Assembly (NCBI GenBank): GCA_963746775.1
Contig: CAVVCK010000001.1
Coordinates: forward strand, 275,050 to 339,049
Source of the DNA: an uncultured bacterium
GTDB lineage: Bacteria > Patescibacteriota > JABMPQ01 > CAVVCK01
Reading direction: 5' to 3'
Length of the DNA stretch: 64,000 bases
The notes below the pieces were generated by a model. It was not told the DNA's origin and made no database searches. It worked only from the letters and a program-made list of their open reading frames with translations. The translations under genes were made by a program, and so were the position numbers. Of the stretch, positions 1-64,000 are shown piece after piece; positions within the stretch are counted from its first letter, which is position 1; the number at the start of each line of letters is the position of its first letter.

Positions 1-593
1 AGAGGAGGTTTTTTATTCTCCATAATCTTCACCTGCATATTAGAAGTATGCGCCCTCATTACTAATTTATTTTTCAGTTCTGGTTCTTTTTTATTTGAAG
101 GATCTTTGACATAAAAAGTATCATAACTATCCATAGCCGGATGATTTTCTGGAAAATTTAGAGACAAGAAATTGTAATGTAGATTAGTTAATTCATTTCC
201 TTCATGCACTTCAAAGCCCATTGATTTAAAAATATCTTCTACTTCCATTCTAATTTTGGTAATAGGATGTAAGTGTCCCTCTGGTGGCCTTATACCTGGT
301 ACAGTAACATCAAAAAACTCATTAGATTTAGTTTTTTCTTGAACAATCTCAACTTTCTTATTATTTAAAGCTTGAGTAACTTCTTGTTTAATTTTATTAG
401 CTAATTTCCCAATAATAGGTTTTTCTTCTTTGGGTAAACTACTCACACTTTTTACAATTTCATTAAGCTTGCCTTGTTTTCTACCTAAATATTTAATATC
501 GACTTTTTCCCAATCAGAAAAAGACTTTATGCCATTAATATCAGCTAAAGCATTATTTCTAATTTGTTCTAATTCTTCTTTTATATTTCCCAT
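1..593 (-). CDS. pheS: Phenylalanine--tRNA ligase alpha subunit, N-terminal part. The gene runs off the window start, so the 3' end is missing.
   Basis: Manual reverse translation from the ATG at 591-593 gives MGNIKEELEQIRNNALADINGIK...DVTVPGIRPPEGHLHPITKIRMEVEDIF. The GxxHP(I/V)T motif and overall layout are typical of PheS. No stop occurs before position 1. This ORF is absent from the supplied track because it is open-ended. Confidence 0.8.
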   Translation of the reverse strand, partial: MGNIKEELEQIRNNALADINGIKSFSDWEKVDIKYLGRKQGKLNEIVKSVSSLPKEEKPIIGKLANKIKQEVTQALNNKKVEIVQEKTKSNEFFDVTVPGIRPPEGHLHPITKIRMEVEDIFKSMGFEVHEGNELTNLHYNFLSLNFPENHPAMDSYDTFYVKDPSNKKEPELKNKLVMRAHTSNMQVKIMENKKPP

Positions 594-656
594 TTTTTAT
601 TCTCTTACAAGCCCGTAGGGCTACTAAATTCTACATTATAAATTATACATTCTATC

Positions 657-1025
657 CTACCGGCTCATAAAATAAAATTCAAGTAAAGTTACCGATCCAA
701 CCAATAATACTCCATCCCACCAGGTAAGTAGCCTAAATGATTGTAATATTAACGAAATAGTCAAAATTAATGATAATAAAATTGCTTGTCTAAAAGATGG
801 TACTACGTGTGCAAATAAAACTTCATTTCTAGTAAACCAAACTCTTAAATAAAATCCAGCAATAGTCAGTGTTCCAATAACAGCAAAAAATAAGCTAACA
901 TAAAAAGATAAAAAGCCAATAAAACCAGTTTGCTCCGGATCAATATAAACTAAAATTAAAATCCAAGAAGCCCAGCAGAACAAGGTTGAGATGAACATGC
1001 CTATTAAATACGAGCGCAAGGTCAT
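657..1025 (-). CDS. Small polytopic membrane protein of unknown function.
   Basis: 122 aa, about four hydrophobic helices, and plausible spacing to neighbours. Confidence 0.45.
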   Translation of the reverse strand: MTLRSYLIGMFISTLFCWASWILILVYIDPEQTGFIGFLSFYVSLFFAVIGTLTIAGFYLRVWFTRNEVLFAHVVPSFRQAILLSLILTISLILQSFRLLTWWDGVLLVGSVTLLEFYFMSR

Positions 1026-1147
1026 ATAAAGTTTTATTTTAAAGTAATTATTTGTAAATTTCTAATACCTAATATCCAATTCCTAATAAAATAGTAAATG
1101 TCCAATTTATAAATTAATTATTAGACATTTTATTGGAAATTAGAAAT

Positions 1148-1182
1148 TGTCGCCTCTAACAGCGACCTGCCGAAGAGGCATG
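1148..1182. repeat. Imperfect hairpin element gcctct-N-agaggc. It is related to the hairpin nested at 12405-12433.
   Basis: cgcctctaacagcgacctgccgaagaggc here versus gcctctgacggtaactcgccgttagaggc at 12405-12433. Confidence 0.4.
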
Positions 1183-1253
1183 GGTAATTAGAAATTTTTA
1201 CAGCTTTGTCTTTTCTAGATAATACCTAATTTTTATCTTTTCGTAAACAATAA

Positions 1254-3890
1254 TTAGCTAACCACTTCAAAATGACTCCCCTCCTCATCCTTCGTAACTT
1301 CTATCCTCGACTGAAACATATCTTTTAAGCTCTGAATATGCGTAATAATTAGAATCTTTTTAAAATCATCCTTAATAGAATTAATAGCATCTATGATATA
1401 CTCCTGACCAATACTATCCTGAGTACCAAAACCTTCGTCAATTACTAAAAGCTGCAATTTAGCTCCAGATCGTTTGGCTAAAAGTTTTGATAGAGCAATG
1501 CGAATAGCAAAATTAATACGAAAAGCTTCCCCGCCCGAAAACATTTCATAATCTCTATTGCCCTGTTCATCGATTATCTGTATGTCTAATGTTTCCTGCA
1601 AGGCTCCATCTGTTTTCTTTTCTCTCTGCGTTAAAAATTTAACCTCCATACAACCATCAGTCATTTTGGATAATAATTTATTAGCTTCTTCTTCTATTTC
1701 GGGAATAGCTGATTCAATAATCATCGCCTGAATACCGGTTTTGCTAAAAGCTTGAGCTAATTCATTATAAATTGAACTCTCTGTACTCGCTTTTTTTAAT
1801 TTTTTCTTTCTATCTTTTAATTCCGTCTCTTGCGATTTTAGTCTGTCTAATTTTTCTTTAACAGCTCCGTATTCTGATTGGATGCTGGATATTTGCATTC
1901 TTAATTCTTGTAATTCCTTGTTTTCTTCAATTAATTTAGACATTATAGAATCCAAGTTTTTAACTTCAATTATTAATTTTTCTCGCTTTGTCCTACTTTC
2001 TTCCAATAGCTTTTTCTTCTTTTCTCTGTCATTTTTATTTTTCTCTAAATATTCCTTATTACCTTTTTCTTGCTCGAGCGCCAAAGTTAAATCATTGTGT
2101 AACTTATCGTAAATCATTAATTTGTTAATCTGTACTTCTATATTTTTATGTTTATTTTCATTATAGATTAGTTTTTTCAACTCATTTTCAACTCTATCTA
2201 ATTCTTTGACACTTTCTAAATCAAAATTTCCTTTCTCCATTTCCTGCACTAAATTTTTATTTTTCTCTTTTAAATTTTTTAAATCTTTTTCTTTTATCAC
2301 TAACTCCTCTAAAGATTTTTCTAAATTATAGAACTTTCTTTCTTCCTCTTTCTGCTTAATAAGTTTCTGTTCTAATTCTTTTATTTCATTTTGTAATTCT
2401 AAAATTTTATTATCATAAATTTTTTCTTTTTCATCTAATTTTTTATACTCCTCTCTTCTATTACTTATTTCCTTATCTAAATCTAATAAAACTTTTTCTT
2501 TATGCTCATCACCTAATTTTTGATTGCAAGTAGGACAAGTGCCTTTTAGTTTTTTGATTGTTTCTATTTTTTGTCTTAGTTCTAAACCCAGAGCTTGAAT
2601 TTGTGATTTCTGTGTTCGAAGTTCTGTTTTCTTTTCACTGCCCGACTGCACTCTTTTAATATTTTCCTCTTTCTTTCCTTCTAATTTTTTAAATTCTGCT
2701 AATTTATTTTGAGATTCTTTTAATTCTTTTTTTGTTTTATTTTTATTTTTTACATCTTCCTCATATTCTTTTATTTTTTCTAAAATATTAGCCTGCTCTA
2801 TTTCAATTTTCTTTTTGCTATCAGAAATTTTATTGTTTAATTGATTTTTTTGCGATTCTAGAGAAAATTGCTTTATGCGTACTTTAGTTAAACGATCATT
2901 TTCTAATTTTAATTCTTGCAGTTCCCTATACCCTCTTTTAATTTCATTTCCCTTAGAAATTATTTCTTTTATTTTTTGAAATTTTTGTTCTTTCTCTTCA
3001 AATTCATTTTTTAAATTTTCAATTTCACTTTCTAATTCATCAATTCTAAAAGTTAAATCTTGAGTTTCTTTTTTCTTTATTTCTAAATTATTTCTTTTTG
3101 AAGTTAAATCTTCTACCTCTTTTTCTTTGGCTTCAATCTCCACTTGTGCCTTATCTAAAATTATTTTTATTTTCTTCTCCTCTTCTTCAAAATTCTCCTT
3201 TGAATCTAATTCTTCTGATAAACTCTCCAGTAACTGCTCTGAGCTTTCTTTCTCTATATCACGGCTGCGGCGTAATTCTTTGGCTCGCTCTTGCAATTGG
3301 TCGTAATACGATAGCCCCAAGATATCTGCCAAAATTGCTTTGCGCTCAATTGGTTTCTTAATAGTAAATTCATCAGCGTGACCTTGTCGCAGAAAAGCAG
3401 AATTTACAAAAGTATCATAATCCATACGTAAAATTTCAATGACCCTGTCTTGCGTCTCCGCTTTAGAATGTTCTGATACAGATCGCCAATTATCATTATC
3501 TATCTCTAACAACTGATTTTCTCCTGATCCCGTTCCTTCCGCCTCATCGGCGGACTTCGTCGCGATCATAAAATCAAAACTGCCTGAAGTAGCAAACCCA
3601 CCTTTCTTCTTTTTCTTCTTAATTCTTTTTCTAATCACTCTGTATCTCGAGCCTTCTAATTCAAATTCAAAATCAACCCACATCTCCTCGGTCCCTAATT
3701 TAATTAGATCATCGTCAGATTTAGCTCTGGATTTACCCCATAGTGCCCAAGTAACTGATTCCAGCAAAGTAGATTTACCTACTCCATTATTGCCACTAAG
3801 ACAAGCCAAATCTAACCCTCTAAAATCAAGAGGTTCTACTTGCTCACCATAAGACATGAAGTTGTGAAGTTGTAATTTGATTGGTAGCAT
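1254..3890 (-). CDS. sbcC: SbcC/Rad50-family DNA repair ATPase.
   Basis: N-terminal Walker A (GNNGVGKST), a very long coiled coil with a central CPTC zinc hook, and C-terminal signature/Walker B (LLVIDEGFGTQD). It is directly followed by sbcD. Confidence 0.85.
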   Translation of the reverse strand: MLPIKLQLHNFMSYGEQVEPLDFRGLDLACLSGNNGVGKSTLLESVTWALWGKSRAKSDDDLIKLGTEEMWVDFEFELEGSRYRVIRKRIKKKKKKGGFATSGSFDFMIATKSADEAEGTGSGENQLLEIDNDNWRSVSEHSKAETQDRVIEILRMDYDTFVNSAFLRQGHADEFTIKKPIERKAILADILGLSYYDQLQERAKELRRSRDIEKESSEQLLESLSEELDSKENFEEEEKKIKIILDKAQVEIEAKEKEVEDLTSKRNNLEIKKKETQDLTFRIDELESEIENLKNEFEEKEQKFQKIKEIISKGNEIKRGYRELQELKLENDRLTKVRIKQFSLESQKNQLNNKISDSKKKIEIEQANILEKIKEYEEDVKNKNKTKKELKESQNKLAEFKKLEGKKEENIKRVQSGSEKKTELRTQKSQIQALGLELRQKIETIKKLKGTCPTCNQKLGDEHKEKVLLDLDKEISNRREEYKKLDEKEKIYDNKILELQNEIKELEQKLIKQKEEERKFYNLEKSLEELVIKEKDLKNLKEKNKNLVQEMEKGNFDLESVKELDRVENELKKLIYNENKHKNIEVQINKLMIYDKLHNDLTLALEQEKGNKEYLEKNKNDREKKKKLLEESRTKREKLIIEVKNLDSIMSKLIEENKELQELRMQISSIQSEYGAVKEKLDRLKSQETELKDRKKKLKKASTESSIYNELAQAFSKTGIQAMIIESAIPEIEEEANKLLSKMTDGCMEVKFLTQREKKTDGALQETLDIQIIDEQGNRDYEMFSGGEAFRINFAIRIALSKLLAKRSGAKLQLLVIDEGFGTQDSIGQEYIIDAINSIKDDFKKILIITHIQSLKDMFQSRIEVTKDEEGSHFEVVS

Positions 3891-3999
3891 AACAAAATTT
3901 ATTACTAGCGTAATTAGAAAGAAATTGGTAATAGAAACTAGAAAATTGTAATTCTAATTTCCAATTTCAATTTTCCAAACAGCTATTTTCAATTACAAA

Positions 4000-5256
4000 T
4001 TATTCTTCTTCCATCATTTTTTCAACATATTTCTTCAAAAGCTCAACACGTTGTCCATCAATCCCCTTAGCCTTCCCATATTCTCCCAAAGCATCTTTGA
4101 CTGACATCCCTTCTACATTTTCCAATAAATTTTCTCTCTCAGTTTTTTCTGTATCTTTAATTATTCCTGCTATAAAATTAGCCTCACTTAAAACTTGCCT
4201 TATCTCTCCATCATGAATGTTAGTTATCATATTCTCGGGTAATTTAATTTTCACTTTTACTACTACATCTTTTAAATCATATTTTTTTATTGCCTCTATA
4301 ATTTTCTTATTAGGCTCTAGATCACTTTCTTTTATATCAACCTTTATAGTTAAAAATCTTCGAGAAGGAGTCTCAATAAATTTATAATCAGTCTTCTGTG
4401 TATCCTCATCTATATTTATCTCTACAAATCCTTTTTCTTCCTTTTCCTCTCCAAAATCAACTCGCTCAATACTGCCAGAATAAATCACTGGCGGATTCTC
4501 TGATAGAACTTGGTGCCTATGCAAATGTCCCAGCGCTACATAATTAAAAGGCTTAGCTCCTATGATATTTAGAGGAAGTAGAATATCTGTTCCTATATAT
4601 GTCTTTTGCTCTCCTCCGAAAGTAGCCCCAGCTACCGTGCCATGAGCAATTAAAACTGCCGGATTATCATTAGAAGTTTTCTCTTTCAAATTATCTATAA
4701 AAGCAATTGTCTCTCTGGACATCATTTCGTATGCCTCGGTAATAGTTTTACCTTTATATTTTTCACCTTGTAAAAATTCACTCTTAGGAATCCAAGGTAG
4801 AGTGGCTATTTGAAATTTCTTTTTATTGCTTTGATTATCATCATTAAATTCCCATTTATTATTTTCACTTTTAATAAAATTCAAAACTTCCGGCTGACGA
4901 GATACATAAACATTTTCTACTCCTAATGTTTTATAGATCTCTAACGTATCAGCTTTCTTGAAAGCATTAGGTAAATCATGATTACCAATTACTAAAATTG
5001 TATTAATACCACTTGAGGCTACTTTCTTAATTCTCTTAGCAAATTCTCTTTGATAGGTAGGAGATGGATCACGAGTCTTAAAAGCATCGCCGGCAAATAA
5101 AAAGAAATCAACTTTCTGCTCTAAGGCATAATCAACACAAAAATCCAAGCACTTCAAAAAATCAGTCAGCCTGGAATGAAGACCGGTTTTCTTATCTACT
5201 CGGCCGTAATTTTCCATGCCGAGATGGATATCGGCTATGTGGATTAATTTTATCAT
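4000..5256 (-). CDS. sbcD: SbcD/Mre11-family nuclease.
   Basis: Calcineurin-like phosphoesterase motifs (IHIADIHLG, GNHD, GHLH). It sits immediately upstream of sbcC on the same strand. Confidence 0.88.
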   Translation of the reverse strand: MIKLIHIADIHLGMENYGRVDKKTGLHSRLTDFLKCLDFCVDYALEQKVDFFLFAGDAFKTRDPSPTYQREFAKRIKKVASSGINTILVIGNHDLPNAFKKADTLEIYKTLGVENVYVSRQPEVLNFIKSENNKWEFNDDNQSNKKKFQIATLPWIPKSEFLQGEKYKGKTITEAYEMMSRETIAFIDNLKEKTSNDNPAVLIAHGTVAGATFGGEQKTYIGTDILLPLNIIGAKPFNYVALGHLHRHQVLSENPPVIYSGSIERVDFGEEKEEKGFVEINIDEDTQKTDYKFIETPSRRFLTIKVDIKESDLEPNKKIIEAIKKYDLKDVVVKVKIKLPENMITNIHDGEIRQVLSEANFIAGIIKDTEKTERENLLENVEGMSVKDALGEYGKAKGIDGQRVELLKKYVEKMMEEE

Positions 5257-5438
5257 AAAATATTAATACTTTTATGTTATTTCGTTATCTTGTTATTTTG
5301 TTATTTTGATTATAAATTCTATCAAAAAGATTATTATACTACAAGAAAGTTACAAAAACTATAATAAGTTTTTTTATAATACTTAAAGCTTGCCTAATTA
5401 AAAAAGTTAGTTATAATAAGTTACATACTTAATATTAA

Positions 5439-5510
5439 CGCGGGGTAGAGCAGTGGAAGCTCGTCAGGCTCATAACCTGAAGGTCGCCGGTTCGAATCCG
5501 GCCCCCGCAA
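5439..5510 (+). tRNA. Initiator tRNA-fMet (CAU).
   Basis: CGCGGGG...CUCAUAA...GGUUCGAAUCCGGCCCCCGCAA. It is nearly identical in architecture to the E. coli initiator tRNA, including the C1xA72 mismatch and three G-C pairs in the anticodon stem. No CCA is encoded. Confidence 0.85.
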
Positions 5511-5598
5511 TGGATAAAATTCCAAACTGCAAGCACCAAACTCCAATTAAATTACAAATATTTTGGAATTTGTAATTTGTTTTTTGGAATTTTTTTGA

Positions 5599-5672
5599 GC
5601 CAGGGTAGCTCAGTTGGTTAGAGCACGAGAATCATAAACTTGAGGTCGTGGGTTCGAATCCCACCCCTGGTA
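5599..5672 (+). tRNA. tRNA with CAU anticodon. This is elongator tRNA-Met or the lysidine-modified tRNA-Ile2.
   Basis: Cloverleaf GCCAGGG/CCCTGGT acceptor (G1:U72 wobble), D arm tagctcagttggttagagc, anticodon loop aUCAUAa, and T arm gtgggttcgaatcccac. Confidence 0.75.
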
Positions 5673-5702
5673 TAGAAGTTAAAATTAAAAACATTTTACA
5701 AT

Positions 5703-5766
5703 GGAGCCGTAGCTTAGCTGGTTTAAAGCGATCCGATGTTACATCGGATAGATCGTGAGTTCAATC
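5703..5766 (+). pseudogene. Degenerate tRNA-Asp-like copy 1. The 5' acceptor and D arm match tRNA-Asp, the anticodon arm is replaced by a perfect 8-bp hairpin, and the T arm is decayed.
   Basis: ggagccgtagcttagctggtttaaagcg is identical to the first 28 nt of the tRNA-Asp at 6102. It is followed by atccgatg-tta-catcggat and then agatcgtgagttcaatc, a decayed form of agatcgtgggttcgaatcc. Confidence 0.55.
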
Positions 5767-5769
5767 AAA

Positions 5770-6042
5770 ATGAAAATGAAAAATGGTTATGTTTATATTT
5801 TAAAACGCTCTAACGATACCTATTATATTGGCAGTACTAAAAATATTAAAGATAGAATAAATAGACACAAATCTGGTAGAGTTAAATCTACAAAAAATTT
5901 ATTACCTATAATACTAGTTTTTTATCAAGAGTTTGATACATTATTAAAAGCTAGAAGAATTGAATATAAATTAAAAAAATTAAAAAGTAGAAAAATTATA
6001 GAAAAAATTATTAAAGACAATATCATTACAATGGAGCCGTAG
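5770..6042 (+). CDS. Small stand-alone GIY-YIG nuclease-domain protein (UPF0213/YhbQ-like). The track starts it at GTG 5755; ATG 5770 is more likely.
   Basis: GYVYILKRSNDTYYIGSTKNIKDRINRHKSG...E matches the GIY-YIG core (GxYxYIL, YIGxT, R..xH, distal E). It is about 90 aa, as in YhbQ-type proteins. Confidence 0.75.
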   Translation: MKMKNGYVYILKRSNDTYYIGSTKNIKDRINRHKSGRVKSTKNLLPIILVFYQEFDTLLKARRIEYKLKKLKSRKIIEKIIKDNIITMEP

Positions 6043-6093
6043 TTTAATAGTTTAAAGCGGTCCGATGTCCATCGGACAGATTGTGAATTAAAT
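6033..6093 (+). pseudogene. Degenerate tRNA-Asp-like copy 2.
   Basis: ggagccgtag + tttaatagtttaaagcg + hairpin gtccgatg..catcggac + agattgtgaattaaat. Relative to copy 1 the hairpin carries compensatory a:t to g:c changes. Confidence 0.5.
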
Positions 6094-6101
6094 ATTATAG
6101 T

Positions 6102-6176
6102 GGAGCCGTAGCTTAGCTGGTTTAAAGCGCCTGCCTGTCACGCAGGAGATCGTGGGTTCGAATCCCATCGGTTCCG
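6102..6176 (+). tRNA. tRNA-Asp (GUC).
   Basis: Acceptor ggagccg/cggttcc, anticodon loop cuGUCac, T arm gtgggttcgaatcccat, and discriminator G. No CCA is encoded. Confidence 0.85.
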
Positions 6177-6188
6177 TATTTTTAGATT

Positions 6189-6211
6189 ACCCGTTAATAG
6201 CGGGTTTTTTG
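6189..6211 (+). terminator. Rho-independent terminator after the tRNA cluster.
   Basis: acccgttaatagcgggt hairpin followed by TTTTTT. Confidence 0.5.
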
Positions 6212-6353
6212 TTTATATTTTTTTATACTGATAATCTTTGCTATAATGAATTTATATAAAATAGATTACATGAAATCCCAAACTTCATTCCAAACAAGAA
6301 TGTTTATATAAATTACTAATCTCTATTATTATAATATAAAAATAAACAACATC

Positions 6354-9300
6354 ATGAAAAAATTTAACAAAATCAAATTAGGAATTATTTTTGGGATTTT
6401 TTTATTAGTTTGTTCGTTTGGTTATTCTGCTAATGCTATGACAGATGAAGAAAAACAAGAATTAATAGAAGAAATTGGAGCAAGGTGCGAACAAGAACTC
6501 CGCGATGGTTGTCAGAAAGTTCTTGAGGACTTGCATATAGAAATTGAAGGTCCTATAGACTTTGAAGACCCCTATATCAGACATCTATGTTTTAACGCCA
6601 TAGATTCACAGGCCTGCTTTGATAAATATTGGATACCAAAACAAACCCCGGAAGAAACTTCAGACGAATGTGGAAACAGTACATGTGACGAGGGAGAAAG
6701 TTGTTCCAGTTGTCTTTCTGATTGCCCCTGTAGTTCAGAAAAAGTATGTCAAACAAGTGATAGTAATGCGGATACCAATGGTTGTATTGTATCAGCAATG
6801 GATTTAACAGTTTCCACCGATAAAAAAACTTACTCTCCCAAAGAGACAGTGATTATCCAAGGTAGCATATCGGATACAGAAGGTGGATTAGATAGTGCTG
6901 TTGTAGCTCTGGAAATAAGCAGCGACATACCATATTCAGCCACCGCTTCAGCCACTGCCGACTCAGCTGGTAATTATCGCCTCGAATTCCCCATTCCCCC
7001 AGACATCACCCAGGCTATATTTACGGTTTCGGCAACAGCGTCTTATTCCGGCTATCCTGATATAAGCAAAAGTACCAACTTCACAGTGGGAGAAATTGGC
7101 CTACAGCTGGAAAAGAATGCCGTAACCGGAAAACCATTTATTGGCACTGCCGCAGATGGAACCAGCTCTCTTGGTATTTCTATTTCTCTGCCGGAGTGTA
7201 ACGAGGGGTGTAGTAATGTAAAAATGAGTCAACCGAATATTGGTAAACTTGAAGGAGATGCTCTAGATACCATAAGCAATGTTAAACTAGATTCTACTGG
7301 AACAGCAGAGATTACCTATTATCCGCCAGATTATCTTACAAAAGATCAACTTACCCAAAATTTAGATATTCATCAATCAGGTTCTAAAGCCTGGGCGACT
7401 CAAGTTCCCTTAATTTTAACTTACACAAATGCCAGTGGACAAGAAGAAAAGATAGAATCTGAAATTCTTGTCTACCGTCCCCCGGTAATGCTGGTACATG
7501 GTTTTCTCGGCGCTACAACTACCTGGAACAAGATGTCCACCTATTTAAGAGGGGAGAAATTCGATACCTACCTGGGTAATTATGGCACTACTAATCAGTC
7601 TATTGAAGGATTATCCTTAATTTTAAAACAAGACATACAAAAACAAAAAAATGATTATGCTAATGCTGATATCAAGCTGACAAAAGTAGATGTAGTCGGA
7701 CATAGCATGGGAGGTTTAATTGCCCGTTATTATTCTCATGGTCTAGCTAATTACGAAGGTGATGTAAAAAAAATAATAATGGTTGGAACACCAAATCATG
7801 GCATTTCTTGGACCAAGAAAATAACCGGCAGTATCGGTGCCAGCTGGTACCAGACACACCAACTTCCGGCCGAGCAACTTTATTCCAAAAGTTCATTTAT
7901 AAAAACACTTAACAGCGGTGAGAAAAATGGCACTCATCTCAATCCTGATATACAATATGGTAATATATATGGGTTTCCCGATGACTGGATAGTCAACTCA
8001 GCCTCAGCTTATCTAAACGGTGTGGCCAGTGTAACTGAGTCTGATGTAAAACACTCTCCTGATATACCTTATGTTCCAAATGTAGCCATTACCGAGTATT
8101 CAAATACATGGGAGCAAGCAAAAAGCTGGCTAACCAGTGATATTTGGCGACCACAATTAAAAGATTCCCATATAGAAGTCTATAAATACCAGGGAGATGT
8201 CTACTTAGACAATACTAAGTTAACATCTTCTCCTACAAAATTTGATTCCTGGCAGAGCTTGCGAACTGGCCCAAACTCAAAGGCGACTATCCATCTAACA
8301 ATAGATAATCTTCCTTGGGGAGTTATATTTTTAGATCCGAATAGTGAAATTTTTCTGGGTTACCTCTCTCCCCAACTGGTGGAAGTTCGTCTCTGGCAAG
8401 GAAACGCTACCTTCAGGAGCAAGCAGGACGGTCACTTCACCGTACCCGTAAATATTAAGAAGTCTGAAAATGGTGAATGGTGGAAGTACAGCCCCCAGGC
8501 CGTAGTCACCGGACGAAATACAGAATTTACTGTTACCGCCGGAGAAAATATAGCAGTTCATTCCCTGGAAGGCGAGCTTGTTGTGGATACTCCTAATGCT
8601 ACTAAAGAAGGAACCATCCTAGCCGCTAACAAATCTGTAGCCATTAATGGGGAAGAAGTAGTCGCCATCAACCCTGTCTCAAAAGACGATTTCTGGTGGT
8701 CAACTGAAAATGACGACTTTTTAAATTCTACATCAACGGACAGCTGGCTTGATGAATTAATAAATATTGGCCAAGGTATAAAAACCAACCTGACAGCATC
8801 CATTACTTTCATTATCGCTATTATTTCATTGCTATTCTTTACCTTCTTCGCTGTTCTCGAATTTGCCCGGAAAAAAATTGGGATAGGAATATTAATGCTT
8901 GCCTTAGGACTTATTTCATTTTGTATATTTGCTGGATTAACTTGGTTTTTCGCTTCAGCTGATGTTAGTCCAGAAGAAACAAATTCAAACCATGGTGAAA
9001 CAAATAATGAGGAGACGGCAATTAATGAAAATAATAATTTAAATACTGACTCAGCCTCAACTAATACCAACACATCAGCCAAAACAGATTCCAACCCTAC
9101 TGAATCTACCAACACTAATACGACAACCACTACAGATACCACTCCAGTTGAAAAATCATCAACCGTAACAGTAGCTGACTATGGCTTTACTTTGGAAGTT
9201 GGCGAAGATCATGCCGGCAAAATTAGGCCATTATCCATTAGTCCAGGTAGTTTTGCAGAAGCATCTTATATTTTTTGCTATGATACTAAAGAAGAAAATG

Positions 9301-9461
9301 AGGAGGTAATTTATTGTGATCCAGGCGAAGCTCCAGTTTTTTCTGTTGATATTATGACTCAAGCTCAATGGGAAGAAACAGCTAATAGCTCGTTCGGGAG
9401 AAGCGTATTTATCCATGGCGGAAAGAAATGGTTTGTATTATATATTTTCACATCCAAGTGA
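6354..9461 (+). CDS. Large secreted and membrane-anchored protein with an alpha/beta-hydrolase lipase-class domain.
   Basis: N-terminal signal peptide. VMLVHGFLGATTTW plus VDVVGHSMGGLIARYY resemble the oxyanion region and GHSMGG nucleophile elbow of Bacillus LipA-type lipases. Two TM helices lie near residue 820, followed by a T/N-rich low-complexity linker and a C-terminal domain. Confidence 0.7.
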   Translation: MKKFNKIKLGIIFGIFLLVCSFGYSANAMTDEEKQELIEEIGARCEQELRDGCQKVLEDLHIEIEGPIDFEDPYIRHLCFNAIDSQACFDKYWIPKQTPEETSDECGNSTCDEGESCSSCLSDCPCSSEKVCQTSDSNADTNGCIVSAMDLTVSTDKKTYSPKETVIIQGSISDTEGGLDSAVVALEISSDIPYSATASATADSAGNYRLEFPIPPDITQAIFTVSATASYSGYPDISKSTNFTVGEIGLQLEKNAVTGKPFIGTAADGTSSLGISISLPECNEGCSNVKMSQPNIGKLEGDALDTISNVKLDSTGTAEITYYPPDYLTKDQLTQNLDIHQSGSKAWATQVPLILTYTNASGQEEKIESEILVYRPPVMLVHGFLGATTTWNKMSTYLRGEKFDTYLGNYGTTNQSIEGLSLILKQDIQKQKNDYANADIKLTKVDVVGHSMGGLIARYYSHGLANYEGDVKKIIMVGTPNHGISWTKKITGSIGASWYQTHQLPAEQLYSKSSFIKTLNSGEKNGTHLNPDIQYGNIYGFPDDWIVNSASAYLNGVASVTESDVKHSPDIPYVPNVAITEYSNTWEQAKSWLTSDIWRPQLKDSHIEVYKYQGDVYLDNTKLTSSPTKFDSWQSLRTGPNSKATIHLTIDNLPWGVIFLDPNSEIFLGYLSPQLVEVRLWQGNATFRSKQDGHFTVPVNIKKSENGEWWKYSPQAVVTGRNTEFTVTAGENIAVHSLEGELVVDTPNATKEGTILAANKSVAINGEEVVAINPVSKDDFWWSTENDDFLNSTSTDSWLDELINIGQGIKTNLTASITFIIAIISLLFFTFFAVLEFARKKIGIGILMLALGLISFCIFAGLTWFFASADVSPEETNSNHGETNNEETAINENNNLNTDSASTNTNTSAKTDSNPTESTNTNTTTTTDTTPVEKSSTVTVADYGFTLEVGEDHAGKIRPLSISPGSFAEASYIFCYDTKEENEEVIYCDPGEAPVFSVDIMTQAQWEETANSSFGRSVFIHGGKKWFVLYIFTSK

Positions 9462-9629
9462 TATATTACCTAGTGATGTACCAGCCACTCAAGATTTTTA
9501 TGATCAGGTTATGGGTAGTATTAAATTTTCTGATTAAAATTTTCCGGGATTTAAATCACCATATATTCCCCCAATTAAAAGTTCTAAAATCATTGCATAG
9601 ACCTCGTAGATAAATAAATTATTTCAATA

Positions 9630-9655
9630 CAAAAAGACCTAAATAGGTCTTTTTG
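9630..9655. terminator. Bidirectional terminator hairpin.
   Basis: aaaaagacctaaataggtctttttg lies between convergent genes. Confidence 0.6.
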
Positions 9656-9683
9656 TTTACTAAAAATAGTTAAACCAACATTT

Positions 9684-10196
9684 TTAATCCTGTCTATTGC
9701 CAAAAGAAGGCATGTCTTTATTCATATCTTCAAATCGCTTTTTTTCATCATCAGTAACTTGCCCATCAGCACAAATATTATTAATTAAATCTTGCCTGGC
9801 TTGCATATTCTGCCTAAATTCATCTGAATTAAAATTACTGTTATTGCTATTATTTCCATTATCAGGCGTACCTTGTAATCCTTGCCTATTGCCAAACCTC
9901 GAAGGATCAAAATTGTTAGACCCACTATCCTGTCCTCCATCTTTATAATTTTTGCAAATATCTTCAATATTAAAATCACGTCCTGCCTGTCCCTTTAAGC
10001 CTTGCGTATTATTCTTTTTTATAAAAAGAAAATAGACAGCAATTGAAGCAATAATTATTAAAGCTGCTAAATTAATAATTATAATGGCTTTACTTATTTT
10101 TCTCTTACCCGCCGAAGCCTTAGCGGAGGTGGGTTTCCCCTTATTTTTACCTGTCTCTTCAACAACAGATTGATCATTGTTTTTTTCTTCGGACAT
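9684..10196 (-). CDS. Hypothetical membrane-anchored low-complexity protein.
   Basis: 170 aa with one TM helix and G/N/Q-rich tails. Confidence 0.45.
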   Translation of the reverse strand: MSEEKNNDQSVVEETGKNKGKPTSAKASAGKRKISKAIIIINLAALIIIASIAVYFLFIKKNNTQGLKGQAGRDFNIEDICKNYKDGGQDSGSNNFDPSRFGNRQGLQGTPDNGNNSNNSNFNSDEFRQNMQARQDLINNICADGQVTDDEKKRFEDMNKDMPSFGNRQD

Positions 10197-10256
10197 ATTT
10201 TTTTAAATTATTTTATTAATTCTTAGATCTTATACTTTATATCTAACATTGAATGT

Positions 10257-11471
10257 TTATTCATACCTTAGTGCATCTATCGGATTCAACTTTGCTGCTC
10301 TTCTGGCTGGATAATAACCAAAGATCACCCCGATAGCCACCGAAACACCAAAAGCCAACAAAACCGAGGAAGTAGTAATAGTGGTAGTGGTATTTAAAAA
10401 TGTTTTAACTAAATAAGAAGCCAAAAAACCCAAGGAAATTCCAATCACTCCACCCAAAAAAGTAAGCATAATAGATTCAGCTAAAAATTGTTTATTAATA
10501 TCACTACTCTTAGCACCAATAGCTTTCCTTAAACCAATTTCACGAGTGCGCTCTGTCACTGAGGTCAACATCATATTCATAATACCAATACCCCCAACCA
10601 ATAAAGATATGCCAGCAATTGCTCCCAGTAAAATTGTCAACGTACCAGTTACTGAAGAAGCCATGGATACTAGATCGGCCATATTACTTACATTAAAATC
10701 TGCTTCATCAGCATTGCTTATTTTATGAAGACTAAGTAAAAGCGAAGTAACATCTGTTTGAGCCTGATCCATTTTATCTTGGCTCGCTACTTTAACATTA
10801 ATACTGGATAAATATTTATCACCACTAAAATAGCGCTGCAACACATCAAGCGGTATAAAAACACTATCATCAGAACTATTAAAACCGCTACCCGTAGCCT
10901 CTATAACTCCTATCACTTTAAAGCTTAGGCCATTTACTTTAATAGCTTGACCAAGTGGATTTACTCCCTCTCCAAATAAATCGATTACTACATTCGCTCC
11001 TAAGACTGCTACTTTAGAAGAGCTTTTAATATTGCTTTGGGTTATAAAAATACCCCGGGAAAGCTTTATATTTCTCACTGTTTGATATTCTGGATAAACA
11101 CCATTAATAGAAGCATTGGTATTATTTTTTTTGGCAGTAATTTGTTCTCGGCTAGAAGCTTCAGGAGAGACTGCCTCTATACTAGTAATTTTTTTAATAG
11201 CTTCAGCATCATCTAAAGTTAAACTTTGAGCTGTTCCCTGACCAGACATCACCGGCCCAAAACTTCTCTGTCTACCAGAACTAATAGTCAATAAATTAGC
11301 TCCATTTGCTTCTATACTCTGCGTGATAGAAGTGCTGGTTCCCTGTCCAATTGAAACTAGGGCTATCACAGAAGCAATACCAATCACTATACCTAAAATA
11401 GTTAGGGCTGATCTAGCTCTATTGGAAACAATGGCTGAATACGTTTCTTTTATTAAATCTTTGTATAACAT
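10257..11471 (-). CDS. macB: ABC transporter permease, FtsX/MacB family.
   Basis: N-terminal TM helix, large periplasmic domain, and a C-terminal 3-TM FtsX-type bundle. It is the last gene of the adaptor-ATPase-permease operon. Confidence 0.8.
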   Translation of the reverse strand: MLYKDLIKETYSAIVSNRARSALTILGIVIGIASVIALVSIGQGTSTSITQSIEANGANLLTISSGRQRSFGPVMSGQGTAQSLTLDDAEAIKKITSIEAVSPEASSREQITAKKNNTNASINGVYPEYQTVRNIKLSRGIFITQSNIKSSSKVAVLGANVVIDLFGEGVNPLGQAIKVNGLSFKVIGVIEATGSGFNSSDDSVFIPLDVLQRYFSGDKYLSSINVKVASQDKMDQAQTDVTSLLLSLHKISNADEADFNVSNMADLVSMASSVTGTLTILLGAIAGISLLVGGIGIMNMMLTSVTERTREIGLRKAIGAKSSDINKQFLAESIMLTFLGGVIGISLGFLASYLVKTFLNTTTTITTSSVLLAFGVSVAIGVIFGYYPARRAAKLNPIDALRYE

Positions 11472-11559
11472 AATTATTGCGATACTAATATACTAATGCA
11501 TACGAATCATACGAATAAATTATTAGTATAATTAGTATCAATTCATATATTGACATCGA

Positions 11560-12285
11560 TTACAAATTCAATCCCTGCTTTGCCGTCCTTTTTTTGCTAT
11601 TTTTATAATCATTAATAATTTCTCCATCTTTAATATCTATTATCCGATCAGTAAATTCAGCTACCTCCTGTTCATGGGTTATTAAAACAATACTTTTTTT
11701 CTTCTCTCTATTTAATTTTTCAAAAGTAGCCATTACAATATCACCAGTTTTACTATCTAAATTACCAGTTGGCTCATCGGCTAATAATAAATCAGGATTA
11801 TTAACTAAAGCACGGGCAATTGCCACTCTTTGCATTTGTCCACCTGATAATTGATTAGATAAATGGTTCCAAATTTTTTCATCTTCTAAGCCAACATCTA
11901 TCAAGGCTTTCTTAGCCATTTCTTCCCTCTGGATTATATTCTTGGGTTCACCAGTATAAACAAAAGGAAGCATAACGTTCTTTAATACCGTAGCCCTTTT
12001 TAATAAATTAAAACTCTGAAAAACAAAACCAATACTTTTTAATCTTATATTTGCTAAATCATTATCGGTTAGTTTAGATACATCTTTATTTTTAAGAAAA
12101 TATTCTCCAGAAGTTGGTGTATCTAGCATACCAATAATATTCATAAGAGTAGATTTACCCGAACCAGACGGTCCCATAATAGCTACAAACTCACCTTCAT
12201 TGATTTTAATATTAATCCCTTTCAAAACCTTTGTTTCAATCTCTCCAATCTTATAATTTTTAATAATATCTTTTAATTCAATCAT
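11560..12285 (-). CDS. ABC transporter ATP-binding protein (MacB/LolD-type).
   Basis: Walker [10 protein letters not shown], signature [15 protein letters not shown], Walker B LLLADEPT, and H-loop. Confidence 0.9.
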
Positions 12286-12320
12286 TTTTTATCTATATTA
12301 GTGTAAATTACGAATTAAGT

Positions 12321-12470
12321 AATTATCCGCTATATCCACTATAATCCGCTTATCCGCAATACTACAAAAAGCAGATTTGGCAGATTTATGCAGTTGCCTC
12401 TGACGGTAACTCGCCGTTAGAGGCGAGATAAGCGGAAAAATATATAAAGAATTTCATAATTCGCATTATT
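12321..12470. repeat. Dispersed intergenic repeat, copy A. It has four phased ~9-bp atccgc units, then a conserved tail, with a nested gcctct...agaggc hairpin.
   Basis: Shares the atccgc/atccac/atccgc/atccgc phasing (9, 10, 8 bp) and the tail ...gcggattt...atgcag...ataagcgRaaaaaYatataa..atttYataattcgcatt with 27811-27930. Confidence 0.65.
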
Positions 12471-12472
12471 AA

Positions 12473-13975
12473 CTAATCTCTACCCCTTGCTCCTCCGCCC
12501 AATGGTATTAAAGACCCGCCGCCGCTGTTCGTACTAGTTGAAGAATTAGTAGCTTGACTGCTGCTAGTAGCATCAGTACTACTTAGAACTATCACATCTC
12601 CTTCTTGCAAACCGCTATTTATTTCAATATTCACATCATCAGTAAGTCCAATTTCTACTTTGACTAATTTAGTACTAGTATTATCCGAGAAAGCATTACG
12701 CATATCTACATTTTTATCCGTAACCAATTCTATATAACTACCGTCCATTTGTTCTTTAACAGCTGAGCTTGGAATTAATAGCACATTTTCTTTTTTATTA
12801 GTAATTATTTCCGCATTAACCGTCATACCATTTTTTATTCTTTCATCATAACCATCAAAATTAATAGTTACATTATTATAGACTACACCCTGGTCTTGTG
12901 TACCAATTAGATCTATTTTAGTAACTGTGCCAGTCATTTTTAAATCTTCCAGAGCATCAAAGGTCAAATTAGCCTTTTGATCTTTCTGAATATTCGGAAC
13001 ATCAACTTCATTAATAGCCACTACTGTATTTTTATTTTTAGAAGTCAAAATAGCCAAAGCACTAGAGCTAGCTGAAGAGCTGGAAGCACTACTGGAGCTG
13101 GTAGAAGAAGATCCTCCCCCGCCTGATATCTTTTCCCCTTCAGTTATATTCAAAGAAGCAATGATACCATCTTTGGGAGCAATAATGGTATAATCTTTTT
13201 TTTGTAAAATTAAATCATTTAATTTACTTTGTTTATCTTGAATTGAAATTTCTTGCAAATTAACTTCCGTTGCATCCGCTCCTTCTTTTGTTTTTTCTAA
13301 AGCTTTCTCCGCTTCATTTATCTTAGCTTCTGCTTCAGAAATTTTAAGAGGATGATTCAAATTATATTCTCCTATTTGACGATCTGCAGCTGATATTTGT
13401 GATTGATAAGAAGATTTTTTGCTTGCGTAATCCGGAGAATTTGTGTCAAGTTTATTTAAATTATCCTGAGCTATCGCTCTGTCTTCTTTAGCTGCTGCTA
13501 ACTGATTTTTTTGAGCTAATTCTAGTTCTGATAAATTATTTTTAGCTGTTTGCAAATCATTTTCTGATTTTTTAATATCATAATCACTAGGCTGCTCTTG
13601 CAATTTTTTTAAAGAAAGTTGAGCCGATTGTACAGCTAATTGCGCCTGATAAATTTGATTATCTAAATCAGAAGTATTAATTTGAGCAATTAAATCACCC
13701 GCTTTTACTTCTTGCCCTTCAGTTACTGCTACTTTAGTAACTTCTCCTGACACTTCAGCAGTAATATCACTCTGATCCGTATCTCCTACTTGACCAGTAG
13801 CTGAGACTACAGTTTCTATATTTCCTTTTGTTACTTTTCCTAGCTCATAACTTGTTCCAGTTGATTTCTTAGGTAATAATTCTTTATAAACAAAATAGCC
13901 GGCCAATACTGCCGCCACTAAAATCATAATTGTCGTTAGCTTGTGATTTTTCACAAATTCTCTTATTTTTTTCAT
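12473..13975 (-). CDS. macA: Periplasmic adaptor / membrane fusion protein (HlyD/MacA family) with Ser-rich linkers.
   Basis: N-terminal TM anchor, long coiled-coil hairpin region, and a beta-barrel C-terminus. It is the first gene of the operon with the ABC ATPase and permease. Confidence 0.75.
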   Translation of the reverse strand: MKKIREFVKNHKLTTIMILVAAVLAGYFVYKELLPKKSTGTSYELGKVTKGNIETVVSATGQVGDTDQSDITAEVSGEVTKVAVTEGQEVKAGDLIAQINTSDLDNQIYQAQLAVQSAQLSLKKLQEQPSDYDIKKSENDLQTAKNNLSELELAQKNQLAAAKEDRAIAQDNLNKLDTNSPDYASKKSSYQSQISAADRQIGEYNLNHPLKISEAEAKINEAEKALEKTKEGADATEVNLQEISIQDKQSKLNDLILQKKDYTIIAPKDGIIASLNITEGEKISGGGGSSSTSSSSASSSSASSSALAILTSKNKNTVVAINEVDVPNIQKDQKANLTFDALEDLKMTGTVTKIDLIGTQDQGVVYNNVTINFDGYDERIKNGMTVNAEIITNKKENVLLIPSSAVKEQMDGSYIELVTDKNVDMRNAFSDNTSTKLVKVEIGLTDDVNIEINSGLQEGDVIVLSSTDATSSSQATNSSTSTNSGGGSLIPLGGGARGRD

Positions 13976-14119
13976 TTTCTATAATTAAAATTTTTAAGAT
14001 ACCAAAAAATAAGGTTTCTTTTTATTTATATTTATTTATACGCTATTATCTTCTCTTTGTTTCAAAATATTTAAATTAATTAAAAAATACCTATTAAACA
14101 ATCTTGTTAATTATAAACT

Positions 14120-14395
14120 TTACTCAACCACCCTAATTGCCTTCCCCTCTATTATTGCTTCAGACATTTTTCTATAAGCAGAAGATAGGATTCTCTGAAA
14201 AGTACTCTGAGAAGTCTTCATCGCTTTCGCACATTCAATTTGATCCAAATTTTCTATATTTTTTAATCTTAGTGCTTCTACTTCTTCTCTAGTTAATTCA
14301 ACTATTTCCAAATGCCTAACAGGTATTCCTTGCGGTTTAAAATATTTTACTTTTGGATTAAATCTAATCCTTCGACAAAGTTTTGGTCTTACCAT
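14120..14395 (-). CDS. DUF134/UPF0251-family predicted DNA-binding protein.
   Basis: MVRPKLCRRIRFNPKVKYFKPQGIP...LTREEVEALRLKNIENLDQIECAKAMKTSQSTFQRIL carries the characteristic N-terminal RPxxCRR..F.P...YFKP motif and a sigma-70 region-4-like HTH. Confidence 0.7.
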   Translation of the reverse strand: MVRPKLCRRIRFNPKVKYFKPQGIPVRHLEIVELTREEVEALRLKNIENLDQIECAKAMKTSQSTFQRILSSAYRKMSEAIIEGKAIRVVE

Positions 14396-14459
14396 AATAT
14401 TAATAGTTTATATAAATACTAACCCGTAGAGACAATATACAAATTGCCTCCACAAATCA

Positions 14460-14699
14460 TTATTTCTCAAGGCTCTTTTTCTCCTCTTCTATTGCTTTCA
14501 ATTCTTCTCTCAACATTTTTTCCTGGTTATTTAACATTTTCATTTTATCTTCCTTGGAATCAAACTGCAAACCCATTCTCATCCCACGATTATAACATCT
14601 TCCTCCAAATCCTTTTTTCATTCCTTGACCGCAATTACCCATTCCTCTACCTGTTCCAGATCCTGCGCCTTGAGGACCTGTTCCGTCAAATTCTGGCAT
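14460..14699 (-). CDS. DUF5320-like small protein. The likely true start is the internal ATG at 14699; the track ORF extends to 14777.
   Basis: MPEFDGTGPQGAGSGTGRGMGNCGQG... followed by a C-terminal coiled coil. A strong GGAGGTGG site lies 5 nt upstream of the 14699 ATG. Confidence 0.55.
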   Translation of the reverse strand: MPEFDGTGPQGAGSGTGRGMGNCGQGMKKGFGGRCYNRGMRMGLQFDSKEDKMKMLNNQEKMLREELKAIEEEKKSLEK

Positions 14700-14898
14700 A
14701 TTTACCACCTCCCTTCCTCGCCCGCCGAAGCCTAAGCGAAAACGGGTCATTGCTCGTCTACGCTTTGGTATAGGCAAACTATTATTTTTCTTAATTCTAT
14801 TTTAAATATATACCCATAACTAATTTATGTCAAATATTTTTTTTGCTTTTTTTAAAAAACTGTTATAATGTTATTTCAATAAAAAATAATTAAAAATC

Positions 14899-15606
14899 AT
14901 GCCTGAAAAAAAATCAAATAGTTTCCTTTTCGGCCTAACGACCGGAGTAGCTATTGTTGCTCTCCTTGGCTTCCTCGCTACTACCATTGCTTCTTCACTG
15001 AAAATTGGAAAAAGTCAAGCCCAACCAGCTCAAGTAGCAGATACAAATAATAACAATGATTCCGTTCCAACTAATCCTACCCCAACTGCTAAAATTGATT
15101 TTGAAATAAAAGATACTGATCATATCCGAGGTAACAAAAATGCGCCTATTACTATCTTAGAGTATTCAGATTTTCAATGTCCTTACTGCGCCAGATTTCA
15201 TGAAACACTAACTCAAGTTATGAAAAATTACGATGGCAAAGTTAAATGGGTTTTTAGACAATTTCCTCTATCTGAACTTCATCCCTTTGCCGAAACTGCT
15301 GCCGAGGCTTCAGAATGTGCTAACGACCAAAATAAATTCTGGGAATATACTGATGAATTATATGCCAATCAATCATCCTTTAGTGCGGACTATTTCAAAA
15401 AAGCAGCCAAGAATATTGGACTTAATACCAGTAAATTTAATACTTGCCTAGATTCCGGAAAATATAAAGATAAAGTGGCCGCTGATTATGCTGAAGGCGA
15501 TGGCTACGGAGTATCGGGTACACCAGGCAGTTTCTTAAATGGAGAGGAATTAGGTGGTGCTGTGCCTTATGAAAGTTTAAAGGCTAAAATTGATAAGTTA
15601 TTATAA
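14899..15606 (+). CDS. DsbA/BdbD-like thiol:disulfide oxidoreductase, membrane anchored.
   Basis: N-terminal TM helix, thioredoxin fold with a CPYC active site (YSDFQCPYCARFH), and a cis-Pro region. Confidence 0.8.
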   Translation: MPEKKSNSFLFGLTTGVAIVALLGFLATTIASSLKIGKSQAQPAQVADTNNNNDSVPTNPTPTAKIDFEIKDTDHIRGNKNAPITILEYSDFQCPYCARFHETLTQVMKNYDGKVKWVFRQFPLSELHPFAETAAEASECANDQNKFWEYTDELYANQSSFSADYFKKAAKNIGLNTSKFNTCLDSGKYKDKVAADYAEGDGYGVSGTPGSFLNGEELGGAVPYESLKAKIDKLL

Positions 15607-15620
15607 ATTTTCAATTTTAG

Positions 15621-15688
15621 AAAAATTATTTACCTGGCTTTAGCCAGCTCTTATAACTCAAAGACCTCCTAATTTAGGAGGTCTTTTT
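15621..15688 (+). terminator. 31-bp repeat unit (copy 1) followed by a rho-independent terminator.
   Basis: aaaaattatttacctggctttagccagctct (identical copy at 16471-16501), then agacctcctaatttaggaggtct + TTTTT. Confidence 0.6.
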
Positions 15689-15728
15689 GGTTAAATAAAA
15701 TATGCTAAAATAGAATCTAAATAATAAA

Positions 15729-16238
15729 ATGAGAAGAGTATTAATTATTGGCTGCTGCGGATCCGGTAAATCAACATTTGCCAAAAAACTAAATAAAATA
15801 CTAAAACTAGAATTAATACATCTAGATAAATTATATTGGAAACCAGGCTGGCAGAGATCATCACAAGTAGAATGGACAAAAATTGTCCAAGAAATTATAG
15901 AAAAAGATAGTTGGATTATGGATGGAAATTATGACAGCACTCTTGATATGAGAATAGTAAAAGCTGATACTGTCGTCTTTTTTAATTTTCCTAGAATTAC
16001 TTGTCTATATAATACTTTCAAAAGAGCCTTGAGAGGAAAATTATTTAAAGTTGTCAGAAGCGATATTAAAGAAGGCTGTGGAGAAAAGCTAGATTGGACT
16101 TTTCTAAAATGGATCTGGAAATTTAATAAAGAAGTTCGCCTTAATTATTTAGAAAAATTATATAAATTAAAGAAAGAAAAGGAAATTATAATTTTACATA
16201 ATTACAAAGAGTCTGATGATTTTTTAGAAAAAAAGTAG
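15729..16238 (+). CDS. Topology-modulation-protein-like P-loop NTPase (adenylate-kinase-like fold).
   Basis: MRRVLIIGCCGSGKSTFAKKL...HLDKLYWKPGWQ matches the FlaR/topology modulation protein family N-terminus. Confidence 0.65.
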   Translation: MRRVLIIGCCGSGKSTFAKKLNKILKLELIHLDKLYWKPGWQRSSQVEWTKIVQEIIEKDSWIMDGNYDSTLDMRIVKADTVVFFNFPRITCLYNTFKRALRGKLFKVVRSDIKEGCGEKLDWTFLKWIWKFNKEVRLNYLEKLYKLKKEKEIIILHNYKESDDFLEKK

Positions 16239-16383
16239 GTTGGGTTGAGTACTCGAAACCCAACGATTAATGTAATTTATAATCACTCTAGATATTCATC
16301 CATAATAATTAAGAATACATTTATCTCTTCTTGTTTATTTTATCTAAAGGCACTTTAATCCTTTTTTTTATATTAAATTCGAT

Positions 16384-16466
16384 CGTTCCAGATATTTATC
16401 TGGAACGTAATAATTCAAGGATATATATCCTTGAAAACATTCCGTTGCGGATATATATCCGCAACG
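16384..16466. repeat. Array of three perfect palindromes with a shared gatatatatc core and covarying flanks, spaced about 30 bp apart.
   Basis: cgttccagatatttatctggaacg (16384-16407), tcaaggatatatatccttga (16415-16434), cgttgcggatatatatccgcaacg (16443-16466). A degenerate fourth lies at about 16562-16584 (gctccagataagtatctgtaac). Confidence 0.6.
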
Positions 16467-16470
16467 ATCA

Positions 16471-16543
16471 AAAAATTATTTACCTGGCTTTAGCCAGCTC
16501 TGTGTAAACACAAAAGAACTTCTAAATCTAGAAGTTCTTTTTT
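16471..16543 (+). terminator. 31-bp repeat unit (copy 2) followed by a second terminator hairpin.
   Basis: aaaaattatttacctggctttagccagctct, then agaacttctaaatctagaagttct + TTTTTT. Confidence 0.55.
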
Positions 16544-16625
16544 ATATAAAAATTTCAATCGCTCCAGATAAGTATCTGTAACAATTAAAATCTATTAAAA
16601 CATCCTCATTTATCCCCACCCCCAT

Positions 16626-16659
16626 TTGACAGCTCTATTTTATACCTATACCATAGGTA
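16626..16659 (+). promoter_or_regulatory. Putative csoR promoter (TTGACA -35) with an overlapping inverted-repeat operator candidate.
   Basis: Perfect ttgaca at 16626-16631. tacctat-acc-ataggta (16643-16659) overlaps the predicted -10 region, 30 bp upstream of the csoR start. Confidence 0.4.
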
Positions 16660-16688
16660 CAGGTTATAACTAATTTAAATTTAAAATA

Positions 16689-16961
16689 ATGACAAAATCC
16701 AAAGAAAAAACTCTTATCAATTTCAAAAAGGCAAAAAGCTCATTAGCAAAAATTGAAACAATGGTCAAAGAAGACAAATACTGCATCGATATTATGCAAC
16801 AAAACCTAGCTGTCATCGGTCTATTAAAATCCGCTCATCAAATGTTGATGGAAGGACACTTAAATTCCTGCTTCAAAAATGCTATGGCCGCCAAAAATGA
16901 AAAAAGAAAACAAGAAATGATTGATGAAATTTTAAGACTATCCAAAATAGCAAATAAATAA
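16689..16961 (+). CDS. csoR: CsoR/RcnR-family metal-sensing transcriptional repressor (probably copper-sensing).
   Basis: 90 aa helical protein with the family signature ...YCIDIMQQ...H(Q)...LMEGHLNSC (the Cys-His-Cys metal ligand triad positions are conserved). It sits upstream of copA. Confidence 0.75.
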   Translation: MTKSKEKTLINFKKAKSSLAKIETMVKEDKYCIDIMQQNLAVIGLLKSAHQMLMEGHLNSCFKNAMAAKNEKRKQEMIDEILRLSKIANK

Positions 16962-16965
16962 AATA

Positions 16966-17304
16966 ATGAAAAAATTATTTATAGCTATAATTAGTTTTAC
17001 TTCTATCACTCTAATTAGTTTTTCCATTTTTAGCTTTATCGCCCTAGGTCAAAATAATTTTGAAAAATTATCACCCCAAGAAATGTATGACCAAATAATT
17101 CAAGAAAGAAATTTGGCTATTGAAAAAGCAAAAGAACGCGGCGATTATAAATGCTGTATTTCTCCTCCCTGCACTATGTGTTATATGGAAGGCAACAAAT
17201 GGAACTACAACACTCCCGGTACCTGCGCTTGTGATGAATTTATCGCCCGCGGCGAAGATCCCTGCCCGCAATGCAAAAATAAAGCTTGTGAAGAAAACTC
17301 TTAA
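16966..17304 (+). CDS. Cys-rich membrane-anchored protein, putative metal binding.
   Basis: N-terminal TM helix and 10 Cys in the last 50 residues (CCISPPCTMCY, CACDEF, CPQCKNKAC). It lies inside the copper cluster. Confidence 0.45.
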   Translation: MKKLFIAIISFTSITLISFSIFSFIALGQNNFEKLSPQEMYDQIIQERNLAIEKAKERGDYKCCISPPCTMCYMEGNKWNYNTPGTCACDEFIARGEDPCPQCKNKACEENS

Positions 17305-17349
17305 TTAATTATCAATATCAAAAAATAAACGAAGAATTATTATAATTAA

Positions 17350-18846
17350 ATGCTCAAAAAAACAGAAATAAAAATCGAAGGCATGCACTGCCAAAGCTGC
17401 AAGACCTTGATTGAAACAGAAATAGATATCCTCGAAGGAGTTAAAGATATTAAAGTTGATTATGCTTCCGGCCAAGGATTTGTAGAATTTGATGACCAAA
17501 AAATATCTTTGGATAAAATCTATAACGCTATAGAAAAATTAAATTATAAAGTAGTTAAAAATACAGAGAAAGTTAAAAAAGATGTTAAAGAAAATAATTT
17601 ATATAAAAATATTGCTATCATTTCTGTTCTTATTCTCCTTTTTGTAGTTGGTTATTTCTTAATTAAATATTTAGGACTTCTGGAAATCCTCTCCCAATTA
17701 AACGAGAAGAAAGTAAGCTATTGGTTAATTTTTATTATAGGACTTCTAGCTAGTTTTCATTGTATTGGTATGTGCGGTGGCTTAGTTGTTACCTATACCG
17801 CCTCCAGCCAAAAAAAAGATAAGTGTAAGGACTGCCATAATAAATACACGCCTCATTGGCAGTACAATCTGGGAAGGCTTATATCATATACCACAATTGG
17901 AGCAATCTTAGGCGGTTTTGGATCATTTTTCGGTATTAATCCCCTTTTCACGGGTATTATAACTTTAGTAGCCGGAGTTTTTATGACCTTAATGGGATTA
18001 TCACTGCTTACTGATTTCAAATGGCTTAAAAAAGTAAAACTTAAAACACCACCCTTTATTGCTAAATTTCTATTTAGTCAAAAACACAGTCAAAAACCAA
18101 AAGGTCCCTTTATAATCGGCCTGCTTAATGGCTTTATGCCCTGCGGACCCCTGCAAGCTATGCAATTATACGCCCTAGCCTCAGGCAATATTGTAAGCGG
18201 AGCCTTATCTATGGGAATTTATGCCTTAGGAACCATACCTTTAATGTTTTTCTTTGGCAGTTTTATATCCTTTATCAGCCGGGAACGCATTAAACAAATA
18301 ATGAAAATATCCGGATTAATCGTAATAATATTAGGGGTTTTTATGTTTAATCGCGGACTTACTAATTTTGGACTAGGTTTTAGAGGCTTAGTTAGTAATG
18401 ATCAAACAAGCCAAACAGAATTTCAAGTCGCTGGCAATATTAATGAATATCAAGTTATAAACATGGATTTAACTTACCGAGGCTATGAACCTAATGTTCT
18501 TTATATTAAGAAAGGCATACCTGTTCGCTGGATAATAAATGTTAAACAAATGACCGGCTGTACTAATTCAATTATCTTACATGGGTATGATATAGAAAAG
18601 GATTTAAAAGAAGGAGAAAATATTATTGAATTTATACCAAAAGAAACAGGTGAAATAAAATTTTCCTGCTGGATGCAAATGGTCTGGGGTAAGTTTATTG
18701 TCACCGAGGGAGATGTAAATCCTAACCAGAGTCAAATAGAACTAGAATCTGAATCTCTGTCTGAAGGATCATGTGGCGGTGATGGATCTTGTGGAGGAAG
18801 CTGCGGGCAATCTTCTTGTGGATGTGGTACAATAAAAAGTAATTAA
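17350..18846 (+). CDS. HMA-domain protein fused to a polytopic Cys-motif membrane domain and a C-terminal cupredoxin-like domain.
   Basis: N-terminal heavy-metal-associated fold with GMHCQSC. The TM domain has HCIGMCGG and MPCGP motifs reminiscent of DsbD_2/CcdA-like metal transporters. The C-terminal beta domain is cupredoxin-like (GCTNSIILHGYD...FSCWMQM), followed by a Cys/Gly tail SCGGDGSCGGSCGQSSCGCG. Confidence 0.65.
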   Translation: MLKKTEIKIEGMHCQSCKTLIETEIDILEGVKDIKVDYASGQGFVEFDDQKISLDKIYNAIEKLNYKVVKNTEKVKKDVKENNLYKNIAIISVLILLFVVGYFLIKYLGLLEILSQLNEKKVSYWLIFIIGLLASFHCIGMCGGLVVTYTASSQKKDKCKDCHNKYTPHWQYNLGRLISYTTIGAILGGFGSFFGINPLFTGIITLVAGVFMTLMGLSLLTDFKWLKKVKLKTPPFIAKFLFSQKHSQKPKGPFIIGLLNGFMPCGPLQAMQLYALASGNIVSGALSMGIYALGTIPLMFFFGSFISFISRERIKQIMKISGLIVIILGVFMFNRGLTNFGLGFRGLVSNDQTSQTEFQVAGNINEYQVINMDLTYRGYEPNVLYIKKGIPVRWIINVKQMTGCTNSIILHGYDIEKDLKEGENIIEFIPKETGEIKFSCWMQMVWGKFIVTEGDVNPNQSQIELESESLSEGSCGGDGSCGGSCGQSSCGCGTIKSN

Positions 18847-18855
18847 CAATAAAAT

Positions 18856-19224
18856 ATGCAAATCATCGGAATCATTTTAATTATTATAGTAATAATATTG
18901 TACTTACTCTGGCTATGGTACACCAAAAATCAAACTGCCACTTCTGCCAAGCAAGAAGAAAATGTACAGGTATTTAATATTTTAGTTAAAGGTGTCTACT
19001 CGCCTAATGTTATTAAAGCTAAATTAGGCAAATTAATTAGAATAAATTTTACCAGAAAAGAATCAACTGATTGCTCTCGTTATGTAAACTTCCCGGATTT
19101 TAAAATCAGAAAAGAATTACCCGAGGGAAAAGAAACTTCCCTAGAAATTATGCCGGAAAAAACAGGCGCATTTCCATTTAATTGCGATATGAATATGTAT
19201 CAAGGAAAATTAATCGTAGAGTAG
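18856..19224 (+). CDS. Membrane-anchored cupredoxin-like domain protein.
   Basis: N-terminal TM helix. The beta-rich domain carries a Cys/Met/Met/Met cluster (FNCDMNMYQG) in the position of a Cu site. Confidence 0.5.
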   Translation: MQIIGIILIIIVIILYLLWLWYTKNQTATSAKQEENVQVFNILVKGVYSPNVIKAKLGKLIRINFTRKESTDCSRYVNFPDFKIRKELPEGKETSLEIMPEKTGAFPFNCDMNMYQGKLIVE

Positions 19225-19239
19225 CAAGTTTGTATTAAT

Positions 19240-19290
19240 ATATCCGCCCAATCCGCAACATCCGCCTATCTGCACAAAGTTATCTAAAAC
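19240..19290 (+). promoter_or_regulatory. Partial copy of the atccgc phased-repeat element, upstream of copA.
   Basis: atatccgcccaatccgcaacatccgcc shares atccgc units with 12321-12357 and 27819-27851. Confidence 0.4.
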
Positions 19291-19351
19291 AAGTGAACCC
19301 TAATTAATTTAATTCAAACTTTTAAATTATCTCTTAATGTAAATCAAACAC

Positions 19352-21559
19352 ATGAAAAAAGAATTTAATATAAAAATGATGCACTGCGCTTCTTGCGCTC
19401 TCAGCATCGAGAATAAACTTAACAAAACTCCAGGCGTAAAACACGCCAATGTTAATTTTGCTACGGAAAAAGCTTCTGTAGATTTTGAAGGAGATGACCA
19501 AAAAATAATCAAGGCTGTCAAAGATTTAGGTTATAAAGCGGAAACAATAGATGATGCCACCTCTGCTATGCCACAACACGACCACAATCATAACGAATCA
19601 CCTAGGAATAAAGAGGTAAAAAAAGAAAGAAATCTATTTATCCTAAGCCTGGTTTTATCTCTTCCTATTCTGGTACTTAGTATGATTCTAATGGATAAAT
19701 CTTTATTAAGTAGAATTATTCAGTTACTTCTAGCTTCTATCATACAATTCTATATTGGTTTCAGATTCTACAGAGGAACATATTATGCTCTCAAAAATAA
19801 AGCAGCTAATATGGATACCTTAGTAGCGCTTGGTACCTCGGCTGCTTATTTTTATAGTCTGGCTACTATCTTTTTTATAGCAGGAGATGTCTTTTTTGAA
19901 ACATCTGCTCTTCTTATCACTTTTATAATCTTAGGAAAATATTTGGAAGCAAGAGCCAAAGGCAAAACATCAGAAGCTATAGAAAAATTACTGGAACTAC
20001 AGGCAAAAAAAGCTAGGGTGGAAAGAAGTGGCCAGGAAATAGAAATACCCATAGAAGAATTAAAGATTGGGGATATTGTTATTGTTCGTCCTGGAGAAAA
20101 AGTACCCACCGACGGAATAATAATTGAAGGATATTCCAGTATCGATGAATCTATGATCACAGGCGAAAGTATTCCGGTTGAGAAAAAAGAGACTGATAAA
20201 GTCATCGGCGCAACCTTAAATAAAACCGGCAGCTTTAAATTCATAACAGAAAAAATTGGCAAAGATACTATGCTTTCTCAAATTGTAAAAATTGTCAACG
20301 AAGCGCAAAGCTCTAAAGCGCCAATTCAAAAATTCGCTGACATGGTATCAAGTTATTTTGTTCCTACCGTTATTGCTATTGCCCTAATAACTTTTATTAG
20401 TTGGTACTTTTTAGTAGGCTCCTTTTTTGTATCTTCTCTACTAGCCTTTACCGCTGTTTTGGTTATTGCCTGCCCCTGTGCTCTGGGTTTGGCTACACCA
20501 ACTGCTATTATGGTTGGCACGGGGATGGGTGCTGAGAAAGGAGTCTTAGTTAAAAGCGGTAAAGCCCTCGAGATTGCCAATAAAATTCAAGCAATAATAT
20601 TAGATAAAACCGGAACTATAACTAAAGGCAGACCAGAAGTTACGGACGTAATTCAAATTTCAAATAATAAAATCCAAATCACAAACAAATTACAGAATCC
20701 AAATTCTAAAAATAATATTTTGCAGATAACCGCTTCCCTTGAAAACAAATCTGAGCACCCCCTAGCCGAGGCGATTATTAAAAAAGCTAAATCAGAAAAT
20801 ATAGAATTCCTTAATGTACAGAACTTTGAAGCTATAGCCGGCCATGGAGTTCAGGGTACAATTTCTAATCAACAAATTTTAATTGGTACAGAAATGTTAA
20901 TGGATAAATTTAATATTAATATCAGCCAAGAGATTAAGGATAAAAAAATAAACTTAGAAAACGAGGGGAAAACAGTAATGATAATGACGCTAGATAATAA
21001 CATTGCCGGTTTAATCGCCGTAGCCGATACAATTAAAGAAACATCAAAAAAAGCAATCAGAATGCTTAAAGAGATGGGCCTAAGAACCATTATGATAACA
21101 GGTGATAATCAAAGAACAGCCCAGGCTGTAGCTAAACAAATTGGAATTGATGAAGTACTATCAGAGGTTCTACCAGAAGATAAAGCTAAAGAAATCAAAA
21201 AGCTTCAAGAAAATAATCAAAAAGTAGGAATGGTCGGAGATGGCATCAATGATGCTCCTGCCCTAGCTCAATCAGACCTAGGAATTGCCATGGGAGCAGG
21301 TACTGACATTGCTATTGAGACCGGTGATATAGTTTTGATCAAAAACAATTTACAAGATGTAGTGAGAGCTATCAAACTTAGCAAAGCTACTATGAACAAA
21401 ATAAAACAAAATATGTTCTGGGCACTGTTTTATAATAGTATTGGTATACCTATTGCCGCACTAGGATTATTACGCGCAGAATTTGCCGGTCTTGCTATGG
21501 CACTGAGCAGTGTATCAGTTGTTACTAATTCTTTATTGTTAAAAAGAAGGAAAATATAA
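19352..21559 (+). CDS. copA: Cu(I)-exporting P1B-type ATPase.
   Basis: N-terminal HMA domain with MHCASCA, TM CPC motif (ACPCALG), DKTGTIT phosphorylation site, [10 protein letters not shown] hinge, and an HP motif region. Confidence 0.9.
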
Positions 21560-21576
21560 AATTATTTTAAAAACAC

Positions 21577-21610
21577 AAAAAGACCTTTAAATTTTAAGGG
21601 GTCTTTTTTA
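21577..21610. terminator. Bidirectional terminator.
   Basis: aaaaagacctttaaattttaaggggtctttttt lies between convergent copA and the lipoprotein gene. Confidence 0.6.
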
Positions 21611-21645
21611 ATTATTTCCCAATTCATAATTCCCAACTCTACATA

Positions 21646-22383
21646 CTATTCTGTTACCATAAAAGAAACATAGGTTAATTCTTCAGCATCAATAGTACCG
21701 CTATCCGATCCATTTAATCTTACATCGTAACTACCAGGTTCACTTGGTGCTACTAAAGTTACTGTACCAGAAGCCTTACCACCTAAGTAAGCATAAGAAG
21801 TATCATTTTCATCATTAGTAATTTCACTGCCATGCTCAATCTCAGAAGGGATAACACCTACCCAAGCAGTGGAATCAAGTCCTTCCGCCCCAGAAAAGAT
21901 AACGGTAATAGTAGCTTGTGGAGTATATTCTAGCTTATCAAGTTCAATTAAAATACCATCAGTAGTAACCGTAAAAGACGCATAACCTAATTCTTCTGCT
22001 CCCGTTGAATCACTACTATAAATTCTTACATCATAATCTCCTTTTTTTGATGGTGCCGTTAAAGTTTTAGTGCCGACCTTAGACTCCTCTAAATATTCAT
22101 AGTCGGTATCTACTATATCCGCTTCTTCTTCAGAATTATGCACAGTATCAGATGGCACAATTCCTATCCAGGCATTTTCCCCCAAATCTTCTACAATATC
22201 ATAAGTAATTACTACATCTCCCCCTGCTTCATATGAGATTTTATCTGTTGTAACTTTAGTTTCTTTTTCCACTTCAGTAGTTGTTGTAGTTTCCTTTTCT
22301 TTAAAGAAATTGGTACAACCAGTAAGTAAGGCCGCACAAACTATAAAACTTAGCAGATAAAAGATTTTTGTTTTTCTCTTCAT
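21646..22383 (-). CDS. Lipoprotein with two internal repeat domains.
   Basis: Signal peptide plus lipobox LLTGC. Two ~100-aa repeats share ...WIGIVPSD..H.SE......D..Y.YL......GT.TL.APS..G.YDVR...SD. Confidence 0.55.
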   Translation of the reverse strand: MKRKTKIFYLLSFIVCAALLTGCTNFFKEKETTTTTEVEKETKVTTDKISYEAGGDVVITYDIVEDLGENAWIGIVPSDTVHNSEEEADIVDTDYEYLEESKVGTKTLTAPSKKGDYDVRIYSSDSTGAEELGYASFTVTTDGILIELDKLEYTPQATITVIFSGAEGLDSTAWVGVIPSEIEHGSEITNDENDTSYAYLGGKASGTVTLVAPSEPGSYDVRLNGSDSGTIDAEELTYVSFMVTE

Positions 22384-22485
22384 GTTTTTTTATATTTATT
22401 TATTAATAGCTAGGATTATTATACTATATTTTTATTTTTTAATAAATATCTAGTATAATGAATTATAGTAAATAAATTTAATAAT

Positions 22486-23097
22486 ATGTTTAAAGAATCA
22501 GCGGAACCCATAATGCCAGAAAATAGAAAAATCGAAGAACCAAAGTTAGACACTACAGAGGAAGAAGAACGAAACAATGATGAAACTTTTGAAAAAAGGT
22601 GTTTCTCTGAAAATATGCGGGATCGTCTTTTTTATTTTTTAGCTACAAAATTCAGTTCCCAGATAAATCAATATGACCTAGAAGAAATAATACAAGAGAC
22701 TTTATTAAAAGCTTACAGAGCTAGAAATAGGTATGATTCTGAAAGAGGTGAACTTAGCACTTGGCTATTCCATATTGCCAAAAACACTGCCCTAAATCAT
22801 TTAAAAAAAATATCCCGTCGATCTAAGGAATATCCGGAAGAAGAAATAGATAAGTTCCCCGAAGGAAGCAGCAGCGTAGAAAATAGATTGGGTGCAAAAG
22901 AAGAGGTTGCAGAATATTTAAAAAAATTATCTTATAGGCGTAAAACAATATTAGAACTCCACTTTATAGAAGGACTCACTTATGCTGAAATTGCTGAAAA
23001 AATTGGAGTAAAATATCAAACAATTGGTTCGACTATAACTAAAGCAAGAAAACAAATGAGAAGTGCTAGAAAAAAAAATATACAAGAAACAAATTAA
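22486..23097 (+). CDS. ECF-type sigma-70 family RNA polymerase sigma factor.
   Basis: Region 2 (LLKAYRARNRYDSERGELSTWLFHIAKNTALNHLKK) and region 4 HTH (LTYAEIAEKIGVKYQTIGSTITKARKQMR). Confidence 0.8.
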   Translation: MFKESAEPIMPENRKIEEPKLDTTEEEERNNDETFEKRCFSENMRDRLFYFLATKFSSQINQYDLEEIIQETLLKAYRARNRYDSERGELSTWLFHIAKNTALNHLKKISRRSKEYPEEEIDKFPEGSSSVENRLGAKEEVAEYLKKLSYRRKTILELHFIEGLTYAEIAEKIGVKYQTIGSTITKARKQMRSARKKNIQETN

Positions 23098-23111
23098 ACA
23101 ATTTAAAAAAT

Positions 23112-23366
23112 ATGGCCGAATCAATTACATTTTTTATCGCTGCAATCTTCAGTTCCTTTTTTATTTTATTCTTTTTAATTTGGTTTTTTGTTTTAGGAAT
23201 TATTTTACTAAGTCTGGTTTTTTGGATTTTGATGATTGTGGACCTGACCAAAAGAAAATTTGAAAAAGAAAATGATAAGGTTACTTGGCTTTTAATTGTA
23301 CTCTTAACAGGTGCAATTGGCGCTATTATTTATTATGTTGAGATTAAGAGAAAGGACCAGAAATAA
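23112..23366 (+). CDS. Small two-TM PLDc_N-type membrane protein (YxlE-like). It is a candidate partner or anti-sigma component for the upstream ECF sigma.
   Basis: FWILMIVDLTKRKF...WLLIVLLTGAIGAIIYYV matches the phospholipase-D N-terminal-like small membrane protein pattern. It begins 15 bp after the sigma gene. Confidence 0.5.
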   Translation: MAESITFFIAAIFSSFFILFFLIWFFVLGIILLSLVFWILMIVDLTKRKFEKENDKVTWLLIVLLTGAIGAIIYYVEIKRKDQK

Positions 23367-23376
23367 TTATACTTTC

Positions 23377-24060
23377 TTAATTTGGCTCTATTTCAAAAAT
23401 TAATTTCTTCTCACCCATATATAAAAATTCTAATTTTCCCACCTCTTTTTGCACTTCATAAATAACTTGACCATCTATCCATCCTTCACTGGGAATATTT
23501 TGCACTCCTTTTATTAGATTATACTCATCAGTATTTATTGTTTTCATATTATATTCTGTATAACGCGAATCACGTAAAATAAAATTAGTACTATAAAAAT
23601 ACGTTTCTTCCATTGTTTGATTCATAATATTCATTCTTAAAACTAAAAATTCATATCCTTCTCTGGGTTTTTCTTTCCCTATTTCTTCTCTATGTTCTAC
23701 AATACTCAAGGAAATAGAAACATTTCCATCTGAGAGGATGTCACCTTCTTTGCCATTTTCTTCTTCTAGCTGCTGATTTTCTGTGTTATCATTTTCTGTT
23801 CCCCTAGTAATTTTCTGCCATTCATTTTGCCAATCACTATTACTAATTGTACTTAATCTTTCTTCTGTACTATCTTCTACCTTATTAGCCAAATATTTAA
23901 TTAAAATATAGGAACCAACTCCTAGGGCAAACATTAAGAATAGAAATATAATCAAAATAGTATACCAAAATTTTTTTCTTTTTTTGCTATACTTATTTTG
24001 TTCTTGAATATTTTTCTCTTTAATTTTTCGGCTATCAAATCCTATATTATTTTTTGACAT
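23377..24060 (-). CDS. Membrane-anchored protein with a DUF4352-like beta-sandwich domain.
   Basis: N-terminal TM helix. The C-terminal region GYEFLVLRMNIMNQ...FILRDSRYTEY resembles the DUF4352 pattern. Confidence 0.4.
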   Translation of the reverse strand: MSKNNIGFDSRKIKEKNIQEQNKYSKKRKKFWYTILIIFLFLMFALGVGSYILIKYLANKVEDSTEERLSTISNSDWQNEWQKITRGTENDNTENQQLEEENGKEGDILSDGNVSISLSIVEHREEIGKEKPREGYEFLVLRMNIMNQTMEETYFYSTNFILRDSRYTEYNMKTINTDEYNLIKGVQNIPSEGWIDGQVIYEVQKEVGKLEFLYMGEKKLIFEIEPN

Positions 24061-24069
24061 ATAGATATT

Positions 24070-24759
24070 TTATTTTTTAGAATAAGTTATATTTGGTTTT
24101 TGTATATATAATGGTTTTATAATTTGACCTCTTTTGTTTTTTTTAAACTTTTCTAGAGATATATCAATCAATCTTGTAATTGAATCTTCACCATAAAAAC
24201 TAATATATTTTAAATTAATAAAATTATTACTAAACTTTTTTTCTAAAATATTTTTATTTACAACTTCTCTCAAAATATTACTATCCTCTACTATAAAAGA
24301 AGTAGGTTTTTTCATTAATTTTAAAAGTTCATTAACATTACCAGAAAAAAATCCACCACTTTGTTTTAATAAACCCTTTTTATAATCATATATACCTGCA
24401 AAAATATTATTGTGTACAGCCGACACAATACTACATATTTTTATATCTTTTTTATCATTGAAAATTCCAATATGAGCTAACCATTCTAATTTATTTACTC
24501 CAATAACTGGCAAATTTAGGGAGTAACTCAGAGCATTGGCTGTAGCAATCCCAACTCGCAAACCTGTATATGATCCTGGTCCAGAAATAACCGTTATACC
24601 TGCTAAATTGATTAATTTATTATTTATAATTTTAGATATTTCAGACAAAAGTTTCTCTGAATGATCAAAATTAGTTCCAAAAACTTTTTTTTGAAAATTA
24701 CTGTTAGAAACCTTTATAATTAAGCTTTTTTTTGAAGATGTATCAATTATTAAAAACAT
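24070..24759 (-). CDS. tsaB: tRNA threonylcarbamoyladenosine biosynthesis protein TsaB (YeaZ).
   Basis: ASKHA fold motifs IIDTS and GPGSYTGLRVGIATA. Confidence 0.8.
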   Translation of the reverse strand: MFLIIDTSSKKSLIIKVSNSNFQKKVFGTNFDHSEKLLSEISKIINNKLINLAGITVISGPGSYTGLRVGIATANALSYSLNLPVIGVNKLEWLAHIGIFNDKKDIKICSIVSAVHNNIFAGIYDYKKGLLKQSGGFFSGNVNELLKLMKKPTSFIVEDSNILREVVNKNILEKKFSNNFINLKYISFYGEDSITRLIDISLEKFKKNKRGQIIKPLYIQKPNITYSKK

Positions 24760-24879
24760 GTATTTAATTTATTCGCTGAAAATTCATTATAAACTAATCA
24801 TCAGTAATTAAAAATTATGAACATTGCTTTCCTCACAAATCCTGCTATAATATAATAACTAATTTTTTAATTATAACCT

Positions 24880-25326
24880 ATGTCTGATTCCCCAAAAGTA
24901 TTAATAATTTCCCTTACCGCTGGTATTGTAGCCCAGGGTATAAAGTTTATTTTAAAAATGATTAAAAATGGTAAGATTGACTGGAGTGATTGGGATGATT
25001 ATGGTGGTATGCCTTCCGCTCACACTGCTTTTGTTTCTTCGCTAACTACAGCCGTCGCTCTGCAAGATGGTATATTCTCTACTGTTTTTGCTATTACTTT
25101 TATTATTTCGTCTATATTAATCCGTGATGCCCTGGGTCTTCGAATGTATATTGAAAAGCATGGTAAATTAATTTCACAATTAATTAGTAAGCAGCCCGTG
25201 GAAGAAAAAGTTAAAAACTATGCTGAAAAATTAGGCGGTGAAAGAATAGGACACACCCCTATAGAAGTACTTGCCGGAGCATTTTTAGGTGTTTCTTGTG
25301 CTTTCCTACTTTTTTATTTCCTTTAA
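24880..25326 (+). CDS. Divergent PAP2 family (DUF212) membrane protein.
   Basis: GMPSAHTAFVSSLTTAVAL plus a conserved R/H region. Confidence 0.65.
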   Translation: MSDSPKVLIISLTAGIVAQGIKFILKMIKNGKIDWSDWDDYGGMPSAHTAFVSSLTTAVALQDGIFSTVFAITFIISSILIRDALGLRMYIEKHGKLISQLISKQPVEEKVKNYAEKLGGERIGHTPIEVLAGAFLGVSCAFLLFYFL

Positions 25327-26646
25327 AAGTTCACGTGCTGCTTGTCTATCATCCCAAGCAATACATTTACCATTTTTAATAGCCATTACTGGATCCGAGC
25401 CTTTGCCAGCTAGCAAAACCACATCGTTTGGTTTTGCCAGTAGCAAGGCTTTTTTTATTGCTTCTCTTCTGTCTATAATTTTAAAATAATCCAATCCTTC
25501 TATTTTATCTTTTTTTGCCAAACCTTTAATCATCTCATCAGCTATTTCATTTGGATTATCATCATAAGGATCATCAGTGGTAATTACGCTAAATTTACAA
25601 TATTTTGCAAGTATCTCCCCCATTACTGGTCTCCGCCAGCTATCTCTGCCTCCGCCAGTGGGACCTGAGACTGCTATAATATTATTTTTAAATTCTTCTT
25701 TTATAAATAAATTTTTAATATTTTTTAAAACCTCTTCTAAACATTTAGGTTCATAAGCATAATCTACAATTACCTTAAATTTTTGCCCCTCTTCAATTAA
25801 TTCCATCCTGCCTGGCATACCAGGAAAATTTGCCAAATACTGACTAATCTCTTTTAGAGATAAACCTAAATATTTACCCAAAGCTACAGCTGGCAGAGCA
25901 TTATATATATTAAAATCACCTATTTGTTTTAAACTAAAACTAATATCTTTTATTCTCCAAGAAATTCCCTCTTTCCCAGATTGCAAACTAGAAGCAATAA
26001 TATCTGCCCCAGTTTTTAAACCATAGGTAATTTTTTTATCTGCCGCGAACCCCAGAAAATAATCAGCATACTTATCATCTTTATTTGCAATAATAACTTT
26101 CTCATTATTTTGATTTCTAATTTTTATGTTTTTATGTTCTTGAGTTTTAATGTTCTCGTGCTTCAACGATTTAAACAATTCTGCTTTAGCTTTTTTGTAA
26201 TTTTCAAAACCTCCATGAGATTCAATATGCTCAGGAGTCAGATTTAAAAAAACAGCTATATCATAATTTATACCTGCATGCCTATATTGTTTTATACCTT
26301 CTGATGATGTTTCCACAATGGCATATTCACATCCCGCTAAATACATATCCTTAAGTAGTTTTTGCAATTTAAACCTGCCCAACATTGTCATTTTATATTT
26401 ATTGACCCATTCCTTCTGATGAATTCTAAAATTAGCCGTCGAGGTCATACCACATTTGTAACCCGCCTGCTCAATTAAATGCCATAATATATTACAGGTT
26501 GTAGACTTACCTTTGGTGCCTGTTACACCAATAACAATCATCTTCTCCGAGGGCTGACCATAATAAATAGCAGCTAGTATAGCTAAACTTTTATAATAAA
26601 AATTAAGCATTGATTTTGGAACAAATTTTCTAATTAAGCTTTTCAT
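25306..26646 (-). CDS. Mur ligase family protein (MurE/MurT-like).
   Basis: P-loop VIGVTGTKGKSTT, DIAVFLNLTPEHIESHGGFENYKKAK, and C-terminal LLAGKGSD...WDDRQAAREL. Confidence 0.65.
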   Translation of the reverse strand: MKSLIRKFVPKSMLNFYYKSLAILAAIYYGQPSEKMIVIGVTGTKGKSTTCNILWHLIEQAGYKCGMTSTANFRIHQKEWVNKYKMTMLGRFKLQKLLKDMYLAGCEYAIVETSSEGIKQYRHAGINYDIAVFLNLTPEHIESHGGFENYKKAKAELFKSLKHENIKTQEHKNIKIRNQNNEKVIIANKDDKYADYFLGFAADKKITYGLKTGADIIASSLQSGKEGISWRIKDISFSLKQIGDFNIYNALPAVALGKYLGLSLKEISQYLANFPGMPGRMELIEEGQKFKVIVDYAYEPKCLEEVLKNIKNLFIKEEFKNNIIAVSGPTGGGRDSWRRPVMGEILAKYCKFSVITTDDPYDDNPNEIADEMIKGLAKKDKIEGLDYFKIIDRREAIKKALLLAKPNDVVLLAGKGSDPVMAIKNGKCIAWDDRQAARELLKEIKK

Positions 26647-27782
26647 TTTAAAAATAAATAATAAGTTTCATACACTATCCCCACTCCATACATAGCACAC
26701 ATTAAATAAACAATTACCTTTGGTACTTTTATAGAAAATAACGGTTTGGTATTGCCTTGCTTCTTTGCTTTTAAATACATTATTAATATTAAAATTCCCT
26801 GCAATCCTCCGGTAATTGCTCCTACCATGCCAATTATTTTTATAAAATCAGCCAGACCAAATAGGAAAATAACAAATGGCACAAAACAAGCATAAACCCA
26901 AGATAAAACTTTACCAAATTTATAATCACACATAAATATTTCTCTCAAAACTAATCCAAGCGTTAGAAAAGAAGTAGTCATAGTTAATATACCCAAAATA
27001 GCTCCTATAACAAATATTTTATCACCCATTACATTATTCAAACCAATAATAGCCTCTGGTGAAGTATCTTTACCGGAAATTCCGCAGACTACAAAACTAA
27101 AGGATAAATAGATTACAAAAACTATAACATAAGCTATTAAAATACTCTTTTTTAATTTCTTCTCTTCACCTGATAAAATTTTCTTCATATCAGCTAAAAC
27201 TGTGGCACCAGTAAAAGCAAATAAAATAACTCCGTAAGGTAGAAATAAATTCATTCTATCAAAACCAATTAAATTTTCCATTTCTACGTAAGGTAGACCA
27301 AAAATAAATATCAAAACTGCTGCCAGTATTAACACTGCCACCATTATTTTTTCAATTTTTATAATAGTTTTCAAACCAAAGAAAACAGCAATGCTAGCTA
27401 ATATAAAAAATAAAGCTGTATATAAAAAAGGCGTTCCACCTAAAAAATCATAAAGCAGGGCATGTAAAAAATCTCCCACCCCAACCATATAGGCCAATAA
27501 CGCTCCATAAATTCCAAAAACTAGGGAAAATGAAATTATTCTTTCCCCCCATTTTCCTAAATATTTTCCTGCATAACCGGCCATTTGATGTTCTTCGCGA
27601 GTTCGCAAAATTACTTCGGCATAACAAAGAGTGGTGATAAATATAACAGCTCCTAAAACTAATAAATAAAAAAATCCTGTCATAAATCCAACCTGAGACA
27701 CTACATATGGTATACCAAAAATACCTGCACCAACCACTGTACCAATCAATAATGCAATTGCTCCAAATAATTTATTTTTCAT
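26643..27782 (-). CDS. Amino-acid permease-like transporter (HAAAP/Trp-Tyr permease-like).
   Basis: About 11 TM helices with an N-terminal GTVVGAGIFGIPYVV motif. Confidence 0.6.
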   Translation of the reverse strand: MKNKLFGAIALLIGTVVGAGIFGIPYVVSQVGFMTGFFYLLVLGAVIFITTLCYAEVILRTREEHQMAGYAGKYLGKWGERIISFSLVFGIYGALLAYMVGVGDFLHALLYDFLGGTPFLYTALFFILASIAVFFGLKTIIKIEKIMVAVLILAAVLIFIFGLPYVEMENLIGFDRMNLFLPYGVILFAFTGATVLADMKKILSGEEKKLKKSILIAYVIVFVIYLSFSFVVCGISGKDTSPEAIIGLNNVMGDKIFVIGAILGILTMTTSFLTLGLVLREIFMCDYKFGKVLSWVYACFVPFVIFLFGLADFIKIIGMVGAITGGLQGILILIMYLKAKKQGNTKPLFSIKVPKVIVYLMCAMYGVGIVYETYYLFLK

Positions 27783-27810
27783 TTTTTTATATTAATGTGA
27801 ATTGCCCAAA

Positions 27811-27930
27811 TAAACCCAATCCGCAATATCCGCTATAATCCGTTTATCCACAATATTACAATAAGCGGATTTAACAAATTGATGCAGATAAGCGAAAAAA
27901 CATATAAGAAATTTTATAATTCGCATTTCT
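27811..27930. repeat. Dispersed intergenic repeat, copy B. It has the same four phased atccgc units plus the conserved tail, without the nested hairpin.
   Basis: Unit starts at 27819, 27828, 27838 and 27846 (spacing 9, 10, 8), identical phasing to 12325, 12334, 12344 and 12352. The tail gatgcagataagcgaaaaaacatataagaaattttataattcgcatt matches copy A. Confidence 0.65.
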
Positions 27931-27931
27931 A

Positions 27932-28660
27932 TTAAAAATTATATTTCCTTATATCTGCCAAACCATTTCTAATCTCACAAATTATATCTTTCTTTTCAAT
28001 AACTATTTCCCATCCTTTTTCTTTAGCAATTTTAACTAAATTACCATTAGGATTAAAAGCAATCGGTCTCTCTACTTTATTTAGAAAGTCACTATCGTAT
28101 TCGGTATCACCTATACCTACCGAACCTTCCAAATCTATCTTATTTTCTTTTAAAAATTTAATAAATATTTTTTCTTTTTCTCGAGCTCCATTAAGTAATA
28201 TCTCGCCTGTATATCTGCCCTGATCATTAATTTCAAATATTGTTCCAATGATTTTATCAAATTTTAAATATTTGTTATATTCATCTACAACTTCAGTAGG
28301 AGAACCAGAAATAGATAATAAATAATGTGTTTCTCTTAATTCTTCTAATAAATTACGGGCATAAACATATCTTCGGTCTCGAAAATATTCTATCACTTTT
28401 TTACCTGAAGTTATCACATCTTTCTGCCTGCAACCTCTAATCATTTCTTTAAAGACATCCACTACCTTATCTATGTAAAGCTGATAAGAACATTTTCTAT
28501 TTACCCAGCCGTGATATTCTCTTTCTACCCTTTTTCCAGCCTCCTTGGGAAATATGCCGTTATAAACTAATTCTTTCATTAATTCAACCATTAAGCTGCG
28601 ACGAAATACTGTACCGTCGATATCAAAGATAGCTAATTTTTTTTTATTTAATTGATCCAT
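27932..28660 (-). CDS. HAD-superfamily hydrolase.
   Basis: Motif I LAIFDIDGTV and a downstream GDTEYD motif IV. Confidence 0.75.
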   Translation of the reverse strand: MDQLNKKKLAIFDIDGTVFRRSLMVELMKELVYNGIFPKEAGKRVEREYHGWVNRKCSYQLYIDKVVDVFKEMIRGCRQKDVITSGKKVIEYFRDRRYVYARNLLEELRETHYLLSISGSPTEVVDEYNKYLKFDKIIGTIFEINDQGRYTGEILLNGAREKEKIFIKFLKENKIDLEGSVGIGDTEYDSDFLNKVERPIAFNPNGNLVKIAKEKGWEIVIEKKDIICEIRNGLADIRKYNF

Positions 28661-28695
28661 AATAATTTATTCTCTTTGCTATCTTGTTATTTTAC

Positions 28696-29037
28696 TCAAA
28701 GTCTTATTTCTTCAAAACTAACTTTTTTGTTTTTAATTAATTTTCTTATCTTCTTCTGCTTAACAGACAACTGTGAATCTGCTGTTTTAAACTCTACTAA
28801 TACTATTTTTTCCTCATCAAACTGTACACCGTCAATAGGGCTGCCTAAAAATCTAAAATTTTGAGAATCATATGGGTATTCTTCCAAAAATGGTAAAAAT
28901 TGTTCAGTCATTTTACCATATTTAGAAGAAAGGCTCCTTTTTTGAAATTTTAAATCAGCTAATTTGCGGCGTGTACGAAAATACAACCAAGCAAACACCA
29001 GTACTAAAAATACTAAAATTAATATTATTTTCCACAT
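28696..29037 (-). CDS. Small membrane-anchored nuclease-like protein (Holliday-junction-resolvase-related endonuclease fold).
   Basis: N-terminal TM helix. FRFLGSPIDGVQFDEEKIVLVEFKTADSQL resembles the PD-(D/E)xK core (D...E.K) of archaeal Hjc-related bacterial proteins. Confidence 0.4.
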   Translation of the reverse strand: MWKIILILVFLVLVFAWLYFRTRRKLADLKFQKRSLSSKYGKMTEQFLPFLEEYPYDSQNFRFLGSPIDGVQFDEEKIVLVEFKTADSQLSVKQKKIRKLIKNKKVSFEEIRL

Positions 29038-29100
29038 TTATTTATTTTTATATTATATCATATTAGCCGCAGATCATAAAGACCTGTTATTTTTTATAAT

Positions 29101-29153
29101 ACATATATACGTACGTATATATGTGCGTATACTCTAACGTATATACGTTGATA
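29101..29153. promoter_or_regulatory. Cluster of perfect AT/CG palindromes in the promoter region of the 28696-29037 gene.
   Basis: acatatatacgtacgtatatatgt (24-bp perfect palindrome, 29101-29124) and aacgtatatacgtt (29140-29153). Confidence 0.45.
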
Positions 29154-29164
29154 TAATTTATGTT

Positions 29165-29596
29165 TTATTTTTTCAAAATTTCTAAAACATTTTTTAGAAT
29201 ATTATCCACATCAGCATAATACGATACTTCTATAGCTTGCTCTATATTTACCCATTGAACAGCCTGCACACCATCTTCTTGCTGCGGTACTATTTCAGCC
29301 TTCGGATTAATAAGCTTCATCAAATAAAAATGGACTATTTTATAAATCTCATTTCCTTCTTTATTTTTAAATTTATAATTAATATCTCCTAAATATTTTT
29401 TAATTCTCAGATCCTTAATTTTTAAACCAGTCTCTTCACTTACTTCCCTGGCAGCTGCTCCTATTTTAGTTTCTTTTTCGTCAATATGCCCTTTGGGAAA
29501 AGCCCACTGTCCATAAGAATCTTTAATAAACAAAATCATAATACCTTTATTAGTTTTTTTATAAACTATTCCTCCTGAACAATATTCTTCTTTCAT
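29165..29596 (-). CDS. NUDIX hydrolase.
   Basis: Nudix box GHIDEKETKIGAAAREVSEETGL. Confidence 0.85.
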   Translation of the reverse strand: MKEEYCSGGIVYKKTNKGIMILFIKDSYGQWAFPKGHIDEKETKIGAAAREVSEETGLKIKDLRIKKYLGDINYKFKNKEGNEIYKIVHFYLMKLINPKAEIVPQQEDGVQAVQWVNIEQAIEVSYYADVDNILKNVLEILKK

Positions 29597-29653
29597 TTTT
29601 TTATTTTAATAATTTAAAATTACACCTTTATATTACACGAAAAAATAAAAACA

Positions 29654-30826
29654 CTATACTACTATTTTCTCAATTCCCTCCACAGCCTCTTTTATTATTT
29701 TTTCAATGTCTAATTTCTCCTCCTCGCTTAAAACATCCTTTAATTTCGCTCTTGTCTCCGGATGTTTGGGCACAAAAAGAGAACAACAATCTTCATAGGG
29801 CGCACTGGATATTTCAAAAGTTCCTATTCTTCTAGCTTCATTAATAATATCTTCTTTATCCGTTCCGATTAAAGGCCGTAGGATAGGTAGCTCAGCCGCC
29901 TCATTAATAGCTTGAATATTTTCCAAGGTTTGTGAGGCAACCTGACCAAGGCTCTCTCCTGTTAATAGCGCTTTGGCATTTTCACGCTTAGCTATCAATT
30001 CTGCCATTTTAATCATTAATCTTCTATATAAAATTATTTTTAAAGTCGGATTGCACTTTAAATGAATTTCTTTTTGAATATTTAAGAATGGTATTAAATA
30101 TAGAGTCGACTTGAATTGATATTGATTGAGAATTTTAACAATTTTTTTAACATTATTTAATGACGCCTTGTTTGTCTGCGGATAGCTATGAAAATGTACA
30201 AATATAACTTTGGCTCCTCTTTTCATTATTTGATACGAAGCTATTGGAGAATCAAATCCAGATGATATTAAAGAAATAACTTTACCAGAAATTCCAGCAG
30301 GAAATCCGCCTGGTCCTTTTATTTTTTCAGAATAAATATAGGCTTTGTTTTTTTCTAAAATATCAATCTGCAAAGTATATTCTTGCTCTCTCATTTTAAC
30401 TTTTAAATCCGGAATATTATTAAGTATATATTCCCCTATCTGCCTATTTACTTGCTGTGAATCTAGGCTATAAGCTTTGTCAGATCTTCTAGTTTTGATT
30501 TTAAATGTTTTAAAAAAATTTTCTGCATGTTCTTTCTTAAAAATTCTTAAAGATTCTTCTTTCAAATTTTCCCATTCTGAATTTACTTCCAAAGCTTCAA
30601 AAAAATAAGCAATGCCAAATACCAGTAATAATTTAGATTTAATTTTTTCTATATCAGATTTATTATTTAATTTAATTAATATTCTACCCCACAGTCGCTC
30701 AATTTGATCATACTCTAAGTTTCTAATAGCCACCTTAATATTATCACAAAGTTTTTCTTCAAAATATCTTCTATTACCACCCTTTAGAGCTATTTCATGA
30801 TAGTGGATTATTATATAGTTATTCAC
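29654..30826 (-). CDS. thiI: tRNA 4-thiouridine synthase.
   Basis: THUMP-like N-terminus and PP-loop SGFDS (LISSGFDSPIASY). Confidence 0.85.
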   Translation of the reverse strand: MNNYIIIHYHEIALKGGNRRYFEEKLCDNIKVAIRNLEYDQIERLWGRILIKLNNKSDIEKIKSKLLLVFGIAYFFEALEVNSEWENLKEESLRIFKKEHAENFFKTFKIKTRRSDKAYSLDSQQVNRQIGEYILNNIPDLKVKMREQEYTLQIDILEKNKAYIYSEKIKGPGGFPAGISGKVISLISSGFDSPIASYQIMKRGAKVIFVHFHSYPQTNKASLNNVKKIVKILNQYQFKSTLYLIPFLNIQKEIHLKCNPTLKIILYRRLMIKMAELIAKRENAKALLTGESLGQVASQTLENIQAINEAAELPILRPLIGTDKEDIINEARRIGTFEISSAPYEDCCSLFVPKHPETRAKLKDVLSEEEKLDIEKIIKEAVEGIEKIVV

Positions 30827-30895
30827 AGCTTTTAGTTTTAAATTACTTTTAAATATAGTATAGTATACATAATAAAAAATAATAATCTACAAAAA

Positions 30896-31957
30896 ATGTC
30901 AAAAACAAAAATTTTTGGAGTTGTACTATTTTCTTTAGTTTTGCTGTTTACTTTCTCTTTAGCCCAAGCTGCAACCGATGCCGAAGAATTACAGCCAGCA
31001 GCACCTGGAGAGGCTACTAAAATTGGTGATTTAGGCCATTATTTTGATGAGTATTCCAGTTATTTACAATTAGATACGGCTCTTCATTCTAGTGAAACTA
31101 TGCATTTGCCTGACGTTCATATTGGCGGACAAGGAGTGGGTGGTGTTACCTTTTTTAATGGTACTATCGTTAATGAAACTACAGATCCAGAGACAGGAGC
31201 AGACCAACCGGTAACTTTTGGTGATAAGGTAAGAATTGATGACTACATTTACCGTAATGATCCTGGCGCAGTTGATAAAATGCCTGTTCTAATCGGCGAT
31301 GGTCTATCTCCTGCTCTAGACGCTGCTAATTCATTGGGTGAAGCAGAAAGAAGATGGCAATATTTATATGTCTCGGATAATATTTATGGGGATGATTTAA
31401 TAAATGAAAATAATTTATCGGTAACTAACGATCCTACTGCTAATTACGTATTATCTTATGCTGGAGATAACAGATTTACCTGGACATCCAATACCTTAAA
31501 TGCTTTATCTTGTTTTAATGGACAAATAGTAGTCTATGACTCAGCGACTACTTCATGGGTATGTTCTGACCTGGGCGATGCTATAAGTGATGCTATAGAT
31601 GGAGGCGACACTATTATTTCATCCAGTTCAACAACTATAGAAACACATCACCATGATGGAAGTTCATCTACTACAATTAATGCCCATGTAGTTGATGGTA
31701 CCACAACTTTAATCCCGGTCTGTAATACCGGCACATATGTGGCAGCTAACTCTATTACAATAAATTTAGAAAGCGGTGAGGCATTTTCTGATACAAATTA
31801 TACTGTTACCGCAACATACGAAACAGCAACAACACCAACAGCAGCTATGCAAAGTAGAAGTCCTATTATTGTAGATAAAATAAGTGGCAGCAGGTTCATA
31901 ATCTATACTTGCCTAGGAGATGCATCTTACGTGAATTGGCATGCCTTCGGTGATTAA
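30896..31957 (+). CDS. Secreted hypothetical protein.
   Basis: Signal peptide ...SLAQA. No recognisable motifs. Confidence 0.5.
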   Translation: MSKTKIFGVVLFSLVLLFTFSLAQAATDAEELQPAAPGEATKIGDLGHYFDEYSSYLQLDTALHSSETMHLPDVHIGGQGVGGVTFFNGTIVNETTDPETGADQPVTFGDKVRIDDYIYRNDPGAVDKMPVLIGDGLSPALDAANSLGEAERRWQYLYVSDNIYGDDLINENNLSVTNDPTANYVLSYAGDNRFTWTSNTLNALSCFNGQIVVYDSATTSWVCSDLGDAISDAIDGGDTIISSSSTTIETHHHDGSSSTTINAHVVDGTTTLIPVCNTGTYVAANSITINLESGEAFSDTNYTVTATYETATTPTAAMQSRSPIIVDKISGSRFIIYTCLGDASYVNWHAFGD

Positions 31958-31982
31958 TCTCTCAATTATCAATATAAGAAAT

Positions 31983-32008
31983 AGGGCTTCAACAAGCCCT
32001 GTTTTTTT
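31983..32008 (+). terminator. Rho-independent terminator.
   Basis: agggcttcaacaagccct + TTTTTTT. Confidence 0.6.
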
Positions 32009-32182
32009 ATTGTAAAATCTATTTATCCCCTCGCCTTTTTGCTAAAAATATGTTATAATTGCTATGGAAGTTAAATTGGTAATATTCTTACAATTTTTTT
32101 TTGAATAATTAGTGAAAATATTACAACTTGACAATTAACTAATTTGTGATATATTAAATTATAAATAAATAACTATAAAAAT

Positions 32183-33922
32183 ATGGCAACAGCAGAAAAT
32201 TTACCTGGACAAGATCCTAGAGAAAAAGCTGCTCAAGAATTCGCAAAACAACAAAAAAAACAAAGATCGGAACAAGAAGCTATGAGAGAAGCAGCTGATA
32301 AATCTGGCATAAAATACGAGGAGACAGAAGGTGGATATGCTGTATCAGGTGGTACAGCTAGAAAAGAAAAGCCTGCTTTAAAAGTAATAGAGGGGGGTAA
32401 AGAAGAAAAACCAACACTAATGATAAGTAGCGAAAAAGAAAGGCAAGAAATGTTTGATGAATTAACAAAATCTTTTTCAGAAGGAAAAATAGACCTTGAT
32501 CAGTTTACAGGAAAATATAATGATATATACCAAGCTGAAGTGGAAGAAACATTAGTAGAAGTAACACAAGTTACCCCCGATCAATATATAGATCTTCAAG
32601 ACACAATAAAAAAACAGTTTAAAGATCCTAAAGAACAAGCTGAAAAATTAGCTCTTTTAGATGAAACAACCGAACTTGTGGTAGATGAAAAGGCAGAAGA
32701 AGAAAAAAGAGAAGGCTACGATTTAAAAGACTTAGTCGAATTATCTGATCAAAAGAATAAACAAGAAGCTCAGGCTACTTCTGGTGCTTTAAAAAACGCA
32801 ACTGAACTTCTTGAGAGAGGTATCTTGTCTGCCGACGAAACAAGAGATATAGTCACCGATGCTTTTATATTAAAGGCAAGTAAAAATCTAAAAGAGGGAA
32901 AAATGGAATTATATGCAGCTATAGGACTTTCTAATATGATCGAAGGAGACACAGAAAAATTACAAAAAGCTGTCAATGCCAGAAAAGCTGAATTGACAAA
33001 ACAAGCTAGAGTAGAAATGGATAAAGGAATAGATGCAGCTTATGATAGAGGTGATTTATCATTTTCTAGCGAAGAATTCGAAGAAAGTCAAAGAGCTTAT
33101 AAAGATCAAGCCAGAAAAATTCAAGATGAACTTGGCATTAACATTAAAAATCCTAGCTTTTCTGACCGCTTTAAAATACAAGTTATGAAACTACAGCCTG
33201 CAAAACGAAAAGCTTATTTTGATCCATTAGAAAGCTTTCGTACTGAATATCAATCAAAAGTAAATCAAGTTACTGAAAAAGCACCCCAATCTTTATCAAG
33301 CAAACCCCTAGCAGAATTACAAAGAGCAGGAATGGTTTCTGCTGCTAAAATACCAGAAAAAACCTTATCACCTGAAGAAAAATTAGAAAGAGACTTAGAG
33401 TCAGGAGAAATTTCTCTAAACGAATATCTTAAAATTACTAATGCAGCAGATAAGGTAAGAGAGGGGTTAGAAGAAAAACACAGAAAAAACTTAGCAGACA
33501 TAGAAATACTTAAGAATACTCCTTTGATAATGAAAAGTATTGATGAAATGAAAAAAGAAGGAATAATAGACGTATCTAGTACTGACTACCAAAAAGCTGT
33601 TCATGATCTTTATACTAGTAAGCAATGGCTAGAAACAAATGCCAATTATGATCCTAATAAAGGGTTCTTTGCCAATTGGGCCAGAGCCAGAGAAGCTCAA
33701 ATCGACATGAGTCAGTATAAAAAATATCGCAAACAATACCTAGAAGCTGAAAAAAGATTCCACGAATTGAATTCAATTTTAGAAAAAGCCAATTTCTGGG
33801 GTGAGGCAGAAATAATCGAAGCTATTGCGCCAGCAGCAACAGAACCGCAAGGTCAAGAAGCTCCTACTCCATTTACAACTAACAAATCTGCGCCTGATAC
33901 AACAAAAAGAACTAATGCGTAA
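32183..33922 (+). CDS. Highly charged (E/K-rich) coiled-coil hypothetical protein.
   Basis: 579 aa with no TM helix and no recognisable enzymatic motifs. Confidence 0.5.
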   Translation: MATAENLPGQDPREKAAQEFAKQQKKQRSEQEAMREAADKSGIKYEETEGGYAVSGGTARKEKPALKVIEGGKEEKPTLMISSEKERQEMFDELTKSFSEGKIDLDQFTGKYNDIYQAEVEETLVEVTQVTPDQYIDLQDTIKKQFKDPKEQAEKLALLDETTELVVDEKAEEEKREGYDLKDLVELSDQKNKQEAQATSGALKNATELLERGILSADETRDIVTDAFILKASKNLKEGKMELYAAIGLSNMIEGDTEKLQKAVNARKAELTKQARVEMDKGIDAAYDRGDLSFSSEEFEESQRAYKDQARKIQDELGINIKNPSFSDRFKIQVMKLQPAKRKAYFDPLESFRTEYQSKVNQVTEKAPQSLSSKPLAELQRAGMVSAAKIPEKTLSPEEKLERDLESGEISLNEYLKITNAADKVREGLEEKHRKNLADIEILKNTPLIMKSIDEMKKEGIIDVSSTDYQKAVHDLYTSKQWLETNANYDPNKGFFANWARAREAQIDMSQYKKYRKQYLEAEKRFHELNSILEKANFWGEAEIIEAIAPAATEPQGQEAPTPFTTNKSAPDTTKRTNA

Positions 33923-33955
33923 AATATAATACTTATTTAAGTAAAATATAAAAAA

Positions 33956-33985
33956 ACAAGCCTTTAAAACTATGGCTTGTTTTTT
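33956..33985. terminator. Bidirectional terminator between convergent genes.
   Basis: aaaaaacaagcctttaaaactatggcttgttttttaa. Confidence 0.55.
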
Positions 33986-34006
33986 AATGCGAGATACTTA
34001 ATATTC

Positions 34007-34324
34007 TTACTTCTCTTTAGATTTTTCAGAAGGAGGAGTTAATTCCTCTCCTTGCGGAGAAGGAACTCCAAGCTCCTCTGGTGTCGTGCCTTCCCCCCTT
34101 TTTTTAGATCCAGTAAGACTCCTACCAGTTCTAGCTTCTTCTTCTACAATTGAGCTTTCTGTATCTGCTATCGCCTTACATATAGTACAATCTCTATAAA
34201 ATCTACCATGCGGACATTTTTTCATAACCTCTCTAGGTGTCTTTGGCTTGTTGCAAACAGGACACGAACCTCTTTCATTGCCATGATCGCACATATCAAT
34301 ATCAGTACTTAATTCCTCTCTCAT
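34007..34324 (-). CDS. Small Cys4+ zinc-ribbon protein.
   Basis: CDHGNERGSCPVCNK ... CPHGRFYRDCTICK. Confidence 0.5.
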   Translation of the reverse strand: MREELSTDIDMCDHGNERGSCPVCNKPKTPREVMKKCPHGRFYRDCTICKAIADTESSIVEEEARTGRSLTGSKKRGEGTTPEELGVPSPQGEELTPPSEKSKEK

Positions 34325-34358
34325 TTTTTTATTAGTTAATTAATAAATAAATTTATAT

Positions 34359-36176
34359 TTATGCCGCTCTATCTAGATCTAGCCCTTTATCTTTTGGTAA
34401 TTCTTTCAATTGAGCTCTTAATCTTGATATTTTTGATACTAAATCAGATTTTTCTGCTTGATCCTCGGAAGCCTCATGTTGTAATCTTAAATAATGTATA
34501 GTCTCCTCGGTTAACAGATTATAGCGTTGAATATATCTTGGGTCGGGATTTTCTTCTAAATTTTTTCTTGCCTTACTAACATAATCAAGTCTTTCTGGTA
34601 CTAAACCAAGAGATACTATTTCATTTCTATTGGCAATTTTGCTTACCAGCTGTGTTCTCTTTTCTTTAGAAAGAGAATCGACAATTTTTCTAGCCCTTTC
34701 TCTAAGCTTAATACTTTCGGCTGAATCTTGATTCTTCGATATTGCTAAATAAATTTGTGTCAACCTTTCTTCTTCCAATCCTAAACCTATTATTTCTTCA
34801 TCAGACATACTATCTACTATATTCTTTCTTTCCTTTAATAGAGAATTTAACACTATTTCTCTATTTTTTGCTGACAATTTTTTAGCCTCTTCTATTTTTC
34901 CTGCAAGTTCTTTATAGTTTTTTATTAATGGACTCTTTTCTACAACTTCTATCAACTCGTCAGTATCTAACTCTTCTGGAGCTTCTACCTCACTTAAATC
35001 AATATCAATTGGTGTATCTTCTTCTTTGGCTAATTTTCCCAACTCTGCTAAAGCGTTATCAGCCTCATCTCCTACTCTTGCTGTGGTAATTGTAATATCA
35101 TCATCATGCGCACCTTCTTCCTTAACCCTTCTTTTTATTTCATCCACTACATCCTTAACACCACCCTTAGAATATAAATCTACCAGCTCTTCCTCCGTCA
35201 AAACATCTATTCCATCCGAAGCTAACATATAAACATCACCGGGTTTTGTCTCTATGTGACCAGCTTTGGCCATAAATTTTCCCTCTTGCACAGGATTTCC
35301 CAAAGCTTGCGTCATAAGTGCTCCTAATTTTTCTAATTTTTGTTTGTTTAGATCAAAATTTTTTGCTTCTTCTCCACTTAAACCCTGAGATTTTATTAAA
35401 CTTCCCTTCAAATGCTCAATAGCTGCAGGTTGTCTTTTAAAGAATTCTTGCAACCCCCCGCATTCACCAATAGTCTTATCAAGAATTCTACCTTTAGCAT
35501 CATAAACATCCTTCCTTTTTATCCATTTCAAATTAGCCATTTCATACAATAAATTATCCTCATCCAAAAGTTTTTCTAATTTTCCATCTCTAATTAAATA
35601 AACATGGCTATCGCCAATACCGGCAAAAGCAAAGTGTTTTTCATCTTCTGTGAAAGTACCAACTACAGCTGTAGATTTCATTTTTCCCCTTTCGGTATTT
35701 CTTCCAGCATCACTCAATATTGCTTTGTTTGCTTGACCTAGAGCTGCAACCAATTCATTTTTTAAATTATCCGGGTCTTTAAAATCTCCTTTTTCTAATT
35801 TTAAAAAATGCATAGCTACTGTATCTGCTGCCAAGCTGCTAGCTACATCACCACCTGCATCAGAGCCAACACCATCAAAAGCACCTATCAATCCAATATT
35901 CTCTATATTCAAAGCTTTGTCTTGATTAGGATGTCTTTCTGAAGAAGTGCTAATTTGCTCTGTGCTAACCTCCCTGTGAAGATATTCTGCCGCCCTGATT
36001 CTATCATCTTTTTCACGAACAACGCCTTCTTTTCTCCTGACACCAGTATCTTCTTTATCAGTATAGGGAGGATATTCTTCTCCCTCTACTTCAATAATTT
36101 CTTCAACTTGGTCAGTTAAATCTTCTATCTCTTCTTTGGCAGCTTTTTCTCCAGCTGCAAAATTTCTTTCCCCCAT
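34359..36176 (-). CDS. PP2C/PPM-family Ser/Thr phosphatase domain protein with a long C-terminal coiled coil.
   Basis: PPM motifs FDGVGSDAGGDVASSLAADTV, FAFAGIGDSHVYLIRDGKL, MLASDGIDV, and GAHDDDITITTARV. Confidence 0.65.
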   Translation of the reverse strand: MGERNFAAGEKAAKEEIEDLTDQVEEIIEVEGEEYPPYTDKEDTGVRRKEGVVREKDDRIRAAEYLHREVSTEQISTSSERHPNQDKALNIENIGLIGAFDGVGSDAGGDVASSLAADTVAMHFLKLEKGDFKDPDNLKNELVAALGQANKAILSDAGRNTERGKMKSTAVVGTFTEDEKHFAFAGIGDSHVYLIRDGKLEKLLDEDNLLYEMANLKWIKRKDVYDAKGRILDKTIGECGGLQEFFKRQPAAIEHLKGSLIKSQGLSGEEAKNFDLNKQKLEKLGALMTQALGNPVQEGKFMAKAGHIETKPGDVYMLASDGIDVLTEEELVDLYSKGGVKDVVDEIKRRVKEEGAHDDDITITTARVGDEADNALAELGKLAKEEDTPIDIDLSEVEAPEELDTDELIEVVEKSPLIKNYKELAGKIEEAKKLSAKNREIVLNSLLKERKNIVDSMSDEEIIGLGLEEERLTQIYLAISKNQDSAESIKLRERARKIVDSLSKEKRTQLVSKIANRNEIVSLGLVPERLDYVSKARKNLEENPDPRYIQRYNLLTEETIHYLRLQHEASEDQAEKSDLVSKISRLRAQLKELPKDKGLDLDRAA

Positions 36177-36212
36177 ATTTTTTTATTATTTATTATAAAA
36201 TTAAATTATAAA

Positions 36213-36620
36213 TTAAGCTGCCTCCCTATAATCTTCTCTACCAATAATTTCTTCCCTTCTTTTTAATAATTCATTTCTTTTATTTCTAAAAGCATTAAAT
36301 TTTTCCTGATATTCTTCTTTAGTCATTCTTCCTGGACCAGATAGACCCTGCTCTTCTCTTATAGATCTTATACTAACATCATCTTCAAATTCCAGTCTTG
36401 CTTTTTCTAGTTTTTTAATTTCATCGTCAACAAGGGCTAGAGCTGCTTCTTTCTCCATATTTTCTAATTGCTTATCACTCATAGGATCCTCTCCTTCAAC
36501 TTCCTTAATTTCAGGAACTACCATATCAAACCTAGTAGCATCATCCTGAACTTCTTTGGGTCCTTCTATTTTATCGCTTTTAAATCCATATTGTTTAGAA
36601 ATTCCTCCTCCATCTCTCAT
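36213..36620 (-). CDS. Acidic hypothetical protein.
   Basis: 135 aa, E/D-rich, no recognisable motifs. Confidence 0.4.
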   Translation of the reverse strand: MRDGGGISKQYGFKSDKIEGPKEVQDDATRFDMVVPEIKEVEGEDPMSDKQLENMEKEAALALVDDEIKKLEKARLEFEDDVSIRSIREEQGLSGPGRMTKEEYQEKFNAFRNKRNELLKRREEIIGREDYREAA

Positions 36621-36681
36621 ACGTTTTTTTATTATATCATTTATGTATTACACTATATCATATTTATGACATATTGTCAAC

Positions 36682-37257
36682 CTATTTTTCCCTTATTTTA
36701 AGGTCATAGGACACCTCTTCAATCTTTCTCAAATTCCTCTTAGCCTGATCATATTTCCCTCTATGTTTACCCAACAAATCAAATTTAACCAATTCTCCTA
36801 CAACGCTTTGTACCGCTTCCTGATATTCTCCAATTTTGTTATTATCACCCTTTGTTACTGCTTGAACTGCTTTTCTAACAATTTCTCCAGTAAAATCACA
36901 TATACCCCCTATTAGGTCATTAAAATCAGCAGTAACACTTGATTTAAAATCAACTTGACCAGTTTTTAGAAATTCATAAAACATAGAAGCCTCGATAAAC
37001 TCTTCTAAACCTTCTTTATATGAACCTTCATTTTTTAATCTTTTTTCTTTCTCAAATAATTTTTCTAAATTTATAATTTTATTTTCCGTATCTTTTAATA
37101 TTTTCTCTGCTTCCTTTAGTTCGTCTCTATGCAATGCAAAAATAGCCTGTTTGGAATTTCTTAAAATATCACGCGAGTCAACAATGATTTGGTCACGAAA
37201 TTTAGTGTAATTTCTATAGGAAGTAAGTAGCTCGTTAAACAAAACTTTATTCAACAT
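36682..37257 (-). CDS. Translin-family-like helical protein (tentative).
   Basis: Residues (a) ...VDSRDILRNSKQAIFALHRD...AEKIL, (b) EGLEEFIEASMFYEFLKTGQ, (c) DLIGGICDFTGEIVRKAVQAVTKGD and (d) C-terminal NLRKIEEVSYDLKIREK echo Translin motifs, including the DLTGEL-type segment and the C-terminal K(V/I)EEVVYDL. Confidence 0.4.
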   Translation of the reverse strand: MLNKVLFNELLTSYRNYTKFRDQIIVDSRDILRNSKQAIFALHRDELKEAEKILKDTENKIINLEKLFEKEKRLKNEGSYKEGLEEFIEASMFYEFLKTGQVDFKSSVTADFNDLIGGICDFTGEIVRKAVQAVTKGDNNKIGEYQEAVQSVVGELVKFDLLGKHRGKYDQAKRNLRKIEEVSYDLKIREK

Positions 37258-37280
37258 TTTATTTTATATTATAAATTATA

Positions 37281-38009
37281 TTATTCGAAATTAAAACTAT
37301 CAATCATACTATCAAAATCCCCTTTATACTTATTATAATCAGCTTCAGCTCCAGAATAAGAAATAGTATAAACATCGTCTCCTTGAAAAAAATAAACTCG
37401 TATAGACATACCTTCTTCTTCAAAATTAGTTTCTTCTTTTATAGCCTTAAGCCCAGCTACAGCTATTTGATTAGAACTCTTTGGCTCCCCTGAAAATAGA
37501 TGTCCCTCTCTGGCCCAATCTTCCAAAGATAAATTCCTAGGATTACCTTGCACTAATATTTCTACTTTTATCCCCTCCACTAAATCAATATCACTTATTT
37601 TATCAACTTTATTATTTAGGAAATAGACTATCCAGCTATCTTCCCTATTTTCCGGACCCTCAAACCAGCTCTGTGGGTATTTTATATTATAATTATAGAA
37701 AGTATTTTTATAAATTTGCCAATCTTTTGTTTTTTCATCTACGTTTCCAACCTTATCTGAACTAACATTTTCTTTACTGTCCTCTCTTGATGGTTCATTA
37801 TTTTTATCTTCTGTCTTTTTTTCTTCTACTTGTTCTTTGCCTGCCTGGGTAATTTCACCTTGTGCTCCCTGTTCTTTTTCTAATTTTATTTCTTCCCTAT
37901 GGTACCAATAACTATAGGCAAAAATAGCTATTATGATTAAAGCTCCTAAAATAGATGTTAAAATTATTATTAAATTTTTATTATTTTTTATAAACATGGT
38001 TATTTCCAA
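37281..38009 (-). CDS. Membrane-anchored hypothetical protein with an extracytoplasmic domain.
   Basis: N-terminal TM helix, charged linker, and a beta-rich C-terminal domain. Confidence 0.45.
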   Translation of the reverse strand: MEITMFIKNNKNLIIILTSILGALIIIAIFAYSYWYHREEIKLEKEQGAQGEITQAGKEQVEEKKTEDKNNEPSREDSKENVSSDKVGNVDEKTKDWQIYKNTFYNYNIKYPQSWFEGPENREDSWIVYFLNNKVDKISDIDLVEGIKVEILVQGNPRNLSLEDWAREGHLFSGEPKSSNQIAVAGLKAIKEETNFEEEGMSIRVYFFQGDDVYTISYSGAEADYNKYKGDFDSMIDSFNFE

Positions 38010-38035
38010 TTAAAATTTTTTGTGTGAAAGAAATT

Positions 38036-38100
38036 TCTGCCATGGGCGGGAAATTCTTCTACGTTCCCCATGGGAACGGTCCCTGCTGCCCATGGCAGCA
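38036..38100. repeat. REP-like GC-rich palindromes with a CCATGGG core (left flank of the transposase remnant).
   Basis: tctgccatgggcgggaa, gttccccatgggaac, and tgctgcccatggcagca. Local GC is far above the window average. Confidence 0.6.
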
Positions 38101-38106
38101 ATTTTT

Positions 38107-38683
38107 TTAATTTATAGAATTTACTCTAATACCCTCTAATGCCTTCATATCTACTACACCTTCATTGTTTTCTTCCACACTAATCACACTACGCACTATT
38201 TCTTGAACTTGTTTTTCACCAAACTTCTTGACCGTATAATAATAACTAGAAAAAGAATTTTCTTTTAATTCTGCAAAGGATTGCCAATAACATAGCCAGT
38301 TACCTTCCAAGATACTTCTTCGTTTTTAATATAAAAAACTTTAGTGCTTTGCCAAAATGTTTCATAAGGAACTTGGTAAAGTTTTCTGTATTCTCGTGAA
38401 GTTCCACTGTGAAGTATATTTTTCAATTGAGTCATCTTTCTGCCATCATCTAAATGAAATTTTAATGAAAATGGTTTAAATTAATGCTAAAAGCTAAAAT
38501 AGGAACTTTTAAAACTTGTTTTACTTGTTTAATTTTATTTAAAATAATCTGTTTTTGGGGTATTTCTTTGAAATAAGGATAGTGAGTAAAAGTAGAAGTG
38601 GTCAGAAAATAATAGGTATTATCTGGCCAGCGAATTTTATGCCGTTTAGGGAGAGGTTGTTTCATTTTTTTATCTTCAATCAA
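38107..38683 (-). pseudogene. IS200/IS605-family HuH tyrosine transposase (RAYT-like), disrupted by at least two frameshifts.
   Basis: Three frames together read MKQPLPKRHKIRWPDNTYYFLTTSTF...ILAFSINLNHFH / LKFHLDDGRKMTQLKNILHSGTSREYRKLYQVPYETFWQSTKVFYIKNEEVSWKVTGYVIGNPLQN / ...FAELKENSFSSYYY. This matches RAYT/TnpA motifs (NHxH HuH, WQ, YI..NP, WSSY). Confidence 0.65.
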
Positions 38684-39264
38684 TAATTTCTGCCATGGGC
38701 AGAAGAAACTCCCGCCATGGGCGGGATAGAAGAAATATTCATACTAAATTCACACCCGCAATAATGCTGTCTGTATAAATTATATTTTTTACTTAACTCT
38801 ACTGATTTTCTAAAACCATCTTTCTTTTTAAAATCTATATCTAAAAATTTTATTTTAAACTCATTACCTAATTTATCCCCTATCTTTTTAATTTTTGCAA
38901 AATTTTTATAAGGTGAAATAGTCAAAGTTGTTGTAAAATAATCAAAACCTTCTCTGCTTGTTTCCTTAGCAACTTCCCTCAATCTTATCTCATAACATCT
39001 TAAACATCTCCTACCACCCTCTAGTTCTTTTTCCAAACCTCTCACCTGCTCTAACCAATTTTGATGATTATAATTTGCTTCAATTAACTTAATATTTATT
39101 TCTTTACAATATTTTTTTGTCTCTTCTAGTCTCTTTAAATATTCTTTTTCAGGATAAATATTGGAGTTACAAAACATACCAGTCACTTCATATTCTTCAC
39201 TTAATCTTTCAATAGAAGCAGTGGAACAAGGAGCGCAGCAGATATGGAGTAGAACTTTTTTCAT
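38680..39264 (-). CDS. queH: Epoxyqueuosine reductase QueH (DUF208), with a C-terminal extension encoded by the REP palindromes.
   Basis: LLHICCAPCS N-terminal motif and C-terminal YRQHYCGCEFS. The last ~20 codons (MNISSIPPMAGVSSAHGRNY) are read through the GC-rich palindromes. Confidence 0.8.
   Translation of the reverse strand: MKKVLLHICCAPCSTASIERLSEEYEVTGMFCNSNIYPEKEYLKRLEETKKYCKEINIKLIEANYNHQNWLEQVRGLEKELEGGRRCLRCYEIRLREVAKETSREGFDYFTTTLTISPYKNFAKIKKIGDKLGNEFKIKFLDIDFKKKDGFRKSVELSKKYNLYRQHYCGCEFSMNISSIPPMAGVSSAHGRNY
38688..38726. repeat. REP-like CCATGGG palindromes (right flank). They are embedded in the 3' end of the queH ORF.
   Basis: ttctgccatgggcagaa and tcccgccatgggcggga. Confidence 0.6.
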
Positions 39265-39464
39265 AGTCTATTGTTTTTTCAAATTTTACAATTAGCTTGC
39301 TATCTTAAAAGAAATTCATAGAAATACATGGAAATTAAGAAATTTATTGTGGCTCCTCACATACGTGGTTAACCACAATTAATTTCTATGAATTTCGGCC
39401 AAAGGCCATGTTTTTATTAGTTTCAACTTTTTAAAAACACTCAAGATACTAATAACACCATAAC

Positions 39465-41831
39465 TTACTTTTCTAGCACTTCTCTTAATACCTCATTCAT
39501 ATTTTCCACAAAAACAAACTTTATATCTCTCTGCACTTCTTTGGGTATATCAACTAAATCTTTTTTATTACTGGCCGGTATGATAACTTTTTTCATTCCA
39601 GCTCGATGGGCTGCCAAAACTTTTTCTTTCAATCCACCTATCTCCATGGCCTTACCGCGCAGAGTTACCTCTCCTGTCATAGCAATTTGTCTATTTATTT
39701 TCCTATTGGTTAGCAGTGATACTAAAACACTAGCAATAGCTAATCCAGCTGAGGGTCCATCTTTGGGAATAGCCCCAGATGGTACGTGAATATGCACATC
39801 ACTATTTTTATAAAATTCATCCTTAATACCTTCCTTGGCCGCCCTATTCTTGGCATAGGAAAAAGCTGCCTGGGCTGATTCTTTCATCACTTTGCCCAAA
39901 TGCCCAGTCAAAATTAATTGGCCCTTACCTGGCATTTTAATAGCTTCAATTGGTAATATCTCTCCTCCAGCCTGTGTCCAGGCCAATCCCATAACTACTC
40001 CTACTTCATTTTTCTTTTCTTTGGATGTTGCCTGATATTTTATGGGGCCTAAATAATCAGATAAATTATTACTAACCTTAAATTCTTTTCCCTCATTGCC
40101 TGATATTTTTTTAGCTACCTTGCGACAAATCGCAGCAATTTCTCTTTCTAAATTTCTCACTCCAGCCTCACGCGTATATTCCTCAATAATCTTATACATA
40201 GCAGATTTATTAATGTCTAGTTGTTTTTTATCTAGCCCATGTTCTTTCAATTGTTTAGAAAATAAATATTTCTTAGCAATTTGATATTTTTCATCATAGG
40301 TATAGCCAGAAAATTCAATAATTTCCATACGATCTCTTAGAGCTGGAGGTATGGTGTCCAGCATATTAGCAGTAGTTATAAACATAACATCAGACAAATC
40401 AAAAGGTGACTCTAAATAATGATCAGAAAATTCACTGTTTTGTTCTGGATCTAGCGCTTCTAATAAAGCTGAGGAAGGATCACCCCTAAAATCTGCCCCT
40501 ACTTTATCTATTTCATCTAACATAAATACTGGATTATGAGTACCAGCATTGTTAATACCTTGAATTATTCTGCCTGGCATAGCCCCAACATAAGTTCTCC
40601 GATGCCCTCTTATTTCCGCTTCATCACGAATACCCCCTAGACTCATCCTAATAAATTTACGTCCCAAGGCATGAGCTATAGATTTTCCAATAGAAGTTTT
40701 ACCAGTACCCGGAGGTCCGACAAAACATAAAATGGGTCCTCTTATTTTACCTACCATTTTCTGTACAGCTAAATACTCTAGTATTCTTTCTTTAACTTTT
40801 TTTAAGCCATAGTGATCTTTATCTAAAATTTTCTCAGCACTTCTAATATCTATTTTACTTTTTGATTTTCTACTCCAAGGTAAATCTACCAACCAGTTGA
40901 GATAGGTTCGAATATATGATATTTCAGGACTAAAAGAAGGCATAGCCACCATTCTTTTTAACTCTTTCAATGCCTTTTTTTCAGTCTCAGTAGGCATTCC
41001 CGCTTTTTTAATTTTCTTTTCCAGTTCATCATTCTCTGATTCTCCTCCTACTACCCCTAATTCTTTTTCAATTGATTTCATTTGTTCACGCAAAAACATT
41101 TCTTTTTGCATTTTACCCAATTCTTCTCCTGTATTTGATTCTATTTTCTTAGCTATTTTCAATATTTTTATTTGCCGTGATAATGATTCACTTACTTTCT
41201 GTAATTTATCTTGAATATCCATAGCTTCTAGAATCGCCTGCTTCTCCTGTAATTTAAAATTAACATGCAAGGCAATTAGATCAGTCAAGCGCCAAGGATT
41301 TTTAATATTAACGATTAAGAGTAAAACATCCAGGGGAACAGTAACACCTAAATTTACACATTCTTTAAATAAATTTATTACCGAATACATTAGAGCTTCA
41401 ATTTTTTCTGTTTTTTTATTATTTATTTCTGACTGTAGTTCATACTTAACTTTAAAAAAAGGGGTTTCTTGAATATATTCTCTAATTTTCATTTTAGAAA
41501 CACCTTCAATAAGTATTCTAATGGTATCATCGGGTTGTTTTACTATTTCGCGTATTTTAGCAACTACGCCGAATCTATATAAATCTTTTTCTTTAGGATT
41601 ATCTTTTTCTGGATCCATTTGAGTTACAAAACAAGCCATCCTGCCGTGTTGCATAGCAAAATCAATAGCCTTAATAGATCCTTCACGCTGAACTGCTACT
41701 GGTATCGCTATATGCGGGAAAATAACCATATCTCTAATAGGAACTAAGGGCATTTCTTGTAAATTTCTTGGTCTATGGCCTTTACTAAAGAATCCTTGTT
41801 CTTGGCTTTTATCTGTTTGTTTTTTATCCAT
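39465..41831 (-). CDS. lon: ATP-dependent Lon protease.
   Basis: LON N-domain, AAA+ GPPGTGKTS, and protease domain PKDGPSAG with catalytic Ser/Lys. Confidence 0.9.
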   Translation of the reverse strand: MDKKQTDKSQEQGFFSKGHRPRNLQEMPLVPIRDMVIFPHIAIPVAVQREGSIKAIDFAMQHGRMACFVTQMDPEKDNPKEKDLYRFGVVAKIREIVKQPDDTIRILIEGVSKMKIREYIQETPFFKVKYELQSEINNKKTEKIEALMYSVINLFKECVNLGVTVPLDVLLLIVNIKNPWRLTDLIALHVNFKLQEKQAILEAMDIQDKLQKVSESLSRQIKILKIAKKIESNTGEELGKMQKEMFLREQMKSIEKELGVVGGESENDELEKKIKKAGMPTETEKKALKELKRMVAMPSFSPEISYIRTYLNWLVDLPWSRKSKSKIDIRSAEKILDKDHYGLKKVKERILEYLAVQKMVGKIRGPILCFVGPPGTGKTSIGKSIAHALGRKFIRMSLGGIRDEAEIRGHRRTYVGAMPGRIIQGINNAGTHNPVFMLDEIDKVGADFRGDPSSALLEALDPEQNSEFSDHYLESPFDLSDVMFITTANMLDTIPPALRDRMEIIEFSGYTYDEKYQIAKKYLFSKQLKEHGLDKKQLDINKSAMYKIIEEYTREAGVRNLEREIAAICRKVAKKISGNEGKEFKVSNNLSDYLGPIKYQATSKEKKNEVGVVMGLAWTQAGGEILPIEAIKMPGKGQLILTGHLGKVMKESAQAAFSYAKNRAAKEGIKDEFYKNSDVHIHVPSGAIPKDGPSAGLAIASVLVSLLTNRKINRQIAMTGEVTLRGKAMEIGGLKEKVLAAHRAGMKKVIIPASNKKDLVDIPKEVQRDIKFVFVENMNEVLREVLEK

Positions 41832-41952
41832 TTTTAGATAATAATTTTAAATAATAAAAAATAATAACATGTATTATACTTATATTATAGCATATTTTAG
41901 GCTAATTTTCGAGATATTTCTAGCAATTTTATAAACACCCTGTAAAATTATC

Positions 41953-42264
41953 TTATAAAGGCATTTCCATCTCTACCCACCTTTCATCTTTCCAAACATA
42001 TGCTTTTACAAATTTTACCATTTCTGTCTCAGAAGTTACTTGCTCAATTTTTGAGGCAGTTACTCCCTTTCTTCTGCTATAATTAGTTTTTACATTTAAA
42101 ACTTTTGGTTTTACTGTCCGCTCAATTTTCATAAAGCCCAATGGCCCTTCGAATTCTATTGTCTCTGCTATGCCTCCTTCTTCTAATTCTTCCTCATATT
42201 CATCTTTTATTCCAAATTTTTCTTTGACCATATTTTTTACTTCAGTCCATTTTTCATTGGTCAT
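41953..42264 (-). CDS. Hypothetical protein.
   Basis: 103 aa. It lies downstream of, and in the same orientation as, the transglutaminase-like gene. Confidence 0.4.
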   Translation of the reverse strand: MTNEKWTEVKNMVKEKFGIKDEYEEELEEGGIAETIEFEGPLGFMKIERTVKPKVLNVKTNYSRRKGVTASKIEQVTSETEMVKFVKAYVWKDERWVEMEMPL

Positions 42265-42275
42265 AATTTTATATG

Positions 42276-43841
42276 TTATTTAGAATCGCGTAATTTTTTA
42301 TAAAATTCATTATATTTAAAAATGATATCTTTATTGGACACCCCTCTGTACATTTTTTCATATAGTTCTGGGTTAATTAATCTTAGATTCTCGCGAGCGA
42401 ATTCTATAATATCAGAAACATCCTCTTGATTCACCATTTTATTTAACGAAGAACCTCTACCATTTTTTGTTCTGTTGCGTAACCATCTCATAAGAGGTTT
42501 TTTCAAGAAAATTGCTTTGCCCAACATATATATAAATTCATTAAAATCTCCTTTATCCTTCTTTGGATTAAATCTAGGTAAAAATTCAGGATTATGTTCT
42601 CTTACTATCTTGCGCAACCTCATATTCTCATCCAATAATTTTATAAAATTATCTTTTTTTGATATTTCCTCTAAAATAATTCCTACAAATCTTTTATCTT
42701 TACTAGCAATAGTTTCCCATGGTTTCCTCAATCCGCCTTTTAGATTACATGTTCTCAAAAAATATTTTATATTAGTCTGATTATTTCTTATAATATCCTG
42801 TATTTTATCTAGGATAGAAGCTGGAAGCTCATCTATACCTATATCTTTATTCCCACTCAAAATATTACAAATATTCCAAAAATAATAAAATCTCTCATCT
42901 TCGTCTTCAACAGCTTCCATCTTATTTTTATAATAGTCTATCAATGTTGTTAATATCTCTTTATGCTCTTTTCTTTCAAATCCATGAGTAAAATTATAAT
43001 GAAATCCTCTTATAAACTCATCCATTCTTAGACCGGTATAATCATCATTATGTGGCTTTCCGGTCTCAAAATCATATTTAGCCCAAGTAGCATCTAAATC
43101 CATTACATCTAATTCTGAATTTTCATCAACATAAATAAAAGTATTCCAAGCATGCGTGTCATCACCAAATATTTTACCTTCGTTGGTAGGTTTGTGTTTT
43201 CTTGCACGAAAATCACCTATTTTATACAAACAATATAAATTTTGCGTTTTATACTTGCTTTTTTGATTTACCTTCAATGATTCAAATATGCCTTTTACTA
43301 CACAAGCATAATTTCTACATATACCATTACCTTTCCATTCTTTATTGTTAATATTTTTTCTTCCCTCTTCGAGAATTTCTAAAATTGTAGATCTATCAGC
43401 TTTTTCTCCATACGGCTTACCATCCTTATAAGAATAACGCATTAAACTCATGGCTATTTCTATAGATAGACCAACTAATTGTCTAGCCGATAAATCATTT
43501 ATATCATTTATCCCTAATCTTCTTCTAATTGCTTCCCCCTCATATGCAAGATAATTTTCTAAAAATTTATAGGTTTTTTCTTTCCAATTAGGATCTTCTG
43601 TTGTGTTTACATAAGTATTTTTATAATTAATATCACTCTCTGTGTTATCAATAATTTTTTTTAAGCTGCTGTTTAGCTCTACCTTATTATCATTGGGTTT
43701 TGGTTCTGGATTAAAATCATCAAAACTAATAAAGTTTAATTTAAAGCTTGGAAATTCTAAAGATTCGATAACTTTTTTAACCTCACTCTCTCCAAATTCA
43801 TCTAAATTTTCTCTATTTATTGGCAAACCTTCTGCTCTCAT
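42276..43841 (-). CDS. Transglutaminase-like cysteine protease superfamily protein.
   Basis: Cys motif GNGICRNYACVVKGIF, His motif HAWNTFIYVD, and a downstream Asp (DLDATW) in the expected order. Confidence 0.5.
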   Translation of the reverse strand: MRAEGLPINRENLDEFGESEVKKVIESLEFPSFKLNFISFDDFNPEPKPNDNKVELNSSLKKIIDNTESDINYKNTYVNTTEDPNWKEKTYKFLENYLAYEGEAIRRRLGINDINDLSARQLVGLSIEIAMSLMRYSYKDGKPYGEKADRSTILEILEEGRKNINNKEWKGNGICRNYACVVKGIFESLKVNQKSKYKTQNLYCLYKIGDFRARKHKPTNEGKIFGDDTHAWNTFIYVDENSELDVMDLDATWAKYDFETGKPHNDDYTGLRMDEFIRGFHYNFTHGFERKEHKEILTTLIDYYKNKMEAVEDEDERFYYFWNICNILSGNKDIGIDELPASILDKIQDIIRNNQTNIKYFLRTCNLKGGLRKPWETIASKDKRFVGIILEEISKKDNFIKLLDENMRLRKIVREHNPEFLPRFNPKKDKGDFNEFIYMLGKAIFLKKPLMRWLRNRTKNGRGSSLNKMVNQEDVSDIIEFARENLRLINPELYEKMYRGVSNKDIIFKYNEFYKKLRDSK

Positions 43842-43894
43842 TGTCTTGTTTATTTCTTAATATTATTACATTCTTATATATACCTACTCATGTA

Positions 43895-44917
43895 TTATTT
43901 TCTCACCAAATTATATATCTTATACCACAAACTCTGCAAAGGCTGATCCCAAGCTCCAATATAATTTTTTTCTATTCCAAATTCACGAGCAAAACCTTCT
44001 TTAAAACGTGTTATTCCTCCCCAATCTTGATTTTTATTTTTTGCTTCTTGATTTTTTCCCTTGACTCCCCAAAAATCATAATAATTACACCCCTGTCTTT
44101 TCGCTTCCTTTATAGCTTCCCACTGAATCAAATGAGGTGCCATATATTTTCTATCTTCATAGCTTGAAGCACCATGTAAATAAATAGCATTTTGATTATA
44201 AAAAGAAACTATAATGACTGAAATTATTTTACCTTCCAATTCTGCTACAAATAATTTTATTAAATCTAATTTACCAAAATATTCTAACTGCTTTTTATAA
44301 TACTCTTTAGGATGAGAACTAAATCCATCTCTTTCGGTCGTTTCTTCCATTAATTTCCAAAATGCCTCAAAATCTTTTTCACTACCACCAGATATTCTAA
44401 TTCTAACTCCTTTGCGCTCAGATAATCTAATATTATATCTAGCCTTGGAATGCATCTGAGCTAATATTTCCTCTTCTGACTGAGATATATCTAATATTAA
44501 AGTATTACCCGGATTTACTTCTTTTTTAGATTTTATAAATCCTAAATCAGCTAACAATTTTTTATTTTTATCATTGTAATTCCACTCTGGGTCTATACGG
44601 AAAAATACACAATTTTCTGATTTAGCTATTTCTTTTATTTTTTTTATAAATAATTTTAAAACATCTTTACTTATATTTGATAGCACTGGTCCTCGATTAC
44701 AATATAAATAGCCCTTCCCTAGTGGTAAATCATATTTTGTAATTAAGGCTGAAGCAATAATTTTATTTTCACTTAACACTGCTAACTGCCAAGTCTTTCT
44801 TCTTAATTCTTCTTGAAATTTCCCCCAATTAAAAGATTGGAATAAAGATGCTTTATTAATTTGCCAGAATTCTTCTGTTTGTTGTTTAATTTCTTGATTT
44901 ATTTCAATTATTTTCAA
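43895..44917 (-). CDS. FemAB-family aminoacyl-tRNA-dependent peptidyltransferase (peptidoglycan interpeptide bridge).
   Basis: GNAT-like duplicated fold. ...WGKFQEE...CNRGPV..., the coiled-coil insert, and ...GIEKNYIGAWD are typical FemX/FemAB features. Confidence 0.65.
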   Translation of the reverse strand: MKIIEINQEIKQQTEEFWQINKASLFQSFNWGKFQEELRRKTWQLAVLSENKIIASALITKYDLPLGKGYLYCNRGPVLSNISKDVLKLFIKKIKEIAKSENCVFFRIDPEWNYNDKNKKLLADLGFIKSKKEVNPGNTLILDISQSEEEILAQMHSKARYNIRLSERKGVRIRISGGSEKDFEAFWKLMEETTERDGFSSHPKEYYKKQLEYFGKLDLIKLFVAELEGKIISVIIVSFYNQNAIYLHGASSYEDRKYMAPHLIQWEAIKEAKRQGCNYYDFWGVKGKNQEAKNKNQDWGGITRFKEGFAREFGIEKNYIGAWDQPLQSLWYKIYNLVRK

Positions 44918-45507
44918 CAGTTTTTATTAATTATATTGCTACCCATATTCTTTAGCGCCCAAGTAATTTTATCCTCAGCCCGTTTTAAATTATCTGGAGT
45001 CTGCCTTACTATTTCTATAGCTTCTTTATTTGAATACCCTAGTTGTTTTAGAGCCTCAATTACCTCTTCACTATCTTTAATATTAGCACTTTCTTTTTCT
45101 GGTAATAATACTTCAATTTTATCTTTTATTTCCATTATAAATCTTTCCGCTTTCTTCCGACCTATACCAGAGACAGCATTGAAAAATAAAATATCTTTGG
45201 AAGCAACAGCTTTTTTTATTTCAGAAACTGATCCTTGCGCTAAAATAGCTAAGCCAACTTTTGGTCCAATGCCGCTCACAGATAAAATAGCTTCAAAAAA
45301 ATTCATTTCATCTAAAGTCTCGAAACCATAAAGAGCCAAAATATCTTCTCGAACATGAGTGTGTATAAAAAGTTCTGTTTCTTCTTTATCTTTTAATTTA
45401 AAATAGGTTTTTTCTGAAATAAAAACTTTATAGCCGACATTGCCGGAATTTATGATGATAAATTTATCATTTTTGTGAATAATATTACCTTTTATCCAGG
45501 AAATCAT
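44914..45507 (-). CDS. ruvA: Holliday junction branch migration complex subunit RuvA.
   Basis: OB-fold N-terminus, HhH motifs (VSGIGPKVGLAIL), and a C-terminal RuvB-interaction domain. Confidence 0.85.
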   Translation of the reverse strand: MISWIKGNIIHKNDKFIIINSGNVGYKVFISEKTYFKLKDKEETELFIHTHVREDILALYGFETLDEMNFFEAILSVSGIGPKVGLAILAQGSVSEIKKAVASKDILFFNAVSGIGRKKAERFIMEIKDKIEVLLPEKESANIKDSEEVIEALKQLGYSNKEAIEIVRQTPDNLKRAEDKITWALKNMGSNIINKNC

Positions 45508-45510
45508 ATA

Positions 45511-45563
45511 TTTAGAATTATGAATTTAGAATTTAGAATTTAGAATTTAGAATTTAGAATTTA
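45511..45563. repeat. 7-bp tandem repeat (gaattta) x ~6, immediately upstream of the ruvA start.
   Basis: tgaatttagaatttagaatttagaatttagaatttagaattat. Confidence 0.7.
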
Positions 45564-45638
45564 GAATTATTTTTGTCATAATTCATAATTCATTCCCCTT
45601 AATTCTATTTTACACGACTATTATAAAAATACAAAAAA

Positions 45639-45664
45639 ACGCGTGATTCTTATCACGCGTTTTT
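45639..45664. terminator. Terminator hairpin.
   Basis: aaaaaaacgcgtgattcttatcacgcgttttt. Confidence 0.6.
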
Positions 45665-45683
45665 AAATTAATTTTGTCCTCTA

Positions 45684-46307
45684 TTATTTCTTGTCCTTAT
45701 TGGCTTTATAATCAGCAATAGCTTTAACAACTTTTCCGTCATCTTTTAATTGTTCAACAAATAAAATTTGATCTTTATTTAGAATCATAGAATCTTCTGG
45801 ACCGTGTAATTCTTCACCTAATTTAATGAGGGTTAGACCTTGGCTATCTGTAGTTTGTCCTGGTTGTTCTAACACTTGTCCTTCTGTATTAGTATCTGTG
45901 GCTGTTCCTTGATCATCAGTAGCTTGTTGGCCGTCAGTAGCTGCTTGTGGAGATTGAGCTAATTGCAAATAGTAGATATCACTTAGAGAAGGATTAGTAG
46001 TATTATAACCTGCTATTTTACCGAAATAAACTTGCCCATTGCTTAAAAATACTGCATAATATTTACTGCTATCTAAATTTACCATATTAGCATTTTTCAC
46101 TTTTTCGCTATAAATAGCTCCAAAAAGAATAGAAGCACCTAATACTAAAACTGCTAAAACTAGAAAAATCAATGTTAACAATACAGACTTAGACATATTT
46201 GGGCTTTTTTTTGGTACAAAGCTAGATTCTGTTCTTGTTCTTGAACTTGGACCTGAACTTGACGATGCTCTTGATTTTGATCCTGAGCGAAGATTTATTT
46301 CGCGCAT
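45684..46307 (-). CDS. Membrane-anchored hypothetical protein.
   Basis: Ser/Arg-rich N-terminus, one TM helix, and an extracytoplasmic domain with a T/Q/D-rich linker. Confidence 0.45.
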   Translation of the reverse strand: MREINLRSGSKSRASSSSGPSSRTRTESSFVPKKSPNMSKSVLLTLIFLVLAVLVLGASILFGAIYSEKVKNANMVNLDSSKYYAVFLSNGQVYFGKIAGYNTTNPSLSDIYYLQLAQSPQAATDGQQATDDQGTATDTNTEGQVLEQPGQTTDSQGLTLIKLGEELHGPEDSMILNKDQILFVEQLKDDGKVVKAIADYKANKDKK

Positions 46308-46420
46308 AATTTTTATTGGTTAATTATTATACAAAATAACTATACATGGATATAGTTTTATATACAATTTATTGCTATGGTGATATTATCACATAAATAC
46401 CTTATAATAAAGTAAAGGCT

Positions 46421-48418
46421 GTGGATAAATTCAAATTACAAACAAATTTTAAATCAACCGGCGATCAACCTCAAGCTATTGAGGCTATTTGTAATAATTT
46501 AAAAAATAACGTTAAAAATCAAACATTGCTTGGAGTAACCGGCTCTGGCAAAACTTTTACAATGGCGGAAGTAATTGAGAAATATCAAAAACCAACTTTA
46601 GTTATTTCCCATAATAAAACTCTAGCTGCCCAACTAGCAAGCGAATTTCAATCTTTTTTCCCTAAAAATGCTGTCCATTATTTTGTCTCCTACTATGATT
46701 ATTATCAACCAGAAGCTTATATTTTAAAATCTGATACCTATATAGCCAAAGACGCCCAAGTAAATGAAGAGATAGATAGGCTTAGACACGCGGCCACTTC
46801 TTCGCTATTAATGAGATCAGATGTTATAGTTTGCGCTTCTGTTTCCTGTATCTATGGACTTGGCTCACCTTCCGATTATGAGAGTGTTAAAATATCACTA
46901 AAATTAGGTGAAGTAAGAATTATAGATTCAATTTTATCTCAATTGGCAGAAATAAATTATACTCGTAATAATATTGATTTGAGACGAGGCAATTTTAAAA
47001 TCAAGGGAGATATTTTAGAAATATTTCCTATTTATGAAAAAGAAAATGTTATTAGAATCGAGTTTTTTGGCAATGAAATAGAAAAAATAAAACAAGTGAA
47101 TTTCTTAACTGGGAAAGTAAATAAAGAATTAGAAAGAATAGATATTTATCCTGCTTCTCATTATGCTGTGCCTTTTGATAAGATGAAATTTGCTCTAAAT
47201 CAAATCAAAGAAGATTTAGGAATTAGACTTAGTGAATTAGAAAGAAAAAATAAATTAGTAGAAGCGCAGAGATTGGAACAAAGGACTAAATTTGATTTGG
47301 AAATGATTAAGGAAACTGGCTTTTGCAGCGGCATAGAAAATTATTCTCGATATTTTGACGGCCGGTCTCCCGGTGATGCACCTTATACCTTATTAGATTT
47401 TTTTCCAAAAGATTTTTTAATTATGATAGATGAATCGCATATGACTATCCCCCAAATTAATGGCATGTATTGGGGTGATCGTGCTCGCAAAGATTCTCTG
47501 GTTGAATATGGATTCAGATTGCCCTCCGCCTATGATAATAGACCACTTAAATTTAGTGAATTTGAAAAGAAAATAAATAAAGTCGTTTATGTTTCAGCTA
47601 CACCAAGTCCATATGAAAAAGAAAAATCCGGTAATAAAATAATTGAACAACTTGTCAGACCCACCGGCCTACTTGACCCAACTATAGAAATACAGCCAAC
47701 TAAAAACCAAATTGATAATTTATTGGAAGAAATTCAAATGCGAATTAAGAAGAAAGAAAGAATTCTAGTAACAACTTTAACTAAGAAACTAGCGGAAAAT
47801 TTATCAGAATATTTATCTGACATAGGCATTAAAGTACAATATTTGCATTCAGAAATAGATACCCTTGATCGTTTAGAAATAATTAAAAAATTAAGATCAG
47901 GCGTATTTGATGTTTTAGTAGGCATAAATCTACTACGCGAAGGATTAGATTTGCCTGAAGTATCTCTAATAGCTATTCTAGATGCTGATAAAGAAGGCTT
48001 CTTGCGATCTGAAACTGCCCTAGTTCAGACTATGGGACGAGCCGCCCGGCATATTAACGGCCACATTATCATGTACGCTGATAAGATAACTGGTTCTATG
48101 AGAAGGGCTATCAATGAAACTAAAAGAAGGAGAAAAATACAGGAAGAATATAATATAAAACATCATATTACCCCGCAGTCTATTAAGAAAAAAATAGATA
48201 ACTTTGATTTTATTGAAAAAAGATATAAAAAGCCTCAAAAAGAATCTATTTTACCTAAAAATATAAAAGATATAATTATGCGAGCCGATGAAAAAGGAAT
48301 TAAAAGATTAATTAGAGATTTAAATAATCAAATGGACTTGGCCGCTAAAAGCCTAGAATTTGAGAAAGCCGTAGTTTTAAGAGATGAAATTGAGAAAATA
48401 GAGAAAATTGTAAAATAA
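46421..48418 (+). CDS. uvrB: Excinuclease ABC subunit B.
   Basis: Helicase motifs (GVTGSGKTFT, DESH), beta-hairpin region, and C-terminal UVR domain (EFEKAVVLRDEIEKIE). Confidence 0.9.
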   Translation: MDKFKLQTNFKSTGDQPQAIEAICNNLKNNVKNQTLLGVTGSGKTFTMAEVIEKYQKPTLVISHNKTLAAQLASEFQSFFPKNAVHYFVSYYDYYQPEAYILKSDTYIAKDAQVNEEIDRLRHAATSSLLMRSDVIVCASVSCIYGLGSPSDYESVKISLKLGEVRIIDSILSQLAEINYTRNNIDLRRGNFKIKGDILEIFPIYEKENVIRIEFFGNEIEKIKQVNFLTGKVNKELERIDIYPASHYAVPFDKMKFALNQIKEDLGIRLSELERKNKLVEAQRLEQRTKFDLEMIKETGFCSGIENYSRYFDGRSPGDAPYTLLDFFPKDFLIMIDESHMTIPQINGMYWGDRARKDSLVEYGFRLPSAYDNRPLKFSEFEKKINKVVYVSATPSPYEKEKSGNKIIEQLVRPTGLLDPTIEIQPTKNQIDNLLEEIQMRIKKKERILVTTLTKKLAENLSEYLSDIGIKVQYLHSEIDTLDRLEIIKKLRSGVFDVLVGINLLREGLDLPEVSLIAILDADKEGFLRSETALVQTMGRAARHINGHIIMYADKITGSMRRAINETKRRRKIQEEYNIKHHITPQSIKKKIDNFDFIEKRYKKPQKESILPKNIKDIIMRADEKGIKRLIRDLNNQMDLAAKSLEFEKAVVLRDEIEKIEKIVK

Positions 48419-48448
48419 AAACTAGTGTGAGATATTCGAAATCCCTTC

Positions 48449-48487
48449 AGACATCCAATGTCTCTAAAGACATTGGATGTCTTTTTT
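48449..48487 (+). terminator. Rho-independent terminator.
   Basis: agacatccaatgtctctaaagacattggatgtct + TTTTTT. Confidence 0.6.
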
Positions 48488-48559
48488 GTTTTACTCTTGC
48501 CAATTTCAAGCATTAATGTTACCTTTTTAGTGCTCTAGAAAAGCAGAAAGGAGAAAATC

Positions 48560-49063
48560 ATGCTTTCTAGGCTGATCTTTTTGGTTGTTTCTTTCACTTT
48601 ACTAGCTGCTATTTGCCCCCAGCACCAGTATATTACATCGAACCACAACAACAATCCCAGCTCCAGCCGCTACCTCAAACGCAATCTCCTGTTTATCAGG
48701 AGAACTACCCAACGAGATACTATCAAACCTACCGACAACCATACACCTACCAACCAACATACTACCACAACTACAACAGACATTATTCAACACCACCTCA
48801 ACGCCACTACTATAGACCTGCACCTCGATACTACCACAGACCGACTACACCACCAGTTCAACACCACTATTCAAGTCCACCTCGTAGAAGTTACAGACCA
48901 CCACCCCAGCGCTATAGACCAACCCCAAGACCTCGATTTCGCCCTCCTCCTCAGTACCGCCGCCACCGAGGCCATCATGACCACGACAGAGGTGGTGGTG
49001 GACATCACCGCCGTCATTAGCTCCTTCCCCCAAAGACCCACCTCGCGGTCTTTTTTCATTTAA
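48560..49063 (+). CDS. Putative secreted low-complexity protein. The frame is uncertain because an overlapping P/Y/Q/R-rich frame at 48613-49020 is equally open.
   Basis: A strong SD (aggagaaaatcATG) and a signal-peptide-like N-terminus are followed by T/H/D-rich low complexity. The local DNA is C/A-rich, about 50% GC, unlike the rest of the window. Confidence 0.3.
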   Translation: MLSRLIFLVVSFTLLAAICPQHQYITSNHNNNPSSSRYLKRNLLFIRRTTQRDTIKPTDNHTPTNQHTTTTTTDIIQHHLNATTIDLHLDTTTDRLHHQFNTTIQVHLVEVTDHHPSAIDQPQDLDFALLLSTAATEAIMTTTEVVVDITAVISSFPQRPTSRSFFI

Positions 49064-49130
49064 TAATAATCTTGTCTTTTTTTAACTTTATGCTAAACTA
49101 AATTCAATTAAAAACTATTTATTTTAAATT

Positions 49131-49418
49131 ATGCCCATAAAAGAAGCTGGTAAAAAAGCCTTAAGACAATCTAGGAAAAGAAATAAAATCAATACTGCAG
49201 CCAGAAGAAAACTGCACGAAACTATTAAAAAACTTGATGTTTTAATCAAAGGAAATAAAGCCGAAGAAGCCAAAAAATTACTTCAAACTTGCTATACGCT
49301 ACTCGATAAAGCTGCTAAGAATAATATTATTAAGAAAAATACGGCTTCTAGGAAGAAATCAAGATTAACTAAAGCCTTAAATAAAGCTGGAACTAAAAAA
49401 GAAGAAAAGAAAAAATAA
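49131..49418 (+). CDS. rpsT: 30S ribosomal protein S20.
   Basis: MPIKEAGKKALRQSRKRNKINTAARRKL... is a typical bS20 N-terminus, with basic helical composition. Confidence 0.85.
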   Translation: MPIKEAGKKALRQSRKRNKINTAARRKLHETIKKLDVLIKGNKAEEAKKLLQTCYTLLDKAAKNNIIKKNTASRKKSRLTKALNKAGTKKEEKKK

Positions 49419-49444
49419 ATTAATTATAATTTTAAAGTTTAAAA

Positions 49445-49472
49445 AGACCTTATTTAAAAGGTCTTTTTTTTA
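49445..49472 (+). terminator. Terminator.
   Basis: aaaaagaccttatttaaaaggtcttttttt. Confidence 0.6.
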
Positions 49473-49523
49473 ATTAAATAATATTAAATTTTAAAAATAA
49501 TATATCACTGTGTAAACTTTTAT

Positions 49524-50480
49524 TTAATTTCCACAAAACTTCATCACTAACATATCTAAAAGCAATTTTTTATTAAAAGCCCCACCAGTTTTAAAAGATA
49601 TATCAGCTTCAAGTAAATCATGGTACATTATTTTTAATTTCTCTAAATTAAAACTATTAATTTGAGATATGGTTTTCTTTACTACATAAGGATGAAGCTT
49701 AGCCTGACTAGCTATTCCCTGCTGATCAATGCCTTGCTCACTCAAACTTTTTATAATTATCAAATTTCTTAATTGATACGAAATCATAGTTAACAGATAT
49801 ATTTCATTTTGCCCCTGCTCTATCTGTTCATGTAATAATTTCAAAGCTGCACTTTTATCCCTACGACCCAGAGCATCTACAAAATTAAAAATATTATCAT
49901 CTAGCTTTGCCTTAACTTGCGAATCAACATCTTTTTCTACAATTTCTTCTCCTAATCTATAAGCAATTAATTTGTCTATTTCGCAATTCATTTGACTTAA
50001 ATTATTACCAACAAAAGCACCAAGTTTTGATACTGCTCCCCTGCTTATTTTTCCTCCTCTGATCTTTACTTCATTATCAATCCACTGATTTAATTGATAA
50101 CCATAAAAAGGATTAAATTCTTCCACTCTACCAACTTTATTTAACAATTTATAAAGTCGGGTATTTTTTTTAACTTTATTACTTTCAAATAAGATAACAT
50201 TATTACTCTCAGGTATTTCTTTATTAGCAATCAAATCATAGAATTTTTCCTGGATACTTTTATAACCCTTAGATATTAAATTATTAATTATAATTAATCT
50301 TGATTTAGCTAAAAATGGCTGAGCTTGGATGGCTTCTTTTATGCTTTTATATTCTACATCTTCAATATCAAAAGTAGCTAAATTTATTTTAGATGGATCT
50401 TGTTTAATAAAATTTGCTTTAATTTTATTTAACCTTTGGCGAGATTGATATTTGTCTTCGCCGTATATTAAGTAGATCAT
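49524..50480 (-). CDS. holA: DNA polymerase III delta subunit.
   Basis: MIYLIYGEDKY... N-terminus and AAA+-like clamp-loader delta architecture, about 320 aa. Confidence 0.75.
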   Translation of the reverse strand: MIYLIYGEDKYQSRQRLNKIKANFIKQDPSKINLATFDIEDVEYKSIKEAIQAQPFLAKSRLIIINNLISKGYKSIQEKFYDLIANKEIPESNNVILFESNKVKKNTRLYKLLNKVGRVEEFNPFYGYQLNQWIDNEVKIRGGKISRGAVSKLGAFVGNNLSQMNCEIDKLIAYRLGEEIVEKDVDSQVKAKLDDNIFNFVDALGRRDKSAALKLLHEQIEQGQNEIYLLTMISYQLRNLIIIKSLSEQGIDQQGIASQAKLHPYVVKKTISQINSFNLEKLKIMYHDLLEADISFKTGGAFNKKLLLDMLVMKFCGN

Positions 50481-50492
50481 GTTTTTTTCTTT

Positions 50493-50513
50493 CCCCTCCT
50501 TACCAAGGAGGGG
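50493..50513. repeat. GC-rich hairpin cccctcctt-acc-aaggagggg (left flank of the DUF559 remnant). It overlaps the holA ribosome-binding site.
   Basis: Perfect 9-bp stem. It is related to the element at 50914-50943. Confidence 0.5.
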
Positions 50514-50537
50514 TAGGGGTGGTTTACAAATGTGATT

Positions 50538-50883
50538 TCAAATACCTTTTAGTACTCTTTCTAAATCATAATATATTTCTAGATTGGTAAAGCGTAAAAT
50601 ATTAAATCCTATAGATTTTATATATTCTTCTCTTTTATTATCATATTCTCGAGCGTAATTATCAATAAAATGAGAATCACCATCTAGTTCTATAATAAGT
50701 TTTTCTCTAGGACAACAAAAGTCTGTTATATATTTACCAATACTATACTGTCTTCTGAATTTATAACCTAGTATCTTTTTTTCCTTTCAATTCATACCAT
50801 GACAATATTTCAGCTGGAGGCATATTACTTATTAATCCTTGTCTTTTCTTTTTTATTTCATTCTTATTGAATATTTTGGTCAT
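50538..50883 (-). pseudogene. DUF559 / Vsr-like PD-(D/E)xK endonuclease domain gene with a single frameshift in an A7 homopolymer.
   Basis: Frame 1 gives MTKIFNKNEIKKKRQGLISNMPPAEILSWYELKGKKDTRL*. The shifted frame gives GYKFRRQYSIGKYITDFCCPREKLIIELDGDSHFIDNYAREYDNKREEYIKSIGFNILRFTNLEIYYDLERVLKGI*. Together they match the DUF559 consensus (LR..MT.aE..LW, kFRRQ.piG.Y.vDF.c, ElDG..H, vlRf.N.ev). Confidence 0.7.
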
Positions 50884-50913
50884 CTATCTTAAATCGCAAG
50901 AACATTGTGAAAA

Positions 50914-50943
50914 CCCCTCCTACCTCCCCTTGGTAAGAGGAGG
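50914..50943. repeat. GC-rich imperfect hairpin cccctcctacc...ggtaagaggagg (right flank), just after the polA stop.
   Basis: Shares cccctcct(t)acc and aggagg arms with 50493-50513. Confidence 0.5.
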
Positions 50944-50945
50944 AA

Positions 50946-53705
50946 TTAAATTTTCAAATCCTCCATACTTCCCCAACTATCCCCCACCTCCATATCAATC
51001 TTCAAAGGTATATCTAACTTATAAATATTTTCCATTATATTTTTAATTTTTTCAGCATATTTTTCTAACTTATCCTCTTTTATTTCAAAAATCAATTCAT
51101 CATGTACTTGTAAAATCATTTTTAAATCACTATTATTCTTATCTAAATTAAATTCTTCAAAAATTTTAATCATAGCTAACTTTATAATATCAGCCGCTGT
51201 CCCTTGTAAGGGCATGTTAACAGCCATACGTTCCGCTGCTGCTCGAAGCATTGGTTGTTTAGCTGTAATTTCAGGTAAATATCTTCTTCTACCTAATTGT
51301 GTTTCTACATACCCCTTTTTATTAGCAAATTCCAAAGTCTCTTCTGTATATTTTTTTATACTCGGAAAAGTTTTAAAATATTTATCAATAAAATCTTTTG
51401 CTTCATCTCGACTTATCTCTAAATTTCTTGAAAGCGCACCCGAACCCATACCATAAATTACTCCAAAATTAATAGTCTTAGCAAATCTTCTTTCATCATA
51501 ATCTATATCGCCTATATCCTTGCCAAAAACTAGGGAAGCAGTTCTTTTGTGAATATCTTCATCATTTTTAAAAGCTTCCATTAAATTTTCATCTTTAGAC
51601 ATTTGCGCTACTAATCGAAGTTCGATTTGGGAATAATCGGCTGATAACAATTTACAACCAGATTCTGCCACAAAAGCTTTTCTAATTTCTCTGCCTATTT
51701 CCGTTCGAATAGGAATATTTTGAATATTAGGATCAGAAGATGACAGCCTGCCGGTAGAGGTTATAGTTTGGTTAAAAGAAGTGTGAATCCGTCCTGTTTT
51801 AGAATTAATTAATTTAGGTAAAGCATCGATATAGGTATTTTTCAATTTATTATGCTCCCGATATTCTTCAATTAGAGGAATAATAGGATGAGCACCATGT
51901 AATTTTAAAAGTTCCGGAGCTGCCGTCGAATAACCTAGGGTTGTTTTCTTGATCCCTTTGGTGGGAATTTTTAATTTTTCAAATAAAATTACCGATAACT
52001 GCTGGGTAGAATTAATATTAAAATCTGAGGTCCTCGCTTGCTCATAAATTTTCTTTTCTAAGCTCGCTAGTTTATTAGCAAAGCTATCAGAAAGTTTTTC
52101 TAAAAATTTACTGTCTACTTTTATCCCATCCATTTCCATATAGGCCAAGACATTCAGTAAAGGCATTTCAATATCCTGAAATACTTTTTGCAACTTTTTT
52201 TCTTTGATTAATTTTTTAAAAAATATTTCCTTGAGTCGGTAAGTATAATCAGCATCTTCACAAGAGTAATAAGCCAATTTCTCTAAATCAACTTCTCCTA
52301 TTTTAATTTTACTCTTTCCTTTGCCAACCAATTCATCATAGCTCATCATTTGATGGCCTAATTCCTGAAAAGCTAAATTATCTAAAGAATTTCCTCTGGA
52401 ATTAGATGACAAAATATAGGAAGCAATCATGGTATCAAAATCTATATTAGATAATTCTAAGCCATAATTTTTTAAAACTATTAAATCATATTTACCATTT
52501 TGGGCAATCTTTTTTATATCTTTATTTTCTAAAATTATTTCTAGCTTATTTTTCAGATCTTCAAATTTATCAATAACATTTCTCGGCAAATACCAGGAGT
52601 TATTCTCTACCGAAAACGATATGCCAACTAATTCAGCTTCAACTGGTTTTACACTGGTCGTCTCGGTATCTATAGCAAATTCTTCAACTTTTTCTAAAAT
52701 ATTTATTAAATTTTTAAATTTTTCCTTACTATCAACTAATTCATAATTGAATTTTCTCAAATCTATTTTTTCTTTTGCATCTTTACTTTCTCCCATTAAG
52801 AGACTTTGCTGTTTTCCATCTGATTTACTTTCTGGCAACCTGGAAAGTAAACTTCTAAATTCTAATTCTCTTAAAAGTTCAATCACCTTATCTTTGTCAT
52901 AATCCTTAACTTCACACTCTTTTAAATCTATTTTTAAGTCCATATCAATTATAATCGTTGCTAATTCCTTGCTCATTCTGGCCTGCTTTTCTTGCTCTAG
53001 TAAAATTTTTCTAATTCGATCTGATACCCCTTCAATTTTTTCTGACTTTTTTAATTCTTTATATAAATTTTCAATAGTACTAAATCTTTGCAATAAAATA
53101 GAGGCAGTCTTCTCGCCTATTCCTTTTACTCCGGGAATATTATCAGAAGGATCGCCTCGAAGGCCTTTGTAATCAATTAACTGCTCTGGTGTAATACCAA
53201 ATCTCTCTATTACCTTTTTTTCATCGTAAAATACTGTGTCCTGCATACCACGACGCATAGTATAAACCTTGGTATTATTATCCACTAATTGTAATTCGTC
53301 CAAATCACCGGTAACAATAATATTATTTATTTTTATTTTCTTAGATAAAGTTCCAATTATATCATCAGCTTCATACCCTTGTTTCTCATAAATGGGAATA
53401 TTAAAAGCTTCAACTATTTGTTTAATTCTCGTAATTTGATCATATAATTCCTGGGGAGCTTTTACTCTGGTTGCCTTATATTCTTTGTACATTTTATGTC
53501 TAAAAGTAGGCCCCTTCATATCAAAAGCAACCGCAATATGAGTCGGCTTTATATCTTCTATAGCTTTAAGTAAAATAGAGGTAAAACCAAAAACAGAATT
53601 AACTAATTCACCGGATTTCGTAGTTAAAGGAGGAATGGCGTGATAGGCCCGATGAATTAAGGCATTGCCGTCTATGAGAACAAATTTAGATTTATTTTTT
53701 GTCAT
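50946..53705 (-). CDS. polA: DNA polymerase I.
   Basis: 5'-3' exonuclease N-terminus (LIDGNALIHRAYHA), 3'-5' exo-like middle, and polymerase motifs A (DYSQIELR), B (RRxAKxxNFGxxYG) and C (QVHDE). Confidence 0.9.
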   Translation of the reverse strand: MTKNKSKFVLIDGNALIHRAYHAIPPLTTKSGELVNSVFGFTSILLKAIEDIKPTHIAVAFDMKGPTFRHKMYKEYKATRVKAPQELYDQITRIKQIVEAFNIPIYEKQGYEADDIIGTLSKKIKINNIIVTGDLDELQLVDNNTKVYTMRRGMQDTVFYDEKKVIERFGITPEQLIDYKGLRGDPSDNIPGVKGIGEKTASILLQRFSTIENLYKELKKSEKIEGVSDRIRKILLEQEKQARMSKELATIIIDMDLKIDLKECEVKDYDKDKVIELLRELEFRSLLSRLPESKSDGKQQSLLMGESKDAKEKIDLRKFNYELVDSKEKFKNLINILEKVEEFAIDTETTSVKPVEAELVGISFSVENNSWYLPRNVIDKFEDLKNKLEIILENKDIKKIAQNGKYDLIVLKNYGLELSNIDFDTMIASYILSSNSRGNSLDNLAFQELGHQMMSYDELVGKGKSKIKIGEVDLEKLAYYSCEDADYTYRLKEIFFKKLIKEKKLQKVFQDIEMPLLNVLAYMEMDGIKVDSKFLEKLSDSFANKLASLEKKIYEQARTSDFNINSTQQLSVILFEKLKIPTKGIKKTTLGYSTAAPELLKLHGAHPIIPLIEEYREHNKLKNTYIDALPKLINSKTGRIHTSFNQTITSTGRLSSSDPNIQNIPIRTEIGREIRKAFVAESGCKLLSADYSQIELRLVAQMSKDENLMEAFKNDEDIHKRTASLVFGKDIGDIDYDERRFAKTINFGVIYGMGSGALSRNLEISRDEAKDFIDKYFKTFPSIKKYTEETLEFANKKGYVETQLGRRRYLPEITAKQPMLRAAAERMAVNMPLQGTAADIIKLAMIKIFEEFNLDKNNSDLKMILQVHDELIFEIKEDKLEKYAEKIKNIMENIYKLDIPLKIDMEVGDSWGSMEDLKI

Positions 53706-53809
53706 ATATTTTATTTTATCTTATTAAAAAGGTTAAAACAAGTTTAAAAAAGACCTATTTTATATAATAGATCCTTTATAATTTGGTATTTGAATTTTGA
53801 AATTTTAAT

Positions 53810-56800
53810 CTATTCCTCCACCTCCACCTTCGTCCCCACCCCAACTATATAGAAGCCTTCATTAAGTAATTCGGAATCCTTAGAATAAAATCTGGCATGA
53901 GTAGGCCCTTGAATAGGAGTAATTATCATATCCTTTTCTTTTGAACCTCCTTGTAATTCGTCATTATGAAAATTAAATGCCTGCACTTTAGTCTTGCCAT
54001 CTGTATGCTCTGGATAGGCCATGAAGCCGGCAGTAATAGGTTGGCCCTCTTTATTAAATATCCTCACATGAGCAGAATACATTTGAGCTACTGTTATAAT
54101 TTCAGCCGGACCCGAAGTACTATCTAGGTCGGTGGCTTCTAAATCTATACCACCATGATAGGTTGGATCATAAGCGTAAAAATCAGGTCTTAATTTCTTA
54201 CCATTTTTATTAAATATTCTAACTACGCTGGATCCTTTCTTAGAACCTACAACTATTTCTTTCTCTCCACCTGTACCATCCAAATCAGCTACCGATAAAA
54301 CTATGCCTTGATTGTAATCAGTACTGTTTTTGTCAAAAGGAATAATGTCAGGAATAATTTGTTTTAGTTTTTTGGTCTCAGGGTCTTTACCATAAATCAT
54401 AATAGTATTATGGTCAGAGACTAATACTTCCTTAGCCCCATTATTATTTTCTAGATCTACTACATCCAAATCGAAAAGTATATCCTTAACTGATTGATAA
54501 TTCTGTAGATAAGGTAAAAAGGCAGTGATTGGAGACATGATTTCCTTACCGTCTCTATTAAAGACTTTGAGAATACCATCGGAAAAAAGAATAATAATCT
54601 CTAAATCACCACTGTCTTGATCTGGTCCTTCCAGATTAGCTATTTTAACTATACTGTTACCTCGGAAGGAGTCTTCTCGGGCGAAGAAGGAATTTAATAC
54701 CTTCCCGTCCTTATTGAAGATACGAATGTGGGCTGCTCCATCCATAGGAGAAGTTACTATTTCTTGTTCTCCTCCTGTTCCCTGAAGGTCACCCACAGCA
54801 ATGTTTACTCCATTGGTGTAGGATTTGTCATAAGCTAAAAAAGGAGGGGTTAAGATAAAGCCTTCTTTAGAATAGATTCTAACGTAGGGAGCACCACTTC
54901 GGGGAGCGGTGACTATTTCTTTAGTACCGTCGTAAGTTAAATCAGCTACTTCAATATTGGCTCCGTCATCTATTATGCCTTGTTCTTCTTCTAACCTAAT
55001 GTCTTCTTCTGTTTTGGTTGTTTGGGCACGCCAGATTTCAGTTACACCCTCTTCGGTTAAACTATCTACGGTAGGTTCTTCGGCTGGAGTAATTAAGAAG
55101 ATATAATCGGAAAGAATAGTTTGATTTTGAGCATAGTCGCGGATGCGGATTTCGAGAGTAACTTGTTCGTTTACTTCAAAGTCTCTTTCAGGAATAAGGG
55201 TTACTTTAAAATCAGAAGCCGACCCATCAAAGGCTTTGGTAATATTTTTATGTATTCCTGAACTTGAACCAGTAACAGTTGTACGCAAAGTTCCAATATC
55301 TACTCCGCTCTCGCTATCTTTGGCATGAAATGAAATAGTAGTATTAGGTGATATCTTTATAGCTCCCTTTTCCGGTGAAAGATCGGTAATAGTGGGCGGT
55401 GTAATATCACCGATTGCTCCACCTTCTTTAGTAGTGAAAGACCAGGCCGAAGTAGCAGAATTAGTTCCGTCAGACGCCAGAATAAAAACATTTACTTCTT
55501 GTAAATAATCAAAATCATTATCAGGATTAAGAGTTACATTATAACCTCCTGTACCATCAGAAGTAATGGTACAAGAATAATTACTCTCGCAAGAACCATT
55601 ATTTATAGCCGGACTGCCTTCAATTAAAACATTTAAAGTACTTATATTTATACCAGTATAAATATCATCTAATTCAAAATAAATATTGGTATCTATACCC
55701 ACATTAGTAGCTCCATCAGCCGGTGACTGATGAGAAATAGTAGGAGTTGTAACATCGGGATCAGCATCTGTCGTTCCAGAGTCCGTACCATCAAAAGCTG
55801 TCTCAATACCATCTTCATTGCGAGCCTTAGCGCGAGCAGTATAAGATGTTTCGGCACTAAGCCCAGTCACTGTGGTCGTCCCCCAGGCTGCTTTTGTCTG
55901 CCAAACCTCGCTGGCACCCAAAAATCCATCAGCTTGCACATAATAATCATTAGTACCATCAGATATTCGGATAGCATAAGTAGTATAAGCAGGATTACTA
56001 TCACTACCTAAGGTAACATCGAGAGAATTATTAGTAACATTACTAATGTTAGGTTGTCCGGGAACTTCTGCTAGAGTATAAAGACTATCCGTTCCGCCAA
56101 AAGCTGTTTCTACATCATCACCATTACGAGCTTTGGTCTGGAAATCATAGGAAGTATTAAGGCTAAGACCAGTTACAGTGACTGTACTCCAAGTAGCATT
56201 ATCTTGCCAGATAGCAGTAGCGCCTAGGGATCCATCAGCTTGTACGTAATTACCAGATCCAGTTTCTTGAATAGCAAATTCAGTATTACTAGGATTAGAA
56301 TTAACATCAAAAGCAACATCTAAAGTAGAGGTTGTAGGATTACTCACTACTAAAGCGCCAGGGGTATTAGCCGCAGTGTAGGTAACTATCTCCGTAGCGT
56401 TAGCTTTATTTCCATAACTATCATACGTCCAAATATTAGCTACATACTGGGTATTAACATTAAGAGGATTAGTCGTTGTGGTACCACCAGGAGTATATGC
56501 TCCAGTTGCAATAGTAGTATGCAGAGTATCCGTCTCAGTTACACCAGATGCTCCTTGTTTATAATAAATAGAATAATGATCTAGATTAGTATCACTGCCG
56601 GCTGCACCCAAGGTATAAATAATTGAGTTAGCAGTAATAGAATCAATCATTAAATTACCAGAGGTCGTGGGATCTACATTGTCAAGAGTCAAGGTTGTAT
56701 CAGCCGAAACAGAAGGAGTTAAACCGTTATGAGCAGTAGTCCTAACACAATAAGTACCGTCAGCTGCTGGCTCATCCGTAGCCGACAACCAATCAAAATC

Positions 56801-59800
56801 TACAGTGTTGGTACCCACATCAACCACCGAGACACTGCCTACTTGATATTCATTACTATTGTTAATAGTAGGGGTACCACTATCTGCGCTATATGTTCCC
56901 ACGGTAGTATCTATAGTGGGATCAGATGTTCCTGCTGAACAATCAGCACCTGCTTTGTATTCTAGTTTAGCAGATAAAATACCCGAAGTATTTAGATCAT
57001 CTAGTTCTAAACTTATATCAACTGCTCCAGTACCATCAGTTTTCTCTGCCACTGAATTGATAGCATTATACGAAGTAGCTATAATAAATGACATATTAGA
57101 TAAAATGGCAGTTTCTCCTTCATCAGCATGTAAATAAGCCCTAACGTTAAAATCACCTCCCAAAGATAAATTTGCTAAACAAGTATTCGTAATACCAATA
57201 GCTGTATTAGTCTGAGCATAGTCATCAGCGGCTGAGGTTAGAGTATCCCCTACACAATAATTCCATGTAGTACCACCATCATCTGATATTTGATATCTTA
57301 CTTCGCCAGTTCCAGAAGAAGTAGCATTAAAATTATAAACCGAGTAAAAAGAATGAGAAGCATCAAATACTATTTTCTGATCAATTGAAGAAGGAATATT
57401 TGTCTCGTCATCTAAAGTATAAAAAGTACTAGGATCCGATTGATTGGAATAAGCGGCTTTAATCCAGTTAGCATCTCTATTAGTACTAGAAACCCTTAAC
57501 TCGTCTATACTGCCATCAAAATATCTATTTGGTATATCATAATTATGGTTATAATAAGCGCCGCCTATTTTACCTATATTGTGCCAGGTATTAGAATCAT
57601 AAATAATAGTTCCGCTTGATCCTAGGCTTATAGTTTGTAATAAGCTGCCATTACGATAAAAATAGCCATTGTTTCCATCTTTAACTACAGACAATAATTG
57701 CCATTCGCCAGTAGTATAAGCTCCAGGACTCGTTTCTGTTGTATCATCATCATTGTCACCGTTTATATCAAAAACAATAGTTCGATTATTAGTATCACCC
57801 GAAAGACCAAACATCCAGCCAGAATCTGTGCCAGGTATATCATACCTATTATCAAATATCACACCGGCATCATCAGAATCAGAATAAATCCAAGCTGATA
57901 TACTAAAAGATTCGGTAGTAAAATCAGTATTAGCACCAGAAGTTACACTATAAAAAGAACTAGAACCATTAAAAGTATCAGCTCCATCAAGCCAAGTTGG
58001 ACCACTAACATCCTGGGTAACACTAGTAGGAGTTGCGGTATTAGAATTAGCGGAATCATCTATATTTCCTGAAGTCTCATTCATATGCCAAACAGTTTCA
58101 AAATTACCATCCCCACTCCAAGTACCACTCACATTTTCCTGACTGCCAATAGTATTATTACCATAATACATATATATTTCAGTACCTAAGGCTAAAGAAG
58201 GAATGTTAACCCAAGCAACTAGCTCACCAGTTGCTCCATCAAAATATTCTATCTCATGATCTAATTTTACATCTGCCATAGAAGCAAATAATATATCCTC
58301 ACCATTACTCTGAGCATCCGCTGCTAGATCTGAATCAGAAGATAAGGAAATCAGTACAGGAAAATTAGTCTGAGTTGCCGGCAGTAAAGAACTGTTGTTA
58401 GTAAAAGTAATCTTTTTACGCGAAGCCCAATCAATATCGTACCAATCACTAGAATATGAAAACTGAGCATCTCCTGCTGAATAAGTAATGTCATCATCAA
58501 CAGTATATAAATCATCACTATAAAAATTTCTACTTATAGGTAAATATCCCGGATCGGTTTGAATAGTAAAATTATTTTCACTAGTATAGCAAGTATTGCT
58601 GCCATCATTATTACTACAAACTCTTAATTTAACAGTTGTACTGGATATATTAGGAATTGTCCAAACATAAGATTTTATTTCTGTGGGCGCACTAGTCGAG
58701 ATAACCGAAGAAGTTACTTCTGTTGAAGATCCAAAGTCATCTGTTGAATAATATATGTTTACCGTCTCATTACTCTCCCCACCAGATGAACCCCATAAAA
58801 TAGGTACTTGCTGTCCCTGCCCCACTGTTCCTCCTTGATCAAAGTTATATAATTCTATTGCCCTAGGTGCATAAAAGGTAGATTCCGTTGATGACCAAAT
58901 CCCAGCCCCATAAGCATTGCTAAATCTTATGCGCCAATAATAGGTTGTATTATATGATAATTGAGATCCATCATAAGTTATATTACCGCTCCTAACTCCA
59001 TCAGCTATATCGACAATATCAACATTACTTGACCACAAGGTAGAAGAAAAATCAGAGTTATCATCCACTTCTATATCTGCTGTAATACAATTACCAGACG
59101 GTGTATTACAGATAGCAGAAAAAACTGGAGTTAAATCTGTTATATTGGTAGGATTAATATCACCAGTTGAAGCATCAGTGCTATGCGAATACAAAATATC
59201 AGGAGCCGAAGGAGATAGTTGTGATGAGGAAAATAAACCATCGCTGCCATTTACTCCACCACCAGAAGTAGTACCGCCAGTTCGAGTAACATTTCCTGAA
59301 TTAATACTATTTGAGATAATATACTCTAATAAGACACATCCCCCTCCCCCTCCCCCTCCACCATTCGAAGTATTTCCACCAGTTACCGTAAAACTAGCAG
59401 GTGTGCCAGCTATAGTATCAGCACTAATTTTTACACCACCACCTGCTCCACCCCCAGAATAGCCACTAGCAGCAGCGTTACTGCCATCAGCCGTAATAGT
59501 ACCATCAATAGTTGCAGTTCCGCTAACATCAAAAATAATTAGACCACCACCATTACCAGTATTATAGTTACTGCCTGCATAAGTTGTTCTCCCACCACCA
59601 GAACCCATAGTATCAGGATCAGTAATATCACAATAAGCTGTACCACCAGCATCTCCTTCATCATCATTTCCTCCATTTCCACCATGCGCTCCTCCACTAC
59701 CACTATTTCCGGAACCAAGTATTCCTGGTCCTAATCCATAACCATCTCTATGACTAGTCGTACCACCATCATACCCTACTCCATCAACACTAGCTGAGGC

Positions 59801-62489
59801 AGAAATACCAATATTTAAACTTGAGGCTACAATATTCAAAATATGAGTTTGGGAATCAAAATTATCTCCATGAGTTAGAATCCCTCCTGTCATTACTAAA
59901 TCATCAATTGATAAAGCAGTTGCAGTAGTATAGCTATTTAAAGTTGTAGTACCTCCTGTTATGGTAAGATCAGTAAGGGAAAATGTAGCCCCGCTATCTA
60001 ATCCTAGACTGCCAGCTGTAGTAATGGTGGTTATAGGCGTGTTAGCAGTAGCTCCACTCCCCAATATCAAACCGCCATCATTAGTAATATTAATAGTGGA
60101 CGTATTATTAATTTGTCCACCAGAAACTATAGATACATCAAGATTATCATAACTATTGCCTGTATTATAAGTAAATGTACCCGCAACCTCTAACGTACCT
60201 GTCTCATCTCCCCCAAAAGGACTGGCATCACTGACTGTTAAAGATTTCCCATTAGACACAACATAATTTGCTTCACTACTTAGCGCTATAAAATCAACAG
60301 TTAAAGAACTTATTGCTTGGGTAGAATCTGCCCCTTTTGTACCATTATTTTCTACAAATAAATCTCCATTGGTTCCGTCTTGTTTAATTAGAACTTGCCC
60401 ACCACCACCGTATTGGCCACTTGCCGAAGCAGTTCCACCATAAGTAGCAATAGAAGCAACATCAAGAATACTAGAAGAAGTGGTATATTCTAACAACATG
60501 CAACCTCCGCCTCCGCCTCCGCCTCCATTAGTAAACACTGCTGCCTGTGGCTGTAACACTAGTTGGCGTACCGGCAATAATATCAGCTGATATCTTGATA
60601 CTACCGCCTGCACCGCCGCCAGCATAATTAGAATCATGTGTTACTGCATCGGCTGTAACAGTACCATCAATAGTAACTGTACCGGAAGCATCGAGAATAA
60701 TTAAACCGCCACCGTCACCGCCGCCGTATGATCCATTATAACCTACGGCACCACCCGAACCTATAGTGGCTGGATTAGATATATCACAATAGGCTGTGCC
60801 GCCTCCTTCACCAGCAGAATCATCTCCTCCATCACCACCATGACCCGCACCACCACCAAAGCTATTAGCAATACCATATATCCCAGCACCAGGTCCATAA
60901 CCATTCGTATGACTAACAACCTTACCACCATCATAACCCTTGCCATCAGCGTTGATAGAAGCAGCAGCTCCAATGTTAGCACTAGAAGCAGAAATATTAA
61001 TTACGTTAGTCTGAGCACTAGAGTTATCACTATGAGTTAGAACCCCTCCAGTCATTACCAAATCACCTAAAGATAGAGCATCAACAGCGGAATAATTGTA
61101 TAGAGTAACAGTACCACTACTTATATTTAAATCAGCCATAACAAAAGTAGCACCTTGATCTAAGCCTAAAGTGCCGGCAGTATTAACTGTATTCATTATT
61201 GTATCAACCGTAGCTCCATCACCAAGTATTAATCCACCATCATTAGTAATATTAATAGTAGTTGTATTACTCAAAATTCCACCAGATAGAACTGAAACAG
61301 TTAAATTATCATAATTACTACCTACTGTATAATCAAAACTTCCAGAAACTTTTAATAGTCCAGTTCCATCTCCCTCAAAAGGACTAGCCTTAGTAACTGC
61401 AAAAGATTCCCCGTTGGGAACTAAATAGTTAGCCTCATTACTAACAGTAATAGAATCAACTGTTAGCGAATTAGCCACCGTATCTTGACTAGAATCTGCC
61501 CCTTCCGTACCGTTATTTTCTATAAATAAATCTCCATTAGTTCCGTCTTGTTTAATTAGAACTTGCCCACCGCCACCATATTGGCCACTGCCAGTACTAC
61601 CACCATACATATCGATAGCAGAAACATCGAAAACAGGAGTAGATGTGTATTCTAATAGTACACAACCTCCGCCTCCGCCACCTGGAGTAAAAGACGTATT
61701 ACTACCAATCGCGGTAAAACTGGAAGGAGTACCAGCAATGACATCAGCACTAATCTTAATCCCACCACCAGACCCGCCACCGGCATATTGACTACTATGC
61801 GCTACTGCATCGGCTGTAATAGTACCATCAATAGTTACAGTTCCTTCAGCATGGAGAATAATTAGACCACCACCGTCACCGCCGTCGTATGATCCATTAT
61901 AACCTACGGCACCACCCGAACCTATAGTGGCTGGATTAGATATATCACAATAGGCTGTGCCGCCTCCTTCACCAGCAGAAACATTTCCCCCGTCACCGCC
62001 GTGTCCGGCACCACCACCAGCATTACTAGCAGTATATATCCCCGCTCCTGGACCATAACCATTCGTATGACTAAAAACTGTACCTCCATCATAACCCTTG
62101 CCATCAGCGTTGATAGAAGCACCAGAATAAACTGTAATGTCGGTATGAGATGTTATGTCTATAGAATAAATTTGGGTAGTAGAATTATCTTGATGAGTAA
62201 GTACCGTTGTATCACCACCTACACTACCTACAACCAAAGAATTTACCGTAGCTGAATTAGTAAGAGTACAGGTACCATTGCCATAAAGAGTCAAATCATC
62301 ACCACTATTAAAGTCAACACCTTGGGCAATACTAGGATTAGTAGAACAATCAATCGAAGCTGGAGCAGCAGTAGTGGACTTTAATTCATAGGTTCTTAAT
62401 ATTAAAAAAGCAATAAGAAAAAATACGGAAATAAAAAATCCCGCTTTTAAAAATTTTAATAATATTCTTTTTGTATTTTTATTTTTCAT
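53810..62489 (-). CDS. Giant secreted/surface protein gene, about 2890 codons if read across the internal frameshift near 60528-60545. The track splits it into 60528-62489 and 53810-60637.
   Basis: N-terminal signal/TM (MKNKNTKRILLKFLKAGFFISVFFLIAF). Three ~385-aa Gly-rich beta-helix-like tandem repeats (GYDGG..., GGGTAYCDI, GGGGGGC.LLEY, QVLIKQDGTNGDLF). Further along are FN3-like beta domains, a LamG/concanavalin-like segment (ELRVSSTNRDANWIKAAY) and C-terminal FG-GAP-like propeller repeats (IVTAPRSGAPYVRIY, AAHIRIFNKDGK...). The first ~40 codons of the 53810-60637 track ORF (MILIM...) are the out-of-frame reading of the repeat, not a real start. Confidence 0.65.
60530..62300. repeat. Near-identical tandem repeat of about 1.16 kb within the giant gene. 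There are about 1.5 high-identity copies plus a more diverged third copy near 59300-60500.
   Basis: Identical stretches occur at an offset of about 1161 bp, e.g. cggcaccacccgaacctatagtggctggattagatatatcacaataggctgtgccgcctccttcaccagcagaa at about 60739 and again at about 61900. Paired spurious track ORFs sit at 60761/61922 and 60840/62001. Confidence 0.75.
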
Positions 62490-62569
62490 TTAAATATAAA
62501 AAACATTATATACATTATATTATAACATTTTTAAAGATTTTTCTCAATGATAATAAATGTGGATATCTG

Positions 62570-64000
62570 CTATCTTCCCAAAAACCCTATAGCTACATCA
62601 ACACCACCCCGAAAATTTTCATCATAAGCAAAAAAATTAGTCTCTCGAATCGCTAGCCCTTCTGCTTTAAAGGCTCTAACTTGCGGACCTCCAGCATTCC
62701 CTGCTCCCACTATAATTTCGGCCTGACCATCATCATCTATATGGCCCATATCAATCAATCCCCCCACAGGAAAATCGGCAAATGCTTTCCACTCTCCAAT
62801 TATAGTTTGTCCACTATTATATCGGTAAACTTTACACCAAGACTGTTCTTTCATTTGGCATACTCCTATTTCATCCTTGCCATCACCATCGATATCACCT
62901 GCGGCTACATCAATACCTCCCCGATAATCAGGGTGAAAAGCAAAAAATTGAATTGGTTTTAGAGTGCCGTCAGCCTCAAATACACGAATTTGAGGTCCTC
63001 CACCTTCTCCTGCTCCTACTATCACTTCAGCCCGGCCATCGGCATCTATATCACCCATGGCAATTGATCCTCCTCCTTCAAAATCACCAAAAGCATTCCA
63101 TTCACCTACTATTTCCCTGGCCACATTATATCTATAAACTTTAACTAAAGCCTGACCTTGTGAGGCTTGAATTACGGCTATTTCATCTTTGCCATCACCA
63201 TCGATATCACCTGCGGCTACATCAATCCCTCCACGAAAATCTAAATCAAAAGGCCAAAGGTCAATTCCCCGAGGAGTACCATCTTTTTCAAATATTCTCA
63301 CCTGCGGTCCACCGCCTGCCCTTGGTGCTGTTATAATTTCATCTTCACCATCTGCATCTACATCACCTAAAGCTACCCTTACTCCCCCCTTAAAATCTTC
63401 CCCGTAAGCAAAAAGTTTATCAGGATCAGATTCTGCTTCACCTCCTGTAGTAAAAGCTCGGATATGAGGACCGCCACCTACACCCGCTCCTGTTACAATA
63501 GAATTATATTCAGATAGTTCCGTAGAAACTTGCCCCACTTCACCAAAATATTCATCTATTTTATTCCACATATCCGATCTTGTACCGTCATAACCTAGAG
63601 CCCAAATACCAATTCCCCCCAAATCCTTCGTATTTACTAAATTATATTTATAAGAAATACTGGTTGGATCTTCATACCAAACTTGATGATATTTTCCATA
63701 TTTATAATACGGAGTCAGAGAATCTTCATCCCAAATGCGGGTGAAAGTATCCCGCTCAGACATAATTTCTGCATAAGTTTTAGCTTCTGCCGTATCAAGC
63801 GTACTAGCTGGAACACTATTACTATCAACTTCCCAATCATAACCATAATAAGGTACACCTAAAAATATTTTTGATTTATTATAATTAGTTTCTGCTAAAT
63901 AAGTATTAATAGAATTAGTTACATTATAATTACCCCAGGTACTGCTATTAGAAAATGGTGAAACAGGACCTGCTTGCGGTGCAGTCGACCAATGATAATC
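62570..64000 (-). CDS. GH18-like glycoside hydrolase domain fused to FG-GAP/integrin-alpha-type propeller repeats. It is 5' partial and continues past the window end.
   Basis: The reading frame stays open from 63763 to 64000 (…KIFLGVPYYGYDWEV…). The N-terminal region KDLGGIGIWALGYDG resembles the GH18 C-terminal motif. Repeats GDIDGDGKDEI / GGPQVRIF occur four or more times. Confidence 0.65.
   Translation of the reverse strand, partial: DYHWSTAPQAGPVSPFSNSSTWGNYNVTNSINTYLAETNYNKSKIFLGVPYYGYDWEVDSNSVPASTLDTAEAKTYAEIMSERDTFTRIWDEDSLTPYYKYGKYHQVWYEDPTSISYKYNLVNTKDLGGIGIWALGYDGTRSDMWNKIDEYFGEVGQVSTELSEYNSIVTGAGVGGGPHIRAFTTGGEAESDPDKLFAYGEDFKGGVRVALGDVDADGEDEIITAPRAGGGPQVRIFEKDGTPRGIDLWPFDLDFRGGIDVAAGDIDGDGKDEIAVIQASQGQALVKVYRYNVAREIVGEWNAFGDFEGGGSIAMGDIDADGRAEVIVGAGEGGGPQIRVFEADGTLKPIQFFAFHPDYRGGIDVAAGDIDGDGKDEIGVCQMKEQSWCKVYRYNSGQTIIGEWKAFADFPVGGLIDMGHIDDDGQAEIIVGAGNAGGPQVRAFKAEGLAIRETNFFAYDENFRGGVDVAIGFLGR

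Follow-up and report, generated by a model that had tools for sequence, protein, structure and literature searches.

A probable decayed REPtron-like unit, with a divergent RAYT-type pseudogene between its hairpins, at the 3' end of queH in a patescibacterial genome

Organization of the locus

The window, that is, the whole 64-kb stretch of DNA analyzed here, carries a compact unit at the extreme 3' end of queH, the gene for epoxyqueuosine reductase. It consists of a pseudogene with an inner hairpin on either side and, beyond these, an outer footed hairpin at each end (Table 1). Homology to a related locus in a different genomic context (L001) begins and ends precisely at 38055 and 38733. The ends of the unit are imperfect inverted repeats of ~50 nt with their feet directed outward; over 53 nt, positions 38054-38106 pair with 38682-38734 at 72% complementarity. 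As single-stranded DNA, both flanks fold much better than shuffled sequences (z -4.7 to -6.0). Short AT-rich flank matches (ATT; TAAA) are unconvincing as a target-site duplication.

A sequence-only reading of this DNA had described five GC-rich palindromes, three on one side of a coding region and two on the other, all built on gccatgggc. Their positions are as claimed (38034-38052, 38062-38078, and 38084-38100 on the left; 38688-38704 and 38710-38726 on the right), but the fifth palindrome has the core CCCCATGGGA. The sequence GCCATGGGC occurs four times in the 64 kb, every time at the unit locus, against 0.11 expected. The outer hairpin on the gene's 3' side has an identical copy in L001 to L006, and in the one on the 5' side a T-A closing pair replaces the usual C-G, a compensatory change. 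The degenerate hairpin just beyond the unit reads CCCGCCCATGGCAGAAATT on the gene strand, which is what the 5' doublet becomes if the stretch from one of its CCCATGGC cores to the other is deleted; this hairpin is more decayed in the related loci L005 and L006.

Table 1. Features of the unit and its host gene, in window coordinates. R1, covariance model described in the text.
Feature	Position	Strand	Description
Degenerate extra hairpin, just beyond unit	38034..38052	.	No TTCTA foot; R1 8.2 bits
Decayed unit, whole	38055..38733	-	Ends TCTTCTA...TAGAAGA; 679 bp here, ~714 bp if intact
Outer footed REP-like hairpin, gene 3' side	38055..38083	+	TCTTCTA-[CGTTCCC cat GGGAACG]-GTCCC; R1 38.1 bits, E=9e-9
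Inner hairpin without foot, gene 3' side	38084..38100	+	TGCTGCC cat GGCAGCA; R1 partial, 19.3 bits
RAYT-like HuH/Y1 pseudogene	38107..38665	-	NHFH kept; catalytic Tyr in GYVIGNPL; intact homologues 194 aa
9-nt deletion junction	38115/38116	-	3' end; original stop codon region gone
25-nt deletion junction	38279/38280 (38275..38280)	-	Between two CCTTT direct repeats; frame shifted
1-nt deletion	~38464/38465	-	T run, TTT to TT on gene strand; directly after HuH motif; frame shifted
queH (epoxyqueuosine reductase)	38680..39264	-	Pfam QueH 230 bits, residues 4-175 of 194
Inner hairpin without foot	38688..38704	-	TTCTGCC cat GGCAGAA; within final queH codons; R1 partial, 17.3 bits
Outer footed REP-like hairpin, gene 5' side	38705..38733	-	TCTTCTA-[TCCCGCC cat GGCGGGA]-GTTTC; R1 42.6 bits, E=4e-10; DNA fold

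The broken gene and its lesions

The proposal that a RAYT/TnpA-like protein is encoded across three frames is borne out by alignment. With an intact homologue (P0001) as query, tblastn recovers one HuH protein spread across three minus-strand frames between the palindromes, at 38665-38456 (91% identity), 38471-38268 (90%), and 38280-38116 (78%). The homology-supported start is the ATG at 38665, 14 nt past the queH stop. The ATGA overlap between the two genes that had been suggested does not hold, since the queH TGA (38682-38680) overlaps just a mechanically called TTG.

The lesions were read from a DNA alignment with L005, L006, and L001, in which the reference was an orthologous locus that is intact, lies next to queH as here, and encodes a protein of 86% identity. 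The gene has lost 1, 25, and 9 nt in three deletions, which destroy it. The 25-nt deletion takes out K-H-R-E-V-S-T after the catalytic Tyr and with it K132, H133, and E135, all invariant in the family; the window copy retains NHFH and the catalytic Tyr, while K-H and the reading frame are lost. The sequence-only reading was therefore right that the gene is broken, but it had placed the second lesion at 38300-38320 as a possible homopolymer error, and this lesion is the 25-nt deletion. The loss of invariant residues through the second lesion, the 25-nt deletion, led us to reject programmed frameshifting. As the gene is destroyed by three deletions, the hairpins in the window are relics.

Identity of the protein family

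Profile searches connect the gene to the RAYT proteins at a distance. The protein reconstructed from the window matches the NCBIfam model REP_Tyr_transpos (NF047646) with E=2.2e-10 and 40.6 bits, below the cut-off of 80 bits; the intact P0001 scores 40.7 bits and three further close members (P0031, P0050, and P0076) 39-52 bits, likewise below it, and the more distant matches of the family profile are REP_Tyr_transpos proteins above that cut-off (82-111 bits). With the IS200/IS605 model NF033573 the reconstruction reaches 15.3 bits (E=0.017) and the relatives that match the model 20-30 bits, all below its cut-off of 55. The Pfam model Y1_Tnp (PF01797) gives 22.4 to 22.5 bits for the reconstruction and P0001, against a gathering score of 23; at E<0.01 it matches 22 of 29 members (best 8e-7), and three members carry a precomputed PF01797 hit. 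A HuH transposase model match, which had been named as the check on the earlier proposal, was thus obtained with REP_Tyr_transpos below its cut-off, Y1_Tnp also staying slightly under its gathering score.

In the intact homologues (n=30, ~194 aa), H65, H67, Y125, N129, K132, and H133 are invariant, and the family motifs W-Q, Y-I-x-x-N-x-x-K-H, and P-F-S-S-[YF] have counterparts in E. coli TnpA_REP. The AlphaFold model of an intact homologue (pLDDT 91.6) has E. coli TnpA_REP as its best Foldseek match in the PDB (4ER8_A, E=9e-8, TM 0.57/0.66, a match of predicted fold), with the IS608 and ISDra2 TnpA proteins at 4e-5 or weaker. A PDB sequence search with the family profile returned nothing relevant, and the link to 4ER8 comes from the fold search only. 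Judged by profile matches, conserved residues, and predicted fold, the window gene is a decayed, pseudogenised member of a divergent RAYT/TnpA_REP (Y1 HuH) branch.

The family comprises 272 clusters among 1.84 billion representatives, and its members are annotated only as 'hypothetical'. Matches in named genomes belong, with two exceptions, to Patescibacteria or unclassified bacterial MAGs. The window holds one locus, and a scan by two peptide patterns found one per assembly in 13 assemblies. No relative was found in viral contigs, and literature searches on RAYT or REPIN in Patescibacteria or CPR gave nothing relevant.

The hairpin signature across related loci

Of 94 loci, at least 50 have hairpins with a conserved signature beside the family gene. 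Across ~90 related loci this signature consists of 5'-TTCTA, a covarying stem of 6-7 bp, a clade-specific loop, and GT-3'. The search required TCTA, with the preceding T and the 3' GT left free; a T precedes TCTA in 104 of 108 hairpins, giving TTCTA, and the 3' GT is present in 95 of 108. The footed hairpins have 48 distinct stems. Paired cells make up 98.8% of the total, compensatory changes occur at all seven pairs, and G-U pairs are nearly missing (about 9 of 497 cells), which argues for constraint on DNA and not on RNA. The loop type (CAT, TTTA, or CTTG) tracks the protein clade. The density of footed hairpins is 1.16 per kb up to 250 nt from the gene, 0.034 farther off, and 0.015 in reversed-sequence controls, and the layout preferred family-wide is upstream plus and downstream minus (34 and 36, versus 18 and 17). 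The same hairpins surround an 80%-identical gene copy in a different genomic context. Canonical REPs have as their foot the tetranucleotide GT[AG]G on the 5' side of the stem (PMC6006769); the foot of this family is 5'-TTCTA with a 3' GT, and the complementary strand has the only GTAG, on the 3' side of the stem.

The covariance model R1 was built only from other genomes, with the window sequences left out, and in the 64-kb window it finds exactly the two outer hairpins. Dispersed copies outside the unit were absent from the window by the same search. Further CCATGGG palindromes, sought in the 64-kb window, did not appear beyond the locus: the other three CCATGGG sites (21288, 42716, and 63054) are at chance expectation and are not picked up by the covariance model. 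Rfam at gathering thresholds reports three tRNAs only in the window. In the relatives, 498 kb of sequence farther from the gene has just 17 hairpins. L035, L042, L048, L030, and L025 show dispersed or clustered copies, and the first three of these loci have extra hairpins without a gene, both tandem and dispersed. As far as sequence comparison reaches, these data confirm the hairpins as cognate to the gene. The label 'REP-like' consequently draws on the link with the gene and on the copies dispersed in relatives, and repetition within the 64 kb does not contribute to it; the earlier use of the term can be kept in that sense, for a hairpin whose foot is not GT[AG]G and which has no copies off the gene in the window. 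In some genomes, pairs of hairpins bracket unrelated genes (L072).

The foreign end of QueH

Because the unit sits at the extreme 3' end of queH, QueH is read through the two 5' hairpins. This hairpin doublet supplies the queH codons at 38683-38733 plus the stop codon at 38680-38682, and the last 17 residues of QueH, together with its stop, come from it. Orthologues of queH end in CGCEFSIN[E/K/N]; the MNI that precedes the tail fits this native end, and the foreign part is the 17 codons SSIPPMAGVSSAHGRNY. Comparison with orthologues thus upholds the earlier view that hairpins had rewritten the C-terminus, with 17 foreign codons in place of the roughly 20 first estimated. The same fusion is present in L005 and L006. 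Since an orthologous locus with an intact gene shares the fusion, the insertion is older than the inactivation.

Distribution of the unit

The CAT-loop clade is represented in at least 10 unrelated contexts. The complete unit with conserved ends is found in two contexts that are unrelated, with protein identities of 80-86%. Syntenic relatives are without the unit. In an empty-site comparison, the genes flanking the unit in L001 were not found in the window. A conserved-ended unit in varied contexts resembles an insertion sequence as much as a domesticated RAYT.

Interpretation and rival explanations

We consider it likely that 38055-38733 is a decayed REPtron-like unit in a patescibacterial, probably Parcubacteria-like genome, in which an apparently single-copy, divergent RAYT/TnpA_REP gene is bracketed by its own recognition hairpins. 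By homology and fold, the presumed target of the protein in the intact relatives is the hairpin folded on single-stranded DNA, whose unpaired foot it may read; the strand would then be cut and rejoined via a covalent tyrosine intermediate, as for E. coli TnpA_REP.

The rival with the most substance holds that the unit is a decayed autonomous element of the IS200 kind, a transposase-only member of IS200/IS605 that moves whole, and not a domesticated RAYT with its REPs. IS200 is close in size to a ~714 bp unit, and a single Y1 HuH gene with hairpin ends fits such an element, as do the whole, conserved-ended copies in two unrelated contexts, the spread over at least 10 contexts across the clade, and the absence from syntenic relatives. 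The protein nevertheless scores 15.3 bits with the IS200 model, whose cut-off is 55, and higher with the RAYT model; its predicted fold is nearest TnpA_REP. The ends are inverted repeats with outward feet, L035, L042, and L048 have extra hairpins apart from the gene, tandem as well as dispersed, and one locus was found per assembly and one per window. On balance we find this explanation decidedly unlikely. A composite of the two can be offered tentatively, as possible though not probable: the patescibacterial branch may have remained mobile as a compact REPtron that moves whole, with a ~0.7 kb gene and hairpin inverted repeats. It would then be an intermediate between the autonomous IS200 type and the domesticated RAYT, and its recognition foot (5'-TTCTA...GT-3') would be of opposite polarity to GT[AG]G.

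Two further explanations deny either the partnership of gene and hairpins or the decay itself, and we regard both as very improbable. The hairpins could be host regulatory elements, terminators or mRNA stabilisers of queH and its neighbours, with the HuH gene nearby by accident. A terminator-pattern scan does return five sites against 1.2 expected, all of them hairpins of the unit locus, and REPs are reported as RNA elements in other bacteria (PMC3733652). Such an accident sits badly with hairpins of the same foot that accompany the gene through dozens of unrelated contexts and with a loop type that follows the protein clade; the scarcity of G-U pairs (~9 of 497 cells) also speaks against an RNA function, and similar hairpins are absent from other gene ends in the window. 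Equally hard to credit are sequencing or assembly errors in a gene that is intact in the organism. The 1-nt lesion, lying in a short T run, would suit an error, but the 25-nt deletion is bounded by CCTTT direct repeats and the 9-nt deletion is likewise not of the homopolymer type. Long neighbours such as Lon (788 aa) and PolA (919 aa) are unbroken, and 87% of the window is taken up by ORFs of 100 aa or more, which shows that frameshifts do not pervade the assembly.

Read as a decayed REPtron-like unit, the locus accounts for three features of the window: 670 bp without coding sequence, an ORF whose start was called wrongly, and the 17-residue foreign QueH tail. Work on RAYT/REP systems has dealt mainly with proteobacteria and with other bacteria that have larger genomes; a 2018 survey of complete genomes places the non-IS members mostly in large genomes and does not mention Patescibacteria (PMC6006769). 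The small family newly defined here belongs mostly to ultra-small genomes, and its candidate DNA partner is testable, being a hairpin whose TTCTA foot is invariant and whose loop changes with the protein clade. The family offers a simple system for how HuH/Y1 enzymes read an unpaired foot, and it bears on whether the path from a mobile IS200-like element to a domesticated RAYT passes through whole-unit mobility.

Comparison with known systems

With IS200 (IS200/IS605, TnpA only), the unit shares a length of ~0.7 kb, one Y1 HuH gene, hairpins at both ends, varied contexts, and the lack of an obvious target duplication. It differs in its inverted ends, the weak IS200 HMM score (15 bits), an apparently single copy, and solo hairpins in relatives. 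In IS200/IS605 elements, which lack terminal inverted repeats, the left end and the right end have distinct subterminal hairpins that lie on one strand (background in PMC6006769). Parallels by description are TnpA_Y1 subclasses 2.6 and 3 (Quentin et al. 2018, PMC6006769), which are likewise RAYT-like and have flanking hairpins without the canonical foot; these subclasses are reported from Bacteroidetes and from Planctomycetes/Acidobacteria, with weaker structures. Translation of a REP-type palindrome within a host protein also has a precedent among the REP insertions in genes described by Di Nocera et al. 2013 (PMC3733652). Set against those cases, the hairpins in queH belong to a gene-bearing unit and replace the native stop codon instead of lying in an internal loop.

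The E. coli REPtron (REP/BIME) is the system that the unit resembles in plan, with a gene that lies between GC-rich, mainly inverted hairpins and that, as far as seen, occurs once per genome. E. coli TnpA_REP (4ER8), the best structural match, is likewise a HuH protein with a single catalytic Tyr and has in common the motifs W-Q, Y-I-x-x-N-x-x-K-H, and P-F-S-[ST]-[FY]. The two are nonetheless far apart: identity in the structural alignment is 18%, the family scores half the NCBIfam cut-off, and it has ~50 extra C-terminal residues that are predicted to be helical. Its hairpins differ from E. coli REPs in the 5'-TTCTA plus 3'-GT foot in place of 5'-GT[AG]G (PMC6006769), in short, perfect stems (6-7 bp) with loops of 3-4 nt, and in having few or no dispersed copies. 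Whereas non-IS TnpA_Y1 genes are reported mainly from larger genomes (PMC6006769), the hosts of this family, unlike that of E. coli TnpA_REP, have small, AT-rich genomes.

The decayed gene beside queH

The window has a G+C content of 33%, and the genes surrounding the finding all lie on the minus strand (see the table). Three-frame translation of the minus strand gives ...NHFH*, then ...GYVIGNPLQN*, then ...ELKENSFSSYYY..., and the joined reconstruction scores 40.6 bits against NCBIfam REP_Tyr_transpos (E=2.2e-10, cut-off 80), 22.4 bits against Pfam Y1_Tnp (gathering score 23) and 15.3 bits against an IS200 transposase model. Intact homologues of ~194 aa number 30 in a large protein collection, the sole name among them being 'hypothetical protein, Candidatus Falkowbacteria'. 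The closest, P0001 (86% identity), aligns with the window by tblastn as three collinear segments in three frames, with no second copy in the window. Both His of the HuH motif, a Trp and the string G-Y-x-x-G-N-x-L-K-H-x-E, with the catalytic Tyr, are among the family's invariant residues.

The lesions were defined by nucleotide alignment with L005 and L006, orthologous loci with the same queH upstream, the same downstream flank and an intact gene. One T is gone from a TTT run right after the HuH codons (~38464/38465); 25 nt are missing between two CCTTT direct repeats (38279/38280), taking out K-H-R-E-V-S-T immediately after the catalytic Tyr; and a 9-nt deletion at the 3' end (38115/38116) removes the original stop. 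Neither the second nor the third deletion is a homopolymer artefact, and outside the unit long ORFs cover 87% of the window; the copy is therefore a genuine pseudogene, and a fairly recent one, derived from a HuH/Y1 gene of the RAYT type. The sequence-only reading, which had proposed a broken RAYT/TnpA-like HuH gene across three frames, was on the whole essentially right, and tblastn and HMM searches of the kind that it suggested recovered the HuH homology. The ATGA overlap that it described between the transposase start and the queH stop is absent: the listed ORF begins at a TTG overlapping the TGA, and homology points to the ATG at 38665 as the true start.

Another small decayed element sits between polA and a 318-aa ORF that we take to be holA-like: a frameshifted gene for a DUF559/Vsr-like endonuclease (two-frame reconstruction, Pfam DUF559 3.7e-28) with inverted GC-rich hairpins on both sides, CCCCTCCttaccaaGGAGGGG-TAGGGG to the left and a near mirror of it to the right.

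Features of the locus and of related loci (window coordinates unless a locus is named)
Feature	Position	Strand	Remark
Lon	39465-41831	minus
lon-queH intergenic region	39265-39464	minus	structured
QueH	38680-39264	minus
Gap without long ORF		 	670 bp, between QueH and membrane protein genes
Unit 5' end, gene orientation			TCTTCTA-[TCCCGCC cat GGCGGGA]-GTTTC-[TTCTGCC cat GGCAGAA]
Unit 3' end, gene orientation			[GCTGCC atg GGCAGC]-AGGGAC-[CGTTCCC atg GGGAACG]-TAGAAGA
Membrane protein	37281-38009	minus	242 aa
ORF	36682-37257	minus	191 aa; same slot and length as Translin-domain protein of syntenic relatives
Second decayed element	50481-50945	minus	DUF559/Vsr-like
tRNA cluster	5439-6177		two tRNA-Met, one tRNA-Asp
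Palindrome between tRNA genes	5732-5752		TCCGATGtaaCATCGGA
Very acidic ORF in unit's slot	L095 3530-4075		syntenic relative
Very acidic ORF in unit's slot	L096 3537-4058		syntenic relative
Very acidic ORF in unit's slot	L097 1236-1757		syntenic relative
Hairpin-framed ORF	L072 10610-11261		180 aa
Hairpin-rich island	L035 1-4300		three ORFs
23S rRNA intervening-sequence protein gene	L001 821-1162		PF05635

Hairpin doublets at the unit ends

As the sequence-only reading had noted, five GC-rich palindromes occupy the gap, three on one side of the gene (38034-38100) and two on the other (38688-38726). The sequence GCCATGGGC occurs four times in the 64 kb (0.11 expected), every time at the RAYT-like locus, and single-stranded DNA folding of both flanks is much better than that of shuffled sequence (z -4.7 to -6.0). 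L001 to L004 carry an intact gene (P0002, 80% identity) in another context, with a flavokinase gene on one side and a riboflavin synthase gene on the other. Homology between the window and L001 runs from (T)CTTCTAT to GTAGAAGA, and these limits therefore define a unit of 38055-38733. The layout of its sequence places an outer footed hairpin (5'-TTCTA foot, stem, loop, then GT-3') and an inner footless one at each end, and the ends form imperfect inverted repeats of ~50 nt. The third left-hand palindrome (38034-38052) is outside the unit and has no foot; its 19 nt, read on the gene strand as CCCGCCCATGGCAGAAATT, are what a deletion between the two CCCATGGC cores would leave of the 5' doublet. 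Its decay is more advanced in L005 and L006, and we read it as a relic.

The QueH tail

Pfam QueH spans residues 4-175 of the 194 in the window protein. Its closest orthologues (~66-77% identity) mostly end in CGCEFSIN[E/K/N], and the window protein runs on after ...CGCEFSMNI with an extra SSIPPMAGVSSAHGRNY. This tail is encoded by 38733-38683, a span that coincides exactly with the two hairpins, outer and inner, and the stop follows at 38682-38680; the orthologue comparison thus bears out the earlier proposal that the palindromes rewrite the queH C-terminus. The same fusion is present in L005 and L006, and it is therefore older than the death of the gene.

Upstream, the lon-queH intergenic region is a long structured stretch (RNA fold z=-4.3, no Rfam match) with a second stem, ATTGTGG...CCACAAT, between the arms of a 15-bp inverted repeat, GAAATTCATAGAAAT / ATTTCTATGAATTTC. 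It could be a lon terminator or a queH leader.

Hairpins across the family

Eighty-eight related loci were collected, from 13 genome assemblies and 75 metagenomes. By their titles, 9 of the assemblies are Patescibacteria, Parcubacteria, Falkowbacteria, Jacksonbacteria or Saccharibacteria, 2 are 'uncultured Gammaproteobacteria' and 3 'bacterium' (figures as given). A search that asked for TCTA with a perfect GC-rich stem (6 bp or longer) starting right after it, and for nothing else, found footed hairpins no more than 250 nt from the gene in 50 of 94 loci; its counts contain a few redundant loci. Their density is 1.16 per kb near the gene, against 0.034 per kb farther off and 0.015 per kb in reversed-sequence controls. 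Across 48 distinct stems, features not demanded by the search are conserved: a T precedes TCTA in 104/108 hairpins and GT follows the stem in 95/108. Feet pointing outward on both sides are the commonest layout (34 on the plus strand upstream, 36 on the minus strand downstream); the opposite orientation is also seen (18 and 17), frequently in head-to-head doublets.

A covariance model trained on 26 footed hairpins, all from other genomes, scores the outer hairpins of the window at 42.6 and 38.1 bits and the inner ones at 19.3 and 17.3 bits, and nothing else in the 64 kb is significant. Over the related loci it yields 78 matches, with 98.8% of cells paired and double compensatory changes at all seven pairs; slid controls are 43-58% paired, and 0/500 shuffles reach the observed covariation score, with the caveat that the alignment is fitted to the model. 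Covarying, conserved hairpins with an invariant unpaired foot travel with the gene. Almost no G-U pairs occur, consistent with a constraint on DNA, and loop type tracks protein clustering (the window's clade has CAT, the others TTTA or CTTG), the pattern expected under protein-hairpin co-evolution.

A 17-nt perfect palindrome within the tRNA cluster matched the loose hairpin pattern by chance. At L072, directly adjoining a RAYT-like unit, a pair of family-type footed hairpins with feet outward apparently frames another gene, an unrelated ORF without a Pfam match.

Mobility of the unit and its hairpins

In syntenic relatives (Lon, QueH, x, membrane protein, Translin) the unit's slot holds an unrelated acidic ORF of 173-181 aa, for which Pfam gives no match. 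The 17 loci of the CAT-loop clade include only three small syntenic groups, the remainder lying in unrelated contexts, and each of the 13 assemblies gave a single locus in a scan with two peptide patterns. Some relatives carry extra hairpins away from the gene (13 in 6 kb at L035; also L042, L048, L030 and L025). The main rival explanation, under which the 0.7-kb unit would move in its entirety as IS200-type elements do, is improbable; the contexts, the one locus found per assembly and the extra hairpins fit a RAYT-like single-copy gene with patchy inheritance.

For such a gene, by analogy with E. coli TnpA_REP, the intact protein would bind the hairpin in single-stranded DNA, read its foot, and cut and religate via a phosphotyrosine link, and the outcome may be copying or movement of hairpins, possibly of the whole unit. 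The hairpins of the window genome are immobile relics, with a possible secondary role such as queH mRNA end stability.

At L035, footed hairpins are interleaved with three ORFs in an accessory island around the RAYT-like gene; judged by eye from translation, we take these to be 23S-rRNA-IVP-like, reverse-transcriptase-like (393 aa) and PemK-like. In L001, too, only a few kb separate the RAYT-like unit from a 23S rRNA intervening-sequence protein gene, and an ORF beside the L035 unit resembles it, again by eye.

Relation to RAYT, REP and IS200 families

AlphaFold gives a confident model for P0001 (pLDDT 91.6). In the PDB this model matches E. coli TnpA_REP in complex with a REP hairpin best (4ER8_A, E=9e-8), followed by the IS608, ISDra2 and IS200 transposases at E 4e-5 or weaker. 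The family profile picks up no more than 272 clusters at E<=0.001 in a set of 1.84 billion representatives; the more distant of them are true REP_Tyr_transpos proteins with scores of 82-111 bits, against 39-52 bits for sampled close members. The fold match, the cluster count and this score gap place the family in the RAYT group as a small and divergent offshoot.

A 2018 survey of complete genomes places non-IS members mainly in larger genomes and does not mention Patescibacteria (PMC6006769), and our literature search found no paper linking RAYTs to Patescibacteria. What is new is a small, unannotated branch of RAYTs, mostly from Patescibacteria, with its own non-canonical hairpin signature. 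The motifs of the window family are paralleled in E. coli TnpA_REP by Y-I-Y-I-N-P-V-K-H and P-F-S-T-F. The canonical REP foot is a 5' GT[AG]G (PMC6006769), whereas in the window family an invariant 5'-TTCTA takes this place and GT follows the stem on its 3' side; GTAG is confined to the complementary strand, where it lies 3' of the stem and thus has the reverse polarity relative to the hairpin, and it may be kin of the canonical foot or a coincidence.

Follow-up and report, generated by a model that had tools for sequence, protein, structure and literature searches.

The 64-kb stretch of DNA analysed here (the window; WIN in comparisons between loci) carries polA and holA as neighbours, separated by a gap of 465 nt. 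The gap contains no long open reading frame (ORF), in agreement with the initial annotation, which had called no gene in it. On the minus strand, 40 codons run from the ATG of the nuclease gene to a TAA at 50761-50763, and a second frame extends from 50786 down to a TGA at 50538-50540. If an A7 run is read as A6, the two frames join into one that encodes a 114-aa product and ends at this TGA; the ancestral stop, a TAA, corresponds to 50524-50526. In the direction of the gene, the gap is made up of an inward-facing triplex motif, a conserved leader, the nuclease gene, and, on the opposite strand, another inward-facing motif (Table 1).

Table 1. Features in and around the polA-holA gap, in window coordinates, listed from polA to holA
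Feature	Position	Strand	Remarks
polA	50946-53705	-	stop codon 50946-50948
Right member, 43-nt terminal inverted repeat	50908..50950	.	overlaps polA stop
Upstream (5') arm, CCTCCTCTT-acc-AAGGGGAGG-ta-GGAGGGGTT	50912..50943	-	intrastrand triplex motif, reads toward gene
Conserved 5' leader, TTTTCACAATGTTCTTGCGATTTAAGATAG	50884..50911	-	between upstream arm and ATG
DUF559/Vsr-like PD-(D/E)xK nuclease gene	50524..50883	-	ATG 50883; two frames as assembled
A7 run with single frame break	50776..50782	-	T7 on + strand
10-nt deletion junction, GTAC/TAAAA	50547..50556	-	~50551/50552; relative to all close homologues
Downstream (3') arm, CCCCTCCTT-acc-AAGGAGGGG-ta-GGGGTGGTT	50493..50524	+	triplex motif, reads toward gene
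Left member, 43-nt terminal inverted repeat	50486..50528	.	pairs with 50908-50950, 77% complementary
holA	49524-50480	-	downstream neighbour of gap

The DUF559 endonuclease that had been proposed for the minus strand of the gap was borne out by a search with the Pfam profile PF04480. With one A removed, the 114-aa product matched this profile with E=4.1e-28 and 97.9 bits (cut-off, 20.6). The alignment covered profile positions 4-104 of 109; the match thus spans the frame break and, as had been stated, the whole length of the family. Only the Pfam domains DUF559 and MTES_1575, both of the PD-(D/E)xK type, were detected in the product. Comparison with PDB entry 3HRL gave E=3e-18, with the DF...ExDGxxH core aligned; residues D54, F55, E65, D67, G68, and H71, which have counterparts in 3HRL and show little or no variation across the family alignment, are all kept, and the protein alignment shows the complete set of family-invariant residues in the window's protein. 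In fold and DF...ExDGxxH motif, the protein matches other DUF559 members, i.e., E. coli YcjD, the N. gonorrhoeae protein 3HRL, and Caulobacter VsrA, for the last of which a role in T:G repair has been proposed. The window product is, as judged from its sequence, a clear member of the DUF559 family and a putative endonuclease. Its nearest homologues have 122 aa and are 66-89% identical to it. The score against the NCBIfam YcjD equivalog (62.9 bits) was below the threshold of 218, PHROGs yielded only a weak match to an HNH-annotated family, and an exact-sequence look-up of the 114-aa protein returned no match. A component of anti-phage defence is not indicated, as the PADLOC models gave only a marginal mREase_II match (E=0.0035) and the neighbours are polA and holA rather than defence genes. 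A tblastn search for DUF559 returned 3 phage records and 48 records labelled as plasmids, several of the latter being in fact chromosomes; the unit is therefore not mainly plasmid- or phage-borne. Within the unit, promoter-like sites occurred at chance level, with no consensus promoter, and no terminator was predicted by the rule of the tool used.

The initial annotation had the frame of the nuclease gene break once, within the A7 run. The position of the break held, but a 10-nt deletion proved to be a second difference from the relatives. According to DNA and protein alignments, this deletion replaces the last 11 residues, NKIKRYLKSHL, by KGI and leaves the window's product 8 residues shorter at the C-terminus than its homologues. 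At the site of the break, the relatives have A6, AAAGAA, or TAAAAA in the DNA alignment. An independent assembly of the window's organism, the Logan contig L096 (run ERR11571143, 2453 nt), is identical to the window across 2453 nt save three sites. Specifically, A6 in place of A7 results in an intact 114-aa DUF559 ORF, G for T at 50831 restores the near-invariant R18, and GG for G near 48597 restores a coherent ORF, whose product has a signal peptide and a region rich in P/Q/Y. The 10-nt deletion is common to the window and L096 and is consequently real. The A6 allele of L096 supports the earlier suggestion that a homopolymer error hides an intact gene. We consider an assembly error a good deal likelier than not to be the cause of the A7 frame break; it is probably this or, at most, a recent strain-level lesion, and the frameshift as such probably has no biological basis. 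In that case, the actual gene would in all probability be the intact 114-aa ORF with the shortened C-terminus.

A genuine pseudogene, in which the window's strain has recently acquired the extra A together with R18I, the intact A6 allele belonging to a sister strain, appears rather unlikely. In its favour, of the three sites at which the window departs from L096, two are located inside the 345-nt DUF559 gene, and both changes lead away from the family consensus. Moreover, most long ORFs of the window are intact, up to 6.8 kb in length, which indicates that indel errors are infrequent in it and that A7 could be a genuine strain variant, and a gene-less derivative found elsewhere (described below) shows that units of this kind decay. 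Against it, the third difference from L096 is also a 1-nt indel, breaking an otherwise coherent ORF, and a giant surface-protein gene of the window is likewise split by a 1-nt shift within a repeat unit, near 60530-60545; this pattern is typical of residual consensus errors. In addition, the catalytic and the invariant residues of the nuclease have all been retained. A scan of homopolymers for further assembly frameshifts returned false positives only, among them an A9 run at 23070 between a sigma-factor gene and a small membrane ORF. It is scarcely credible that programmed +1 frameshifting or transcriptional slippage on A7 makes the full-length protein: the break does sit in a homopolymer, and A runs are known to allow slippage in AT-rich genomes, but efficient slippage usually takes a run longer than A7, and slippage is unlikely because no relative has a shifted frame at this site; nor does the independent assembly L096, with its A6.

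The related hairpins that had been noted at both ends of the gap are part of a 43-nt inverted repeat. Each of the two arms comprises a pyrimidine arm, a Watson-Crick purine arm, and a mirror-repeat purine box. The third block mirrors the purine arm and, with T tolerated opposite A, gives nine consecutive purine-motif triads per arm. The downstream arm has the layout 9+3+9+2+9 nt, is perfect in its nine triads as well as in its 9-bp hairpin (50493-50513), and ends 12 nt from the holA ATG. The upstream arm likewise has nine triads, with one G.T pair in the stem and a calculated fold of -18 kcal/mol; it is followed by TTTT and begins 2 nt after the polA stop, which it had correctly been said to abut. 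The ITxF definition of triplex motifs, i.e., three consecutive blocks with stems of 6-15 nt, no more than one mismatch, and loops of 1-6 nt, describes both arms, the right one with its single G.T. Both are clear members, on the evidence of these blocks, of the BoxC/PIT/TMECO class of putative intrastrand triplexes (Hoyne et al. 2000; Holder et al. 2015, PMC4666352). Common to these motifs and the window arms are a C/T arm, a short loop, a complementary G/A arm, a loop of 2-3 nt, and a mirror-repeat purine box, and both are G/C-rich, intergenic, and often arranged in inverted pairs. The sequences of the arms, too, agree with those given by Holder et al. 2015. Unlike the dispersed BoxC/PIT/TMECO motifs, the window arms form the two ends of a nuclease-gene unit.

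Many dispersed copies were not seen, the two flanking arms being the only ones within the 64-kb window. A three-part finder run over the 64 kb returned the two arms and one weak 6-nt match at 34042-34064, compared with 0-1 matches in shuffles; the hairpin pattern, for which zero matches were expected in shuffled sequence, had no further occurrence in the 64 kb, and no second DUF559 copy was found there. The folding energies of the hairpins alone are unexceptional for their composition (z = -1.6 and -2.2). A search of Rfam with positions 50400-51050 at E<=10 gave sub-threshold noise only; the arms thus resemble none of the known RNA families. A two-tetrad G-quadruplex could also be formed by the purine half of the window arms, as has been noted for the E. 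coli version of the motif. Since purine-motif triplexes do not form in RNA (PMC4666352), the conserved mirror box points to a role at the DNA level. Note that the purine half of the left arm resembles AAGGAGG and that its GGAGG is 14 nt away from the holA ATG, a greater distance than is usual for a Shine-Dalgarno sequence; the overlap of the left arm with a holA Shine-Dalgarno sequence, as initially annotated, is unproven.

The same unit was found in other contexts. Its neighbours are again polA and holA in L002, L087, and L088, whose DUF559 proteins are 78%, 86%, and 68% identical to that of the window, respectively; in L086 (89% identical) they are iPGM and holA, in L001 (84%) the unit lies upstream of a PTAC gene, and in L003 (72%) the neighbours are a NiFeSe-hydrogenase gene and hypA. 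Window-type arms surround the gene in all of these loci, and gene and arms thus occur together in at least three other genomic contexts; the upstream arm type of the window is also located 5' of the gene in L002, L086, L087, and L001. Between the window and L002 or L088, polA is 80-83% and holA 72-77% identical, and consequently the unit has remained at the polA-holA junction through substantial divergence. It has been present there since before the lineages of the window, L002, and L088 diverged.

Empty polA-holA junctions, with holA next to polA, were identified in comparably distant relatives by protein search and contig look-ups. In L097/L098 the spacer is 107 nt long and holA is 77% identical, in L101/L102 these values are 66 nt and 53%, and neither DUF559 nor a triplex motif was detected in the 5-9 kb covered at these sites. 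A metagenome scan with HolA returned two loci only, neither of them an empty site. In L089, a different DUF559 (115 aa) with different arms is located upstream of holA. A gene-less derivative is present in L003 at positions 1711-1817, where 23 nt left over from the leader and first codons separate one arm from the other; it is the one such derivative seen in the lineage of the window, with none in the 64-kb window itself. As L003 and L088 share sample and coverage, one genome probably holds two full copies and one relic. These occurrences show that the unit is gained, lost, and relocated as a whole. The small cassette considered in the initial annotation is therefore substantiated by the other contexts, by junctions that lack both gene and arms, and by the gene-less arm pair. 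The cassette and the homopolymer-error readings are compatible, and both are supported; the cassette is real, and the frameshift should not be annotated as a pseudogene before the reads have been checked. A consistent target-site duplication was not found, the flanks being AT-rich and the outer ends not sharply defined, and no transposase gene is adjacent to the unit in any locus examined, nor does the product contain a transposase domain.

In all 21 pairs formed by seven close copies of the nuclease gene, dN/dS was between 0.07 and 0.26. The downstream arm is identical at 31/31 positions in WIN, L086, L001, and L002, at a synonymous divergence of 0.3-1.05, and the leader is nearly invariant among WIN, L086, L087, L001, and L002, with dS of the ORF again at 0.3-1.05. 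In the upstream arm, the purine half is near-invariant and the pyrimidine half drifts via C-to-T changes by which G.T pairing is kept. The low dN/dS values, together with arms that are more conserved than synonymous sites, argue that the unit is maintained; the nuclease gene is evidently under purifying selection rather than decaying, and the arms are constrained as well.

When one genome per GTDB species was scanned, 80 loci with 46-61% identity were obtained, from Patescibacteria, Nitrospirota, Cyanobacteria, Planctomycetota, Chloroflexota, Gammaproteobacteria, and others. The flanking inverted repeat exceeded 100/100 shuffles in 47 of the 79 testable GTDB loci, and the arms in these loci share the pattern CCCCTCCTT-nnn-AAGGAGGGG-T(n)AGGGGAGG and variants of it. 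With the formal finder, a triplex motif was detected within about 250 nt in 77/84 homologous loci and was absent nearby in 7/84. Motif density was 5.2/kb near the gene versus 0.21/kb elsewhere in the loci, corresponding to a 25-fold enrichment. Inward-facing motifs are present on both sides in 44 of the 84 loci; the innermost motif faces inward in 57/71 cases upstream (p=3e-7) and in 47/63 cases downstream (p=1e-4). Where the purine arm is asymmetric, the next box is a mirror repeat three times as often as a direct repeat, in counts that are redundant. The class of the motif tracks protein similarity (reached in 0/500 permutations), a relation confounded by host phylogeny. The pattern extends beyond this subfamily. 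In Pseudanabaena, the gene is flanked by 90-nt double-motif units (z=49), and the same gene-motif arrangement exists on plasmid pAQ6 of Picosynechococcus PCC 7002 and in N. gonorrhoeae. In E. coli K-12, the stop codon of ycjD lies inside a degenerate inward motif, with a 50-nt duplicate of the 3' end following it, and TMECO no. 9 of Holder (1351204-1351239) is located 168 nt downstream of ycjD. Overall, the same architecture surrounds DUF559 genes in many phyla.

Among known systems, REP/RAYT (REPtrons/REPINs) resembles the unit in that a single-copy gene is flanked by inverted, short, GC-rich structured repeats, gene-less inverted doublets occur elsewhere, and inheritance is vertical under purifying selection. 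RAYT is, however, an HUH/Y1 single-strand transposase and the window gene a PD-(D/E)xK nuclease, in which Pfam detects DUF559 and MTES_1575 only, so that identity with RAYT can be rejected; moreover, REP is a simple hairpin with a GTAG motif, whereas each of the window arms is a triplex motif of three parts with a mirror repeat. Features that the unit has in common with MITEs and the insertion sequences from which these derive are terminal inverted repeats of about 40 nt and an internally deleted gene-less derivative, here of about 105 nt (the relic in L003), but the window unit has no transposase of a known class and a very low copy number. An insertion sequence was accordingly dismissed, although 43-nt terminal inverted repeats are present.

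Our preferred interpretation, with a probability of roughly 0.6, is that the gap holds one gene-plus-repeat unit whose nuclease acts on its own flanking triplex repeats. The DUF559 nuclease would recognise these repeats, either folded (as hairpin, triplex, or G-quadruplex), which is the most plausible case, or in a sequence-specific form; nicking at the arms would trigger recombination or repair, by which the unit is copied, moved, or maintained, and such events at the arms might leave gene-less arm pairs behind. The relation would be like that of RAYT transposases to REP/REPIN repeats, although enzyme fold and DNA structure differ. Insertion between co-directional genes might, moreover, be rendered harmless by the arms. 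Distorted DNA is what Vsr-type enzymes recognise. Triplex motifs cause polymerases to stall and have been linked to instability (PMC4666352), and DUF559 proteins can damage DNA in vivo, as described for Caulobacter VsrA (PMC12907096). Recognition of the arms by DUF559 is suggested by co-localisation, which does not prove recognition. A PD-(D/E)xK nuclease of ~120 aa alone cannot perform strand transfer, which counts against the mechanism, and long residence at a single locus under purifying selection also fits a gene useful to the host.

An alternative that we consider improbable is that DUF559 is a domesticated housekeeping nuclease, a host repair enzyme that processes stalled forks or structures at selfish or structural repeats, and that the gene sits among repeats only because these accumulate there. 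In favour of this are the strong purifying selection and long vertical residence, the polymerase stalling and instability linked to triplex motifs (PMC4666352), and the 23 motifs of E. coli as against one ycjD. On the other hand, the sole two motifs in 64 kb are those on the gene, gene and arms are gained and lost together, and a bias toward inward-facing motifs speaks for a structured unit and not for motifs accumulating at random.

Slightly less probable still is a free-standing homing endonuclease that cuts the empty polA-holA junction, with repair copying the gene in and the arms only regulating expression. The location between two conserved essential genes agrees with this proposal, as do the presence/absence polymorphism at the junction (empty in L097/L098 and L101/L102, filled in WIN, L002, L087, and L088) and the different DUF559 variant at the corresponding spot in L089. 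Vsr-like (EDxHD) homing genes, such as that of I-Bth0305I and those in fractured genes (PMC2677866), are comparable in that a small Vsr-related nuclease gene lies in or between conserved genes, shows presence/absence polymorphism, and has a hairpin upstream of its start codon. Unlike the window's protein, however, these enzymes are larger, possess extra DNA-binding modules, act on one site, and are not accompanied by symmetric repeats, and a search at E<=10 found no sequence match between the window's protein and the solved EDxHD homing enzyme. Closely related copies (68-89% identical) at three or more unrelated junctions, symmetric arms, and gene-less arm pairs are not expected of a homing gene either, and dN/dS values of 0.07-0.26 over deep divergence argue against the invasion-and-decay cycle that is usual for such genes. 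A classical homing endonuclease gene with one cognate site was rejected in view of the several sites, the symmetric arms, and the purifying selection. Finally, it is very improbable that the arms are ordinary host signals, i.e., an intrinsic terminator of polA and an RBS-sequestering hairpin of holA, with an unrelated DUF559 gene and no cassette: the right arm does read on the minus strand as a GC-rich hairpin plus UUUU directly after the polA stop, and the AAGGAGG-like half of the left arm lies 12 nt before the holA ATG, but both arms flank the gene beside unrelated neighbours (hydrogenase/hypA, PTAC, iPGM), both arms are missing from relatives that lack the gene, a third, mirror-repeat box such as is conserved here is foreign to terminators and the terminator scan was empty, and a good Shine-Dalgarno sequence would lie closer to the ATG than the arm does.

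BoxC/PIT triplex motifs, of which catalogues exist since the 1990s, occur in large numbers in enterobacteria, cyanobacteria, and Neisseria and have been connected with genome instability. We know of no role assigned to DUF559, a very large family of small nucleases that includes E. coli YcjD. A unit of gene plus repeats may explain where orphan BoxC-type repeats come from. A broader proposal, which we put forward tentatively and with less confidence than the action of the nuclease on its own arms, is that DUF559 is the missing partner of the BoxC/PIT/TMECO motifs, the two forming a gene-repeat system that extends from Patescibacteria to E. coli and seeds gene-less copies in a REP/RAYT-like manner, but with an unrelated enzyme and an unrelated DNA structure. 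If true, this would represent a second independent case in which a domesticated nuclease coexists with a family of structured repeats. If DUF559 and the repeats do form a pair, the role of the former and the origin of the latter could both be tested in E. coli, where ycjD and the 23 TMECO copies of strain K-12 (PMC4666352) are available. Near TMECOs, no mobility function was found, and the origin of the motif was described as unclear (Holder et al., PMC4666352).

Going beyond the initial annotation are the assignment of the arms to the BoxC/PIT class of triplex motifs, the pairing of gene and motifs across phyla, and the purifying selection on the gene. Each component was already known, and it is the pairing of the DUF559 gene with BoxC/PIT-type repeats that appears to be new; in the literature searched for DUF559, PF04480/COG2852, ycjD, the arm sequences, and BoxC/triplex, no paper pairs the family with the repeats. 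In a 2023 survey, DUF559 proteins were 14-fold enriched among predicted inversion targets, a result left uncommented there.

With respect to its position between genes, the unit starts 0-14 nt past the upstream stop codon in about 10 loci (0-8 nt in the close family) and ends 11-17 nt before the downstream start codon in about seven, often at 11-12 nt in the close family. The idea that the arm donates a Shine-Dalgarno sequence or targets ribosome-binding sites was discarded, as most loci are without the 11-12-nt spacing. The loci in which this spacing to the next ATG clusters are WIN, L003, L088, L008, and one more.

In the sample ERZ24794656, two contigs carrying close relatives of the cassette (L003 and L088) display nearly equal coverage (6.15x and 6.38x, respectively), and each of them features a full cassette with an arm subtype common to both. 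L003 additionally harbors a gene-less relic of the cassette. One genome in this sample probably contains three copies.

In some of the relatives, the cassette is surrounded by a second, outer hairpin layer, which was seen at positions 3040-3100 and 3560-3600 of L002 as well as in the flanks of the related loci L086 and L087, with the sequences CTTCTCCCC...GGGGAGAAG and CTCCTCAGCTGAGGAGGGGAGGG. The window lacks this layer. The pattern suggests that insertions at the junction were nested or took place repeatedly.

Upstream of holA, the relative L089 (positions 500-1100) possesses a different DUF559 gene of 115 aa, whose arms are also different. Nested in the loop of an outer hairpin in this region is an element of 63 nt whose ends are perfect inverted repeats of 15 nt (CCACGTACGAAATTC...GAATTTCGTACGTGG). 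In L097, a relative having an empty polA-holA junction, polA (1-3893; >1348 aa) includes an intein with LAGLIDADG matches; unlike it, the 919-aa polA of the window contains no intein. Within the ycjD-fabI spacer of E. coli K-12 (L095, 7250-7400), there is a duplicate of approximately 50 nt of the 3' end of the DUF559 gene ycjD, flanked on one side by the degenerate motif located at the stop codon of ycjD and on the other by the E. coli triplex motif TMECO no. 9; it looks like a leftover of a second DUF559 copy.

Near position ~48597 (ORFs 48560-49063), the window reads G, whereas the independent contig L096 reads GG. The L096 allele results in a single coherent ORF of 153 aa, in which a P/Q/Y-rich region comes after a signal peptide, whereas in the window allele the frame changes downstream of the signal peptide. 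The giant surface-protein gene is divided in two ORFs by a frame shift within a repeat unit at 60525-60550 on the minus strand, the frames at the break being ...TATGSSVY* versus FTNGGGGGGGGC...; this is probably another consensus indel.

ORF pieces of the giant surface-protein gene in the window
Feature	Coordinates	Strand	Remark
Giant surface-protein gene, ORF pieces	60528-62489 and 53810-60637	-	1-nt frame shift

The region 22486-23400 of the window contains a gene for an ECF-type sigma factor, whose end lies shortly past an A9 run (23070-23078), and then a small membrane-protein ORF in a different frame. The two look like separate genes and not like the outcome of a frameshift.

What the first reader, a model, noticed from the sequence alone, without database searches (positions are those of the whole stretch)
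53810..62489. Giant surface-protein gene interrupted by a frameshift exactly at the junction of near-identical 1.16-kb tandem repeats
The two track ORFs (60528-62489 and 53810-60637) overlap by about 110 bp in different frames. Repeat unit 1 reads agt aat acg tct ttt act cca ggt ggc. The junction copy reads agt gtt tac taa tgg agg, which is an 8-nt deficit. This gives ...SSVY-stop in one frame and ...VFTNGGGGGGGG in the other. Either the gene is truly split or pseudogenised, or the collapsed repeats were mis-assembled. If bridged, the product is about 2900 aa. It has three Gly-rich beta-helix-like repeats, FN3-like and LamG-like modules, and an FG-GAP-type propeller. That is the sort of giant adhesin small-genome episymbionts are thought to use for host attachment.
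Basis: seen in the sequence. Interest (0 to 1): 0.65.

Follow-up and report, generated by a model that had tools for sequence, protein, structure and literature searches.

The report
Giant surface-protein gene, one-base frameshift
One extra base splits a single gene of about 2,900 codons, encoding a giant cell-surface protein of a small-genome (Patescibacteria/CPR) bacterium, into two reading frames; this is an ordinary broken gene or sequence error, not two real genes and not a repeat mis-assembly.

Summary
The two ORFs (60528-62489 and 53810-60637, minus strand) do overlap by 110 nt in different frames. Deleting one T from the run at 60533-60535 gives a single 2,892-aa ORF.

The lesion is a net +1-nt insertion, not an 8-nt deficit. 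The 1,161-nt repeats are not near-identical: units 1 and 2 share 74% nt, and unit 3 about 63%. The site lies in a stretch that is locally only 61-71% identical and outside every exact repeat of 20 nt or more, so repeat collapse is unlikely.

All 45 equivalent sites in homologues read through in frame. Full-length relatives are single ORFs with the same N-terminal anchor.

The domain claims mostly hold: DUF2341, Laminin_G_3, fn3, Big_5 and C-terminal FG-GAP repeats. The Gly-rich repeat has no Pfam, NCBIfam or PDB match but models confidently as an all-beta solenoid.

I could not settle whether the extra base is a real recent mutation (about 0.45) or a technical indel (about 0.40). The public record is the same assembly. 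Independent Logan contigs of run ERR11571143 match 23.3 kb of the window with no indel, but stop 1.1 kb short of the site.

Programmed frameshifting, phase variation and a functional split have no support. Interest is low.

The parts
62519..62547 (-). Promoter-like site (TTGAGA-17-TATAAT, TG-extended, 11/12) 30 nt upstream of the ORF1 start. No comparable minus-strand site lies ahead of ORF2.
   Evidence: The number of promoter-like sites in the region is no higher than in shuffles, so only the position is suggestive.
60528..62489 (-). ORF1, 653 aa: the 5' part of the gene (signal anchor, A1, B1 and most of A2), ending at TAA 60528-60530.
   Evidence: Identical to the public protein P0221.
62391..62489 (-). 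N-terminal signal peptide or membrane anchor (aa 1-33, MKNKNTKRILLKFLKAGFFISVFFLIAFLILRT). This is the only strongly hydrophobic segment of the whole 2,892-aa product.
   Evidence: Kyte-Doolittle 19-aa maximum 2.54 at aa 13, against a maximum of 1.47 downstream of aa 640. The same type of N-terminus occurs in P0001, P0002 and L082.
61620..62201 (-). Gly-rich module A1 (aa 97 to about 290).
61041..61619 (-). Module B1 (aa 291-483), a regular short-strand beta solenoid.
60458..61040 (-). Gly-rich module A2, which carries the frameshift.
60528..60540 (-). Frameshift site: CAGTGTTTACTAA on the gene strand. It has one base too many (T-run 60533-60535), and the in-frame TAA at 60528-60530 follows at once.
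59879..60457 (-). Module B2.
59294..59878 (-). Gly-rich module A3, with no B module after it.
53810..60534 (-). 3' part of the gene in the +1 frame (about 2,240 codons, with no further stop or frameshift). The public record calls it from GTG 60559 (P0257, 2249 aa).
58121..58306 (-). DUF2341 domain.
   Evidence: 33.6 bits, cut-off 23.4
57461..57943 (-). Laminin_G_3 (concanavalin A-like lectin) domain.
   Evidence: E 7.5e-17
55802..56062 (-). Fibronectin type III domain (best Pfam stretch). Neighbouring FN3-like sequence was not delimited.
55121..55408 (-). Big_5 bacterial Ig-like domain (best of two stretches).
53813..54960 (-). C-terminal FG-GAP-like repeats (best Pfam stretch 54773-54943), homologous to the FG-GAP region of the upstream neighbour.
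   Evidence: FG-GAP_3, 29.2 bits, cut-off 26.9; BLASTP E 5e-20
62570..64000 (-). Upstream neighbour: end of a GH18 domain plus FG-GAP repeats. The frame is open to the window edge, so the gene is cut by the window and is not frameshifted.

Best explanation
This is one gene for a 2,892-aa, N-terminally anchored, multi-domain cell-surface protein of a Patescibacteria (CPR) bacterium. The layout is signal anchor, then a Gly-rich beta-solenoid A1-B1-A2-B2-A3, then an Ig/FN3-like region, DUF2341, a LamG lectin domain, FN3, Big_5 and FG-GAP repeats. In the sequenced genome the gene carries a genuine and very recent single-base insertion (T2->T3 at 60533-60535) inside module A2. Translation from the only start that has an export signal stops after 653 aa, mid-solenoid. 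The cell would therefore display at most a truncated stub, and the ligand-binding distal 2,240 residues would be lost. Anything restarted internally would lack a signal peptide and stay in the cytoplasm. Shown: one gene, a +1-nt lesion, the architecture, and no export signal downstream. Inferred: that the extra base is biological rather than technical, that it is recent (a single lesion in 8.7 kb), and that the protein serves attachment.
For: Deleting one T restores a single ORF of 2,892 aa. Units 1 and 3 and all 45 equivalent motif instances found in the homologues scanned (120 sequences on file) read through in frame. P0001 (60% id) and P0002 (50% id) cross the site in one ORF and share the N-terminal anchor. 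L082 encodes more than 2,467 aa in one frame, matching query residues 2-2851. In the AF2 model of unit 1 (pLDDT 88, pTM 0.90) the equivalent site is a Gly-rich turn between strands 173-175 and 192-197 of a solenoid that continues for 200 more residues, so neither ORF ends or begins at a domain border. There is no hydrophobic segment downstream of aa 640. The only good promoter-like site is upstream of ORF1. For the base being real: the site is not in an exact repeat (longest shared k-mers are 95, 36 and 32 nt, all elsewhere) and is locally 61-71% identical to the other units. T3 is not a long homopolymer. Logan contigs of run ERR11571143, built by a different assembler, match 23.3 kb of the window with 0 indels and 1 substitution, including 5.6 kb of this gene. 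The same contigs reproduce a second, clearly decayed gene with two frameshifts (Y1 transposase-like, 38110-38668). This indicates that the assembly reports real pseudogenes faithfully.
Against: No independent sequence crosses 60533-60535. The public record (NCBI/ENA, contig of 547,309 bp) is the same assembly. The Logan contig stops at 59397, and the Logan assembly is fragmented in the repeat region. No related contig was found in JGI metagenomes. A single lesion with 2,240 intact codons after it, in a 30% GC genome, is exactly what a technical indel would also look like. The site lies 8 nt upstream of a G-rich (GGAGGC)n tract inside a repeat region. Single-base indels and local assembly errors are documented to split giant genes in both long-read and Illumina-only metagenome assemblies (bioRxiv 10.1101/2023.11.21.568195).
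Confidence: 0.45

Rival explanations
1. Technical indel. The organism's gene is intact (2,892 aa). The extra T arose in sequencing, consensus calling or polishing, or as a local assembly error, next to the G-rich low-complexity tract inside the repeat region.
For: There is a single lesion and no other defect in 8.7 kb. It sits 8 nt upstream of GGAGGCGGAGGCGGAGGCGGAGG. The k=31 Logan assembly of the same organism is fragmented in exactly this repeat region, and its contig L093 begins about 25 nt before the equivalent G-rich tract of unit 3, so the region is hard to assemble. A 547-kb contig through such repeats suggests long reads or scaffolding. There is published precedent for single-base indels and local mis-assemblies splitting giant genes. 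One substitution difference between the record and Logan at 38684 shows the two assemblies are not perfectly concordant.
Against: There are 0 indel differences in 23.3 kb between the record and the independent assembler. The site is not in a long homopolymer or an exact repeat. No other intact-looking gene in the window is split: the adjacent same-strand ORF pairs that were checked are distinct genes. The only other broken gene has two lesions, and both are reproduced in Logan.
Confidence: 0.4
2. Two bona fide genes. ORF1 makes an anchored 653-aa protein. ORF2 is translated separately, by coupling or restart at GTG 60559 or at ATG 60499, which follows GGAGG-like Gly codons.
For: An ATG (the M of CMLLEY) lies 28 nt after the stop and is preceded by GGAGG. 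The public annotation lists two genes. ORF2 is fully open.
Against: The break is mid-solenoid, not at a domain border. ORF2 has no signal peptide or TM segment, although all its domains are extracellular types. There is no promoter-like site ahead of it. Only 2 of 44 genes in the window have an SD-like leader, so GGAGG is unlikely to be an initiation signal here. M at that position also occurs in unsplit homologues (P0015, P0060, P0107). No homologue is split at this site (45 of 45 in frame).
Confidence: 0.05
3. Programmed recoding or a switch. Either a +1 ribosomal frameshift occurs at GUU-UAC-UAA-U (a 'shifty stop'), or slipped-strand phase variation turns the adhesin on and off.
For: A +1 shift is what is needed. 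A stop codon follows immediately, and surface adhesins are classic phase-variable genes. A G-rich tract that could form structure lies just downstream.
Against: There is no CUU-UGA-C-type slippery codon: tRNA-Val on GUU or tRNA-Tyr on UAC re-pairs poorly in the +1 frame (established knowledge of prfB-type sites). There is no SD-like stimulator upstream. The shift is not conserved in any of the 45 homologous sites. The T-run is only 3 nt, and the neighbouring repeat is a hexamer that cannot change frame.
Confidence: 0.04
4. Repeat-collapse or chimeric mis-join between units of the 1.16-kb tandem repeat.
For: The gene holds a 1,161-nt-period repeat with exact matches of 95, 36 and 32 nt between units 1 and 2.
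Against: The units are only 74% identical overall. The site is 190 nt from the nearest exact repeat and lies in the least similar segment (61-71% nt). The spacing of all repeat families is regular at 1158-1168 nt. The unit number (3 A modules) is within the range seen in relatives (2 to 4). A mis-join would give a hybrid unit, not a clean +1 base.
Confidence: 0.05

Closest known systems
Giant membrane or surface proteins of CPR/Patescibacteria, e.g. the ten longest proteins (1392-4163 aa) of Vampirococcus lugosii (PMC8080830)
   Same: The size class is the same. Both are predicted to be membrane or surface located in a reduced-genome bacterium and carry adhesion-type domains (integrin/FG-GAP, fibronectin). 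A role in recognising and attaching to a host is proposed but untested.
   Different: The lineage is different (PolA is only about 50% identical to any GTDB species representative). The Gly-rich A/B solenoid units that dominate the N-terminal 1,100 aa are not among the domains named in the passages I read, and I did not check that paper's supplementary table. Here the gene is interrupted.
Giant genes of Omnitrophota and the curation problems described for them (bioRxiv 10.1101/2023.11.21.568195)
   Same: These are also very long multi-domain surface-protein genes. Adjacent 'two giant genes' were shown to be one gene after a local assembly error was corrected, and single-base indels in long-read assemblies ended giant genes prematurely.
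   Different: Those genes are about 10-25 times longer, belong to another phylum and have other domain sets. Reads were available there to settle the question, and they are not available here.
Beta-helical adhesins: autotransporter passengers TibA and Ag43, L. reuteri SRRP, S. pneumoniae PfbA
   Same: The predicted fold class is an all-beta solenoid of short strands. These proteins head the Foldseek PDB list.
   Different: No match is significant (best E 0.034, TM no higher than 0.28). There is no Pfam Beta_helix or autotransporter hit and no C-terminal translocator or LPXTG. Anchoring is by an N-terminal hydrophobic segment. This is a resemblance of fold class only, not membership.
Uncharacterised Gly-rich repeat proteins of Magasanikbacteria, Peregrinibacteria, Verrucomicrobiota and Planctomycetota (P0003-P0005, P0010, P0012 and others, named 'hypothetical protein' or 'beta strand repeat-containing protein')
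   Same: They share the A or A+B unit, with conserved LTHxxN, DGxGY, GGGHGGxGG, GGGLIxL, TADG, GGGAGGGIKI and GGGGGGC/R-hydrophobic-Y motifs. The family has 11,850 representatives at E<=1e-3.
   Different: The number of units ranges up to 13 matched stretches per protein in the listed hits, and the C-terminal domains differ. None of the homologues examined is interrupted at this site.
prfB-type programmed +1 frameshift and SSR-based phase variation of adhesin genes
   Same: A +1 shift next to an in-frame stop, in a surface-protein gene.
   Different: The defining sequence features are absent (see the membership tests).

Membership tests
Single gene disrupted by a frameshift (pseudogene or sequence error) | The two ORFs match consecutive parts of single proteins in relatives. 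| tested here: met
   P0001 and P0002 cross the site in one ORF. L082 matches query residues 2-2851 in one frame.
Single gene disrupted by a frameshift (pseudogene or sequence error) | A one-base edit restores one ORF whose local sequence aligns with paralogous and homologous copies. | tested here: met
   Deleting one T gives 2,892 aa. The result, GSSVTNGGGGGGGGC, has the same length as GGNTSNGGGGGGGGC in unit 3. All 45 homologous sites are in frame.
Single gene disrupted by a frameshift (pseudogene or sequence error) | The downstream ORF lacks its own export signal, promoter and domain-border start. | tested here: met
Single gene disrupted by a frameshift (pseudogene or sequence error) | The lesion is present in independent reads or assemblies (real) or absent from them (artefact). 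| not testable with these tools
   The public record is the same assembly. Logan contigs stop at 59397.
Mis-assembly by collapse of near-identical tandem repeats | The units are near-identical, and the breakpoint lies inside shared exact sequence. | tested here: not met
   Units 1 and 2 are 74% nt identical, and 61-71% around the site. The nearest exact repeat (95 nt) is 190 nt away.
Programmed +1 ribosomal frameshift (prfB type) | A slippery P-site codon that re-pairs in the +1 frame, followed directly by a poorly decoded codon or a stop. | tested here: not met
   The sequence is AGU GUU UAC UAA U. GUU->UUU and UAC->ACU re-pair poorly (inference from the known rules of prfB sites).
Programmed +1 ribosomal frameshift (prfB type) | An SD-like stimulator a few nt upstream, and conservation of the shift among orthologues. 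| tested here: not met
   No GGAGG-like motif lies upstream of the site. None of the 45 homologous sites is shifted. SD leaders are rare in this genome (2 of 44).
Phase-variable contingency locus (simple sequence repeat) | A long homopolymer, or a repeat with a unit length not divisible by 3, at the frameshift. | tested here: not met
   The T-run is 3 nt. The adjacent repeat is (GGAGGC) x 3.8, a hexamer. TRF found no short-period array.
FG-GAP / integrin-alpha-type repeats | A Pfam FG-GAP-family match above the gathering score. | tested here: met
   FG-GAP_3 scores 29.2 bits against a cut-off of 26.9 when the C-terminal 629 aa are scanned alone. It was not reported in the whole-protein scan. 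The region is homologous to the neighbour's FG-GAP region, which scores 76 bits.
FG-GAP / integrin-alpha-type repeats | The repeats form a closed seven-bladed beta-propeller. | not tested
   No structure prediction was made for the C-terminus.
Laminin_G_3, fn3, DUF2341, Big_5 | A Pfam match above the gathering score. | tested here: met
   62.3, 32.4, 33.6 and 27.5 bits, each above its cut-off.
Right-handed parallel beta-helix (pectate-lyase or autotransporter-passenger type) | Sequence-family membership (Pfam Beta_helix, pectate lyase or autotransporter models). | tested here: not met
   There were 0 Pfam and 0 NCBIfam families for ORF1 and for unit 1, even at E<=10. A PDB sequence-profile search gave only a chance hit to an antibody fragment.
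Right-handed parallel beta-helix (pectate-lyase or autotransporter-passenger type) | Structural superposition on solved beta-helices. | tested here: inconclusive

The most novel reading that the evidence does not exclude
The +1 arrangement could be functional. One version is a shifty-stop +1 ribosomal frameshift (UAC-UAA-U, followed by a G-rich, possibly structured tract). The other is a reversible T2/T3 switch. Either way the cell would make mostly a short anchored 653-aa stub and occasionally the full 2,892-aa adhesin. That would be a new way of dosing or phase-varying a giant surface protein in a CPR bacterium.
Probability: 0.04. Interest if true: 0.6.

Novelty: new member of a known kind. 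Interest (0 to 1): 0.2.

Why it matters
The main value is for annotation and curation. The public record lists two proteins (653 and 2,249 aa) where there is one gene, probably one of the largest in a genome whose contig is 547 kb.

If the extra base is real, this population has just lost the distal, ligand-binding part of a major surface protein. That would be a snapshot of surface-protein turnover in an episymbiont lineage. If the base is technical, the gene should be repaired before any analysis of CPR adhesin repertoires.

A by-product may matter more. The 190-aa Gly-rich module and its 195-aa partner form a large family (at least 11,850 clusters at 50% identity). It is confidently foldable but has no Pfam, NCBIfam or PDB counterpart. 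It is common in giant proteins of Patescibacteria and the PVC group (Planctomycetes-Verrucomicrobia-Chlamydiae), and structurally similar proteins occur in prasinoviruses.

Tried and rejected
- TRF found nothing, because the 1,161-nt period exceeds its 500-nt limit. The repeat finder and codon-aware alignments replaced it.
- I looked for a second frameshift in the upstream GH18/FG-GAP gene, because its ORF starts with the end of a GH18 domain. The frame is simply open to the window edge.
- I tested synteny through PolA in GTDB species genomes. The best hits are only about 50% identical, and none has a related giant gene nearby.
- I searched JGI metagenome contigs for an exact DNA pattern across the site, allowing T2 or T3. 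There were 0 hits.
- The profile-based locus search gave 10 loci. Only L082 was informative.
- Exact look-ups of ORF1 and ORF2 in the contig index found nothing on record.
- I predicted the k=31 unitig that should carry the site (60754->60374) and looked up its expected products. The 74-aa product was not on record.
- Nine candidate sequences, including four 'intact' variants, were absent from the protein collection. The positive control (the 1,861-aa Logan product) was absent too, so that test is uninformative.
- The second homologue search, with unit 2, was swamped by low-complexity Gly words and returned nothing.
- The contig of P0001 seemed at first to end its gene early. The contig folds back on itself at about nt 5532, which is a likely assembly hairpin, so it says nothing about the gene's end.
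- The GGAGG-ATG idea of a restart site was rejected. SD-like leaders are almost absent in this genome, and Met at that position occurs in unsplit homologues.

Full report
**Observation.** On the minus strand, ORF 60528-62489 (653 aa) and ORF 53810-60637 (2,275 aa) overlap by 110 nt in different frames. Direct repeats with start-to-start spacing of 1158-1168 nt fill 59300-62200. TRF missed them only because its period limit is 500.

**The lesion.** Aligning the three copies of the local motif shows that unit 2 has exactly one base more than units 1 and 3. Between the conserved GGY-AGY and TGY anchors there are 46 nt against 45 and 45. Removing one T from GTTTAC (60533-60535) gives a single ORF of 2,892 aa. 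Its local sequence, GSSVTNGGGGGGGGCMLLEY, has the same length as unit 3 (GGNTSNGGGGGGGGCVLLEY). The '8-nt deficit' came from aligning against unit 1, which has two more codons before a Gly run that is two codons shorter. After the TAA the old frame reads WRRRRRRRLHVVRIYHFF*, so stop-codon read-through is not an option.

**The repeats.**
- Phased on the LTHxDN motif, the units are aa 97-483, 484-870 and 871 to about 1065. Each consists of a Gly-rich module A (about 190 aa) and a module B (about 195 aa). The order is A1-B1-A2-B2-A3.
- Units 1 and 2 are 74.0% identical in nt and 69.5% in aa. Unit 3 is about 63% nt identical to either.
- Identity is patchy. There is a 95-nt exact match (60725-60819 = 61886-61980) and a patch of about 92%, most likely gene conversion.
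- The frameshift lies in the least similar stretch (61-71% nt) and outside every exact repeat of 20 nt or more.
- The units are therefore not near-identical. The site is not at a meaningful 'junction', and a collapsed-repeat mis-assembly is unlikely.

**One gene or two.**
- The closest relatives are P0001 (marine sediment, 60% identity) and P0002 (50%). Both have the same N-terminal anchor and read through the equivalent site of each of their units.
- An HMM of the 60-aa site region found 45 instances among the homologue sequences on file, and all are in frame.
- L082, a JGI contig, encodes more than 2,467 aa in one frame, matching query residues 2-2851. Its identity to the distal domains is 57-63%.
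- An AF2 model of unit 1 built with a 21-sequence alignment is confident (pLDDT 88, pTM 0.90) and all-beta with regular short strands. The equivalent of the frameshift site is a Gly-rich turn between strands 173-175 and 192-197. The solenoid runs on for 200 more residues, so the break is mid-domain.
- The only strongly hydrophobic segment in 2,892 aa is aa 13-31.
- The only good promoter-like site on this strand (11/12, TG-extended) is 30 nt upstream of ORF1.
- The ATG that follows the stop is preceded by GGAGG, but those are Gly codons. Only 2 of 44 genes in the window have an SD-like leader, and Met at that position occurs in unsplit homologues.
- I conclude with about 0.9 confidence that this is one ancestral gene with a +1-nt lesion.

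**What the protein is.**
- Pfam gives DUF2341, Laminin_G_3, fn3 and Big_5 above their cut-offs.
- The C-terminal 629 aa scanned alone give FG-GAP_3 just above its cut-off. This region is homologous (E 5e-20) to the FG-GAP part of the upstream neighbour, a GH18/FG-GAP protein that runs off the window.
- The A/B unit matches nothing in Pfam, NCBIfam or PDB sequences.
- Foldseek against PDB lists only beta-helix proteins (TibA, Ag43, SRRP, ice-binding proteins, PfbA, tailspikes), none significantly. BFVD gives four hits at E<=1e-3 to uncharacterised prasinovirus and phage proteins.
- A full HMMER scan of 1.84 billion representatives finds 11,850 proteins at E<=1e-3 and 3,746 at E<=1e-30. They carry up to 13 matched stretches and reach 7,134 aa.
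- The organism is a Patescibacteria/CPR bacterium with no close genome in GTDB: the best PolA hit is about 50% identical.
- Giant membrane proteins with integrin and fibronectin domains have been proposed to mediate host attachment in the CPR bacterium Vampirococcus (PMC8080830). That role is inference here.

**Real or technical?**
- ORF1, PolA and ORF2 (called from GTG 60559) are in the public protein collection from NCBI/ENA. All sit on one contig of 547,309 bp. That is the same assembly, so it gives no independent support.
- Logan assemblies of run ERR11571143 hold the same organism. An 8,490-bp contig equals window 50908-59397 exactly. A 14,855-bp contig equals 30697-45551 with one substitution (at 38684) and no gap.
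- A different assembler therefore reproduces 23.3 kb, including 5.6 kb of this gene, without a single indel.
- The same contig also reproduces a second broken gene, a Y1/IS200-like transposase remnant at about 38110-38668. It is spread over three frames, with two frameshifts in 600 nt, which is the signature of real decay.
- The Logan contig ends 1.1 kb short of the site, and the Logan assembly is fragmented across the repeat region. Every attempt to reach the site-bearing contig failed or was uninformative.
- On the other side, a lone lesion followed by 2,240 intact codons, 8 nt from a G-rich tract in a repeat region, is exactly what an artefact looks like. Such artefacts are documented for giant genes (bioRxiv 10.1101/2023.11.21.568195).
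- My estimates are: genuine recent mutation 0.45, technical indel 0.40, functional split 0.05, recoding or phase variation 0.04, repeat mis-join 0.05.

**Recoding and phase variation.** A +1 shift is required, but none of the defining features is present:
- GUU-UAC-UAA has no codon that re-pairs well in the +1 frame.
- There is no SD-like element upstream.
- The shift is not conserved.
- The T-run is 3 nt, and the neighbouring repeat is a hexamer.

**Verdict.** The feature is an ordinary single-base frameshift in a giant CPR surface-protein gene, and reads from ERR11571143 would settle its origin in minutes. The most interesting by-product is the large, unmodelled Gly-rich solenoid repeat family.

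Noticed in passing
window 59294-62201 (modules A1-B1-A2-B2-A3); alignment A2; model m23971c3776b3: The 387-aa unit (Gly-rich A module plus B module) has no Pfam, NCBIfam or PDB-sequence match, yet it models as a confident all-beta solenoid. It defines a very large family: 11,850 representatives at E<=1e-3, with up to 13 matched stretches per protein, in proteins up to 7,134 aa. Members come from Patescibacteria, Verrucomicrobiota and Planctomycetota. The best viral fold hits are prasinovirus proteins.
   Followed up: partly
window about 38110-38668, minus strand: An IS200/Y1-transposase-like gene is split over three reading frames (two frameshifts, both in short T/A runs). Stitched together, it hits Pfam Y1_Tnp at 22.1 bits, just under the cut-off of 23. 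An independent Logan contig (L094) has the same broken arrangement, so it is probably a real decayed pseudogene.
   Followed up: partly
window 38684: This is the single substitution between the window (A on the gene strand) and the Logan contig L094 (C). It falls in the last codon of the QueH-like gene 38680-39264. It is either a population SNP or an error in one of the assemblies.
   Followed up: no
window 62570-64000, minus strand: The upstream neighbour encodes the end of a GH18 glycoside-hydrolase domain followed by FG-GAP repeats and runs off the window. Its FG-GAP region is homologous to the C-terminus of the giant protein (E 5e-20). This suggests a shared surface or anchoring module, and a possible functional pair of glycan hydrolase and adhesin.
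   Followed up: partly
whole window, 25 nt upstream of 44 ORF starts: Only 2 of 44 genes have a Shine-Dalgarno-like motif. Leaders are A/T-rich (typically ...AATAAAAAAATG), which suggests SD-independent initiation in this organism.
   Followed up: no
window 60725-60819 and 61886-61980: A 95-nt exact repeat lies inside units that are otherwise 74% identical. It is probably a recent gene-conversion tract between units 1 and 2.
   Followed up: no
L001 (contig of P0001), about nt 5516-5821: The MEGAHIT contig turns back on itself. Residues 2672-2773 of the homologue are encoded on the reverse strand right after the forward copy ends. This is a likely hairpin chimera, and it makes P0001 look prematurely terminated.
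   Followed up: partly
window 13976-14898, minus strand: A gap between annotated-size ORFs holds two small ORFs. One looks DUF134-like (...RPKLCRRIRFNPKVKYFKPQGIP...). The other is Gly/Met-rich (...NMPEFDGTGPQGAGSGTGRGMGNCG...). I recognised both from memory only, and no RNA family was found there.
   Followed up: no
P0007 and P0008 (same 9,635-nt ENA contig): In another organism, two complete paralogues of this protein family sit on the same 9,635-nt contig, each with its own signal anchor. Real two-gene arrangements therefore exist in the family, but with duplicated N-termini, unlike the window.
   Followed up: no
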